Origin: Bdellovibrionales bacterium
Lineage (GTDB): Bacteria; Bdellovibrionota; Bdellovibrionia; Bdellovibrionales; UBA1609
DNA: 32,000 nucleotides
Assembly: GCA_963692945.1 (NCBI GenBank)
Contig: OY843585.1
Location: forward strand, 750,001 to 782,000
Direction: 5' to 3'
Made by a program: the position numbers and the translations under genes
Part shown: piece after piece, positions 1-32,000 of the stretch
Layout of the letters: the number at the start of each line of letters is the position of its first letter
How positions within the stretch are numbered: the first letter of the stretch is position 1
The notes under the pieces: model-generated
The model's input: the letters and a program-made list of their open reading frames with translations, nothing else
What the model was told of the DNA's origin: nothing
Databases searched by the model: none

Positions 1-720
1 GGAATGGTTATTGATTTAAATAGTTGTAATGGTTGTGGAACTTGTATGGTGGCTTGTCAGTCTGAAAACAATATACCAACGGTTGGTAAAAAATATGTTT
101 TAGAAGGTCGTGAGATGCACTGGATCAGTGTGGATCGTTATTATACAGGGACGGCAGAAGATCCTTTAGCAGTTCATCAACCAAGAGTGTGTATGCATTG
201 TGATAATGCTCCTTGTGAAACAGTTTGTCCTGTGATGGCTACTGTTCACAGTGATGAAGGGACAAATGATATGATTTACAATCGTTGTGTAGGGACTCGT
301 TATTGTTCCAACAACTGCCCTTATAAAGTCAGACGATTCAATTGGTTTAATTATGAAAAGAAGTTTAAAGAACCTTTAAATCTTGTTCTTAATCCTGATG
401 TCACTGTCCGTTCTCGTGGTGTTATGGAAAAATGTACTTTTTGTATTCAAAGGGTGCAGGAGGGGAAAGCACAAGCTAAAAAAGAAGATCGTAATTTAAA
501 AGATGGAGATATTCAAACCGCTTGTCAGCAATCTTGTCCAGCCGATGCTATTGTTTTTGGTGACTTAAATGACCCTCATTCCAAAGTGAGCCAAGTTTTT
601 AATGCTAAAAACAGTTATGGTTTATTAGATGAAATGTTAAATACAAAACCGTCTGTTAAATATCGTACAAAAGTTCGTAATAAAAAAAAGTCAATACACT
701 CTAAAAAAGGACACCATTGA
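1..720 (+). CDS. actB: Alternative complex III (quinol:cytochrome c oxidoreductase) subunit ActB, C-terminal 4Fe-4S ferredoxin-like part; 5'-truncated by the window edge
   Basis: The frame is open from base 1. It carries multiple Cys clusters ([41 protein letters not shown]...C) typical of NrfC/PsrB/ActB FeS subunits. An NrfD-like membrane subunit follows directly. Confidence 0.8.
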
Positions 721-2072
721 TTATGGAAAGAGAGCCTTTAGTTTTAGGTCGTAAATCTCTCAAGCAAGTTACAGAGGATGTATCTAAACTTGTAGAGACG
801 GTTCCAGGAATTAAGTTTTTTGGATTCTTCCTTTCTGTAAAAATGTTATTTCTTTTTTATATTGGAATTTTGGTAGCCATAGTTTCTGTTGGAATGGGGC
901 TTATGGGTGTGAATCATCCTGTCGCATGGGGAACAGATATTATCACTTTTGTTTTTTGGATTGGTATTGGTCATGCGGGAACATTGATTTCTGCTATTTT
1001 ATTTTTGTTTCGTCAAAAATGGAGAACTTCTATTGCTAGAACGGCTGAGGCAATGACAGTATTTGCAGTTTTAACCGCTGCCGTTTTTCCCGTTTTACAT
1101 CTTGGTCGTCCTTGGTTTTTTTATTGGTTTCTGCCTTATCCTAATCAAAGAGGGTCTCTTTGGATCAATTTTCGTTCTCCTTTAACTTGGGATGTGTTTG
1201 CTATTTCTACTTACGCTCTAGTTTCTATTTTGTTTTGGTATATTGGAATGGTTCCTGATTTAGCGGCTTTAAGAGATAGAGCAAAACATAAATTTCGTAA
1301 AGTATTTTATGGTTCTCTTTCTTTAGGTTGGAGAGGAACAGGTAGAAACTGGAGTCACTATGAAATGGTGTATCTTTTGTTAGCTGGTTTATCTACACCT
1401 TTAGTGCTTTCTGTTCATAGTATTGTGTCTTTTGATTTTGCAACGGCTGGTTTGCCAGGTTGGCATGCTACTATTTTTCCTCCTTATTTTGTAGCAGGAG
1501 CTATTTTTTCTGGTTTTGCTATGGTTGTAACTCTCATGTGTTTAGTGAGAGCCTTTATTCCTCAATTTAAAGATTATATCACTTTAAACCATATGGAGAA
1601 TATGAATAAAATCATTATGGTTACAGGTATGATGGTTGGTTATGCTTATGCTTCCGAGTTTTTTATGGCTTGGTATTCTGGTTCTTCTTATGAACAGTAT
1701 GCTTTTTTAAATAGAGCTTTTGGTCCTTATTGGTGGTCTTATTGGATTATGGTTACTTGTAATGTTATTATCCCTCAGTTTTTTTGGTTCCGTTGGTTTA
1801 GAAGAAATATAAAAGCGATGTTTATTATTTCTATTCTTGTGAATTTGGGTATGTGGTTTGAAAGATATGTCATTATCGTCACTTCTTTACATAGAGATTT
1901 TTTACCAGCTAACTGGGGACTTTTTAAATTAACCTTTTTTGATTTTGGAGCTTTAATTGGAAGTTTTGGAATGTTTTTATTTCTATTTCTTATTTATATT
2001 CGTACTTTACCAGCTATTTCTATTGCTGAGATCAAACCTGTTTTAGGTGTAGGAAAGGGTAATAAACATTGA
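717..2072 (+). CDS. actC: Alternative complex III subunit ActC (NrfD/PsrC-like polytopic quinol-binding membrane subunit)
   Basis: This is a 451-aa, very hydrophobic, W/F-rich multi-TM protein. Its TTG start overlaps the upstream stop (TTGA), and an ATG alternative lies at 723. Its position in the operon is conserved. Confidence 0.8.
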
Positions 2073-2632
2073 GAAAGTTAAAAATGCCAAGTTTTAGTAT
2101 GAAGAGTTTGTCTCGTTATAAGGCTAAGTCGGGTGTGGCTGGTCTTTGGGAAGAGGAACATTTATTTGTGGAAGCGGTTAGACAAGCTCATAAAAGAAAA
2201 ATAAAAAACTTTATACCTATAACTCCTTACCCAGTGCATGGGTTGGAAGAGGCTATGGAGATACCTCGTTCTTGGATTCCTTGGGTTACCTTTGTCTTTG
2301 GTATGAGTGGTTGTCTTTTTGGTTTATGGTTCACATGGTGGACGTCTGCTGTAGATTGGCCTATTATTATTGGTGGGAAACCTATGTGGTCTCTTCCTGC
2401 TTTTATACCTATTATTTTTGAATTGACTATTTTATTTGCAGCTCTGAGTTCTATTGGAGCTTTAATTTATGCTTGCGGGTTGCCTCATATAGAACCTCCT
2501 GTTATAGATCCAGCTTTATCTTCTCATAAATTTGGAATTTTTATTCCTGAGGAGAAAAATCAAACCATAAAAGATATCAAACCACTTATTAAGGAATTAA
2601 AACCTAAGGACATTTTGGAGACGGAATTTTAA
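2069..2632 (+). CDS. actD: Alternative complex III subunit ActD (DUF3341-like small membrane subunit)
   Basis: This 187-aa protein has central TM helices. Its start overlaps the actC stop, with an alternative ATG at 2084. It sits between the NrfD-like subunit and the monohaem cytochrome c, as in ACIII operons. Confidence 0.65.
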
Positions 2633-3238
2633 ATGAAATTTTTTCTACTTTTTATAGGGATTTTTTATCTTGTTTCTTGTTCTTGTTCTGGTGGAAGAAA
2701 TCGGACAGATTCAGAGTATATGTTAGATATGATGAAGCAAAGATCTATCAAGGCTCAAGAGGGAACAGATGAGGGGCAGATTTTAATGAAACTTCCTCCT
2801 GAGGGAACGAGAGCAAGAAACCGAAGTTACTATCCTTTTCCTAAAAATCCTTTAAAAGCTGATCAACTTAAAAATCCTTTGCGGTTGACACCAGATGTTT
2901 TTTCTCAAGGGAAACTTTATTACCAAAGATATTGTATTTACTGCCATGGGAGTCAAGGTGATGCTGGAGAGGGAGCAAGTGTTGCACCTAAGATGATTAT
3001 TAAACCCCTGTCTTTGATTACAAATAAAGCCAAGTCGTATAGTGATGGAAGAATTTATCATATTATTTATAATGGTCAGGGATTGATGGGTTCTTATCGT
3101 ACCCAGTTAACAACTTCGGAACAGGTTTTGTTAAGTCATTATGTAAAAGGTCAGGGGGAAGTAAAGTACAAAGGTTCCAAACAAATTTGGTCTCTTGTTC
3201 ATTATGTTAGATTTTTACAAGGAAAATCTAGGAAGTAA
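2633..3238 (+). CDS. actE: Alternative complex III subunit ActE, monohaem cytochrome c lipoprotein
   Basis: It has a signal peptide with lipobox LVSC and a single CxxCH haem-binding motif (CIYCH). Its ATG immediately follows the actD stop. Confidence 0.75.
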   Translation: MKFFLLFIGIFYLVSCSCSGGRNRTDSEYMLDMMKQRSIKAQEGTDEGQILMKLPPEGTRARNRSYYPFPKNPLKADQLKNPLRLTPDVFSQGKLYYQRYCIYCHGSQGDAGEGASVAPKMIIKPLSLITNKAKSYSDGRIYHIIYNGQGLMGSYRTQLTTSEQVLLSHYVKGQGEVKYKGSKQIWSLVHYVRFLQGKSRK

Positions 3239-3248
3239 GGGGAAGTCT

Positions 3249-4433
3249 ATGAGTATGCCAGTTATAAAATTTGATTTTTGTGATAAAACAAAAAGAAATT
3301 TATCTATTTTTATGTTTATTGGTTTTGTAACTTTTATCAGTGGCTTGTTTTTAGACAGTCAAAGAGTTTGGTTTTCTTTTTTAGTCTCTTCTCTTTTTGT
3401 TTTGTTTTTAAGTTTAGGTGGTCTTTTTTTCACAAGCATTCAACATGTGTCTAAAGCAGGTTGGAGCGTAAACATTCGTCGTATTATGGAGGGCTTTGGA
3501 GCTTATATACCTATAGGTTGTATAGCCGCTTTATTTTTAGTCTTATCAGGAGATCAGCTTTATGTATGGTTTAACTCTTCCGAAGTGGCTAAAGATTCTC
3601 TTTTAGTTCATAAGTCTTCTTATTTGAATCCTATCTTTTTTATTGTTCGGTTGCTGGTTTTTTCTGCCATTTGGATTGTATTTTACAAACTGCTGACTCA
3701 ATTGTCTTTAAATCAAGATAAAACAGGTGATGAATCTCTTACTAGTAAATCTGTATCTTACTCTATTGCTTTTTTAGCTCTTTTCACACTTAGTTTTACT
3801 TTTTTTACAGTAGATACTTTAATGAGTTTAGAGCCTCATTGGTTTTCTACCGTTTTTGGTGTGTATGCCTTTGCAGGACTTTTCCAATCTTTTTTAGCTG
3901 CTTTGATACTTTTTATTATTTATTTTCGTAGAAAAGGTTATCTCAAAAAAGAACTTGTAAATGCCAATCATTTACATGATTTGGGAAAATTTCTTTTTGG
4001 CTTTACTATTTTTTGGGCTTACATTGCTTTTAGTCAGTATATGCTTGTTTGGTATGCGAATTTACCTGAAGAAGCCGTTTATTATTTACATCGCTCTCAA
4101 TATGATTGGTTGTGGGTTTCTTTGGCTTTGATTGTGTTTAAATTTATTGTTCCGTTTATTTATCTTCTTCCTCGTTGGGTGAAAAGAGATGAGTCTTCTT
4201 TGATTGTTGTAAGTGTTCTTATTTTAGTCATGCAATATGTAGATATTTACTGGATGGTTTATCCAAATTATGATTCAAAGGATATTCATTTTGGTTTTAT
4301 AGAGGTAGGTGTTTTTATAGGATTTATAGGATTGTTTTTATACACTTTACTTCGTTTTTTTAGTTTACATCCAATGGTGGCTTTAAAAGATCCAAGGCAG
4401 AAAGAATCTTTAGATCATCATGTGACTTATTAA
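3249..4433 (+). CDS. actF: Alternative complex III subunit ActF (second NrfD-like polytopic membrane subunit)
   Basis: This is a hydrophobic multi-TM protein. The ATG at 3249 (MSMPVIKF...) is preceded by AAGGGGAAG and follows the actE stop. The ORF-track start at 3195 would overlap actE by 44 nt and is less likely. Confidence 0.7.
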   Translation: MSMPVIKFDFCDKTKRNLSIFMFIGFVTFISGLFLDSQRVWFSFLVSSLFVLFLSLGGLFFTSIQHVSKAGWSVNIRRIMEGFGAYIPIGCIAALFLVLSGDQLYVWFNSSEVAKDSLLVHKSSYLNPIFFIVRLLVFSAIWIVFYKLLTQLSLNQDKTGDESLTSKSVSYSIAFLALFTLSFTFFTVDTLMSLEPHWFSTVFGVYAFAGLFQSFLAALILFIIYFRRKGYLKKELVNANHLHDLGKFLFGFTIFWAYIAFSQYMLVWYANLPEEAVYYLHRSQYDWLWVSLALIVFKFIVPFIYLLPRWVKRDESSLIVVSVLILVMQYVDIYWMVYPNYDSKDIHFGFIEVGVFIGFIGLFLYTLLRFFSLHPMVALKDPRQKESLDHHVTY

Positions 4434-4435
4434 AA

Positions 4436-4512
4436 TGGTGCGCCCGAGAGGAGTTGAACCCCTAACCCCTGGATCCGAAGTCCAGTGCTCTATCCAATTG
4501 AGCTACGGACGC
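4436..4512 (-). tRNA. tRNA-Arg (anticodon UCG)
   Basis: The reverse complement reads GCGTCCGTAGCTCAATTGGATAGAGCACTGGACTTCGGATCCAGGGGTTAGGGGTTCAACTCCTCTCGGGCGCACCA. It forms a cloverleaf with a 7-bp acceptor stem. The anticodon stem is CTGGA/TCCAG around the loop CTTCGGA (anticodon TCG), with a TPsiC arm GGGGTTCAACTCC and an encoded CCA. Confidence 0.9.
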
Positions 4513-4595
4513 TTAATGTTTGGACAGTAGAGTGAAAAAAATTCATTACAGGATTTTTTATATCAAAAGAAGATCTTTAATGCTATATTTATACA

Positions 4596-5066
4596 GTGAT
4601 ACTCTATAAAAAAATATTTTTTAGTTTTTTTTTCATTTTTTTTCTACTTCTTAGTGCTTGTAGCCACTTAAATAAAAACTGTTCAAAAATCAATTGGTAT
4701 GAAATTGGTCGTCAAGATAGCACCAGAGGGAGCAAATGGGAGGATACTTTTTTAGAAAAGAAACAAATGTGTTCTCTTAGAAAGAATTCCAACTATGAAA
4801 GAGCCTATAAAAATGGGTTTGATGCTGGATTGAGAGAATATTGCAGTTTTAAAACAGGTTATATTTATGGTCTTTCCAAAACTAAAGAGCAATCTGGAGT
4901 TTGCCCTGGGTCTTTGAAAAAGAGTTTTGTTGATGGCTATGAGGCTGGAACTTATATGACCGAGATTCAAACTCTTCAAAGTGAACTTCAAAAACAAATC
5001 AGTCGTTTAGAAAAAAAGATCAGAAACTACGAGAACAAAAAATCATTAACAATGAATAAGCGTTAA
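4596..5066 (+). CDS. Small lipoprotein, DUF2799-like, with a C-terminal coiled-coil tail
   Basis: It has a GTG start and a signal peptide with lipobox LSAC. The repeated pattern W-Y-E-I-G-R-Q-D / Y-K-N-G-F-D-A-G / F-V-D-G-Y-E-A-G with conserved Cys resembles the DUF2799 lipoprotein family. That family assignment is from memory. Confidence 0.5.
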   Translation: MILYKKIFFSFFFIFFLLLSACSHLNKNCSKINWYEIGRQDSTRGSKWEDTFLEKKQMCSLRKNSNYERAYKNGFDAGLREYCSFKTGYIYGLSKTKEQSGVCPGSLKKSFVDGYEAGTYMTEIQTLQSELQKQISRLEKKIRNYENKKSLTMNKR

Positions 5067-5125
5067 GCTAAATCTTTGTTAACTCAAAAATATTATTATT
5101 TTTCTTCTTTCAAATTAAAAAATCA

Positions 5126-5953
5126 TCAAGTGATTGCTAGTTGCAAAAGGTCTTTTACTTCTTTTTTATGGGTTAAGTTATTGTGCTTTTCATATCCTCT
5201 TAAAAGAATGTTACATTTTTCAGATAAAACTTTTTTAACTTGTGTTTGCTCTTCTTGAGATAGACTTTTATTGGATAAAAACTCTTTTAAGGCTTTAACT
5301 CTCCAGTAATCCATAGCTGGATAAGTCTTAGAAAGTTGATCTTTATGACCTCCATATTTTGTCACAAGAGGTTCTTCTACAAAGCCCACTTCATAACGAG
5401 AGGTGATTCTGAGCCAGAGTTCATAATCTTCACAGACTGGAAATTTTTCGTTAAAACCTCCAATTTCTTTAAATAAAGACCTTTTTATAAGGGCGGCGGA
5501 AGGGCTAATGCAACAAATTTTAGTGGAAGGAATAAAGACTCTTCCTCCTTCTTTCTTATGTTTCTTTTTTTGTAAAAGAAGGCTCCCGTTTTTGATCCAA
5601 ATTTCATTGCAATGTATGAGAGGTTTATCAGGATTTTTATAAGCATATTTGATTTGTTTTTCTAATTTTTTAGGGTGCCACTCATCATCTGAATCTAAAA
5701 AAGCCACCCACTCTCTTTGAGAAAGTTCTAAACCTTTATTTCTAGCAAAACTTACACCTCTCCTTTTTTCAAGAGAGATGATTTTTATTTTATCTGAGCC
5801 CCATTCTAGCTTTAAGTCTTTAAGTCCACCATCTGTTGAACCATCATCTATCAACCATAAAATCCAATTTTGAAAAGTTTGGTTTTTAACAGATTGAATG
5901 GCTTTTTGAATAAGATTTTTTCTGTTGTAGAAAGGGATAATAATATCAATCAT
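5126..5953 (-). CDS. Family 2 glycosyltransferase
   Basis: The N-terminus IIIPFYNRKNLIQKAIQSVKNQTFQNWILWLIDDGSTDG and the DSDDEW (DxD) motif are typical of the GT2 / GT-A fold. Confidence 0.8.
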   Translation of the reverse strand: MIDIIIPFYNRKNLIQKAIQSVKNQTFQNWILWLIDDGSTDGGLKDLKLEWGSDKIKIISLEKRRGVSFARNKGLELSQREWVAFLDSDDEWHPKKLEKQIKYAYKNPDKPLIHCNEIWIKNGSLLLQKKKHKKEGGRVFIPSTKICCISPSAALIKRSLFKEIGGFNEKFPVCEDYELWLRITSRYEVGFVEEPLVTKYGGHKDQLSKTYPAMDYWRVKALKEFLSNKSLSQEEQTQVKKVLSEKCNILLRGYEKHNNLTHKKEVKDLLQLAIT

Positions 5954-6198
5954 CTTGTGGCCTTTTTCGTTCCTATAAAATATCAGAAGACAGAGAATTT
6001 ATCTATAGAAAAACTGGCAAATCAGGAAATTTGGCAATGCTATAAATAGGTCATTAGAGGCTTTTTTAAAGTTGAACTCATAGCTTGAGAATTTTAAGTT
6101 TTCATTTTGTAAATTCACTTGATATTCTTCAAAATAAAAACTAATACTTCTAAATAAAGAGGATCAGAGATTTTTAATTGTATTTGAGGTTTGTTGTA

Positions 6199-7143
6199 AT
6201 GTTTGAAGGTTCAGAAAAGAAAATAGAAATTATTTTTTCACCAAAGAGCTCTTCTCTTCGTTCTTTTCCTGAAAAATTTTGGCAAAATATTATAAAAGCT
6301 TGTGGAGCTTCCATCATCTCCAGTTCTAAACTTTCTTTTATTGATTCTTATATTTTGTCAGAATCTAGCTTATTCCTTTGGGATCATCGTTTAGTCCTTA
6401 TCACTTGTGGTAAAACCACACTGCCTAATTCTTTATTGAAGATTTTAAAAACGATTCCTAAAGAAGATATGGAAATTGTTTTCTATCAGAAAAAAAATGA
6501 ATTTTTTCCTTGGGCTCAGAAAAGTGATTTTTCAAAAGATGTGCGTGTCATTGAAAAAAAGATTAAAGGTTCATCTTATCAATTTGGTTCTTTGCATGAT
6601 CATCATTTTCTTTTATTTCATAATCAAGTGGATTACAACTCGGATACAAAGGACAGAACTTTAGAAATTCTTATGTATGATTCATCTTTTGTTACAAGTA
6701 CTTCCAAGGAAGTTATAGATAGTTTAAAAAAACAACTGGGAACTCTTTTACCTGGTTTTGAAATACAGGATCATTTTTTTCAACCCTCTGGTTATTCTTT
6801 AAATGCCGTTCGGGAAAAATTTTATTACACTATACATATTACTCCTGAAAAACCTTTCTTTTATATTAGTTTTGAAACAAATTTTGAATTCTCATCTTCT
6901 CATAATTTTATTGATAAACTGATTCATATTTTTAAGTCTAAAAGTTTTGACTTGATTCTTTTTAAATCCATTGGTCAGTCTGGAGAGCATTACAATAACT
7001 CTGAATTTTCAAGGAATGCTTTTTATCATCAAGTGTTAGATTGTGGTTATGAAGTTTCTTATATGAATTTTCACCGAATACAAAACACTCCAAGGCTTCC
7101 TCAGAGATATAAAAATGGAAAAGATTATCAAACAAATATTTAA
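6199..7143 (+). CDS. speD: S-adenosylmethionine decarboxylase proenzyme, eukaryote-type (class 2) architecture
   Basis: The motifs FEGSEKKIEI, YILSESSLFLW, ITCGKTT, TLEILM, QPSGYSLNA and YYTIHITPEKPFFYISFETN are colinear with eukaryotic AdoMetDC, in which LSESS is the pyruvoyl self-cleavage site. The ATG at 6199 is preferred over the TTG at 6178. Confidence 0.9.
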   Translation: MFEGSEKKIEIIFSPKSSSLRSFPEKFWQNIIKACGASIISSSKLSFIDSYILSESSLFLWDHRLVLITCGKTTLPNSLLKILKTIPKEDMEIVFYQKKNEFFPWAQKSDFSKDVRVIEKKIKGSSYQFGSLHDHHFLLFHNQVDYNSDTKDRTLEILMYDSSFVTSTSKEVIDSLKKQLGTLLPGFEIQDHFFQPSGYSLNAVREKFYYTIHITPEKPFFYISFETNFEFSSSHNFIDKLIHIFKSKSFDLILFKSIGQSGEHYNNSEFSRNAFYHQVLDCGYEVSYMNFHRIQNTPRLPQRYKNGKDYQTNI

Positions 7144-7171
7144 AAATTGCAAAAAAGAAAAGAGGTGATAA

Positions 7172-8029
7172 ATGAATGAAAAAGAATGGTTTTTTGAAAA
7201 GTATAAAGATATTTTTTCTATGGGATTTAAATTTAAGAAAACTTTATTTGATAGAAAAAGTGAATTTCAAACTGTCAAAATTCTTGAGACAGAAGGGTAT
7301 GGTCCTATGCTTATCAATGATGATATTATTATGACTACAGAAAGAGATGAATTTATTTATCATGAAATGATAATTCATGTCCCTTTGTTTACACATCCTA
7401 ACCCTGAGAATGTTCTCATTATAGGAGGGGGTGATGGAGGCTCTGCTCGGGAAGTGTTGAAACATAAAAATGTAAAAAAATGTACAATGATAGAAATTGA
7501 TTCCGTTGTTGTAGAAGCCTGTCGTGAACATTTAAAGGCCACCTCTCAAGGTTTAGATCATCCGCTTTTAGATTTGAAGTTTGAAGATGGTGCAGCTTAC
7601 ATAGCTCAACAACAAGATGCTTTTGATGTCATCATTGTAGATTCTTCAGACCCTATAGGTCCTTCTGCTGTTCTTTTTGGAGATGAGTTTTATCAAAATG
7701 TTCATAGAGCTTTAAAAAAGGAAGGGATTGTTGTTGCTCAAGGAGAATCTTCTTTTTATGAAATAGAAATTCAAAAAAGATTGTTAAAAACAGTTCATAA
7801 TCTATTTGATAAAGTTGGTTTTTACAATTATGACAATTTAACTTATTCTAGTGGTTGTTGGTCTTTCTTATTTGCTTCTAAAAAATATCATCCCATCAAG
7901 GATTTTAGGAAAGAAAATGTTAAAAAATCAGGTATTAAGTTTCGTTATTACAATGAGGAAATTCATCAGGCTTCCTTTTGTCAGCCTCAGTTTATTAAAG
8001 AGGCTTTTGAGCCCTTATGGACTTTATAG
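7172..8029 (+). CDS. speE: Spermidine synthase (aminopropyltransferase)
   Basis: It carries the motifs VLIIGGGDGG, IEID and IIVDSSDPIGP and is 285 aa long. It lies immediately downstream of speD. Confidence 0.9.
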   Translation: MNEKEWFFEKYKDIFSMGFKFKKTLFDRKSEFQTVKILETEGYGPMLINDDIIMTTERDEFIYHEMIIHVPLFTHPNPENVLIIGGGDGGSAREVLKHKNVKKCTMIEIDSVVVEACREHLKATSQGLDHPLLDLKFEDGAAYIAQQQDAFDVIIVDSSDPIGPSAVLFGDEFYQNVHRALKKEGIVVAQGESSFYEIEIQKRLLKTVHNLFDKVGFYNYDNLTYSSGCWSFLFASKKYHPIKDFRKENVKKSGIKFRYYNEEIHQASFCQPQFIKEAFEPLWTL

Positions 8030-8307
8030 AGATTGGAGGGTGGGTGAGCATTAGGAATAAGTCTTCTCATTTATCTAGACCTTGTTTAGACCTTCATGGT
8101 TTTACAACAGATGAGATTTTTGATAAATTGGACCAATTCATTATAAAAAATCAAGACAAAGAAGAGTTGTGTGTGATTGTAGGTAAGGGGAGAGGTTTAG
8201 TGAAAAAAAAGGTTATTGAATATTTGGAGTTAGGAAGATATCCTTGGAATTATGAAAAAATTTATGGTCATCTCAATGAAGGTGCTTTAATTATAGATAT
8301 GAGTTAA
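8017..8307 (+). CDS. Small Smr (MutS2-related) domain protein
   Basis: It has the LDLHG motif followed by VIVGKGRG, as in Smr domains. Its start overlaps the speE 3' end by 13 nt. Confidence 0.65.
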   Translation: MDFIEIGGWVSIRNKSSHLSRPCLDLHGFTTDEIFDKLDQFIIKNQDKEELCVIVGKGRGLVKKKVIEYLELGRYPWNYEKIYGHLNEGALIIDMS

Positions 8308-8345
8308 AATGGGAATGAAAAAAGGCTGAAAAGATAGAGGGAAAA

Positions 8346-8900
8346 ATGGACACGATTGAAAAAATAGAAGTTGAAAAATTAGAAAAATTATTTTGGCTAG
8401 ACCTTGAAATGACAGGTCTTTCTCCAAATGATGATGTTATTATTGAAGCGGCAGCGATCATCACAGATAAAAATCTTAAAGAGTTAGATGTCTATCAAAA
8501 CGTTGTCAAACAACCAGAAGAAAAACTACAAAAAATGGATGCTTGGAATCAAAAATGTCATCGTAAATCTGGACTCTACTCTCTTATCACAAAAGGGAAG
8601 GAGTTGTTCTCTGTGGAGGATGATCTTTTGCATTTTTTGGAAGCCCATTTTGGTCTTAATGAAAAAATTATTTTGGCTGGTAATTGCATTTACCAAGATA
8701 GAAATTTTATAAAAAGATATATGACTCGTTTAGATAAAAAACTTTACTATCGTATGTTGGATGTTACAGCTTGGAAAATTATTTTTGAACAAAAAGGAAT
8801 TATTTTTACAAAACAAAATAGACATAGAGCTTTAGAAGATACAAAGGAAAGTATTAGAGAATTTGCTTTCTATTTAGACAATATGAATTTTAAAAAATAA
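8346..8900 (+). CDS. orn: Oligoribonuclease (DEDDh 3'-5' exoribonuclease)
   Basis: It carries WLDLEMTGL, the GNCIYQDRNFI motif and H..ALEDT, and is 184 aa long. Confidence 0.9.
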   Translation: MDTIEKIEVEKLEKLFWLDLEMTGLSPNDDVIIEAAAIITDKNLKELDVYQNVVKQPEEKLQKMDAWNQKCHRKSGLYSLITKGKELFSVEDDLLHFLEAHFGLNEKIILAGNCIYQDRNFIKRYMTRLDKKLYYRMLDVTAWKIIFEQKGIIFTKQNRHRALEDTKESIREFAFYLDNMNFKK

Positions 8901-8906
8901 AAAAAC

Positions 8907-10187
8907 TTAATCTTGATGAAATTGAGTCGGGATTTCTTTATTGGCTTTAGCTCCTAGTTTTTTAATATTTTCTATTTTTTGTATGAGATTGCCTCGGCCA
9001 GATTCCAATTTATTGATGGCTGAGTCGTAAGAGTCACTTGCTGTTTTAATCCCTTTTTCTATTTTTGTCATATCGTCTAGAAAGCCTACAAATTTATCAT
9101 AAAGTTGTCCTGATTCTTTAGCAATTTGTTCTGCATTTTTGTTTTGTTTTTCTATTTTCCAAATAGAGGCAATGGTTCTAAGAGTAGCATACAAGGTGAT
9201 AGGGCTTACAATGACAATAGATTTTTCCCAAGCCTTGTCAAACAAGCCTTGCTTATTTTGAATCGCAAAAGAAAAAACAGGTTCAACGGGGATGAACATT
9301 AAAACAAAATCAGGGGTTTTAAACTCTTCAAGAGAAGTGGTGTATTCTTTTTGAGATAAATTATTGATATGATTTTTTAAAGAAGTAATGATTTTATTTT
9401 TATAGTCTTCCTTTTTTTCTTTATCTGTTTCTATTTCATAATTTTGATAATGTGTGAAAGAGACTTTAGAATCAATAACGATGTATTTTTTATCTGGTAG
9501 TTTAACAATAACATCAGGTCTTAATTTTTGTCCTTTTTCATTTTTTACATCTAAACCTTCAGATTGCACAAAAAACTCTTCATTTTTTCTAAGTCCTGAT
9601 TTTTCTAAAATATTTTCTAAGAGGATTTCACCCCATTGGCCTTGAGTTTTTGTATTTCCTTGTAGAGCTTGGCTAAGGCTGCGAGTTTCATCTCTCATAT
9701 TTTGATTCATGTCTTTAAAACCTTTTATAGTTTCTTGTAAGAATTTTTTACTTCCTTCAAGACTTTCAATAGATTTTTGAAAACCTGTAATATTTTCTTT
9801 AAGAGGTTTGATGAGATTTTCTATAGATTTCTCTGAATTATCTTGGTAAGTTTTTGTTGTTTCTTTGAAAATTTTTTGAGCCATAGATTCAAATTCCAGC
9901 TTTAGTTTTTGAGCCGTTTCTTCTAAAGTTTGTTTTTTATGTTCCAACTCTCTATCTTTTGTTTTAGATTCTGTTTGAAGTCGTGCATTTTCTTCTATAA
10001 GATTTCGTTCCTTTTCTTTGAATTTGTTAGTTTCAAGTTGTAAAGATTCCAAATCTTTTTTTAAAAAATCATTTTCAATTTCTGTTTTGATAGAGTTTTT
10101 ATTATTAGAAGATGATTTTTTAAAAAAGAGAGTGGCTAGGATAAGTCCTAAGAGAGCGCCAATGATAAGACCTATTAAAAAAGACAT
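8907..10187 (-). CDS. rmuC: DNA recombination protein RmuC
   Basis: It has an N-terminal TM helix and a long coiled coil. The C-terminal nuclease-like region (RPDVIVKLPDKKYIVIDSKV, FVLMFIPVEP) is typical of RmuC. Confidence 0.85.
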   Translation of the reverse strand: MSFLIGLIIGALLGLILATLFFKKSSSNNKNSIKTEIENDFLKKDLESLQLETNKFKEKERNLIEENARLQTESKTKDRELEHKKQTLEETAQKLKLEFESMAQKIFKETTKTYQDNSEKSIENLIKPLKENITGFQKSIESLEGSKKFLQETIKGFKDMNQNMRDETRSLSQALQGNTKTQGQWGEILLENILEKSGLRKNEEFFVQSEGLDVKNEKGQKLRPDVIVKLPDKKYIVIDSKVSFTHYQNYEIETDKEKKEDYKNKIITSLKNHINNLSQKEYTTSLEEFKTPDFVLMFIPVEPVFSFAIQNKQGLFDKAWEKSIVIVSPITLYATLRTIASIWKIEKQNKNAEQIAKESGQLYDKFVGFLDDMTKIEKGIKTASDSYDSAINKLESGRGNLIQKIENIKKLGAKANKEIPTQFHQD

Positions 10188-10225
10188 TTTATAAAATTAA
10201 CTTATTTTTTAGACGATAGCAATTA

Positions 10226-10326
10226 CAAAACTCTCGTCCTTCCCTTTTTATTTTTTGAGATTTTTATCGTAAGAGAGGCACTCTTCAAATCTCATTAAAA
10301 TAAGAGTAGGTAACACTAGAGTTTTG
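10226..10326 (+). repeat. Long-hairpin (LH) repeat element, copy A (partly degenerate), with terminal inverted CAAAACTCT.G / C.AGAGTTTTG
   Basis: The sequence runs CAAAACTCTCG...TATCGTAAGAGAGGCACTCTTCAAATCTCATTAAAATAAGAGTAGG...CACTAGAGTTTTG. The core and right arm match copies at 11175-11318 and 27937-28061. The left arm is decayed. Confidence 0.75.
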
Positions 10327-10373
10327 AAAAAAAATATTTACTTTCCAAGTTTTTTATTTTATTTTTAGTAGGT

Positions 10374-10841
10374 ATGAAAAAAGATGTTTTTTACATGCTT
10401 TCTCCCATAGGGAATTTAGAGATTTCTTTAGAAGGAGATAGGCTTTACTCTATTCAAAAAGATTTGCGACAAACTCGCTCTAAAAAAAGATCTCATTCCA
10501 CTGAAACCAATATTTCTAAACGAGTCAAAAAGCAATTGGAAGAGTATTTTAACTCTAAAAGAGATAAATTTTCTATTCCTTTAGCGAAAAGAGGGACAGA
10601 GTTTCAAAGGCAGGTGTGGAAAATTCTGCAAAAAATTCCCTACAATCAAACCAGAACCTATAAGGATATTTCTTTAAAACTTGGTTTTCAAACTAAAGCT
10701 CGTTCTGTGGGTCAAGCTTGTTCTAGAAATCCTTTTTTGATTGTAGTGCCTTGTCATAGAGTTCTTTCTAAACAAGGTTTAGGAGGATTTGCTTTAGGTT
10801 TAAAAGCTAAAAAAACCTTACTTGCTTTAGAAACTTCATAA
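10374..10841 (+). CDS. ogt: Methylated-DNA--protein-cysteine methyltransferase
   Basis: It has the active-site PCHRV and the helix-turn-helix region YKDIS...ARSVGQACSRNP. It is 155 aa long. Confidence 0.9.
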   Translation: MKKDVFYMLSPIGNLEISLEGDRLYSIQKDLRQTRSKKRSHSTETNISKRVKKQLEEYFNSKRDKFSIPLAKRGTEFQRQVWKILQKIPYNQTRTYKDISLKLGFQTKARSVGQACSRNPFLIVVPCHRVLSKQGLGGFALGLKAKKTLLALETS

Positions 10842-10850
10842 TTTTATGAT

Positions 10851-11198
10851 CCTCTCTCATGCGAAAACCAGCAGTTTTTCTCTAGTTCAAACATAAAACT
10901 TTATTTGCGAAAACCAGCAGTTTTTCTCTAGTTCAAACAATTTGCGAAAACCAGCAGTTTTTCTCTAAGCATACCCTCATGCGAAAACTAGTAGGTTTTC
11001 TCTAAGCATACCCTCATGCGAAAACCAGTAGGTTTTCTCTAAGCATACCCTCATGCGAAAACCAGTAGGTTTTCTCTAAGCATACCCTCATGCGAAAACC
11101 AGCAGTTTTTCTCTAGTTCAAACATAAACCTTTATTTGCGAAAACCAGCAGGTTTTCTCTAGTTCAAACAATTTGCGAAAACCAGTAGGTTTTCTCTA
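10851..11198 (+). repeat. Tandem array of 9 small-hairpin (SH) units, GCGAAAACC-AGYA-G(G/T)TTTTCTCTA, with three recurring linker types
   Basis: The 24-nt cores start at 10861, 10907, 10944, 10981, 11018, 11055, 11092, 11138 and 11175, giving spacings of 46-37-37-37-37-37-46-37 bp. The linkers are GTTCAAACATAAA(A/C)CTTTATTT, GTTCAAACAATTT and AGCATACCCTCAT. Confidence 0.9.
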
Positions 11199-11318
11199 GT
11201 TCAAATCATAAACCTATTAAGTAACTCTTATTTTAATGAGATTTGAAGAGCGTCCCTCTTGCGATGAAAAGCTCGTTAAAATAAGAGTAGGAAATACTTT
11301 AATTGAACTAGAGTTTTG
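11199..11318 (-). repeat. Long-hairpin (LH) repeat element, copy B (inverted relative to copies A and C)
   Basis: The 17-bp stem is 11224-11240 / 11272-11288, with one T:G pair. The 31-nt loop is ATTTGAAGAGCGTCCCTCTTGCGATGAAAAG. It is flanked by CTCTAGTTCAAAT and AATTGAACTAGAG and ends in GAGTTTTG, directly abutting the stop codon at 11319-11321. Confidence 0.85.
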
Positions 11319-13079
11319 TTAATGATTCATTTTCTTCATTAAAGATTTAAAATTTGTTTTAAGAAGTTTTATGTCTTCATTTTGTTTTTTATTTTGTGCT
11401 TTAAGAGATTCGTTTTCTTTTTTTAGAGAAGCCAGTTCTCTTTCTAGTTTTTTATTTGTGGATGCTAATTTTTTTTCTGTTTGAAGTTGTGTCTCTTTTA
11501 GTTTTGCCATTTCTTTTGTAATAAAATCTATAGATTTTGTAAAAGACTCTTTTATCTTTGCAAATGATTTTGTAAGAGCCGACACAGACTCTTTAAGAAA
11601 GTTTAGAGTTTTTGTTGTGGAGCCATAAAATTCTTTAAAAGTTTTTATGATAACAGGGATAAGTCCTTGGTAATTTAAACTTAAAGTCTTTTTTGGATCT
11701 GAACCTTCAGACACTAATTCGGGATACTGTTCTTGAACCTCTTGAGCAATTAAACCTATCTGTTTTGTTTGAACTCTATGTTTGTCTTTCCAGTAAAAAG
11801 TTTTAGGATTTAATTTTAAAAGAGAATGAGTTTGATTTTTTAAATCCTTAATCTTGGTTTTGAGTCGTTTATCAGAGTGATGGGTAACTCCACCGTTTAT
11901 CTTTATATCTCCAGCAATATTAACGAATTTTGTTCCTGACATATTCCCTTTAATAAGATTTCCGATATTAAGTTTATTGCTGGCATCGGTTGCTGATAAT
12001 CTCATACCTCCTCCAATCACAATATTATTGCTTCCTGTAGTAGAACCTGATGGTCCAAATTGCGCATTATCACCTAAAGCAATATTATTATTGCCTATTG
12101 TATTTCTAGATCCTGCCTCATGACCTATAAAAACATTAGATCCTCCATTGTTATCCGCACCAGCTCGTCTACCAAAAAAAGTATTGTAACCTCCGCTGAT
12201 ATTATTTAATCCCGTGTTATAACCTATAAAACTGTTGTAATTTCCTGTATTTACTTCTCCAGCTTTATAACCTACAAAAGTCCCTTCACTGCCACCTGTT
12301 CCAACTTCAAAACCAAAAGCCGTGTGCTTATTTGTACTTGCACCTGTTGTCCCACAACCCACAAGAGTTCGCCCGTCTGAGTCTACCTTGTAACATTCTG
12401 GGTCTATACCGCTTCCGCCTTCAATTTTTCCTCCAATCGCATAACATTTTTTATTATTTACAATTTCTTCCCCAACACCTCCAACAACTTTTATTTTGAT
12501 TTTAATGGGAGCTAAAACAGGAAAAATTTTTTCCTTATCCGTTCCATAATAGACGAATAAATCTAAATATCCATCTCTTGAAGTCCCTCTTACCTCACCC
12601 GCTCTAAGTTCTATTTTTTGGATGGTAAGACCATTGTATTCTTTCCAAGTTTCAAAACCAAAAGGAATATTTGTTGTGCGGTATCTAGTCTTGTGAGGGG
12701 CGGCATTTCTATAAGTTAAGACATTATTTCTATAGAGAGCATAGATGTCTTGTTTTGTGTGTCTAATATCTCTAAAGTTTAAGTTTTTTAATATTAACGA
12801 ACAAGCATTTTGGTAAATACAAGTATCTCCTACATTTTTACCTGGAGGTTTAGGACTGTTTAAGGCATTAGGGGGGCAAGTTTCTGTTTGTTCTAACAAA
12901 TGAATGATATCTTCACTCAGTTCAATAGAATTGCTTTTTTGTTGAACTTTTTTTAAAGATCTCATAAGGTTTACTTGGAATTGAGAAATTCCTAAAATAA
13001 CAATGGTTCCAATAGCAGCTGCTGATAAAACACCAATGAGGGAAAATCCAGAATTATTAAGTTTTGAATAATAAGTCAT
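11319..13079 (-). CDS. Chimeric surface fibre protein: prepilin-like N-terminus, Gly/Asn-rich tail-fibre-like repeats, S74-type intramolecular chaperone domain and a coiled-coil tail
   Basis: The N-terminus MTYYSKLNNSG/FSLIGVLSAAAIGTIVILG resembles a type IV prepilin leader plus hydrophobic helix, with Gly in place of Glu5. Residues ~215-395 carry repeats such as FVGYKAGEVNTGNYNSFIGYNTGLNN..NVFIGHEAGSRNTIGNNNIALGDNA. HH-SDKRLKTKIKDL...IGLIAQEVQEQYPELV...LNYQGLIPV matches the self-cleaving chaperone domain of phage tailspikes and fibres. Confidence 0.7.
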   Translation of the reverse strand: MTYYSKLNNSGFSLIGVLSAAAIGTIVILGISQFQVNLMRSLKKVQQKSNSIELSEDIIHLLEQTETCPPNALNSPKPPGKNVGDTCIYQNACSLILKNLNFRDIRHTKQDIYALYRNNVLTYRNAAPHKTRYRTTNIPFGFETWKEYNGLTIQKIELRAGEVRGTSRDGYLDLFVYYGTDKEKIFPVLAPIKIKIKVVGGVGEEIVNNKKCYAIGGKIEGGSGIDPECYKVDSDGRTLVGCGTTGASTNKHTAFGFEVGTGGSEGTFVGYKAGEVNTGNYNSFIGYNTGLNNISGGYNTFFGRRAGADNNGGSNVFIGHEAGSRNTIGNNNIALGDNAQFGPSGSTTGSNNIVIGGGMRLSATDASNKLNIGNLIKGNMSGTKFVNIAGDIKINGGVTHHSDKRLKTKIKDLKNQTHSLLKLNPKTFYWKDKHRVQTKQIGLIAQEVQEQYPELVSEGSDPKKTLSLNYQGLIPVIIKTFKEFYGSTTKTLNFLKESVSALTKSFAKIKESFTKSIDFITKEMAKLKETQLQTEKKLASTNKKLERELASLKKENESLKAQNKKQNEDIKLLKTNFKSLMKKMNH

Positions 13080-13250
13080 TCTTAAAAGATCCTTTATCTT
13101 TAAATTTTAGCATATTTTTCTATTTAAAAAATAAATATCTGTAAAATTATATTACATGTGTTATTTTATGTTAAAGTATCAGAAATAATCAATAAGAAGT
13201 GCTAATGTTTAGAGGTTCCTTTTTCTAAAACATTGTGAAAAAGAGATTTA

Positions 13251-13976
13251 TTATTGAGATTCAGTTAAGGTTGCACCAATAATACCACAAGCGATTCTTT
13301 CTCCAGAATTTCCTGTTGGTTGAGTTTTTAAATCATCTTCTTTTGCATGTACAATAACAGAACGACCTAAAAATTTTCTAAAGTGTCCTGGTAGAACTTT
13401 ATCATAGAGAGCTTCACCTTTTGAATCAGAAGATAGATTTCCTAAATCTCCTGCATGCTTTTCTGGACTAAGAGGGCCTCCATGTAGAGAAGGGGTTCTC
13501 TTTTTATTGAAAAAACTTTTTTTATGTCTATGAGGATGAACTATTAAATGCCCTCCTGCTTTTAAGGCTTTATCTGAACAATCTCCAAATTCATGAACAT
13601 GAAATCCAAACTTTTGATTCGCTTTCAAATTTGTGATTTTTGCTCTTACTCTTACTTTTTTATGATCTGCTTTTTCAAAAATCACAAAACCTTTTGGGCC
13701 TCCAGTATTCACTGGTGTTACATAGGCTTTTCCAGAAAGACCATTTGAGCCACAACAAGATTTTTTAGAATGAGAGCAAGACTTTTTGGAATGAGAGCAA
13801 GATTTTTTAGAATGAGAACAAGACTTTTTAGAATGAGAACAAGATTTTTTAGAATGCTTATGATGTTGTTTGTGATCGGAGTGTTTTTGAGTAGAATGCT
13901 TGTAGGTAGAGTAACAACTCACAAGAAAGGAAAGAGAAAATAATAAACTGGCAATAAAGAAAGACTTTTGAAACAT
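13251..13976 (-). CDS. sodC: Cu,Zn superoxide dismutase lipoprotein with an N-terminal His/Cys-rich tandem-repeat extension
   Basis: It has lipobox LVSC and the SodC motifs GFHVHEFGDCS, GGH, HAGDLGN, VIVHAKEDD and GNSGERIACGII. The N-terminus carries KHSTQKHSDHKQHHKH followed by five SKKSCSH repeats. Confidence 0.9.
   Translation of the reverse strand: MFQKSFFIASLLFSLSFLVSCYSTYKHSTQKHSDHKQHHKHSKKSCSHSKKSCSHSKKSCSHSKKSCSHSKKSCCGSNGLSGKAYVTPVNTGGPKGFVIFEKADHKKVRVRAKITNLKANQKFGFHVHEFGDCSDKALKAGGHLIVHPHRHKKSFFNKKRTPSLHGGPLSPEKHAGDLGNLSSDSKGEALYDKVLPGHFRKFLGRSVIVHAKEDDLKTQPTGNSGERIACGIIGATLTESQ
13755..13856 (-). repeat. In-frame 21-bp tandem repeat, about 5 copies, encoding (SKKSCSH)n inside sodC
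   Basis: The plus strand reads ACAAGA(T/C)TTTTT(A/G)GAATGAGA(G/A) reiterated with a 21-bp period. Confidence 0.85.
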
Positions 13977-14109
13977 TTGTAAACTCCTTTTTGTTTAAAA
14001 AATAACTTAGTTTCAATTTATAAAGGTATTGGTTTAAAAATTCAAGATATTTCTAAAATTTAAAAAAGGCTTGTATTGAAAACTTAATTTACATATCTTG
14101 ATATTTACG

Positions 14110-15045
14110 ATGAACATTTTAAACTCTTATTTTTTAGACTTTTTAAAGGTCACAGAACAGAGTGCTTTGGCTTGTTATCCTCTTATAGGAAAGGGAGATG
14201 CTCAGGCTGCCGATCAAGCGGCTGTGGATGCAATGAGATTGTATTTTCAAGAACTGCAAATGGATGTTCAAATTGTTATAGGTGAGGGGGAAAGAGATAA
14301 AGCCCCTCGTCTTTATACAGGAGAACATCTTGGAGATAAAAATTCAGAGATTAAAATAGATGTGGCTGTTGATCCTTTAGAAGGAACAACTCTTTGTGCT
14401 GAAGGAAGAGAGGGTTCCTTATCGGTTATGGCTGTTTCTTTGAGAGGAGGTCTTTTTAAGGCTCCTGATGTCTATATGAAAAAAATAGCTTGTGGTCCAA
14501 AAGCGAAAGGATCTATCAACTTAAAGGCTTCCGTTGTAGATAATATCTTATCCGTTTCAAAGGCTTTAAATAAAAAACCAGAGGATTTAGTTATTGGCGT
14601 TTTAAAAAGAGAACGGCATCAAGACTTAATTCAGTCTATTAGGCAAACAAAAGCTTGTATTCGTCTTGTTGGAGATGGGGATGTTGCACTGGCTTTAGAA
14701 ACAACCCTTCCAAATTCATCTTTAGATCTATTGATTGGAACAGGTGGTGCTCCAGAAGGAGTTTTAGCAGCTGCGGCTTTAAAATGCCTAGGAGGTGATT
14801 TTCAAGGTCAGTTTCTTTATAAAGATGAGAAAGAGAAACAAAGAGCAGATCAATGTGGTGTAAAAGATTTACATAAAATTTGGACTATGGAAGAATTGGT
14901 TTCTGGAAATGTTCTTTTTTATGCGACGGGAGTCACTAAAGGTTCACTTTTGGATGGAATTCATAAAAAAGGAAATCTTTGGGAAAGTCATTCTCTTATT
15001 TTGAGTAACCAGGTGAGAAGAGATATAAAAAATTATCATATATAA
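14110..15045 (+). CDS. glpX: Class II fructose-1,6-bisphosphatase (GlpX type)
   Basis: The N-terminus LDFLKVTEQSALACYPLIGKGDAQAADQAAVDAMR and the motifs VDPLEGT, LVGDGDV and GTGGAPEGV fit GlpX. The ATG at 14110 is preferred over the TTG at 14098. Confidence 0.9.
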   Translation: MNILNSYFLDFLKVTEQSALACYPLIGKGDAQAADQAAVDAMRLYFQELQMDVQIVIGEGERDKAPRLYTGEHLGDKNSEIKIDVAVDPLEGTTLCAEGREGSLSVMAVSLRGGLFKAPDVYMKKIACGPKAKGSINLKASVVDNILSVSKALNKKPEDLVIGVLKRERHQDLIQSIRQTKACIRLVGDGDVALALETTLPNSSLDLLIGTGGAPEGVLAAAALKCLGGDFQGQFLYKDEKEKQRADQCGVKDLHKIWTMEELVSGNVLFYATGVTKGSLLDGIHKKGNLWESHSLILSNQVRRDIKNYHI

Positions 15046-15046
15046 T

Positions 15047-15078
15047 GTGTTTAATTTTTAAACACCATGGGATTTTTT
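15047..15078 (+). terminator. Possible intrinsic terminator after glpX
   Basis: GTGTTTAA-TTT-TTAAACAC forms an 8-bp perfect but AT-rich stem (15047-15065). It is followed by CATGGGATTTTTT. Confidence 0.3.
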
Positions 15079-15138
15079 ACAAAATATTTCCTTTTCACTT
15101 GTGATTTTGTCTAAAAACTCTTATTTTTACTAAGTATT

Positions 15139-15528
15139 ATGAAATTAAAAAAATATATAATTTATAGCCTTTTCTTATCTTGTTTATTTTCAGGGTTTTT
15201 AGGTGTTGCTCAAACAACTGAAGAAGATGAACTGGATTTTTTATTTGGTCTCTCGGGAGAAGAAATCACCTGTGATAATATAACAGATGTTTTTATAGAG
15301 TATAATAACACTATAAAATTACTTACGGATGTTTTTAGCAAATCTCTTTCTAATATGTCTGTTTTTATGAATGATGTTCATAAAAAGGGTCAGATAAAAA
15401 AATCAGATTGGGCTGCCAAAAAAAGTCAAATTAAAGAAGCGGAAATTATTATGGATGAAAACGCATATCAGATATTACAAAAAGGTGAAGATATTCAGTC
15501 CATTTTACAAGAATGTTTAAACCCATAA
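15139..15528 (+). CDS. Hypothetical secreted protein (signal peptide, acidic, helical)
   Basis: This is a 129-aa ORF with an N-terminal hydrophobic signal-like segment, MKLKKYIIYSLFLSCLFSGFLGVAQ. I do not recognise any family. Confidence 0.5.
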   Translation: MKLKKYIIYSLFLSCLFSGFLGVAQTTEEDELDFLFGLSGEEITCDNITDVFIEYNNTIKLLTDVFSKSLSNMSVFMNDVHKKGQIKKSDWAAKKSQIKEAEIIMDENAYQILQKGEDIQSILQECLNP

Positions 15529-15568
15529 AAAATCTTTTTTTAAAATCAGTAGGGATATTAAAAAAATT

Positions 15569-16561
15569 ATGTCTCATCTTTTATTTCATAAAACATTAAA
15601 TTTTTTTAAATCAGAAAATTTAAAAAATAAAAATATTTCTATAGGAGTCTCTGGTGGTTTGGACTCTCTAGTCCTTTTAGATGTTTTACACCAGATTGCT
15701 TCTCCTCAAAAATTGAAACTTTCTGTGATTCATGTTTATCATGGAGAGTCTTCTAATCCTTCTTTACAAAAATACCGAAACGAAGCCAGACAATTGGTTT
15801 TTAAAACATGCAAGTTTTTATCTGTTCCATTTAAAGAATCGGAGGCTCCTAAAAGAGAGTTAAAAAGTGAAGAGGATTTTAGAGAATTTAGATACGAACA
15901 ATTTCAAAAAAATCTCAAAGAGGAAGGGGCTCATTTTTTAGCTTTAGCCCATAATAATAATGACATTTTAGAAACAAGACTTATTCATTTAATTAGAGGT
16001 TGTGGTTTAGAGGGTTTAAAATCTATGGATTTTTTTGATCCCATTCCTCAAACCACTTTACATGGTAAGGGAGAGGGTTCTTTAATTAGGCCTTTCCTTC
16101 CTTTTTCAAGAGAATCTATCTTGGACTATGCTCAAAAAAAGAAACTGCGATGGTTAGAAGACCCTAGCAATCTTGACGAAACTTTTTTAAGGAATTGGTT
16201 AAGAAAAAAATGGTTGATTGAGTTGGAAAAAAAAAGACCAGGAAGTTGCTTTCGTTTAGGGAAATCTCTGGCTCAAATTGCATCTTCTTCTGAAAAAAAG
16301 GATTTTCTTGCTCATTCTATAACTTTTGAAGGCATTCCTAGAAATTTTTTGAGAGAACTTTCTTTATTTAATCAAAAAAGATTGCTTGTCTTATATATGA
16401 AGAGGCAAAATATAAAAAATTATGGTCAATCTCATATTGAAGAACTTTTAAAACATCTTGAAAGGAAAGAGAAGCATATCGTTTTTGATTTACTAAAGAG
16501 AAAATGGAAGATAACTCCTGATTTTTTTTATGTAGAAAGTGGTATAAATAAAAATAGTTAG
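15569..16561 (+). CDS. tilS: tRNA(Ile)-lysidine synthetase
   Basis: It has the PP-loop motif GVSGGLDS and the HNNNDILET motif. Its position upstream of ftsH is conserved. Confidence 0.85.
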   Translation: MSHLLFHKTLNFFKSENLKNKNISIGVSGGLDSLVLLDVLHQIASPQKLKLSVIHVYHGESSNPSLQKYRNEARQLVFKTCKFLSVPFKESEAPKRELKSEEDFREFRYEQFQKNLKEEGAHFLALAHNNNDILETRLIHLIRGCGLEGLKSMDFFDPIPQTTLHGKGEGSLIRPFLPFSRESILDYAQKKKLRWLEDPSNLDETFLRNWLRKKWLIELEKKRPGSCFRLGKSLAQIASSSEKKDFLAHSITFEGIPRNFLRELSLFNQKRLLVLYMKRQNIKNYGQSHIEELLKHLERKEKHIVFDLLKRKWKITPDFFYVESGINKNS

Positions 16562-16596
16562 GCATTTTAACTCTAAAATGGTATATAGTGTAAGTT

Positions 16597-18579
16597 ATGA
16601 AAAAAATTCAAAAACCAAAAATCAATAACCAGCAAAAGACTTTTTTGTTTTGGATTGCTTTTCTTGTTTTTGGTTTAATCTTTTTCCAATTTTATGAACA
16701 GTCAAAGAAGGATAAAGTTAAAGACTTTAACTATCCTAAGTTTCTTCAATCTCTTGAAGCGAAACAGGTTGTAAAAGATAGTGTTATTTTTAATCGGACA
16801 GCTCAAGAAATTAAAGGAGACCTCAATGAAGCAGGTGCAAAAGTTTTTGGAGGTGTTCATTTTGTTATTGAAGGAAATGTGGATGATAAAGGTTTTGAAA
16901 TTTTAAGATCTTATGGAATCACTCCTTCCTATTCTAATAAAGATAATAATTTTTGGACAACAGTTTTAATCAGTTGGTTTCCTATTCTTTTATTATTTGG
17001 AGTTTTTATATTTTTTATTCGTCAAATTCAAATGGGAAGTGGAAAAGCTTTTTCTTTTGGAAAAAGCCGTGCTCGTTTAGTGATGGATAAAGGAAGAGCA
17101 ACTTTTAAAGATGTTGCAGGTATTGAAGAAGCCAAAGAAGAACTTAAAGAAATTGTAGAGTTTTTAAAAAGTCCAAAGCGATTTACAAAGTTAGGAGGGC
17201 AAATTCCTAAAGGTGTTTTGCTTATTGGATCACCAGGAACAGGTAAAACTTTATTAGCCAGAGCTGTGGCAGGGGAAGCCAAAGTTCCTTTCTTTACTAT
17301 TTCAGGTTCTGATTTTGTAGAAATGTTTGTGGGAGTTGGTGCTTCTCGTGTAAGAGATCTTTTCGTTCAAGGGAGAAAAAATGCTCCTTGTTTGATTTTC
17401 ATAGATGAAATAGATGCTGTTGGTCGTCAAAGGGGTGCTGGTTTAGGGGGAGGACATGATGAAAGAGAACAAACTTTAAATCAATTGCTTGTTGAGATGG
17501 ATGGTTTTGATAGTAAAGAAGGTATTATTTTAATTGCGGCTACAAATCGTCCAGATGTTTTAGATCCAGCTCTTTTGCGTCCTGGTCGTTTTGATAGAAG
17601 AGTGATGGTTAATCTTCCTGATTTAAAAGGTCGGTTGGCTATTTTAAAGGTACATAGTAGGAAAACACCTTTTTCATCTGGAGTGGATTTAGAAAAAATA
17701 GCTAGAGGAACACCAGGTTTTTCAGGGGCGGATTTGAAAAATCTTATTAATGAAGCCAGTTTGATGGCAGCTTTTAAAAATAAACTCAAAATTGAAATGG
17801 AAGATTTAGAAAGAGCTCGTGATAAGGTCATGATGGGGGCTGAAAGAAAAACTTTTATTATGAGTGATAAGGATAAAAAAATCACAGCCTATCATGAAGC
17901 AGGCCATGCTATTGTGGGTATGAGTTTGTCTTTACTGGATCCTGTTCATAAAGTTACAATTGTTCCTAGAGGAATGGCTTTGGGTGTGACTCAAACACTT
18001 CCTAAGGAAGATTTACTAAATATGAGTAAGAAAAAAGCACAAAACACTTTGTCCTTTCTTTTTGGTGGTCGTGTTGCTGAAGAGGAGATTTTTAAAGATT
18101 ATACTAGTGGTGCTAGCAATGATATTGAAAAAGCAACCTCTTTAGCTCGTAGTATGGTTTGTGAATGGGGAATGAGTGAAAAACTAGGTCCTTTGTTTTT
18201 AGGAAAACAAGAGGGTAATGTTTTTCTAGGTAGAGATCATAATAAAACTCGTAATTACTCTGAAGAAAGTGCTAAAGAGATTGATACTGAAATTCACTTT
18301 TTTATTGATAAAGCTTATAAGAAAGCGAAACAAATTATACAAGAAAAAATGGACTATCTTCATGTGATGGCTCAATCTTTATTAGATTTTGAGACTATTG
18401 ATTCAGAAGAAGTAAGTATGATTATGAAAGGTAAAAAACTTTCTGATTTAAAAACTTATAGAAAGCAGTTATCAGATAAAATAAAAGAAGAAAGAGAGTC
18501 TCATAAAAAAGAAGAAGCAGCTAAAAAGAAAAAAACCAATGATAATTCTGTAGGATCTACAATTCCTTCTCCTGTTTAA
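16597..18579 (+). CDS. ftsH: ATP-dependent zinc metalloprotease FtsH
   Basis: It has two TM helices, Walker A GSPGTGKT, Walker B IFIDEID, the second region of homology, and the zinc site HEAGHA. Confidence 0.97.
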
Positions 18580-18590
18580 GAAAGGTAGCT

Positions 18591-19949
18591 ATGGTTTCTA
18601 GGAGTAAAAAACTTTTTGGAACAGATGGTGTTCGTGGTTTAGCCAATCAATACCCTATAACACCAGATATAGCTTTAAAAATAGGTCAAGCTATTGGAAT
18701 TTTATTAAAACGAAAATACAAAGATAAAAAACACACGGTCTTAATAGGTAAGGACACCCGTATTTCTGGTTATATGTTGGAACAGGCTCTTGCAAGTGGA
18801 TTAAATTCTATGGGAGTTTGGGTCCAATTAACGGGTCCACTACCTACCCCTGGAATAGGATTTTTGGCACAAAATATGCGTGTTTCTGCTGGTGTAGTTA
18901 TTTCTGCCTCTCATAATTTTTACTATGATAATGGAATAAAAATATTTTTTGCTGATGGATTTAAAATATCTTCAGAAGATGAAAAAGAAATTGAGAGACT
19001 TGTTTTTTCAGGAGATATGGAGGGAGATAGTCAATCTATTGGTAGGACTTGTCGTATTGTTGATGCTGCTGGGAGATATATCGTATTTGCTAAAAGGAGT
19101 TTTCCTCAAAACATAGATTTAAGGTCTATGAAAATAGTTTTAGATTGTGCTAATGGTGCTGCTTATAAAGTGGCTCCATTTATTTTTGAAGAGATCGGAG
19201 CAGAAGTGATTCCTATAGGTAATAAACCCAATGGATTTAATATCAATCAAGGTGTAGGAGCTTTGTATCCTGAAAAAATAGCAGAGACTGTTTTAAAACA
19301 TAAAGCAGATGTAGGTATTAGTTTAGATGGAGATGGTGATAGAATCATTATGTCTGATGAAAAAGGACGAATTTTAAATGGAGATCATATTTTAGGAATC
19401 TGTGCGATACACTTAAAACATCAAAATCTTTTATCCCATAATAAAATTGTTGCAACTCATTTATCTAATACTGGTTTAGAAGAAACTTTAAAATCTTATG
19501 GAATAGATATTTTGAGATCTGATATTGGAGATCGTAATGTTGTAAAAATTATGAAAGAAGAAAATATTACTTTAGGAGGGGAGTCTTCAGGTCATATTAT
19601 TTTTCTCAACCAAAGTACGACAGGAGATGCTTGTATAGCGGCTTTGAATGTTTTAGCAGCTATGAAAGTTCAAAATAAAAAATTAAGTGAGTTTAGAGAT
19701 AGTATAAAAGAAAAACCTCAGATTCATTTAAAAACAACTATCAAGCATAAAAAGAAATTAGAATCTTTACCTGGATTTTGTGACTTAATTTCTTCTTCTA
19801 AAGAAAAACTAAAAGAAGGTGGAAGAGTACTTGTTCGTTTTTCAGGGACAGAGCCTATTGTTAGAGTTTTTGTGGAAGGAAACACTTTAAATGTTGTTGA
19901 GGAAGAGGCAAAGCGAATCATTCATTTTTTGGAGAAAAATCTATCTTAG
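18591..19949 (+). CDS. glmM: Phosphoglucosamine mutase
   Basis: It carries FGTDGVRG, the active-site ISASHN, the metal site DGDGDR, and the GESSGH and RFSGTEP motifs. Confidence 0.95.
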   Translation: MVSRSKKLFGTDGVRGLANQYPITPDIALKIGQAIGILLKRKYKDKKHTVLIGKDTRISGYMLEQALASGLNSMGVWVQLTGPLPTPGIGFLAQNMRVSAGVVISASHNFYYDNGIKIFFADGFKISSEDEKEIERLVFSGDMEGDSQSIGRTCRIVDAAGRYIVFAKRSFPQNIDLRSMKIVLDCANGAAYKVAPFIFEEIGAEVIPIGNKPNGFNINQGVGALYPEKIAETVLKHKADVGISLDGDGDRIIMSDEKGRILNGDHILGICAIHLKHQNLLSHNKIVATHLSNTGLEETLKSYGIDILRSDIGDRNVVKIMKEENITLGGESSGHIIFLNQSTTGDACIAALNVLAAMKVQNKKLSEFRDSIKEKPQIHLKTTIKHKKKLESLPGFCDLISSSKEKLKEGGRVLVRFSGTEPIVRVFVEGNTLNVVEEEAKRIIHFLEKNLS

Positions 19950-19980
19950 AAAAAAGATAAAAGTTTAAGATGTTAAGAAA

Positions 19981-20421
19981 ATGGACTATCAAAAACGAAA
20001 GATTCATAATTTAGAAGAGCTTAAAATTTTTTCTAAAGATATTGTTCAAGAGATCAAAAAACCTCAACTGCTTTTGATGCAAGGCCCTTTAGGTGTTGGA
20101 AAAACACAATGTGTTCATTTTATAAATGAATGTTTTGGTGTTTCTAAAAAAGACATTTGCTCTCCTAGTTTCTCCATTATAAATACCTATAAAAGTCCAA
20201 AATCCATTATATCTCATATTGATTTTTTTCGTCTTCAAGATAAGCAGGATTTAGAATCTACAGGCATTTGGGATGTTTTTCTTGATTCCCAAATTGTTTT
20301 TATAGAGTGGGCTGATCTTTTTCAAGTGCAATGGCCAGATCATTGGAATAAATTGTTTTTATTTTTTGAGTTCTCCAAAGAGGAAGAAGATGTGAGATGG
20401 ATTAAGTGGGGAAGTTGTTAA
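19981..20421 (+). CDS. tsaE: tRNA threonylcarbamoyladenosine (t6A) biosynthesis ATPase TsaE
   Basis: It has the P-loop GPLGVGKT, SPSFSIINTY, H.D.FRL and IEWA motifs and is 146 aa long. Its stop shares the tetranucleotide TTAA with the convergent gene's stop. Confidence 0.85.
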   Translation: MDYQKRKIHNLEELKIFSKDIVQEIKKPQLLLMQGPLGVGKTQCVHFINECFGVSKKDICSPSFSIINTYKSPKSIISHIDFFRLQDKQDLESTGIWDVFLDSQIVFIEWADLFQVQWPDHWNKLFLFFEFSKEEEDVRWIKWGSC

Positions 20422-21989
20422 GCCGCTAATTTTTTAGTGTTTGATTTATTAAAGTGATCTAAAACTTGCTGTTCTATTTTTTTAACGGATTGTTTATCTA
20501 AGTTGGTCATAGAAATTCCTATAAAAACAAACTTTAATTTATTCATTTCATCTTGAATAGGAATAGCTGTTACATGTTTTGGATATTGAGACCAGCCGAT
20601 ACTATTAAAGAATTTTTGATTAACCTCTGTATCTACAACAAAACCATGATAGGAATGTCCCTTTCCTACAATTTTAAAAATAGAAAAATCGTTTAAGTTG
20701 GCTGCTGTTTTTGTTTCCATTTCAGGTTTTATTTCAATACGACCTGACCAATTTTGAAAGAGTAAATCGTTATTTCTACTTTTCAAAATAAGAGATCCTA
20801 TAAATTGAGATTTGACTTGGTTAAAAAAGTCATCATGATTTTCTTTGTATTTAATAGTAAAATTGGTTTTTGTTAAATTTGTAATTTCTGGGTTTGTTTT
20901 TGTAATTTCTGGGTTTGTTTTTTCAGAAGAGAGAGTCACTTTAGGAGGTGCTTCTTTTTGAATAGGCTTTGGAGTTATTTTTGTGATTTCTAGGTTTGTT
21001 TTTGTAATTTCTGGGTTTATTTTTTCAGAAGAGAGAGTCACTTTAGGAGGTGCTTCTTTTTGAATAGGCTTTGGGGTTAAATTTGTAATTTCTAGGTTTG
21101 TTTTTGTAATTTCTGGGTTTGTTTTTTCAGAAGAGAGAGTCGCTTTAGGAGGTGCTTCTTTTTGAATAGGCTTTGGGCTTACTTTTATAATTTCTGAATC
21201 TGTTTTTTCAGAAATTGTTTTTGGATTTAAAATGATTTCTTTTTGTTTAGATTCATTTTTTAGTAAAGGGTTTTTTATTATAGAAGTGATGTGATCTAAG
21301 AAATTTTTAGATTTTGTAGATTTGATGGTATTTGTTTTTTTTGTACTACTCATTTGAGAGTACTCCGCTTTTTTGATAAAATCGTCTTCTTCTGAAGGTG
21401 TATCTATTGTTATACCTTTCATATAGAAAGGCGTAGATTCTCTTGTTTGATGACTTCTTTCAGGATCGGTGCTTTCATCTGGAGAAAAAGAGATACGTTC
21501 TTCCTCTATTTCAGGTAAAGAAGTGTCATTATTTAAGGAAGTAGGTGCTTTTATAGGGATTTCTTTCTCTGTAGATTTTTGAAAGTCTTTTATAGATTTC
21601 CAATGCATACGGAGAGCTAAATCTGTTACAAGCACAAAACGATGCTTAAAAGACCAAGACTTATGGTTTTTAGGTTTTTCTAGACAAGCTATAAAAACAG
21701 TATCTTCCCATATATAAATAGGTGCTATTTCTTCATTCCATCTGTGTAGATTTTTTACTTTACTCCACTGGCTTTGATTCATTAAATTTTGTTCAAAGAA
21801 AGTATTTTGGACAATGGGTATATTGTAAAAATTGGAAGCCCAGTCAAAGTACTTCTTTCTATCAATGATTTTTTGAGTTAAAGACCAAAGTAGAAAACTT
21901 TGGTTATTATTTGATTGATTCCAATCTTCTAGGTTTTTTTCAGAAACATTTAAATCAATTGTCCAAGCATAATCTTTAATAGGATTCAT
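20418..21989 (-). CDS. Hypothetical protein with a central 3 x 34-aa Pro/Lys/Glu/Thr-rich tandem repeat; the N-terminus is faintly T2SSE_N/MshEN-like
   Basis: This is a long ORF of 523 aa. The repeat PKPIQKEAPPKVTLSSEKTNPEITKTNLEITNLT occurs three times. The globular N- and C-terminal domains are not confidently recognised. Confidence 0.6.
   Translation of the reverse strand: MNPIKDYAWTIDLNVSEKNLEDWNQSNNNQSFLLWSLTQKIIDRKKYFDWASNFYNIPIVQNTFFEQNLMNQSQWSKVKNLHRWNEEIAPIYIWEDTVFIACLEKPKNHKSWSFKHRFVLVTDLALRMHWKSIKDFQKSTEKEIPIKAPTSLNNDTSLPEIEEERISFSPDESTDPERSHQTRESTPFYMKGITIDTPSEEDDFIKKAEYSQMSSTKKTNTIKSTKSKNFLDHITSIIKNPLLKNESKQKEIILNPKTISEKTDSEIIKVSPKPIQKEAPPKATLSSEKTNPEITKTNLEITNLTPKPIQKEAPPKVTLSSEKINPEITKTNLEITKITPKPIQKEAPPKVTLSSEKTNPEITKTNPEITNLTKTNFTIKYKENHDDFFNQVKSQFIGSLILKSRNNDLLFQNWSGRIEIKPEMETKTAANLNDFSIFKIVGKGHSYHGFVVDTEVNQKFFNSIGWSQYPKHVTAIPIQDEMNKLKFVFIGISMTNLDKQSVKKIEQQVLDHFNKSNTKKLAA
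20871..21178 (-). repeat. 102-bp in-frame tandem repeat, 3 copies, inside the 523-aa ORF, with an internal (N[PL]EITKT) sub-repeat
   Basis: The marker TCAGAAGAGAGAGTC(A/G)CTTTAGGAGGTGCTTCTTTTTGAATAGGCTTTGG recurs with its C at 20924, 21026 and 21128. The period is exactly 102 bp. Confidence 0.9.
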
Positions 21990-22029
21990 ATTTATTTTTT
22001 CGGATTTTTAGTATAGATTCTTTAGTAAT

Positions 22030-23190
22030 ATGTCTCTATTTTTGCAAAAAAAACGAGTTTACCTAGATTATAACGCTACAACGCCTCCTGATAGGTGTGC
22101 TATAAGAGCTGCTCAAAAGGCCTTTAGTCATTGGGGAAACCCGAGTTCTGTTTATCAGATGGCTATAGAATCTAAAAATTTATTATGGGAATCTCGTGAA
22201 AAAGTGTCTCAGTTTATAGGCTGTCACCCTCTTGAAGTTCTATTTACCAGTGGAGCTAGCGAGTCCAATAATTTTGCTCTAAAAGGCTTATTTGAGCAAC
22301 ATAAAGGAGAAAGAAATGAATTGATTCTATCTTCTGTAGAACATCCAAGTGTTATGACAGTTGCTGAATATCTTTCACAAAAGGGTTTTAAAGTGCATAA
22401 AATCCCTGTATCTCGTGAGGGTGTTTTAGACGAAAATTTTTTTGATAAATGTCTCAGTCACAAAACTTTATTGGTGTCTATCATGGCTGCTAATAATGAA
22501 ACGGGCATTTTAACTTCTCTTCCTCGTTTCATTACAAAAGCGAAAAATAAGGGAGCGTATTTTCATAGTGATATGGTTCAAGTTTTAGGAAAATTGTCTG
22601 TGAATGTTAGAGATTTAGATTTGGATTTAGCAAGTTTTTCGGCTCATAAGTGTTATGGATTAAAGGGTTGTGGAGTTCTTTATTGTAGAAAAGGTTTATC
22701 CTTAGAAAATTTAATTCATGGAGGTCCTCAAGAGAGGTCTCGTCGTGCAGGAACAGAAAATTTATCCAGTATTGTTGCTTTTGGAGCTGTTGCTAAAAAA
22801 AGAAACTATTTTTTAAAAGAACAAGAAAGGATAAGGGAGTTGAGAAATAAAATGGAGCAAGATGTTTTGTCTTCTATTCCTGATGTTGAAATCATTGGTC
22901 AAAAAGTTGAAAGATTGCCTAACACCTCTTCTCTTTTCATTCCAGGAGTTGAAGGAGAGACTTTATTGATGAATTTGGATTTGAAAGGTTTTTTTGTGAG
23001 TGTAGGTTCTGCTTGTCATTCAGGTAAAATTGATTCTAGTTTTGTACTAACTTCTATGGGATTTACAGAAAGAGAGGCTAGAAGCTGTATTAGGGTGAGT
23101 TTAGGTTGTGGAATCCGAAAAAAAGATGTAAATCATTTTGTGAAAACTTTAAAAAATGTTGTAGAAAGATTGAGATTATTAAAGGATTAA
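22030..23190 (+). CDS. Cysteine desulfurase (class V aminotransferase, NifS/IscS/YrvO-like)
   Basis: It has the PLP-lysine motif SAHKCYGLKG, the active-site loop SVGSACHSG and an RAGTEN motif. It lies immediately upstream of mnmA. Confidence 0.85.
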   Translation: MSLFLQKKRVYLDYNATTPPDRCAIRAAQKAFSHWGNPSSVYQMAIESKNLLWESREKVSQFIGCHPLEVLFTSGASESNNFALKGLFEQHKGERNELILSSVEHPSVMTVAEYLSQKGFKVHKIPVSREGVLDENFFDKCLSHKTLLVSIMAANNETGILTSLPRFITKAKNKGAYFHSDMVQVLGKLSVNVRDLDLDLASFSAHKCYGLKGCGVLYCRKGLSLENLIHGGPQERSRRAGTENLSSIVAFGAVAKKRNYFLKEQERIRELRNKMEQDVLSSIPDVEIIGQKVERLPNTSSLFIPGVEGETLLMNLDLKGFFVSVGSACHSGKIDSSFVLTSMGFTEREARSCIRVSLGCGIRKKDVNHFVKTLKNVVERLRLLKD

Positions 23191-23193
23191 AAA

Positions 23194-24288
23194 ATGTTAA
23201 AGAAAAGAAAAAAAGTTTTAGTAGCAATGAGTGGAGGGGTGGATAGTTCTGTTGCAGCGGCTCTTTTGAAAGATCAAGGTTTTGATGTTATTGGAGTCAC
23301 CATGCAAGTTTGGGATTACTCTAAAAATAAAACAGAAGATGAAGGCTATGGAACTTGTTGTTCTAGTGTTGATGTGGCCGATGCAAGATCTGTCTGTCAT
23401 GTTTTAGGAATACCTTTTTATGTTCTAAACTGTGAGAGTGTTTTTGAAAAAAAAGTTATTGCTCCATTTGTGAAAGATTATCTTATTGGTCAAACTCCGA
23501 TCCCTTGTACAAATTGCAATACTTTTTTAAAATTCCATTATCTTATTGAAAAAATGGAAGAGTTAGAATGTGACTATTTGGCAACAGGTCATTATGCAAA
23601 AATTCAAAAACTTAAAAATGGCAGATATGGTTTATTTACAAGTTCTGATACTTGGAAAGATCAAACTTATTTTCTATTTACTTTAAAACCAGAACTACTT
23701 TCTCGCTTGTTGTTTCCTGTAGGCTCTTTAAGTAAAGAAAAAGTTCGTCAAATGGCTGAAAAAAAATCTCTTCCTGTTTTTAGGAAAAAAGATTCTACAG
23801 GCATTTGTTTTGTAACTTCTAAAAATTATAGAGATTTTATAGAAACCTATATTCCTGAGAAAGAACTTCCTTCTAAAGGTTTGTTAAAACTTTATCCAAC
23901 AGGAGAGGTTTTAGGAGAGCATAAAGGAGTTCATAATTTTACTATTGGACAGAGGAAGGGTTTAGGGATTTCTTATTCTTGTCCTTTGTATGTTGTGAAA
24001 ATAGATTCCAAAAAATCAGAAGTATGGTTAGGGGAAGAAGATTCTCTTTATTTAGATAAAGCAGAAGTGAGTGATGTTCATTTTTTAGATGATATTACAG
24101 AGGGTGAACAACTTAAAGTCAAAGTTCGATTCCATGATGTAGGCAGCATGGCTTCTGTTTATAAGCAAAAGGATGGTTGCCGTTTAGAGTTTTTAAAACC
24201 TCAAAGGTCTATAACGCCTGGTCAATCGGCTGTTTTTTATAGAGGACACCAATTGGTTGGTGGAGGTTTTATAAGGAAGGGTTTTTAA
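23194..24288 (+). CDS. mnmA: tRNA-specific 2-thiouridylase MnmA
   Basis: It has the PP-loop VAMSGGVDSS, and the CCS.VD, PIPCTNCN, ATGHYA and KDQTYFL motifs. Confidence 0.95.
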   Translation: MLKKRKKVLVAMSGGVDSSVAAALLKDQGFDVIGVTMQVWDYSKNKTEDEGYGTCCSSVDVADARSVCHVLGIPFYVLNCESVFEKKVIAPFVKDYLIGQTPIPCTNCNTFLKFHYLIEKMEELECDYLATGHYAKIQKLKNGRYGLFTSSDTWKDQTYFLFTLKPELLSRLLFPVGSLSKEKVRQMAEKKSLPVFRKKDSTGICFVTSKNYRDFIETYIPEKELPSKGLLKLYPTGEVLGEHKGVHNFTIGQRKGLGISYSCPLYVVKIDSKKSEVWLGEEDSLYLDKAEVSDVHFLDDITEGEQLKVKVRFHDVGSMASVYKQKDGCRLEFLKPQRSITPGQSAVFYRGHQLVGGGFIRKGF

Positions 24289-24328
24289 ACTGAAATCAAG
24301 TATAAAAATTCAAACTTTTGGTTGTAAA

Positions 24329-25558
24329 GTGAATCATTATGATAGTGTTCTTTTAAAAGAGCGTTTGTCAAATCAGAAAGTGTCTTCCTTTGATGGAAGG
24401 GATGTTTTTATTTTAAACACTTGTTCTGTAACAGCGGAAGCAGGTAAGGAAGCTCGTCGTCAGGCTGAAAAAATAAAAGCCAAACACCCTGATAGTGTCA
24501 TTGTTGTTACAGGTTGTGGAGCTCAAGTTGAAACTAAACTTTATGAAGATAATCCTTTTGTTGATTTGGTTGTAGCCAATTCTCATAAAAAAGATATTCC
24601 TAATATTTTGCAAGACTCTCAGTCGCTGTATAAAAAAACTTTTAAATCCAATATTTTTAAATCTAAAAATCTCTACAGCGATCTTATATCTTCGGAAGAA
24701 AACAGAACTCGTTCTTTTTTAAAAATACAAGATGGTTGTAATAGTTTTTGTACTTTTTGCATCATTCCTTTTGCTAGAGGAAAGAGTCAAAGTGTTCCTA
24801 TTTCATCTCTTGTAAAGTCGGTTCAAAAACTTTCAGAGGAAAATGTGAAAGAAATTGTTCTTACAGGTGTTCATATAGGAGATTATAAAGATGGAAATCA
24901 ATCTTTAGAAGATCTTATAGAGTGTCTTCTCAATCAAACCAATATGCCTCGGTTAAGGTTGACAAGTCTTGAGCCCATTGAGTTGACAGATAGACTTTTG
25001 GATCTCTATCAAAATGAGAGGATGTGCCCGCATTTTCATTTAAGTCTTCAAAGTGCTAGTGACTCTGTTTTAAAATCCATGAAGCGAAAATACAATCGTA
25101 AAGAAGTGGAAAAATCTTTTGTAAAAATAGCAAGAAGATTCCCTAAAGCTTTTATAGGTATGGATGTTATTGCTGGATTCCCCTCAGAAAGTGAGAAAGA
25201 TTTTGAGGAAACTTATGAAGTTCTTAAAGATCATTTATGGACTAAAATGCATGTGTTTCCTTACAGTCCTAGAGAAGGAACTTATGCTTATAGAAGTCCA
25301 AGCCTTTCAAGAGCAGAGATTTTACGAAGAGCAGGTTTATTGAGACATCTTAGTGATGCAAGATTTGATGAACATCTTAAAGCACAAGTGGGAACTCAAA
25401 AACAAGTGCTTCTTTATAAAACGAATCATCAAAAAGGTCTGAGTAGAGATTATTGGAAAGTGGAGATTCCATCTTCTTCTGTGCAAAAAGGAGAGCATCT
25501 ATTAAAAATTCAAGATTTTAATGAGAAGACAAAATGTTTGATGGCAGCTTGGAATTAA
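24329..25558 (+). CDS. mtaB: Radical-SAM methylthiotransferase of the MiaB/MtaB/RimO family (most like MtaB); the true N-terminus probably lies upstream of the listed GTG
   Basis: It has the radical-SAM motif CNSFCTFC. The family-typical N-terminal motif TFGCKVNHYDS begins upstream of 24329, in an open in-frame stretch running from 24275. Confidence 0.8.
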   Translation: MNHYDSVLLKERLSNQKVSSFDGRDVFILNTCSVTAEAGKEARRQAEKIKAKHPDSVIVVTGCGAQVETKLYEDNPFVDLVVANSHKKDIPNILQDSQSLYKKTFKSNIFKSKNLYSDLISSEENRTRSFLKIQDGCNSFCTFCIIPFARGKSQSVPISSLVKSVQKLSEENVKEIVLTGVHIGDYKDGNQSLEDLIECLLNQTNMPRLRLTSLEPIELTDRLLDLYQNERMCPHFHLSLQSASDSVLKSMKRKYNRKEVEKSFVKIARRFPKAFIGMDVIAGFPSESEKDFEETYEVLKDHLWTKMHVFPYSPREGTYAYRSPSLSRAEILRRAGLLRHLSDARFDEHLKAQVGTQKQVLLYKTNHQKGLSRDYWKVEIPSSSVQKGEHLLKIQDFNEKTKCLMAAWN

Positions 25559-25577
25559 AAAAAAGTTTCTAAAAAAA

Positions 25578-26309
25578 TTAAGAAGAAGGTTCTTCTTTTA
25601 AATTCTTTTTTTCTTCTTTTAAAAAATCAACAGTTGTTGGAATGCTTTTTAAAGTGTCTTTAAGTTTTTGGTTTTCTTGTTCATCTTGTTCATACGGGAT
25701 CGCCAAGTTTTCTTCGGATAAAGTATCTGTAATCTGATGGAGTTCTTCTTTCTCTTCCACGCTTTCTTCTATTTGTGGTAGAAGTTCAGCAATTTCTTCT
25801 TCCGAAGGAAGATCTTTTAAACTGTTAAAGCCAAAAACTTCTAAAAATCTCTCAGAGGTTTTGTAAAGGGAAGGTTTTCCGGGGAGGTCACTTTTTCCAG
25901 CAAATACAACCACTTCTTTTTCCATGAGTGTCCTGAGGAGATGGCTGGAATCCACACCCCGAATTTGATCAATCTCTTGTTTAGGGCAAGGTTGTTTATA
26001 AGCAACAATAGATAAGACTTCTAAGGAAGGTCCTGATAAACGAAAAGGTCTTTTCTTAAACATTTTTAAAAGATAGTTTTTATTTTCAGTTTTTGTTCTT
26101 AATTGATAGCCTTTGTTGATTTTTTCTAGAGTTAAACCTCTTTCTTCTTGTTTGAGAGATTCTTTAAACTCTTCTAAAAAACGCAACATTTCTTGTTGGG
26201 AAAACTCTTCTTCAAAAACTTGTAAAAAAGTAGAAATAGGTGTCGGATCAGGGCTAGCAAAAAGGATGCTTTCTATAACTGAAAAAACTTTTTGTTTAGA
26301 AGTCTTCAT
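25578..26309 (-). CDS. scpB: Segregation and condensation protein B
   Basis: It carries VIESILFASPDP, SGPSLEVLSIVAYKQPCPKQEIDQIRGV and winged-helix repeats. It overlaps scpA by 4 nt. Confidence 0.85.
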   Translation of the reverse strand: MKTSKQKVFSVIESILFASPDPTPISTFLQVFEEEFSQQEMLRFLEEFKESLKQEERGLTLEKINKGYQLRTKTENKNYLLKMFKKRPFRLSGPSLEVLSIVAYKQPCPKQEIDQIRGVDSSHLLRTLMEKEVVVFAGKSDLPGKPSLYKTSERFLEVFGFNSLKDLPSEEEIAELLPQIEESVEEKEELHQITDTLSEENLAIPYEQDEQENQKLKDTLKSIPTTVDFLKEEKKNLKEEPSS

Positions 26310-27127
26310 TTCATTTCCTCATTGATTTTGTTAGCCATCCAATCACTTTCTTCATTATCTAATAGGAGAAAAGCTTTTGTATCAAGATTTTTTTGAACTT
26401 GAATATCTATATCTGACCAAATGGATTTTTGTATCAATGAAACAAAGCCCAATTTAGAAAGTTCTAAAAGAGAAAGAAAGGTTAGTAAGCGACTGTATTG
26501 ATGTTTTTTTACAGCACTCAATTTATTAAAACTGATTATTGTTCCTTGTATAAAATTTGTTGCTAGATCTTTAATGTGATTCAGAAGAGAAGGCAGAGCT
26601 TTTTTTGTCTTTAAAGGTTTTTTGATATGTTGAGATTGTAGAATTTTGTTATAATTTTGAATCAACAAGAAAGAAGCTTTTTCCCTAGAAATTTCTACCT
26701 CATTATTTGGAGCTGCCTTAAGAGATAAAATGTAATGAGATTTCCAAGTCTCTCTATTTAATAAGGGTCGTTCATAAAACAGACTTCCGACAGTTTGGTA
26801 TTTTTGATAATTGACTAGTAGCCGAACAAGATTTTTCTTTAAGTTAGAAGTTTCTTCCTCATCCTCTTCTTCTTTAGGAAGAAGGGTTTTAGATTTTATA
26901 TGCATTAAAATGGATGCCATTCGTATGAAGTCTCCTGCATTTTCTAAATCAGGAGATGGTATATCCTTTAAGTGCTCAACATATTTATTAGTGATTTTAT
27001 AAATATCAATTTTAAAAATATCCATTTTTTGTTTATGAATGAGCTGAAGTAAAAGATCTAAAGGACCTGAGAATTGTTCTGTTTGAACATAGTTGGGTTT
27101 GTTAAAGTTGGTTGAGTTTTCTACCAT
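26306..27127 (-). CDS. scpA: Segregation and condensation protein A (kleisin)
   Basis: The N-terminus FSGPLDLLLQLIHKQKMDIFKIDIYKITNKYVEHL is typical of ScpA, and the gene is paired with scpB. Confidence 0.85.
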   Translation of the reverse strand: MVENSTNFNKPNYVQTEQFSGPLDLLLQLIHKQKMDIFKIDIYKITNKYVEHLKDIPSPDLENAGDFIRMASILMHIKSKTLLPKEEEDEEETSNLKKNLVRLLVNYQKYQTVGSLFYERPLLNRETWKSHYILSLKAAPNNEVEISREKASFLLIQNYNKILQSQHIKKPLKTKKALPSLLNHIKDLATNFIQGTIISFNKLSAVKKHQYSRLLTFLSLLELSKLGFVSLIQKSIWSDIDIQVQKNLDTKAFLLLDNEESDWMANKINEEMK

Positions 27128-27210
27128 TATGAAATGCCTTTATTTTTAAATAAGAATCTAATTTGTATTTTAAATTTCTCCTTAAGTAAGATTCTAAATA
27201 ACTGAGCTCA

Positions 27211-27894
27211 TTATAAAGTGTTTGTAGCTAAAATAGCAAACCATTGTGAGCCGTTTATTAAATGATTAGCTATAAAAAAAAGTGGTTTTGATAGATAATG
27301 AAGAGCTCCTGAAAATACGAGAAAAATCAAAATAAAAGCACTATAATGTTGTTTGCTTTCTAAAAACATGTTCCAGCGAATAGGTAAAAAACGAGCTAAT
27401 ACTTTTGCACCATCTAAGGGGTGAAGAGGAAGAAGATTAAAGAAACAAAGAAGTAGATTGACAAAAATAAAAACCTCTATCATTTCAAAAACGGGAGCTT
27501 TTAAGGTCAAACCTTTGAGCTTGATGATATAGGCAATTCCTAGAAAGAAAGAGCCAATAAAAGCAAGAATGAAATTAGACAGAGGTCCAGCGAAGGCAAT
27601 CCAAAATAAGTCTTTTTTGGGATTTTTTAAGACTCTCTCGTCAACAGGGACGGGTTTTGCCCAGCCAAAAAAAAGAGGAGAATTAATAAGTAGAAAAAAC
27701 AAAGGTAAAATGACAGTTCCTATTAAATCTATATGTGCTACAGGGTTTAAAGTGAGACGACCATTATAATAAGCCGTTAAGTCTCCCTTTCTTTTTGCTG
27801 TCCATCCATGAGCCCATTCGTGAACACAAAGGGAGAAAAGAAGTGGAAGGTAAAATAAAAATATCTTATATATAAATTCACTGAAATTCATCAT
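27211..27894 (-). CDS. M50 family (site-2 protease-like) membrane metalloprotease
   Basis: It has HEWAH (HExxH) in the first TM region and NLLPLHPLDG (NxxPxxxLDG) in a later TM region. It is polytopic and 227 aa long. Confidence 0.8.
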   Translation of the reverse strand: MMNFSEFIYKIFLFYLPLLFSLCVHEWAHGWTAKRKGDLTAYYNGRLTLNPVAHIDLIGTVILPLFFLLINSPLFFGWAKPVPVDERVLKNPKKDLFWIAFAGPLSNFILAFIGSFFLGIAYIIKLKGLTLKAPVFEMIEVFIFVNLLLCFFNLLPLHPLDGAKVLARFLPIRWNMFLESKQHYSAFILIFLVFSGALHYLSKPLFFIANHLINGSQWFAILATNTL

Positions 27895-27936
27895 GATAAA
27901 GGATTTTTACCAGTGAATAAGGTTTTAAGCAAATAA

Positions 27937-28061
27937 CAAAACTCTAGTTCAAACAAGTATTTCCTACTCTTATTTTAATGAGCTTTTCATCGCAAGAGGG
28001 ACGCTCTTCAAATCTCATTAAAATAAGAGTTACTTAATAGGCTTATTGTTTGAACTAGAGA
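27937..28061 (+). repeat. Long-hairpin (LH) repeat element, copy C
   Basis: The outer arms are CTCTAGTTCAAAC (27942-27954) and GTTTGAACTAGAG (28049-28061). The 17-bp perfect stem is 27966-27982 / 28014-28030, with a 31-nt loop. The region 27937-28080 is the near-identical reverse complement of 11175-11318. Confidence 0.9.
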
Positions 28062-28128
28062 AAACCTTCTGGTTTTTGCACCTGACTTATAGAACACTGG
28101 CAAAAAACAGAGTTTTTCTCTAGCTCAC
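28049..28128. repeat. Two SH units in head-to-head orientation between LH copies C and D
   Basis: GTTTGAACTAGAGAAAACCTTCTGGTTTTTGCA is a reversed unit. A 17-bp centre follows, and then TGGCAAAAAACAGAGTTTTTCTCTAGCTCAC, a degenerate forward unit. Confidence 0.7.
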
Positions 28129-28228
28129 TAAGTAAGAATCCTTTTCTTTTTAGGTGTTTGAGGAGTATCCCTCTCACGACGAAAATCTCCTAAAAAGAAA
28201 AGGATATTATAGTTGAACGAGAGTTTTG
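28118..28228 (-). repeat. Long-hairpin (LH) repeat element, copy D (divergent stem, conserved loop core)
   Basis: The 17-bp perfect stem is ATCCTTTTCTTTTTAGG (28138-28154) / CCTAAAAAGAAAAGGAT (28189-28205). The 34-nt loop TGTTTGAGGAGTATCCCTCTCACGACGAAAATCT is related to the copy B loop. The element ends in GTTGAACGAGAGTTTTG. Confidence 0.8.
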
Positions 28229-28271
28229 TATTGACTTTGATTTCTGTAAAAGTCATTTTTAAAACAGTTTT

Positions 28272-29405
28272 ATGTATTTTTTATCTGAAGAGGAACAACT
28301 TTTTAAATCCTCTGTTTTAGATTTTGCTCAAAATATTTTACTTCCAAAGGTTTCCGAAATGGATGAGAAGGGAGAGATGTCTAGTGACCTCTTGAAAGAG
28401 TGTTTTCAAAGAGGTTATATGGGTATAGAAGTTCCTGAAAAGTATGGAGGTTCAGGAGGGAGTCTCTCCATGTCTTGTTTGTTGATTGAGTCTATTGCTC
28501 AAGTTGACCCTTCTTTGAGTGTTGTCGTGGATGTTCAAAATACTTTGGTGAATAGCCTTTTATTAAACTATGGGACGGAAGAGCAAAAACAAAAGTATTT
28601 GCCTCCGCTTTGTTCTTCTAGTGTAGGTTCTTATGCTTTAAGTGAAAGTTCCAGTGGTTCGGATGCTTTTGCTTTAAAAACAAGAGCCAAAGAAGATAAA
28701 AATGGTTTTATTTTGCAAGGTCGTAAGTTATGGATTACAAATGCTGCCGAAGCGGATGTATTTATTGTTTTTGCAAATGTCCATCCTGAAAAGGGCTATA
28801 AAGGTATTTCTACATTTCTAGTTGAAAAAAACTTTAAAGGTTTTTCTGTAGGAAAAAAAGAGGATAAGCTGGGAATCAGGGCGAGTTCTACCTGTGAATT
28901 GATTTTAGAAGATTGTTTTGTTCCTAAAGAAAATCTCATCGGATCTCTTGGTCAAGGTTATAAAATAGCTATAGAAACTCTGAATATAGGTCGTATAGGT
29001 ATAGGGGCTCAAATGTATGGTCTGGCTCAAGGAGCTTATAAGTTAACAAAGAATTATATTAAAGAAAGGGAGCAATTTGGGAAAGCATTAAGTGAGTTTC
29101 AAGCTGTTCAGTTTCAATTGGCAGAAATGAGATCTTATCTAGAAGTTATGGGTTTATTAGTGTACAATACAGCAAAAATGAAAGAAGCAAATAAAAATAT
29201 TGTGAACTCCTCTGCTATTTGTAAATGGTTCACTTCTGTTTATGCTGAAAAAGTTGTCTCTCAATCTGTCAATTTGTTTGGGGCTAATGGTTTCACGAAA
29301 GAGTATCCTATAGAAAAGTTTTATAGAGATAGTAAAATTGGTCAAATTTATGAAGGGACAAATAATATGCAATTACAAACAATAGCGAAACAAGAGTTAA
29401 AATAA
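28272..29405 (+). CDS. Acyl-CoA dehydrogenase (short/branched-chain type)
   Basis: It is 377 aa long with the motifs YALSESSSGSDA, WITNA, ERIGIGAQ-like NIGRIGIGAQ and QIYEGTNNMQ. Confidence 0.9.
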   Translation: MYFLSEEEQLFKSSVLDFAQNILLPKVSEMDEKGEMSSDLLKECFQRGYMGIEVPEKYGGSGGSLSMSCLLIESIAQVDPSLSVVVDVQNTLVNSLLLNYGTEEQKQKYLPPLCSSSVGSYALSESSSGSDAFALKTRAKEDKNGFILQGRKLWITNAAEADVFIVFANVHPEKGYKGISTFLVEKNFKGFSVGKKEDKLGIRASSTCELILEDCFVPKENLIGSLGQGYKIAIETLNIGRIGIGAQMYGLAQGAYKLTKNYIKEREQFGKALSEFQAVQFQLAEMRSYLEVMGLLVYNTAKMKEANKNIVNSSAICKWFTSVYAEKVVSQSVNLFGANGFTKEYPIEKFYRDSKIGQIYEGTNNMQLQTIAKQELK

Positions 29406-29418
29406 TTGAGGAGTTTTT

Positions 29419-30249
29419 ATGTTTAGTGTTTTATTCTTACTGACTTTAGTTTCTTTTTCTGAAGCTTCCAACCTTCCTGATGACCAAAAAGATCAAAAGA
29501 GAAATTGGTCTGTAGGTTTATCTCATAGTTTATCCTTTGGTGCTTATTATGAGGCAAGAGCTAAAAATTCTAATGGTTTGTCCTTTTCCTACAACTATAA
29601 AGACTTTAAATTTTCAGCGAAAGGTTCTTATGTTTTTGATCCTTTTGGATTTGTATCTGATCCAAGTTATCTTGGTTTAACGGATATTTCATTGGGTGCC
29701 TCTAAGCCTCTAAAATCTATGGAGAACTTTTTAGGTTTTAAATGGAATGCTTCTGCAGGTTTGGTGTTACCTACAGCTAAAAAGTCTTTAAAAAAAGGGA
29801 AGTATTTTGCTCTTTTTGGTAGATTGTCTCACTATCATAAATTTAAAGATAAATTTTCTTTTGGCTTTAATCATGTTTTGTATTCTGATTCTTATAAATA
29901 CCGAACAGATGTGTCAGGAAATTCAAATCGTTTAGCAGCCTCTTCTCATGAAGTTCAATTGACTGGGACATTTAACAAGTTAACCCTTTCAGGGACAGGA
30001 ACTTTTTATATCTACACTTATTTTGCAGACCTTGACCCTGACCCAAATGTCTCAGATACCAAATTAAAGTTTAAAGGGTATCAAGGAGCCAATTTTAATT
30101 TGTCTTATATGGTATGGGCTAAACATCATCTTAGGGGTTTTATGGGATGGAGTATCAATGTCCCTATCATTTCTCCTATTTTAACAGGTTTCCCTATTTT
30201 TAAGAAAAGATATTGGGTGTATAATCTTGGTCTAAGTTGGGCTATTTAA
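29419..30249 (+). CDS. Hypothetical outer-membrane beta-barrel protein
   Basis: It has a signal peptide (MFSVLFLLTLVSFSEA). Alternating hydrophobic and aromatic beta-strand patterns run throughout (SFSYNY, KFSAKGSYVF, LTLSGTGTFYIY, VYNLGLSWAI). I do not recognise any family. Confidence 0.55.
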   Translation: MFSVLFLLTLVSFSEASNLPDDQKDQKRNWSVGLSHSLSFGAYYEARAKNSNGLSFSYNYKDFKFSAKGSYVFDPFGFVSDPSYLGLTDISLGASKPLKSMENFLGFKWNASAGLVLPTAKKSLKKGKYFALFGRLSHYHKFKDKFSFGFNHVLYSDSYKYRTDVSGNSNRLAASSHEVQLTGTFNKLTLSGTGTFYIYTYFADLDPDPNVSDTKLKFKGYQGANFNLSYMVWAKHHLRGFMGWSINVPIISPILTGFPIFKKRYWVYNLGLSWAI

Positions 30250-30366
30250 GTCATTTACTTGATAAGGTGGTTGTTTATCTTCAATGCCTTTAAGAAAAAA
30301 CTTGCTTAGTGGTTTTTAACTTCAAAAAATTCATTTTTTTATATAAACTTCTCCTGAAAGAATATT

Positions 30367-31446
30367 ATGGTTTTTAAGTTTTTAGAAAAAGAAGTTTTAC
30401 CTCATGAACAGGTGGTGTTTTGCAATGATTATAAGACAGGATTAAAAGCTATCATTGCTATTCACAATACAACTTTAGGGATGTCTTTAGGTGGTTGCCG
30501 AATGTATCCTTATAAGACAGAGGAAGAGGCTTTAAAGGACGTTTTAAATTTATCTAGAGCTATGAGTTATAAATCGGCTTGTGCAGGGTTAAAAATTGGT
30601 GGTGGAAAATCAGTTATTATTGGTGACCCTGAAAAAGATAAAACTCCTGAACTTTTACGCTCCTTAGGTAAGTATGTCGAATCTCTTTCTGGTAAATACA
30701 CTATTGCTAAAGATGTAGGTATTACAGGAGAGGATTTGAAATACATCGGAGAGAAAACTTCTTATGTTGTTGGAAAACCTAAAAAAGAGGGTGGAGCTGG
30801 TAGTCCTAGTTACTTTACAGCCAAAGGGGTATTCCTTAGTCTTAAATTGGGAGTGAAGCTAAGGCTTAAAAAAGATTCTTTAAAAAATATAAAGGTTGTT
30901 ATTCAAGGTGTTGGTTCTGTAGGAAGAGAATTGATGAAGTTGCTTCTTGAAGAAAAAGCTGATGTTTTTATTTTTGATGTGAGAGATGAAGTTCTAAAAA
31001 AAATGGCTGATAAATATCCTTCTGTTCATATCTTATCTTCAGACAAAGTCTTTACAACGTCTTGTGATGTTTTTGCACCTTGTGCTTTAGGTGGAGTTAT
31101 TAACGATGAGAGCTTGAAAACATTAGATTGTGCTTTAATTGCAGGAGGAGCCAATAACCAATTAAAATATCCTGAAATATCTAAAAAGCTTGCTGATAAA
31201 AACATTCTCTATTTTCCTGATTTTATCATTAACAGTGGAGGAATTATCCACGCTTATTCTTTTTTTAAATTTTCAAAACCAACTCATTGGGCTGAAGAAA
31301 AACTCAAAGAGATACCAGATACATTAATGTCTATATATAAATCATCTCTAAGTCAGAATATTTCTATTACAGAAGCGGCCTACCAGTTAGCAATGGAAAG
31401 AATGACTAATACCAGTTGTTCTGAAGAAGAAAAATTGGTTTTATAA
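30367..31446 (+). CDS. ldh: Leucine dehydrogenase (Glu/Leu/Phe/Val dehydrogenase family)
   Basis: It carries GGCRMYPY, the catalytic LKIGGGKSVIIGDP and the Rossmann motif VIQGVGSVG. Its length of 359 aa fits the Leu/Val/Phe-DH type. Confidence 0.85.
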   Translation: MVFKFLEKEVLPHEQVVFCNDYKTGLKAIIAIHNTTLGMSLGGCRMYPYKTEEEALKDVLNLSRAMSYKSACAGLKIGGGKSVIIGDPEKDKTPELLRSLGKYVESLSGKYTIAKDVGITGEDLKYIGEKTSYVVGKPKKEGGAGSPSYFTAKGVFLSLKLGVKLRLKKDSLKNIKVVIQGVGSVGRELMKLLLEEKADVFIFDVRDEVLKKMADKYPSVHILSSDKVFTTSCDVFAPCALGGVINDESLKTLDCALIAGGANNQLKYPEISKKLADKNILYFPDFIINSGGIIHAYSFFKFSKPTHWAEEKLKEIPDTLMSIYKSSLSQNISITEAAYQLAMERMTNTSCSEEEKLVL

Positions 31447-31456
31447 GTTATTGGTT

Positions 31457-32000
31457 ATGGACAGCGACACTCAAAAAAAGAAGATTACAATTCAATCTAT
31501 CAATTCATGGATTTACCAGAATTTTAAATTCCTATTGATTGTTGTTGGCATTTGTTTATTTTGTTTGATTGCTGGAGGTGTTTTTTTAGAATGGCAAAGT
31601 AGCCATATCAAAAAAGTATATGGTGAACTTTATAAAATACAACGAAAACTACAAGTGGCTGGAGAAAAAGCCAATGGGAAGAATTATAGAAAACAAAATA
31701 AGGACATATCTTCTTTTTTAAACAAAGCAAAAGATAAAAAATCTTTTGTTTATTCAGAGGATATGAAGTCTTTATCTCAGAAGTATGAAGAGATTCTTAA
31801 AAATTATAAAGGTCAAAAGGTAGGTGCTGTTTTTGCTATTGATCTTGCAGACTTTTTTTATTTGAATGGTGAAAAGGAGCGAGCTCTATCTTTACTATCT
31901 CTATTTACTTTCCCTAAAAAAAAATCTTCTATTTATCATTTAGTTTCTTTTCAGTTGGCCAATTATTATATGGATGAAAAGAATTGTGAGAAAGCTTTAG
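31457..32000 (+). CDS. Partial membrane-anchored protein, possibly TPR/YfgM-like (3'-truncated by the window edge)
   Basis: My own translation from the ATG at 31457 runs without a stop to the window end. It begins MDSDTQKKKITIQ..., has one TM helix (FKFLLIVVGICLFCLIAGGVFL) and then a helical soluble region. This ORF is absent from the ORF track because no stop lies within the window. Confidence 0.45.
   Translation, partial: MDSDTQKKKITIQSINSWIYQNFKFLLIVVGICLFCLIAGGVFLEWQSSHIKKVYGELYKIQRKLQVAGEKANGKNYRKQNKDISSFLNKAKDKKSFVYSEDMKSLSQKYEEILKNYKGQKVGAVFAIDLADFFYLNGEKERALSLLSLFTFPKKKSSIYHLVSFQLANYYMDEKNCEKAL

Follow-up and report, generated by a model that had tools for sequence, protein, structure and literature searches.

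The window analysed here is a 32,000-nucleotide (32-kb) stretch of the genome of an uncultivated member of the Bdellovibrionota with a low GC content (32%). In this window, a tandem array of short repeats lies between two convergent genes, ogt (10374-10841) and a gene for a 586-aa protein (11319-13079). The 586-aa protein possesses a prepilin-like N-terminus and a peptidase S74 domain, and its gene is called the fibre gene below. The other window ORFs that were scanned are housekeeping genes (alternative complex III, spermidine synthesis, orn, rmuC, sodC, glpX, tilS, ftsH, tsaE, mnmA, scpAB and others) or unannotated. When 28 ORFs of the window were compared with Pfam, no transposase, integrase, Par, Rep, Cas or toxin gene was detected, and there was no RAYT among them. 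The first-pass annotation had placed the array directly after the ogt stop, from position 10851. As listed below, the first unit begins at 10860, which is 18 nt past the stop codon (10841). The nine direct copies described in the same annotation were all recovered (nine starts between 10860 and 11174), and the spacings calculated from these starts were identical to those given there, 46-37-37-37-37-37-46-37 bp. The features of the array are as follows.

10860-11198, plus strand: tandem array of nine 25-nt units (core-pattern scan, TRF and linker reading)
10856-10967, plus strand: left copy of the higher-order block (unit-L-unit-S-unit), 112 bp (repeat search)
10968-11090, plus strand: P-linker run in the centre of the array (four P linkers, u4-u6)
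11087-11198, plus strand: right copy of the higher-order block, 112 bp (repeat search)

The nine units are direct copies of the consensus TGCGAAAACC-AGYA-GKTTTTCTCTA and start at 10860, 10906, 10943, 10980, 11017, 11054, 11091, 11137 and 11174. The order of units and linkers is u1-L-u2-S-u3-P-u4-P-u5-P-u6-P-u7-L'-u8-S-u9. The array is real and non-random, far above chance: a relaxed core pattern gave 11 matches in the 32-kb window, as compared with 0.05 expected, and none of 100 shuffles equalled this number. TRF assigned a score of 284 to a period of 37 (7.7 copies) and one of 349 to a higher-order period of 111. The nested block that had been proposed for both ends of the array is present, and its two 112-bp copies (10856-10967 and 11087-11198) are 96% identical. 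The view of the locus as a mosaic intergenic repeat with higher-order structure is borne out by this block and by the mosaic of linkers.

Three types of linker were found, as had been claimed. The L linker (GTTCAAACATAAA[A/C]CTTTATT) is 21 nt in length, and the S linker (GTTCAAACAATT) and P linker (AGCATACCCTCA) are 12 nt each. However, the long type comes in two variants (TAAAACTTT and TAAACCTTT). The P linker has no relation to L or S. The proposed co-segregation of core variants with linker type is partial, because AGCAGT was found with L, S and P, and the S linker follows both AGCAGT and AGCAGG. A 7-bp stem, GAAAACC/GGTTTTC, had been described for the unit. This stem (perfect or with wobble pairs) forms in five of the nine units, u4, u5, u6, u8 and u9, with predicted energies of -5.7 to -7.9 kcal/mol. 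In contrast, the four AGCAGT units have a C.T mismatch and the 7-bp stem is not formed. Because this mismatch is present in four of nine units, the palindrome is not maintained in the array. In addition, the P linker and the TGC of the following unit can form a 4-bp mini-hairpin with an ACCCUC loop.

The palindrome had been regarded as a free-standing unit. Our analysis shows instead that it is the 5' module of a dispersed composite element of about 146 bp. Alignment and nhmmer revealed four copies of this element, about 115-146 bp in length, in the 32-kb window. They are given below, where LH denotes a long hairpin.

11174-11319, plus strand: E1, with unit 11174-11198, linker 11199-11223, LH arms 11224-11244 and 11268-11288, and 3' box 11303-11319
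27936-28080, minus strand: E2, full copy of the E1 subfamily (nhmmer E = 7e-36)
28100-28229, plus strand: E3, diverged copy, with degenerate unit 28100-28125 and LH arms 28138-28159 and 28184-28205
10226-10345, minus strand: E4, old decaying copy in the rmuC-ogt spacer, with LH arms 10244-10263 and 10287-10306

The modules of the composite element are the 25-nt unit, a linker starting with GTTCAAA, the 65-nt LH and the 3' box. The LH possesses arms of 21-22 bp and a conserved apex, GARGAGYRYCYCTCTYRCGAYRAAAA, which is GAAGAGCGTCCCTCTTGCGATGAAAA in E1. The 3' box is TTGAAC[T/G]AGAGTTTTGT in the family, TTGAACTAGAGTTTTGT in E1 and TTGAACGAGAGTTTTGT in E3. An nhmmer profile of E1-E4 detected four full elements in the window with E values from 2e-36 to 2e-26. 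The elements contain nine, one, one (degenerate) and zero copies of the unit module. The region from 11174 to 11299 (126 nt) in E1 shares 95% identity with 27955-28080 in E2, read as the reverse complement, at a distance of 16.7 kb. Near-identical E1 and E2 are young copies and E4 is an old, decayed one: E4 has no intact unit and four mismatches in the LH stem, and its 5' inverted repeat CAAAACTCTAG (10316-10326) and 3' box GGACGAGAGTTTTG (10226-10239) can be recognized. The pair of units that had been noticed at 28 kb is real. One copy is at 28056-28080 (minus strand, two mismatches) and a degenerate copy is at 28100-28125 (plus strand); E2 and E3, to which they belong, are arranged head-to-head. 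The 3' end of E1 adjoins the stop codon of the fibre gene.

We then describe the folding potential of the element. An 11-bp inverted repeat, CTCTAGTTCAA/TTGAACTAGAG, constitutes an outer stem enclosing E1 and E2, and its counterpart in E4 is CAAAACTCTAG/CGAGAGTTTTG. The outermost ends of the elements have a weak inverted-repeat character. E1 is predicted to fold as one long hairpin (-43.2 kcal/mol, z = -6.4), and the opposite strand folds about equally well. Pairing extends to 90.9% of cells in the LH stem as compared with 44-53% in slid controls, and six of 22 pairs are altered on both sides. The LH stem of E3 possesses compensatory changes, and two covarying pairs are located directly below the UCCCUCU apex (G77-C89 and C78-G88 in the RNAalifold register). 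An inner apex hairpin, AAGAG/CTCTT, was also considered and was dropped because the changes in E3 are not compensatory in that register. The covariation, observed in four sequences of which two are near-identical, shows that hairpin potential has been kept across subfamilies and not that the RNA is functional. The dinucleotide TA is found 3' of all four elements. It is also present at both outer ends of the E3 and E2 pair, and the individual 5' ends are not preceded by TA. These positions suggest a TA target-site duplication as a candidate feature of the element.

The element is AT-rich and non-coding. Its sole ORF (28 aa) runs across the E1 hairpin, and a frameshift disrupts it in E2. The apex substitutions show no preference for third codon positions. 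No ORF reaching 40 aa lies in the interval from the array to the convergent gene; only ORFs of 24-28 aa are present, and these are not conserved between copies. Coding sequence was therefore rejected as an identity of the region. The motif CCCTCATGCGA is present at each junction of a P linker with a unit, in the left flank of u1 (CTCTCATGCGA) and in every LH apex (CCCTCTTGCGA). This motif gave 17 matches as compared with 5.5 expected, and the exact matches are all within these elements. The form common to apex and junctions is CCCTCWTGCGA.

The last unit of the right 112-bp block (11174-11198) doubles as the 5' module of E1. The other eight units of the array match the E1-E4 profile over its first 26-33 positions only. 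The linkers are also related to the element. The L linker corresponds to the 21 nt or so with which a full element continues after its unit (L' is GTTCAAACATAAACCTTTATT, and E1 has GTTCAAATCATAAACCTATTAAG), and the S linker is L minus the nine nucleotides TAAAACTTT and matches the start of the E2 spacer. Because of these profile matches and this derivation of the linkers, the array is a stack of 5'-terminal fragments of the element that ends in the complete E1.

The closest relatives are uncultivated Bdellovibrionales/Oligoflexia MAGs, the proteins of which are 59-79% identical to those of the window. Gene order is highly conserved between the window and these relatives. The spacer between the M50 protease gene and the acyl-CoA dehydrogenase gene (acdH) is 377 bp in the window, whereas the relatives L008 and L009 have 117 and 108 bp, respectively. 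L011 has a different gene next to M50, and its spacer on the upstream side of M50 measures 101 bp. When the window was aligned with the relatives, the flanks of the spacer matched as far as the two outward-facing 3' boxes. The flank on the acdH side is a conserved palindrome (ATGACTTT...AAAGTCAAT) with the -35 hexamer TTGACT, and the flank on the M50 side is TTGCTT-17-TAAAAA. Because the flanks align up to the 3' boxes, E3 and E2 together are an insertion of about 280 bp between conserved promoters. Thus, L008 and L009 possess empty sites, and insertion polymorphism, which is a MITE criterion, was observed.

The spacer 3' of ogt also differs among relatives. It is 28 bp in L015, in which ogt adjoins sodC and the 586-aa gene is missing, and 55 bp in L007. 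In L016, a homologue of the fibre gene is present and the spacer is 157 bp; it contains an unrelated 57-bp repeat in two copies, which has the form A-tract/hairpin/T-tract. L016 possesses at least five other intergenic arrays. For example, the array at 3005-3415 of L016 consists of a 29-nt core with or without a 20-nt linker (29/49 bp), which is a mosaic logic like that of the ogt array. That L016 has built intergenic arrays from unrelated sequences points to a mutational tendency rather than to a conserved function. Diverged orthologues of E4 were identified by eye and regular expression upstream of rmuC in L015 (AAAACTCTAG...TTGAACTAGGGTTTTG, -25.5 kcal/mol) and in L007. Because these orthologues exist, the family is older than these species, and old copies persist and decay. 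Searches of about 150 kb from six relatives with regular expressions, nhmmer and a covariance model did not find the unit or the LH. In 185,579 species genomes and metagenome contigs, the unit pattern gave single matches only, and those inspected (in a Bacteriovorax genome and two viral contigs) are all in coding sequence. The LH apex pattern had no match in viral contigs.

Three of the four elements have the 3' box directly ahead of a -35-like TTG hexamer, at a distance of 1-4 nt, and the hexamer is conserved even in relatives that lack the element. The three hexamers are those of rmuC (TTGCTA-17-TAATTT), M50 (TTGCTT-17-TAAAAA) and acdH (TTGACT). Three nucleotides separate the end of the E2 box from the downstream -35-like TTGCTT of M50, and the E3 box adjoins the TTGACT of acdH. 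In L015, the orthologous box TTGAAC (TTGAACTAGGGTTTTG) is 17 nt upstream of the -10 of rmuC. A promoter-related role of the 3' box is conceivable. The proximity of box and hexamer may also merely reflect where short divergent spacers tolerate insertions, and the shared orientation of the boxes toward the -35 is not significant with three cases only.

Several established identities were considered for the array and were rejected. It is not a CRISPR: in place of unique spacers of about 25-40 nt it has spacers of 12 or 21 nt in three recurring kinds, Cas domains are absent from the window, and Rfam gave no significant CRISPR-DR match. A ToxI-like type III antitoxin was rejected since a downstream toxin ORF is absent and the flanking genes match no PADLOC defence model. 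In the Rfam search, the sole match in the window above the gathering threshold was a tRNA (4439-4512). Nothing in the region of the array reached that threshold, and a relaxed search of this region gave generic hairpin (miRNA) matches far under it; a known RNA family was rejected on this basis. A consensus scan for sigma-70 promoters and intrinsic terminators found neither in the array or the elements. GC skew remains positive over the array and dips only slightly and locally, at 12-14 kb. Because the skew stays positive, the array does not mark an origin or terminus.

We consider that the repeat is probably a lineage-specific mosaic repeat of MITE/BOX-like type, the 5' module of which has been amplified in tandem at ogt. 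The element would be mobile but non-autonomous, in the manner of MITEs, or a modular A-Bn-C repeat like BOX, and E1 would be the resident copy at the ogt locus whose 5' module was multiplied. The anatomy of the element, its dispersal, its insertion relative to the relatives and the derivation of the linkers are shown by the results above. By contrast with these, transposition, which would need an enzyme encoded at another place in the genome, and slippage are inferred. The array could have arisen in four steps. The unit and the first 21 nt of the spacer (46 bp) would have been duplicated; a 9-nt deletion would have given the 37-bp form; a second 37-bp form with the P linker would have arisen; and the 112-bp block would then have been duplicated. 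Replication slippage or unequal recombination between direct repeats is the likely mechanism, and a nested pattern of 46-bp and 37-bp repeats, P run and 112-bp block would be expected from successive events of this type. Since the array appears to be the multiplied end-piece of a scattered, hairpin-rich element, it would be junk or selfish DNA of an ordinary bacterial kind rather than a site dedicated to protein binding. Effects on the host, such as stabilization or termination of the ogt and fibre-gene transcripts or donation of a -35 box, would be incidental.

Other explanations of the array have to be weighed against this one. The array and LH might serve ogt, and the fibre gene on the opposite strand, as a structured 3' UTR that acts as a bidirectional terminator or a barrier to 3'-exonucleases as REP/BIME do in E. 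coli. This is unlikely. The location between convergent genes, the lack of a canonical terminator at ogt, the five hairpin-forming units, the end of the E1 hairpin (...CUAGAG followed by UUUUGUU) and the A-tract/hairpin/T-tract repeat in the same spacer of L016 are consistent with such a role, whereas E2, E3 and E4 are located between divergent promoters, where there is nothing to terminate. Moreover, no site in the array or E1 passed the terminator scan, four of nine hairpins are broken, and a 28-bp spacer suffices in L015. The first-pass annotation had raised another possibility, namely that the phased palindromes recruit a dimeric DNA-binding protein, as in a sopC-like centromere, an iteron or a nucleoid-protein loading site. 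We found neither par, rep nor dnaA in the window, and no partition, replication or HTH gene beside the array, and the genes of the window are housekeeping. GC skew has no inflection or switch at the array and no plasmid or phage similarity was detected; origin, terminus, iteron and centromere were rejected on these grounds. Furthermore, the same mutation breaks four of the nine palindromes, the unit belongs to a dispersed element, and both unit and array are missing from the orthologous spacer of relatives. Although the phasing of the nine copies, the 7-bp inverted repeat in every copy and a 74-bp double period that would be near seven helical turns favour such a site, we regard recruitment of a protein as very unlikely.

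It is highly improbable that the array encodes a regulatory or sponge RNA, the C-rich loops of which pair with GAGGG Shine-Dalgarno-like sites or titrate a protein. No promoter was detected by the scan, no Rfam family matched, relatives lack conservation, and copies of the element are found in either orientation and also ahead of promoters, a position in which it would remain untranscribed. The recurrence of CCCUC in predicted loops (ACCCUC four times and UCCCUCU at the LH apex), which together with the covarying pairs below the apex would favour such an RNA, is equally explained by internal duplication in the element. The readings as protein array, structured 3' UTR and sponge RNA are thus not supported by the evidence gathered. 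That the relatives are prone to intergenic tandem arrays of unrelated sequence would also fit a purely local minisatellite, born in the ogt spacer and unlinked to any dispersed element. The first-pass annotation had considered this outcome for a unit unique to the locus. However, the unit recurs at 28 kb inside the same composite element, the 126-nt copy at 27955-28080 contradicts a local birth, and the L and S linkers are derived from the internal spacer of the element; a local origin is hardly credible. Finally, there is a slight chance that the repeat family has been domesticated. Through its invariant UCCCUCU apex and the four ACCCUC loops of the P-type repeats, the array near ogt might act as a multivalent RNA (anti-Shine-Dalgarno or protein sponge) or as a multivalent DNA landing pad for the mobilizing enzyme, and the TTGAAC box, located against -35 hexamers, would rewire promoters. 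If this were true, the family would be a regulatory toolkit in a reduced Bdellovibrionota genome. The CCCTCWTGCGA motif and the covarying apex with its UCCCUCU loop could reflect a function other than mobility. The C-rich apex and shared motif could be a recognition site of the mobilizing enzyme or a trace of internal duplication; a functional RNA loop is less likely.

If the repeat is a mobile, modular element with a tandemly amplified end, as we propose, several consequences follow. To our knowledge, small repeats of Bdellovibrionota have not been catalogued, and this is the first description of a lineage-specific mosaic repeat family in an uncultivated, low-GC genome of this phylum. The locus illustrates how a minisatellite with nested higher-order structure can arise by amplification of an element's terminal module. 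Practically, the array could be used as a strain-typing (VNTR) locus. It also gives a warning for annotation pipelines, since it resembles a CRISPR, an iteron array and a ToxI array and is none of them. If the element prefers sites just upstream of -35 hexamers, or provides the -35 itself, as the orthologous box seems to do in L015, it would add a modest case of promoters being shaped by repeats in compact genomes.

We compared the array and the element with known systems. The sopC site of plasmid F consists of 12 repeats of 43 bp that all contain a 7-bp inverted repeat, and ToxI type III antitoxin arrays consist of 5.5 repeats of 36 nt. The ogt array shares with them phased direct repeats of about 36-43 bp with a short inverted repeat. 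In contrast to these systems, no sopAB, parAB or toxN-like gene is adjacent, the locus is chromosomal with housekeeping genes, and the units, which are degenerate, belong to a dispersed element.

The organization had been called BIME-like. [quoted passage not shown] The repeats described here share with the REP/BIME systems of enterobacteria and pseudomonads extragenic palindromes in mosaic clusters with few linker types and a location at gene 3' ends between convergent genes, and the units of E2 and E3 form a head-to-head doublet that is REPIN-like. However, all nine units of the array are direct, whereas REPs alternate in BIMEs (PMC2817692), and because all units have the same orientation the array is not BIME-like. 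In addition, the stem is short (7 bp) and AT-rich instead of G+C-rich, and the unit forms only one part of a larger element. There is no GTAG or GTGG at the head of the palindrome; GTAG is found only inside the loop and 3' arm, in five of nine units.

The hallmarks of MITEs are terminal inverted repeats, AT-richness, a hairpin fold and insertion polymorphism. Like the Correia elements of Neisseria and Nezha of cyanobacteria, the element described here is small and AT-rich, possesses terminal inverted repeats and folds as a long hairpin. Dispersed copies of mixed age, presence or absence among relatives and TA beside the ends are also shared. Correia elements are known to create promoters (PMC3049150), and a terminal box resembling a -35 hexamer is shared with them; in L015, this box (TTGAACTAGGGTTTTG) precedes the -10 of rmuC. 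The element differs from these MITEs in an extra, amplifiable small hairpin at its 5' end. The flanking TA is here a candidate target-site duplication, and within the 32-kb window there is no transposase and no cognate IS with matching ends.

BOX elements have boxA and boxC on either side of a tandem boxB array. The number of boxB copies differs from locus to locus and from strain to strain, and this amplified module folds on its own (PMC3049150). The element is likewise a composite of intergenic modules, one of which is in a variable tandem array (here 0, 1, 1 and 9 copies), as in the BOX elements of Streptococcus pneumoniae and S. suis. It is also AT-rich, highly base-paired and non-coding, and its amplified module folds largely on its own. 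As in BOX, the length of the array is expected to vary by slippage or unequal crossover (PMC3049150). The amplified module is internal in BOX but terminal (5') here, and three alternative linkers and a nested 112-bp block are present in addition. Sequence and organism are unrelated, so that the likeness is one of organization and not of membership, and homology is unlikely given the unrelated phylum. Of the systems compared, BOX elements and MITEs appear to be closest in organization, and on this comparison we propose that the element is of the BOX/MITE kind and represents a family not previously described.

The 11-nt motif CCCTCWTGCGA is present at the apex of every long hairpin in the window, and it also occurs at the junctions 5′ of units u4-u7 of the tandem array. 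The junction 5′ of u1 carries the same motif with one mismatch. The sites are as follows.

10854-10864, junction 5′ of u1
10974-11095, junctions 5′ of u4-u7 (four sites)
11254-11264, hairpin of the repeat-element copy E1
27990-28000, hairpin of copy E2
28169-28179, hairpin of copy E3
10267-10277, hairpin of copy E4

This common motif suggests that the element's two hairpin modules are homologous to each other. A short reading frame also crosses one of the hairpins.

11236-11322, + strand, 28-aa ORF across the long hairpin of E1

The encoded peptide would be MRFEERPSCDEKLVKIRVGNTLIELEFC. Because a frameshift interrupts the E2 copy after residue 20 and the E3 copy does not have an ATG, this ORF is probably not a gene.

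Intergenic arrays were also found in L016, a related genome (RmuC identity, 76%) represented by a 1x long-read contig in which many genes are frameshifted. Six spacers within 10 kb contain tandem arrays.

L016 2990-3450, intergenic array
L016 4401-4555, intergenic array
L016 5009-5202, intergenic array
L016 6156-6268, intergenic array
L016 6417-6550, intergenic array
L016 9284-9398, intergenic array

One of them consists of a 29-nt core with or without an optional 20-nt linker (periods of 29 and 49), and all six are unrelated in sequence to the unit of the window. At L016 14010-18593, a segment of ~1.3-1.4 kb is present in tandem triplicate (copies 85-96% identical). This region contains a (TA)22 tract (15458-15501), and long inverted repeats lie at its two ends (14010-14135 and 18470-18593; 85-92% complementary).

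Tandem repeats are found within coding regions as well. The genes concerned in the window, together with a gene whose L016 homologue is repetitive, are listed below.

11319-13079, - strand, 586-aa protein whose N-terminus is prepilin-like and whose C-terminal part is a coiled coil, with a peptidase S74 (endosialidase chaperone) domain
13251-13976, - strand, sodC ORF (Cu/Zn superoxide dismutase)
20418-21989, - strand, 523-aa ORF, no Pfam domain

The 586-aa protein gene has no counterpart at the syntenic position in the relatives L006 and L015. In its L016 homologue (6596-9234; about 49% identity), a 51-bp coding repeat occurs 22 times. The gene resembles one for a variable fibre or adhesin. In sodC, an in-frame repeat (21 bp x 4.9; 13754-13856) encodes five HSKKSCS heptapeptides in the N-terminal region, and this His/Cys-rich tract possibly binds metal. 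The product is 241 aa long, versus 173 aa in L006. The 523-aa ORF contains a 102-bp repeat (3.2 copies, 93% matches; 20872-21195) with 21-bp repeats nested inside. Because the syntenic ORFs of relatives encode 421-487 aa, the number of repeats is probably variable.

Upstream of the acyl-CoA dehydrogenase gene, the palindrome (A)TGACTTT-N(10-12)-AAAGTCA(T) (28229-28262) overlaps the -35. It is conserved in the window and three relatives (L008, L009 and L011; about 9895-9930) and is likely an operator for a fatty-acid-degradation regulator. The region upstream of rmuC was compared in L006, L007, L015 and L016. The -10-like hexamers of rmuC (TAATTT, within 10187-10225) and the M50 protease gene (TAAAAA, within 27894-27935) are conserved. 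In both genes the ATG lies merely 6-9 nt downstream of the hexamer, with no Shine-Dalgarno sequence. This arrangement suggests that leaderless or near-leaderless mRNAs are used in this clade.

The rmuC product itself matched a defence-related model.

8907-10187, - strand, RmuC gene (PADLOC model RTasRmuC, E = 1e-114)

RTasRmuC denotes RmuC associated with defence reverse transcriptases. Because there is no reverse transcriptase near rmuC in the window and the orn-rmuC pairing is kept in all relatives examined, the protein looks like the housekeeping RmuC.

Follow-up and report, generated by a model that had tools for sequence, protein, structure and literature searches.

How a polypeptide that opens like a type IV prepilin can close with the self-cleaving chaperone of a phage tail fibre, and what such a protein would do for the bacterium that encodes it, is the question raised by a 586-residue protein of a reduced (~1.56 Mb) Bdellovibrionales/Oligoflexia MAG, found in a 32,000-nucleotide stretch of DNA (hereafter the window). 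The acquisition of adhesive tips by type IV pili is only partly understood, and target recognition in bacteria of the Bdellovibrio type is still being worked out. A fibre-pilin family in which a phage-type fibre matured by S74 is physically attached to a pilin carrier leads to a testable model of a trimeric and swappable pilus tip, and the protein described here is most likely the sticky tip of a bacterial pilus.

The open reading frame proposed in an initial sequence-only reading stands as given, with its leader and the hydrophobic segment that follows (Table 1), and its product is identical to a database protein (P0001) encoded on a 1,561,448-bp contig. An AAAGGA ribosome-binding site lies directly before the start codon, and a consensus scan places a candidate promoter ~65 nt upstream of the ATG.

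Table 1. Features of the fibre-pilin gene and its product, with positions in the window.
Feature	Residues	Positions	Strand	Remarks
Whole gene		11319..13079	(-)	586-aa precursor; stop codon 11319-11321
Sigma-70-like promoter (candidate)		13146..13174	(-)	TTAACA-17-TATAAT; 11/12 consensus matches; pattern match alone
Class III (prepilin-type) leader	1-11	13047..13079	(-)	MTYYSKLNNSG; ends in Gly(-1)
Pilin α1 helix	12-63	12891..13046	(-)	Phe12 = +1; FSLIGVLSAAAIGTIVILGIS = hydrophobic α1N segment
Cys-containing β-rich globular region	64-220	12420..12890	(-)	Variable; presumed pilin head
Gly-rich linker and Cys229...Cys242 segment	221-245	12345..12419	(-)	GGSGIDPECYKVDSDGRTLVGCGTT; pilin module/fibre junction
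β-Solenoid repeats	246-370	11970..12344	(-)	~6 units of 16-19 residues; predicted
Pre-cleavage segment	371-401	11877..11969	(-)	LNIGNLIKGNMSGTKFVNIAGDIKINGGVTHH; 31-91 aa among relatives
Peptidase_S74/intramolecular chaperone auto-processing domain	402-470	11670..11876	(-)	Pfam, fold
C-terminal helix	471-586 (116 aa)	11322..11669	(-)	Lys/Leu/Glu-rich

The fibre half and its S74 domain

The presence of an S74 auto-processing domain starting at Ser402, as first proposed, is borne out by both sequence and structure. Pfam Peptidase_S74 (PF13884) matches residues 402-456 with an E-value of 1.7e-14 (54.3 bits, against a gathering score of 22 bits), and a Foldseek search with the S74 region of the AlphaFold model, where pLDDT exceeds 90, retrieves the ICA fold of 7DC3 (E 7e-4, TM 0.70, rmsd 2.2 Å), followed by 3GW6 and 3GUD. 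At the sequence level the region matches phage S16 gp37 (PDB 6F45) and MyRF, and at E ≤ 1e-3 the fold search also finds 210 models of viral proteins annotated as gp37 or ICA-domain proteins, with neck-appendage proteins matched as well. The S74 motif has been given as SDxxxK (Caulton et al.; PMC10769870), and the protein carries it as SDKRLK, encoded at 11859-11876. The dyad formed by Ser402 (11874-11876) and Lys407 (11859-11861) is intact, and an alignment of 41 S74 proteins shows no substitution at either residue.

Beyond the S74 domain, AlphaFold predicts a single continuous helix (residues 470-585, pLDDT >90), to which coiled-coil Pfam families are weakly matched. A terminal coiled coil of ~85 residues had been expected at this place; the helix is indeed present, but its length is 116 residues. 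Its predicted structure and its composition suggest that it is presumably a trimeric coiled coil.

The Gly/Asn-rich, tail-fibre-type repeats that had been noted upstream of the chaperone are likewise found, with a period of 16-19 residues over about residues 246-370. They follow the motif N-x-F-x-G-x-x-A-G-x-x-N-x-x-G, and the AlphaFold model assigns them one strand per ~16 residues, with a pLDDT of 85-89 over residues 264-334. PHROG tail-fibre families match the protein, and the repeat region varies in extent, spanning 125-399 aa among the aligned family members, with its shortest version in the 586-residue protein. On its N-terminal side the repeat region is joined to the pilin module by a linker whose residues G222, C229, G241 and C242 do not vary across the aligned family; on its C-terminal side it is followed by the pre-cleavage segment, which has a pLDDT below 50 in the monomer model.

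The prepilin-type N-terminus and its relatives

At its N-terminus the protein had been described as carrying a prepilin-like Gly/Phe junction and a hydrophobic helix without Glu5, and this is what is found. Gly11 and Phe12 are kept, Gly(-1) being a requirement of prepilin peptidases, and Gly11 is invariant or nearly so in the family alignments. The leader contains one Lys, the hydrophobic stretch at the start of α1 covers 21 residues, and the AlphaFold model places a helix, at low confidence, over residues 14-63. Gly16 occupies +5, so that the Glu5 usual in type IV pilins is missing. Pfam N_methyl (PF07963) matches residues 8-31 at 16.5-18 bits (E 0.002-0.006), below the Pfam cut-off of 21.2 bits. 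In this copy by itself the prepilin motif is weak, and it becomes convincing, at the level of sequence comparison, only through the family.

The family provides several lines of evidence. Pfam N_methyl matches 12 of 15 family N-domains at E ≤ 0.01 (best 2.3e-6), and TIGR02532 matches six of them. Many relatives (P0016, P0018, P0020-23, P0026, P0032, P0033, P0065, P0101) start with Lys or Arg followed by G/FSLIE, the slash standing for the junction, and a hydrophobic helix. When the N-domain family profile is compared with the PDB, the significant matches are all type IV pilins (7TGG, E 3.7e-5; 9EGP; 3SOK), and among the matches listed eight of nine are pilins, PilE1 and TcpA included. With a cut-off of E ≤ 1e-10 the same profile gathers 222 protein clusters, and among those of their complete sequences that were examined a G/[FILVM]xL[IV]E start prevails. 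Glu stands at +5 in 53 of the 70 relatives caught by a motif search (Gly in 12), and also in most of the complete relatives that the motif search missed. The possibility that the N-terminus is only a generic Sec anchor, which had been raised from the outset, was tested against these data and did not hold, as relatives carry KG/FSLIE and the N-domain profile finds type IV pilins. Judged from such comparisons, the N-terminus is of prepilin type and homologous to the canonical pilin N-termini of its relatives.

These observations bear on a reading that sees in the protein a fibre of the cell envelope which never enters a pilus, its prepilin-like helix, degenerate in this copy through its weak leader and missing Glu5, acting solely as an inner-membrane signal-anchor or export signal and its S74-matured trimer forming a periplasm-spanning or surface adhesin. 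The sub-threshold N_methyl score of this copy is in keeping with such a fibre, yet Gly(-1) and Phe(+1) are kept, the former nearly invariant across the family, and most relatives are fully canonical, Glu5 included, a conservation not readily accounted for if the segment were just an anchor. Furthermore, an inner-membrane anchor offers no means of crossing the outer membrane. The same contig carries three paralogues, which form a mosaic set, and the two paralogues of this copy speak in the other direction. Paralogue P0002 has a degenerate motif (G/SAIVS) and paralogue P0004 has no called signal; these motifs favour the envelope fibre, and because of them pilin function could be decaying in this genome. 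Weighing these points together with the genomic context described below, an envelope fibre is considered rather unlikely, and display on a pilus is retained as the preferred reading. The mosaicism of the paralogues shows in the comparison with P0004, to which residues 402-500 of the 586-residue protein are 93% identical and residues 67-220 are 12% identical.

The Cys-containing globular region expected after the prepilin-like helix is also present, at residues 64-220. Cysteines occur at residues 68, 87, 93, 212, 229 and 242 of the protein, the first and the fourth of which are invariant among the aligned family members. Residues 64-220 are matched by no model of Pfam or NCBIfam. An AlphaFold model of residues 1-245, built on a 15-sequence alignment, predicts a helix followed by ~8 strands with a mean pLDDT of 43.9, and a Foldseek search with this N-domain model (pLDDT ~44) gave no significant fold match.

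Phage homology and genomic context

The proposal that the protein fuses modules of different machines is upheld by the distribution of its viral matches, which cover the fibre half and not the pilin half. Matches in at least 418 IMG/VR contigs and in 261 GenBank phages involve essentially only residues ~222-502, and over this range the PHROG, GenBank phage and IMG/VR matches are 28-36% identical. Phage homology starts at about residue 222, at the Gly-rich linker, or further on in every viral alignment except the two longest, which begin at residues 137 and 202, and no alignment to IMG/VR or GenBank phages reaches the signal/helix region.

Matches of this kind, and a fold like that of phage gp37 and neck-appendage proteins, are compatible with a tail-fibre gene left behind by a phage, prophage or tailocin, its resemblance to a pilin having arisen by chance. 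Such an origin appears highly improbable, however, as the N-terminal 220 residues are essentially devoid of viral matches, the N-domain recurs, conserved and with canonical prepilin motifs, in 222 or more clusters, and multiple intact copies are retained in reduced genomes of 1.2-1.8 Mb. Nor does the setting of the gene favour it. The absence of neighbouring phage genes was confirmed for those ORFs of the window that reach 100 aa or more, which are mostly housekeeping genes (four have no Pfam match), and a prophage or tailocin placement, which had been named as a possible objection, was looked for and found neither in the window nor at six related loci (L001, L004, L005, L007-L009). The prophage-remnant reading was rejected, there being no phage structural cluster in the window or at these loci and no virion-attachment N-domain shared with phages.

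The surroundings of the gene also inform the choice between a pilus and other structures. No gene for a prepilin peptidase, for pil components or for other pilus machinery lies in the window, a point in favour of the envelope fibre introduced above, against which stands the arrangement at locus L009. There, two fibre-pilin genes in tandem are preceded, at a distance of 130 nt on their upstream side, by the gene for a canonical 210-aa pilin (N_methyl 33 bits), and other N_methyl genes occur within 10 kb at L007 and L008. The 586-residue protein is encoded by a solitary gene that lacks an adjoining pilin gene or Cys-rich partner gene of the kind observed in relatives, a point against the pilus-tip reading.

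A further reading would place the protein in a type IV filament other than a surface pilus, for instance as the tip of a Tad/Com-type filament or of a pseudopilus resembling that of type II secretion, with a role in secretion or in contacts confined to the envelope. Every type IV filament uses class III signal peptides; the weak matches in NCBIfam include "prepilin peptidase-dependent protein", the pseudopilin HpsC and ComGE; and GspK-type caps are characterised by having no Glu5 (PMC10191384). This assignment is nevertheless doubtful and is given a low probability, since gsp, tad and com genes were seen neither in the window nor at the related loci, the neighbouring pilin of L009 has a PilA-like α1, and it is not obvious what a long, adhesin-like fibre bearing a module of the phage receptor-binding type would do in the periplasm. 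A type IV pilus remains the preferred location of the protein.

On one side the gene is bounded by a repeat element, as had been reported; it was located at 10860-11198, where nine copies are present against 0 expected by chance. The array has no match to an Rfam family, and its identification as a CRISPR was rejected, its 12-21-nt spacers being themselves repeated.

A pilus-tip model and its known counterparts

Taken as a whole, the evidence leans modestly towards a modular type IV (minor) pilin that carries a self-chaperoned, phage-type trimeric fibre, cleaves itself at Ser402 and is displayed at the pilus tip, where it would presumably act in adhesion. For the 586-residue protein we infer cleavage, trimerisation, incorporation into a pilus and ligand binding. 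In the proposed sequence of events, the precursor would insert in the inner membrane with its fibre part in the periplasm, and prepilin peptidase would cut after Gly11. The C-terminal coiled coil and the S74 domain would align three copies and template the β-solenoid from its C-terminal side, after which self-cleavage before Ser402 would free a 185-aa chaperone fragment (S74 domain and helix) and expose the end of the fibre, which once mature would terminate distally in residues 371-401. The mature subunits would comprise residues 12-401, and their three pilin helices would constitute the starting and top-most complex of a type IV filament, beneath which the major pilin would polymerise. The fibre would then be carried out on the pilus tip and bind a surface structure of the target cell, be it prey or host. 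With several mosaic paralogues in a genome, a repertoire of tips would result.

The Gly that replaces Glu5 can be accommodated by this model. The sequence-only reading had noted that tip-capping minor (pseudo)pilins of the GspK/PilX class lack Glu5, in agreement with published work: the subunit that caps the tip complex has no Glu5, a residue which otherwise pairs with the next subunit up (PMC10191384). Since the partner of Glu5 is the N-terminus of that neighbour, and a capping subunit has no neighbour above it, Gly at this position suits a cap. It had also been argued that there is a tension between pilins, taken to insert as monomers, and S74-type fibres, which are obligate trimers. This tension is not real, as homotrimeric tip minor pilins are documented: CofB forms a homotrimer at the tip, and the tip trimer initiates assembly and mediates attachment (PMC6048534). 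In a more specific version of the model, held tentatively and given somewhat less credence, the pilus cap may be a homotrimer of pilin-fibre fusions whose phage-derived, S74-chaperoned β-helical fibre, folded in the periplasm and clipped, serves both as initiator of assembly and as exchangeable receptor-binding tip, with the mosaic copies retained by reduced-genome Bdellovibrionota forming a repertoire for target recognition. If true, the arrangement would be a "tail fibre on a retractable rope", and it would suggest how the S74 fibres of predatory bacteria can be coupled to the pilus.

The fusion of N_methyl and S74 domains is itself already known. In the InterPro census of modular pilins of Raynaud et al. 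(2021, PNAS; PMC8179133), the architecture IPR012902 (N_methyl)-IPR030392 (Peptidase S74) comprises 29 proteins and ranks as the sixth most frequent, and seven further proteins have YadA-like head repeats between N_methyl and S74; the representative is a protein of a Clostridiales bacterium, and the S74 domain was read as "peptidase activity" (PMC8179133). These proteins were counted only, and none was characterised. Like the 586-residue protein, they combine a class III signal and pilin module with a grafted module ending in S74. The present family differs from them in having its own Cys-containing N-domain, which lacks a Pfam or NCBIfam model, and in its multi-copy, mosaic occurrence in reduced Bdellovibrionales/Oligoflexia genomes, and the 586-residue copy differs further in having no Glu5 and being missed by the N_methyl cut-off. 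Glu5-less members fall below the N_methyl threshold and are therefore missed by architecture-based censuses. The "pilin-peptidase" architecture makes more sense as a device for folding that cleaves itself than as an enzyme.

Among the bacterial fibres closest in design are the MAT (mosaic adhesive trimeric) fibres of Bdellovibrio bacteriovorus, which have been proposed to recognise target cells and one of which, Bd3182, was shown to cleave itself through its S74 domain (Caulton et al., 2024; PMC10769870). The S74 subgroup of these fibres and the 586-residue protein are both chromosomal, multi-copy, mosaic and phage-tail-fibre-like, and both end in an S-D-x-x-x-K S74 chaperone. MAT proteins have an ordinary signal peptide and a conserved ~130-aa β-rich N-domain, their anchor being unknown (PMC10769870), and going by this published description the 586-residue protein is set apart by its prepilin-type signal and its ~50-residue α1 helix. 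No MAT protein is recognisable among the best 120 sequence matches, few of which carry a source name. MAT fibres are located on the surface or on vesicles and have no known link to a pilus (PMC10769870), which again lends some weight to the envelope fibre, whereas those who described them suggested that they might act together with type IV pili (PMC10769870), the structure preferred here.

On the pilus side, CofB and TcpB share with the 586-residue protein a pilin module, a linker, which is flexible in CofB and TcpB, and a β-rich C-terminal part, the trimer being presumed in the 586-residue protein. CofB differs in trimerising through an H-type lectin domain, in having no cleavable chaperone and in belonging to a dedicated T4b operon; neither CofB nor TcpB is among the PDB matches of the 586-residue protein or of the N-domain profile. 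On the fibre side, endoNF (3GW6), GA-1 (3GUD), S16/T4-like gp37 (6F45) and the MyRF ICA domain (7DC3) share the S74 sequence or fold and the Ser/Lys dyad. Phage fibres and spikes likewise place β-helical repeats before S74 and a helical stalk after it, but they have N-terminal virion-binding domains and reside in structural gene clusters, whereas the 586-residue protein has a pilin N-terminus and housekeeping neighbours. MyRF differs in that its membrane anchor is C-terminal to the ICA domain.

Assignment to the trimeric autotransporter adhesins was also considered and rejected, the C-terminus consisting of the S74 domain and a helix with no match to a YadA anchor. The repeat motif alone resembles YadA-type head repeats, and some sources name homologues as trimeric autotransporter adhesins.

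Fibre and S74 modules in a non-phage setting

The fibre gene joins a pilin-like N-terminus, repeats and an S74 domain in a single ORF, and its product is a genuine chimera, as opposed to a relic of a phage. In the C-terminal half, the Pfam Peptidase_S74 model, which describes the intramolecular chaperone auto-processing (ICA) domain, matches residues 402-456 (E 1.7e-14, 54 bits against a cut-off of 22). The S402-D-K-R-L-K407 segment, coded by 11859-11876, is intact, and across 41 aligned S74 proteins only its Ser and Lys are invariant in this region. The nearest solved sequences to the S74 part are the fibre end of phage S16 gp37 (6F45) and the MyRF ICA domain. The AlphaFold model of residues 225-586 (mean pLDDT 81, above 90 from residue ~404 on) matches the latter (7DC3; TM 0.70, rmsd 2.2 A), as well as the endosialidase chaperone 3GW6, the GA-1 chaperone 3GUD and 210 viral models that bear the names gp37, neck appendage or ICA-domain protein. 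The S74 domain proposed by the sequence-only reading is thus upheld by profile, catalytic residues and predicted fold. The tail-fibre-type repeats that it described are likewise recovered, as about six units of 16-19 residues at residues 246-370, for which AlphaFold predicts a regular solenoid, each repeat contributing one strand (pLDDT 85-89), and PHROG tail-fibre families match residues ~230-510. Of the ~85-aa C-terminal coiled coil, the helix stands, as one unbroken element in the AlphaFold model, but not the length, since it spans residues 470-585.

The fibre protein has matches in 261 GenBank phages and in over 418 IMG/VR contigs, at 28-36% identity and in alignments essentially confined to residues ~222-502, the two longest beginning at residues 137 and 202. 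Against the reading of the gene as a phage remnant, which is hence highly improbable, no viral alignment from either collection reaches the pilin signal and helix, and no prophage is found at the loci of relatives in other genomes (L001, L004, L005 and L007-L009). Pilin and fibre are joined (residues 221-245) by a conserved linker rich in Gly, in which two cysteines are invariant. Furthermore, as first noted from the sequence, no phage gene lies nearby: neither phage nor pilus genes are recognized in the whole 32 kb, and the neighbours are housekeeping ORFs (RmuC, Ogt, Cu/Zn-SOD, GlpX, TilS, FtsH, GlmM, TsaE, alternative complex III, polyamine synthesis, ScpAB and others), with four ORFs of at least 100 aa lacking a Pfam match (see table). 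The source genome is that of a reduced, low-GC (~31%), Bdellovibrio-like bacterium; FtsH of the window is 85% identical to a 'Bdellovibrionales bacterium' protein and 77-80% to 'Oligoflexia bacterium' proteins, and a record of exactly the same fibre protein lies on a 1,561,448-bp contig.

The repeat element reported to bound the fibre gene is confirmed as a nine-copy array on the ogt side, in which two short spacer types (12-21 nt) alternate between copies and each copy contains a 7-bp hairpin. The array has a folding z-score of -5.4 and no match in Rfam. A CRISPR interpretation was rejected because the spacers are this short and are themselves repeated. The neighbouring periplasmic Cu/Zn superoxide dismutase carries, ahead of its Sod_Cu domain, an N-terminal extension in which HSKKSCS recurs five times in tandem beside a His-rich stretch, presumably a metal-binding tail.

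Coordinates of features in the window and in the loci of relatives
Feature	Sequence	Position	Strand	Remarks
Fibre gene	Window	11319..13079	-	586-aa ORF
Promoter-like site TTAACA-17-TATAAT	Window	13174-13146		Good match; AAAGGA ribosome-binding site ahead of fibre gene
Core repeat TGCGAAAACCAGYAGKTTTTCTCTA (25 nt), nine copies	Window	10860-11198		Between convergent 3' ends of ogt and fibre gene
Extra copy of TGCGAAAACCAGYAGKTTTTCTCTA (minus strand)	Window	28056-28080		
Cu/Zn superoxide dismutase	Window	13251-13976	-	
ORF without Pfam match	Window	3195-4433	+	412 aa
ORF without Pfam match	Window	15139-15528	+	129 aa
ORF without Pfam match	Window	20418-21989	-	523 aa
ORF without Pfam match	Window	29419-30249	+	276 aa
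Cys-rich partner gene	L001	12565-13650		
Cys-rich partner gene	L004	11854-13476		
Cys-rich partner gene	L005	11938-13227		
Cys-rich partner gene	L007	12598-13875		
Cys-rich partner gene	L008	12694-14217		
8-nt tandem array	L007	8236-8929		
Ankyrin-repeat proteins, Transposase_31 copies	L007	15067-15987, 17107-18135		
Ankyrin-repeat proteins, Transposase_31 copies	L008	5966-6862, 14948-16021		
Ankyrin-repeat, Transposase_31 or Fic protein	L009	8572-9225		

The pilin module and its family

On its own, the N-terminus of the window protein is marginal (N_methyl 16.5-18 bits, under the cut-off of 21.2), and its pilin identity therefore rests on relatives. Homologues with the same layout have a canonical prepilin motif at their start, for example NKIKG/FSLIEILVGMSLLGILTG or KEKG/FSLIEVLAAVGVA, and N_methyl and TIGR02532 are matched by 12 and 6 of 15 N-domains, respectively, the former at E<=0.01. 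The prepilin-like start claimed for the window copy consequently holds for most of its relatives, with their KG-type starts, but falls below the N_methyl cut-off in the copy itself. When the N-domain profile is run against the whole PDB, every significant match is a type IV pilin, led by Geobacter PilA-N (7TGG, E 3.7e-5) and followed by 9EGP and FimA 3SOK, with weaker matches to PilE1 and TcpA; pilins make up 8 of the 9 matches up to E 1. Pilin homology of the N-terminus is thus established at the family level.

The N-domain profile was also searched against a set of 1.84 billion representative proteins, of which 2858 match at E<=1e-3; 222 of these reach E<=1e-10 and 53 reach E<=1e-30. The complete sequences examined among the best 150 matches mostly start G/[FILVM]-x-L-[IV]-E, and 12 among these 150 have Gly at the Glu5 position (+5), as does the window copy. 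An S74-like C-terminus is present in 30 of 70 long members and different C-termini in the remainder, so the N-domain behaves like a carrier. No Pfam or NCBIfam model covers its globular part (residues ~64-220, with invariant Cys68 and Cys212); AlphaFold predicts a helix at 14-63 followed by eight strands (pLDDT 44), and a fold search with this low-confidence model yielded nothing informative. By profile matching, the family that this Cys-containing head (12420-12890) defines, with proteins P0121-P0263 among its members, is sizeable: 2858 clusters match at E<=1e-3, and 222 of them at E<=1e-10. Some members join the head to an S74 fibre, others to a different C-terminus.

Mosaicism and a proposed pilus-tip model

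Two paralogues, P0002 and P0004, are encoded on the same contig. The window protein and P0004 are 93% identical over residues 402-500 (the S74 segment, 11580-11876) versus 12% over 67-220, a pattern suggestive of gene conversion or of cassettes exchanged among the paralogues. Comparison with P0003, from another assembly, gives 80% identity in alpha1. The repeats occupy 125-399 aa and the pre-cleavage segment 31-91 aa, and the window protein has the minimum of both. This pattern is cassette-like, as known for phage fibres and for the mosaic adhesive trimeric (MAT) fibres of Bdellovibrio. The latter resemble the fibre protein in S74 end, mosaicism and lineage, but are described as having a Sec-type signal and an N-domain of another kind (PMC10769870). 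The N_methyl-S74 architecture has been counted by Raynaud et al. (2021), in 29 proteins, as the sixth commonest modular-pilin architecture, with 7 more carrying YadA-like repeats, and was interpreted as a peptidase (PMC8179133); no paper characterizing it was found in an open-access literature search. Because this architecture is already catalogued and MAT fibres share the features listed, the finding constitutes a reinterpretation of that architecture and not a new category.

By analogy with these systems, we lean slightly towards a pilus-tip fibre. The precursor would enter the membrane and be cut after Gly11 by prepilin peptidase; the C-terminal coiled coil and S74 domain would nucleate a trimer, and self-cleavage before Ser402, of the kind demonstrated for the S74-type MAT fibre Bd3182 (PMC10769870), would free 185 aa. 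The mature trimer (residues 12-401) could then provide a type IV filament with its tip or initiation complex, for which the homotrimeric tip minor pilin CofB is a precedent (PMC6048534), and tip exposure has been proposed for modular pilins (PMC8179133). Type IV filament tip complexes are capped by a subunit devoid of Glu5, the residue that elsewhere pairs with the N-terminus of the next subunit up (PMC10191384), so Gly16 fits a capping role. Counting against the pilus-tip model, the prepilin motif is weak in the window copy and degenerate in the paralogues (G/SAIVS in P0002; neither signal nor helix in P0004 as called). An envelope fibre outside any pilus is a minority reading, though one to be taken seriously, and membership of another type IV filament is rather improbable.

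Loci of relatives

Relatives occur on GTDB chromosomes labelled 'MAG: Bdellovibrionales bacterium' (1.76 and 1.41 Mb), the larger holding at least 4 or 5 copies, and other N_methyl genes lie within 10 kb in loci L007 and L008. In L009 (positions 9239-14794 of the locus, which is on a 1.19-Mb contig), two tandem fibre-pilin genes come immediately downstream of a canonical, PilA-like pilin gene (210 aa, N_methyl 33 bits). They encode P0005 (721 aa) and a paralogue of 871 aa, each of which has Gly at +5 together with a canonical S74. In the lineage of OZ251448 and OZ241911, every fibre gene shares a 4-nt overlap with a gene whose product is a Cys-rich secreted protein of 361-540 aa. This protein carries repeated C..GY[ST]G.C.Y.C.[DN]G motifs and its L004 version has a Hint domain at the end (Vint 29.3 bits, cut-off 27). 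It may act as a partner at the tip, comparable to gp38 on gp37 or CofJ on CofB. No such gene adjoins the window copy, which stands alone.

An 8-nt tandem array (GTTACATC, 86.8 copies, 100% identity) lies ~1 kb upstream of the fibre-pilin gene in L007, and arrays of this kind also precede fibre genes in L001, L005 and L008. They yield spurious ORFs (HRYIVTSL..., ALQRYSVT...), turn up as false N-terminal extensions of P0200 and P0242, and could be slipped-strand, phase-variable elements. Ankyrin-repeat proteins and Transposase_31 copies near fibre-pilin genes of the reduced-genome relatives, with a Fic protein close by in L009, hint at association with eukaryotic hosts, instead of or besides bacterial prey.

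Follow-up and report, generated by a model that had tools for sequence, protein, structure and literature searches.

The region between the genes for an M50 protease and an acyl-CoA dehydrogenase (ACAD) probably contains two members of a clade-specific, non-coding and modular family of palindromic repeats of the MITE/REPIN/BOX kind. The family is undescribed and restricted to one clade, but the type of element that it represents is well known and ordinary. Dispersed copies within the 32-kb stretch of DNA that was analysed (the window), a young pair among these copies, gain of the composite, decay, inverted ends, variable modules and a non-coding sequence all fit a selfish repeat of this kind. 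Judged by its sequence, the composite palindrome appears to combine a young unit (unit L) with a second one from a diverged subfamily (unit R), arranged head to head in the M50-ACAD spacer. The earlier note on this DNA had taken the region for one unusual structure; instead, it represents two members of a dispersed modular family with further copies at 10226-10326 and 10856-11321.

Two repeat units form the composite palindrome

The stems, loops and inverted ends first noticed in this region are present, and the two loops are related. The features of the composite and of the other family members are listed in Table 1.

Table 1 Features of the palindromic repeat family in the window
Feature	Position	Strand	Basis or remark
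Whole composite (units L and R with the 17-bp centre)	27934..28232	.	Fold and spacers of relatives
Unit L, from outside to inside: terminus CAAAACTCTAGTTCAAAC, hairpin C, box, small hairpin	27937..28080	-	94.4% identity to 11178-11321
Long hairpin C	27966..28030	-	Loop contains 30-nt core and 5-bp mini-hairpin AAGAG/CTCTT
Inner box TTGTTTGAACTAGAG, then small hairpin AAAACC-TTCT-GGTTTT, TGCA	28046..28080	-	
17-bp centre CCTGACTTATAGAACAC separating units L and R	28081..28097	.	
Unit R, divergent subfamily: degenerate small hairpin, box CTCTAGCTCAC, hairpin D, terminus GTTGAACGAGAGTTTTG	28098..28229	+	
Long hairpin D	28138..28205	+	17-bp perfect; 18/19 pairs counting G28156-C28187 past the T.T mismatch
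Element A, solo long-hairpin unit with ends CAAAACTCT / AGAGTTTTG, no small hairpin	10226..10326	-	RmuC-MGMT spacer
Tandem array of nine same-orientation small-hairpin units (TGCGAAAACC-AGYA-GKTTTTC)	10856..11210	+	
Unit B: last small hairpin of the array, box, long hairpin, terminus ...CTAGAGTTTTGTTA	11174..11321	+	

Hairpin C pairs at 17 of 17 positions (27966-27982 with 28014-28030) around a loop of 31 nt, and hairpin D does the same (28138-28154 with 28189-28205, 17/17) around a loop of 34 nt. The outer ends of the composite, CAAAACTCTAGTTCAAAC at 27936-27952 and GTTGAACGAGAGTTTTG at 28213-28229, match in inverted orientation at 16 of 17 positions, and a second, inner pair of boxes in unit L (27942-27956 and 28046-28060) matches at all 15. 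Hairpins C and D are oppositely oriented, and the left half of the composite is an inverted, about 70% similar version of the right half. Inwards of the long hairpins lie two small ones, a reversed one at 28061-28076 and a degenerate forward one at 28103-28117, with the 17-bp centre (28081-28097) between them. The two small hairpins are opposed across the 17 bp, and the minus strand can fold into a single hairpin. Box and small hairpin of unit L (28046-28080) match the small-hairpin units at 10860-11198 to 91-94%. The 17-bp centre was also considered as a possible leftover of the ancestral spacer; local alignment to the M50-ACAD spacers of relatives was no better than alignment of shuffled sequences and gave no significant similarity (shuffle P 0.12-0.54). 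The composite may have arrived in two separate insertions or in a single composite one.

The predicted folds of the region are strong. As RNA, the 299-nt region reached -101 kcal/mol on the plus strand and -105.5 kcal/mol on the minus strand, compared to about -58 kcal/mol for shuffles (z = -10.0 and -9.5, respectively; 0 of 200 dinucleotide shuffles folded as well). As single-stranded DNA, unit L minus its small hairpin (27937-28060) yielded -29 to -30 kcal/mol (z -9.4 and -9.9), and unit R yielded -22.5 to -23 kcal/mol (z -4.5 and -4.7). Each half of the composite alone is predicted to form one long hairpin, in which an outer box stem is followed by the inner 17-bp stem and an apical mini-hairpin of 4-5 bp. 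The region is non-coding, as the only reading frames that overlap it are two mechanical ones of 40 and 42 aa. The stems of hairpins C and D are low-complexity runs of A and T, which are prone to slippage.

The family occupies three intergenic sites in the window

Nine copies of the box CTCTAGTTCAAAC are present in the window, compared to 1.7 expected, and the 30-nt loop core has two exact occurrences versus 0 expected, the second one at 11242-11271. Altogether, family loci were found at three intergenic sites (10226-10326, 10856-11321 and 27934-28232). The units are 101-148 bp long, non-coding and flanked by inverted ends, and self-folding is strong in every one of them. A full unit begins with a small hairpin (GAAAACC-N4-GGTTTTC), which is followed by the box CTCTAGTTCAAAC, a linker, a 17-bp A/T-rich stem arm, the 30-nt loop core, the second stem arm, another linker, the inverted box GTTTGAACTAGAG and TTTTG(T)TA. 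The loop core has the consensus TTTGARGAG..CTCT..CGA..AAAA and contains its own mini-hairpin of 4-5 bp. According to the fold predictions, such a full unit folds back as one long hairpin. The number of small-hairpin modules is 0, 1 or 9, depending on the locus.

Within the tandem array (10856-11210), three types of linker result in periods of 37 and 46 nt, and a higher-order duplication spans 231 bp. A CRISPR array as explanation for the 37-nt tandem repeats was rejected, as the units are without intervening spacers. The long-hairpin stems of the adjoining unit B (11224-11240 and 11272-11288) pair with a single G.T. Unit L and unit B (11178-11321) share 94.4% identity over 144 nt; their similarity ends exactly at ...GAGTTTTGTTA, and the flanks beyond this point are unrelated. 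At this level of identity, unit L is a recent copy.

Element A is of a mixed type. It shares one arm and half of the loop exactly with the B/C type (27/27), and the other arm together with the terminus (CGAGAGTTTTGTA) is nearer to the D type. Its stem has decayed: in the register that gives full pairing of hairpin C, it forms 12 of 17 pairs. We infer that element A may be a mosaic that arose from recombination or gene conversion between copies.

The termini of the elements read ..TA or TAA followed by CAAAAC on one side and GTTTTG followed by T(T)A or AA on the other, and no consistent target-site duplication was found across the copies in the window. Neither a transposase nor a RAYT was identified among the genes of the 32-kb window; 11 open reading frames were assigned by Pfam, and the remaining ones were judged by the gene order that they share with the corresponding loci of relatives, where no gene has a transposase domain.

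Three relatives lack the composite, and the family decays in place

Judged by the protein that the neighbouring ACAD gene encodes, the DNA belongs to a relative of Bdellovibrio: one homologue is 100% identical, and the next closest ones share 89, 88 and 80% identity with it. The GC content of the host is about 32%. In three relatives with conserved gene order (L003, L004 and L005), the M50-ACAD spacer measures 117, 117 and 108 bp, compared to 377 bp here. The flanks of the composite (27895-27933 and 28230-28271) align to the spacers of all three, the blocks beside both start codons are conserved, and the TTGACT directly right of the composite is shared with relatives. The composite of about 297 bp takes the place of a non-conserved stretch of 30-36 bp in the relatives' spacers, and the comparison provides no clean pair of empty and filled sites. 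The shorter spacers in the three relatives show that the composite was gained in the lineage of the window.

In relative L082, the RmuC-MGMT spacer, which holds element A in the window, contains CAAAACCCTAGTTCAAG, the small hairpin CGAAAAAGTTGGTTTTTC and GCTAGAGTTTTTAG, and in relative L015 it contains CAAAAACCCTAGTTCAAGAG. None of the remnants in L082 and L015 has kept a long hairpin (fold z +0.8, -1.2 and -1.9). The presence of these remnants, with decayed terminal boxes, at the orthologous spacer in two relatives indicates that the family is older than this species. Measured against the DNA sampled from relatives, the family appears to decay in place, with young copies only in the genome of the window. 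Beyond the RmuC-MGMT remnants, blastn detected no further units in about 130 kb of relatives' DNA, and a scan of about 115 kb of it revealed no analogous long hairpins. Remnants at one site only in about 130 kb could also mean that the element is retained by the host and does not spread.

The long stems remain complementary while their sequences differ

The stems of hairpins C and D are both perfect and yet different, which means that something keeps their arms complementary. Simple recent duplication does not explain this pattern, in agreement with the earlier note. The number of compensated pairs, which is drawn from two independent stem lineages only, ranges from 5 to 8 depending on the register. 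Aligned stem to stem, C and D differ at 8 of 17 pairs, all of which are compensated, as had been claimed. When the alignment is anchored on the loop core, the helix of D consists of a G-C pair, a T.T mismatch and 17 further pairs (18/19), and six pairs differ, five of which are compensated on both sides (T-A to G-C, A-T to T-A, A-T to C-G, C-G to T-A and A-T to C-G) and one of which is not. The core-anchored register is the more parsimonious one; an alignment by MAFFT sets D one column out of register. The loop cores had been described as conserved, and they are indeed more conserved than the stems (23% versus 30-47% divergence), but with differences at 7 of 30 positions they are not invariant. 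In the small hairpin, a C-G to A-T change is compensated in unit R, and an uncompensated C.T is present in four tandem copies. Element A with its 12 of 17 pairs indicates that pairing is not maintained at every locus.

Selection on a folded nucleic acid, as put forward in the earlier note, would account for arms that are kept complementary, but template switching gives the same pattern and element A has decayed. Template switching between the arms of a palindrome (quasipalindrome correction), by which one arm is copied onto the other, creates and maintains hairpins in documented cases and yields compensated changes (PMC8794818). We consider it unlikely as the full explanation, although it stands up better than the other rivals and is a serious alternative, or a contributing process, where the perfect stems are concerned; it would still leave a repeat family in place, but one whose covariation is uninformative on function. 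Transversions account for four of the five compensated pairs (T-A to G-C, A-T to T-A and twice A-T to C-G), and since such changes cannot pass through a G.U or G.T intermediate, a one-step copy from arm to arm is attractive here. The path in the small hairpin, however, apparently took two steps, with C.T in four copies and then A-T in unit R. The shift in register of the D helix relative to C suggests events larger than single-base changes, and the composition of the stems, with their slippage-prone A/T runs of low complexity, favours template switching as well; on the other hand, element A and the relatives' remnants have lost their pairing, so that correction is not automatic everywhere. Moreover, the mechanics of template switching alone do not predict that the loop is better conserved than the stem (23% versus 30-47% divergence).

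RNA and host-signal explanations fit less well

The family could also be read at the RNA level, with the long hairpins as structured small or cis-acting RNAs in which the 30-nt loop binds a protein or a target and the stems need only pair. Compensated stems with a conserved loop and the strong predicted RNA folds are what such RNAs would display. Nevertheless, we regard this explanation as very unlikely. At gathering thresholds, the only part of the window that passed in Rfam was a tRNA elsewhere, and in E-value mode both loci gave generic miRNA-like hairpins below threshold, the best of which scored 30 bits, far below the threshold of 249. The absence of a match above the gathering threshold agrees with the earlier note, which did not recognise the element as any described RNA family, and at the same time it speaks against an RNA function. 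Copy B lies in the 3' region between convergent genes, where transcription is probable, but two of the three loci lie between divergent genes and copies occur in both orientations (the order of contexts along the window is divergent, convergent, divergent). The stem defects of the B type are G.U on the forward strand, at 11275 in the long stem of B and at 10987 in a small hairpin, which is a weak indication with n = 2 and too little to favour one strand. The composite and its surroundings proved free of promoter-like and terminator-like sites, and an intrinsic terminator or promoter was rejected as its identity for that reason. Neither these signals nor the gene contexts lend support to the structured RNA that had been offered as one of two options. 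In addition, three relatives do without the composite, and the site orthologous to that of element A decays in relatives.

The distribution of the loop core likewise argues against an RNA family, as no confirmed copy was found among about 185,000 species representatives or in JGI metagenomes. Across one genome per species (185,579 species), the loop core matched twice; the match in L001 is without a flanking palindrome, and the match in L002 was not inspected. A relaxed loop core had 65 matches in the JGI metagenomes, none with a flanking stem of more than 6 bp, and the small-hairpin pattern had 0 matches in metagenome contigs. The 17-mer of the box matched viral contigs in eight single, uninspected cases, which is about chance level. 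No copies were detected by blastn in plasmid and phage collections. Taken together, the pattern and BLASTN searches for copies returned the family in the window and the relatives' remnants, and no confirmed copy among species genomes, metagenomes, viral contigs, plasmids or phages. The literature retrieved on Bdellovibrio with miniature inverted-repeat elements contained only an incidental mention, and no interspersed palindromic repeats were described there for Bdellovibrionota.

Least probable of all is that the repeats serve as a DNA signal adopted by the host, be it as an array of binding sites for a regulatory or nucleoid protein, as an insulator that separates divergent promoters or as a site of cruciform formation. 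The composite does lie between conserved blocks upstream of both genes, including the TTGACT directly to its right, but relatives manage the same gene pair without it. The small-hairpin module forms a regular tandem array, and repeats such as BOX influence the expression of neighbouring genes in other bacteria (PMC3049150). However, the contexts differ among the copies, no protein partner or motif was identified, and nothing sets a signal of this kind apart from a tolerated insertion.

A possible route of spread by folded single strands

A mobile palindromic repeat therefore remains the preferred explanation, and the hairpins of the family probably matter at the DNA level. By analogy with known repeats, the second option of the earlier note, a DNA hairpin of the REP-like kind, would fit better than a structured RNA. 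In this scenario, the units would spread by DNA-level copying of a folded single strand. A candidate transposase or HUH/Y1-type enzyme acting in trans would read the loop and the boxes by their sequence and the stems only by their shape. Lineages that are mobilised would then keep perfect stems while the sequence of the stem drifts, and copies that are no longer mobilised, such as element A and the remnants in relatives, would lose their pairing. The tandem growth of the small hairpins may be brought about by slippage or unequal recombination, and template switching from arm to arm probably helps to restore perfect palindromes.

One might go further and take the long hairpin with its 30-nt loop as the recognition module of an undescribed single-strand-specific enzyme, either a Y1/HUH transposase or a recombinase. 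The host would then possess an active, vertically inherited REPIN-like replicator of a new architecture, in which tandem small hairpins are combined with a long loop-bearing hairpin. We put this forward tentatively and think it unlikely to hold in this extended form. To our knowledge, no such REPIN-like replicator system is known from the phylum Bdellovibrionota.

If confirmed genome-wide, the findings would add a repeat family to Bdellovibrionota, and they would mean that even a genome of 1.56 Mb tolerates such elements and has recently gained them. The family could serve as a marker for strain typing. It could also be used as a small test of whether perfect hairpins are kept up under sequence change by selection acting on an intermediate of mobilisation or by template switching. 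REPINs already provide examples of compensated stems with a conserved core, and no long-standing question is opened by finding them here.

Relationship to known classes of elements

The family works like the MITE, REPIN and BOX families but fits no named one. By analogy, REPINs appear to be its closest functional counterpart and BOX elements its closest architectural counterpart. With the REPIN/REP elements (RAYT, Y1, IS200/IS605-like), the family has in common that the elements are short, non-coding, extragenic palindromes and that inverted paired units fold as a long hairpin of single-stranded DNA. In REPINs, or mobile REP doublets, the recognition parts are conserved, the remainder is constrained mainly to pair, and compensatory changes in the hairpins are common (PMC3116915); the units described here resemble them in these respects and also in the decay of singlets and old copies. 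In contrast to REPINs, no tetranucleotide of the GT[AG]G type (GTAG/GTGG) is found beside the small hairpin, which is flanked by TGC and TCTAG instead. The small hairpins are furthermore arranged in same-orientation tandem arrays, and the units have in addition a 17-bp stem with a conserved loop of 30 nt. Of the hallmarks of REP membership, the inverted doublet with compensatory changes is thus present and the tetranucleotide is missing. REP/RAYT systems further comprise tens to hundreds of copies and one RAYT gene with REPs on its flanks; the window contains three loci of the family, and no transposase gene was identified in it.

The BOX element is a modular repeat with tandem inner modules of variable number and is restricted to one bacterial group (PMC3049150). 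Like BOX in Streptococcus (boxA-boxB(n)-boxC), the family is a modular composite with terminal modules that pair with each other, and like BOX it has an inner tandem module in variable number, forms intergenic stem-loops and is restricted to one group (PMC3049150). The combination of terminal modules and a variable tandem inner module that marks the BOX type is therefore found here too. BOX belongs to another phylum, and the likeness meant here is one of architecture only. The family differs from BOX in that the tandem module lies outside the long hairpin and not between the terminal modules, and in that its core is formed by a long internal stem, which pairs perfectly and carries a conserved loop.

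The MITEs, such as the Correia elements of Neisseria, RUP and ERIC, are alike in that they are non-coding units of 100-150 bp with terminal inverted repeats, in their intergenic dispersal, here over three loci in 32 kb, and in their presence or absence at orthologous sites. Of the general marks of a MITE, small non-coding size (below about 300 bp per unit), terminal inverted repeats and presence/absence at orthologous sites were found in the family. Unlike in MITEs, a clear duplication of the target, be it TA or another sequence, is lacking, no IS with matching ends is known, and the terminal repeats are distinct from the internal palindrome.

The attC sites of integrons are likewise recombination sites that are read as folded hairpins of single-stranded DNA, with structure conserved over sequence. 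An attC-like site was rejected on context, as the units are surrounded by housekeeping genes whose order is conserved and the window contains neither an integrase nor a cassette array. The left boxes do not fit RYYYAAC. The right box of unit R contains GTTGAAC and, as the one box to do so, fits the GTTRRRY core of attC, a resemblance that we regard as coincidental.

A variable segment between RmuC and SodC

The interval that separates RmuC from the Cu/Zn superoxide dismutase gene (SodC) varies among relatives, as a comparison of the window with loci L014, L015, L016 and L082 shows (see table). The 586-aa protein encoded in the window's interval carries an S74 'chaperone of endosialidase' domain (fibre-like) at its C-terminus. 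In the window, the joints of the variable segment are occupied by repeats of the hairpin family. The RmuC coding sequence carries, inside its 5' end, a 20-nt inverted repeat (TTTTTTAAAAAATCATTTTC / GAAGATGATTTTTTAAAAAA, 95% complementary), which is unrelated to the hairpin family. On the downstream side of MGMT, L016 has a stretch of about 59 bp (TTTGATATAGATTTAATTTCT...AGGAAGTGATTATTTTTTT, x2) duplicated in tandem and different from the window's repeats; relatives therefore have intergenic repeats of their own at this variable site. Intergenic lengths from L016, and from L004, a locus with the M50 protease-acyl-CoA dehydrogenase (ACAD) gene order, are to be used with caution, as many genes on both contigs are in fragments, including FtsH, PGM, ScpA/B and MnmA. 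This fragmentation looks like frameshift errors of low-coverage or long-read assemblies rather than true pseudogenes.

Positions of the compared interval, flanking blocks and further repeats
Locus	Feature	Positions	Strand	Content
Window	RmuC-SodC interval	10188-13250		element A (solo long-hairpin unit), MGMT gene, repeat array, 586-aa protein gene
L014	RmuC-SodC interval			none; RmuC adjoins SodC
L082	RmuC-SodC interval			MGMT only
L015, L016	RmuC-SodC interval			genes other than window's
Window	inverted repeat in RmuC	10057-10127
L016	tandem duplication	9286-9441
Window	SodC ORF	13251-13976	minus
Window	21-nt repeat	13735-13881
Window	523-aa ORF	20418-21989	minus	function unknown
Window	102-bp repeat	20872-21207
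Window	M50-side block	27895-27933		TTGCTT-N17-TAAAAA
Window	ACAD-side block	28230-28271		TTGACT

Conserved blocks flanking the composite

The blocks on either side of the composite, the 292-bp palindrome in the M50-ACAD spacer, are kept in relatives. The motifs in both blocks are possible core promoter elements, and the composite ends 2-3 nt or less from each of the two -35-like hexamers. A promoter scan called neither of these two flanking motifs.

Repeats within coding sequences

In the SodC ORF, a 21-nt unit (CAAGAYTTTTTRGAATGAGAR) is present in the 5' part as six tandem copies, implying a 7-residue peptide repeat. SodC measures 241 aa in the window, whereas the L014 and L082 proteins have 173 and 227 aa, respectively. 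Likewise located within a reading frame, a 102-bp tandem repeat (at least three copies, 92-93% identical) was seen in the 523-aa ORF. The counterparts of this ORF comprise 421 aa in L003, another locus with the M50-ACAD gene order, and 487 aa in L004, so that it looks like a length-variable repeat protein.
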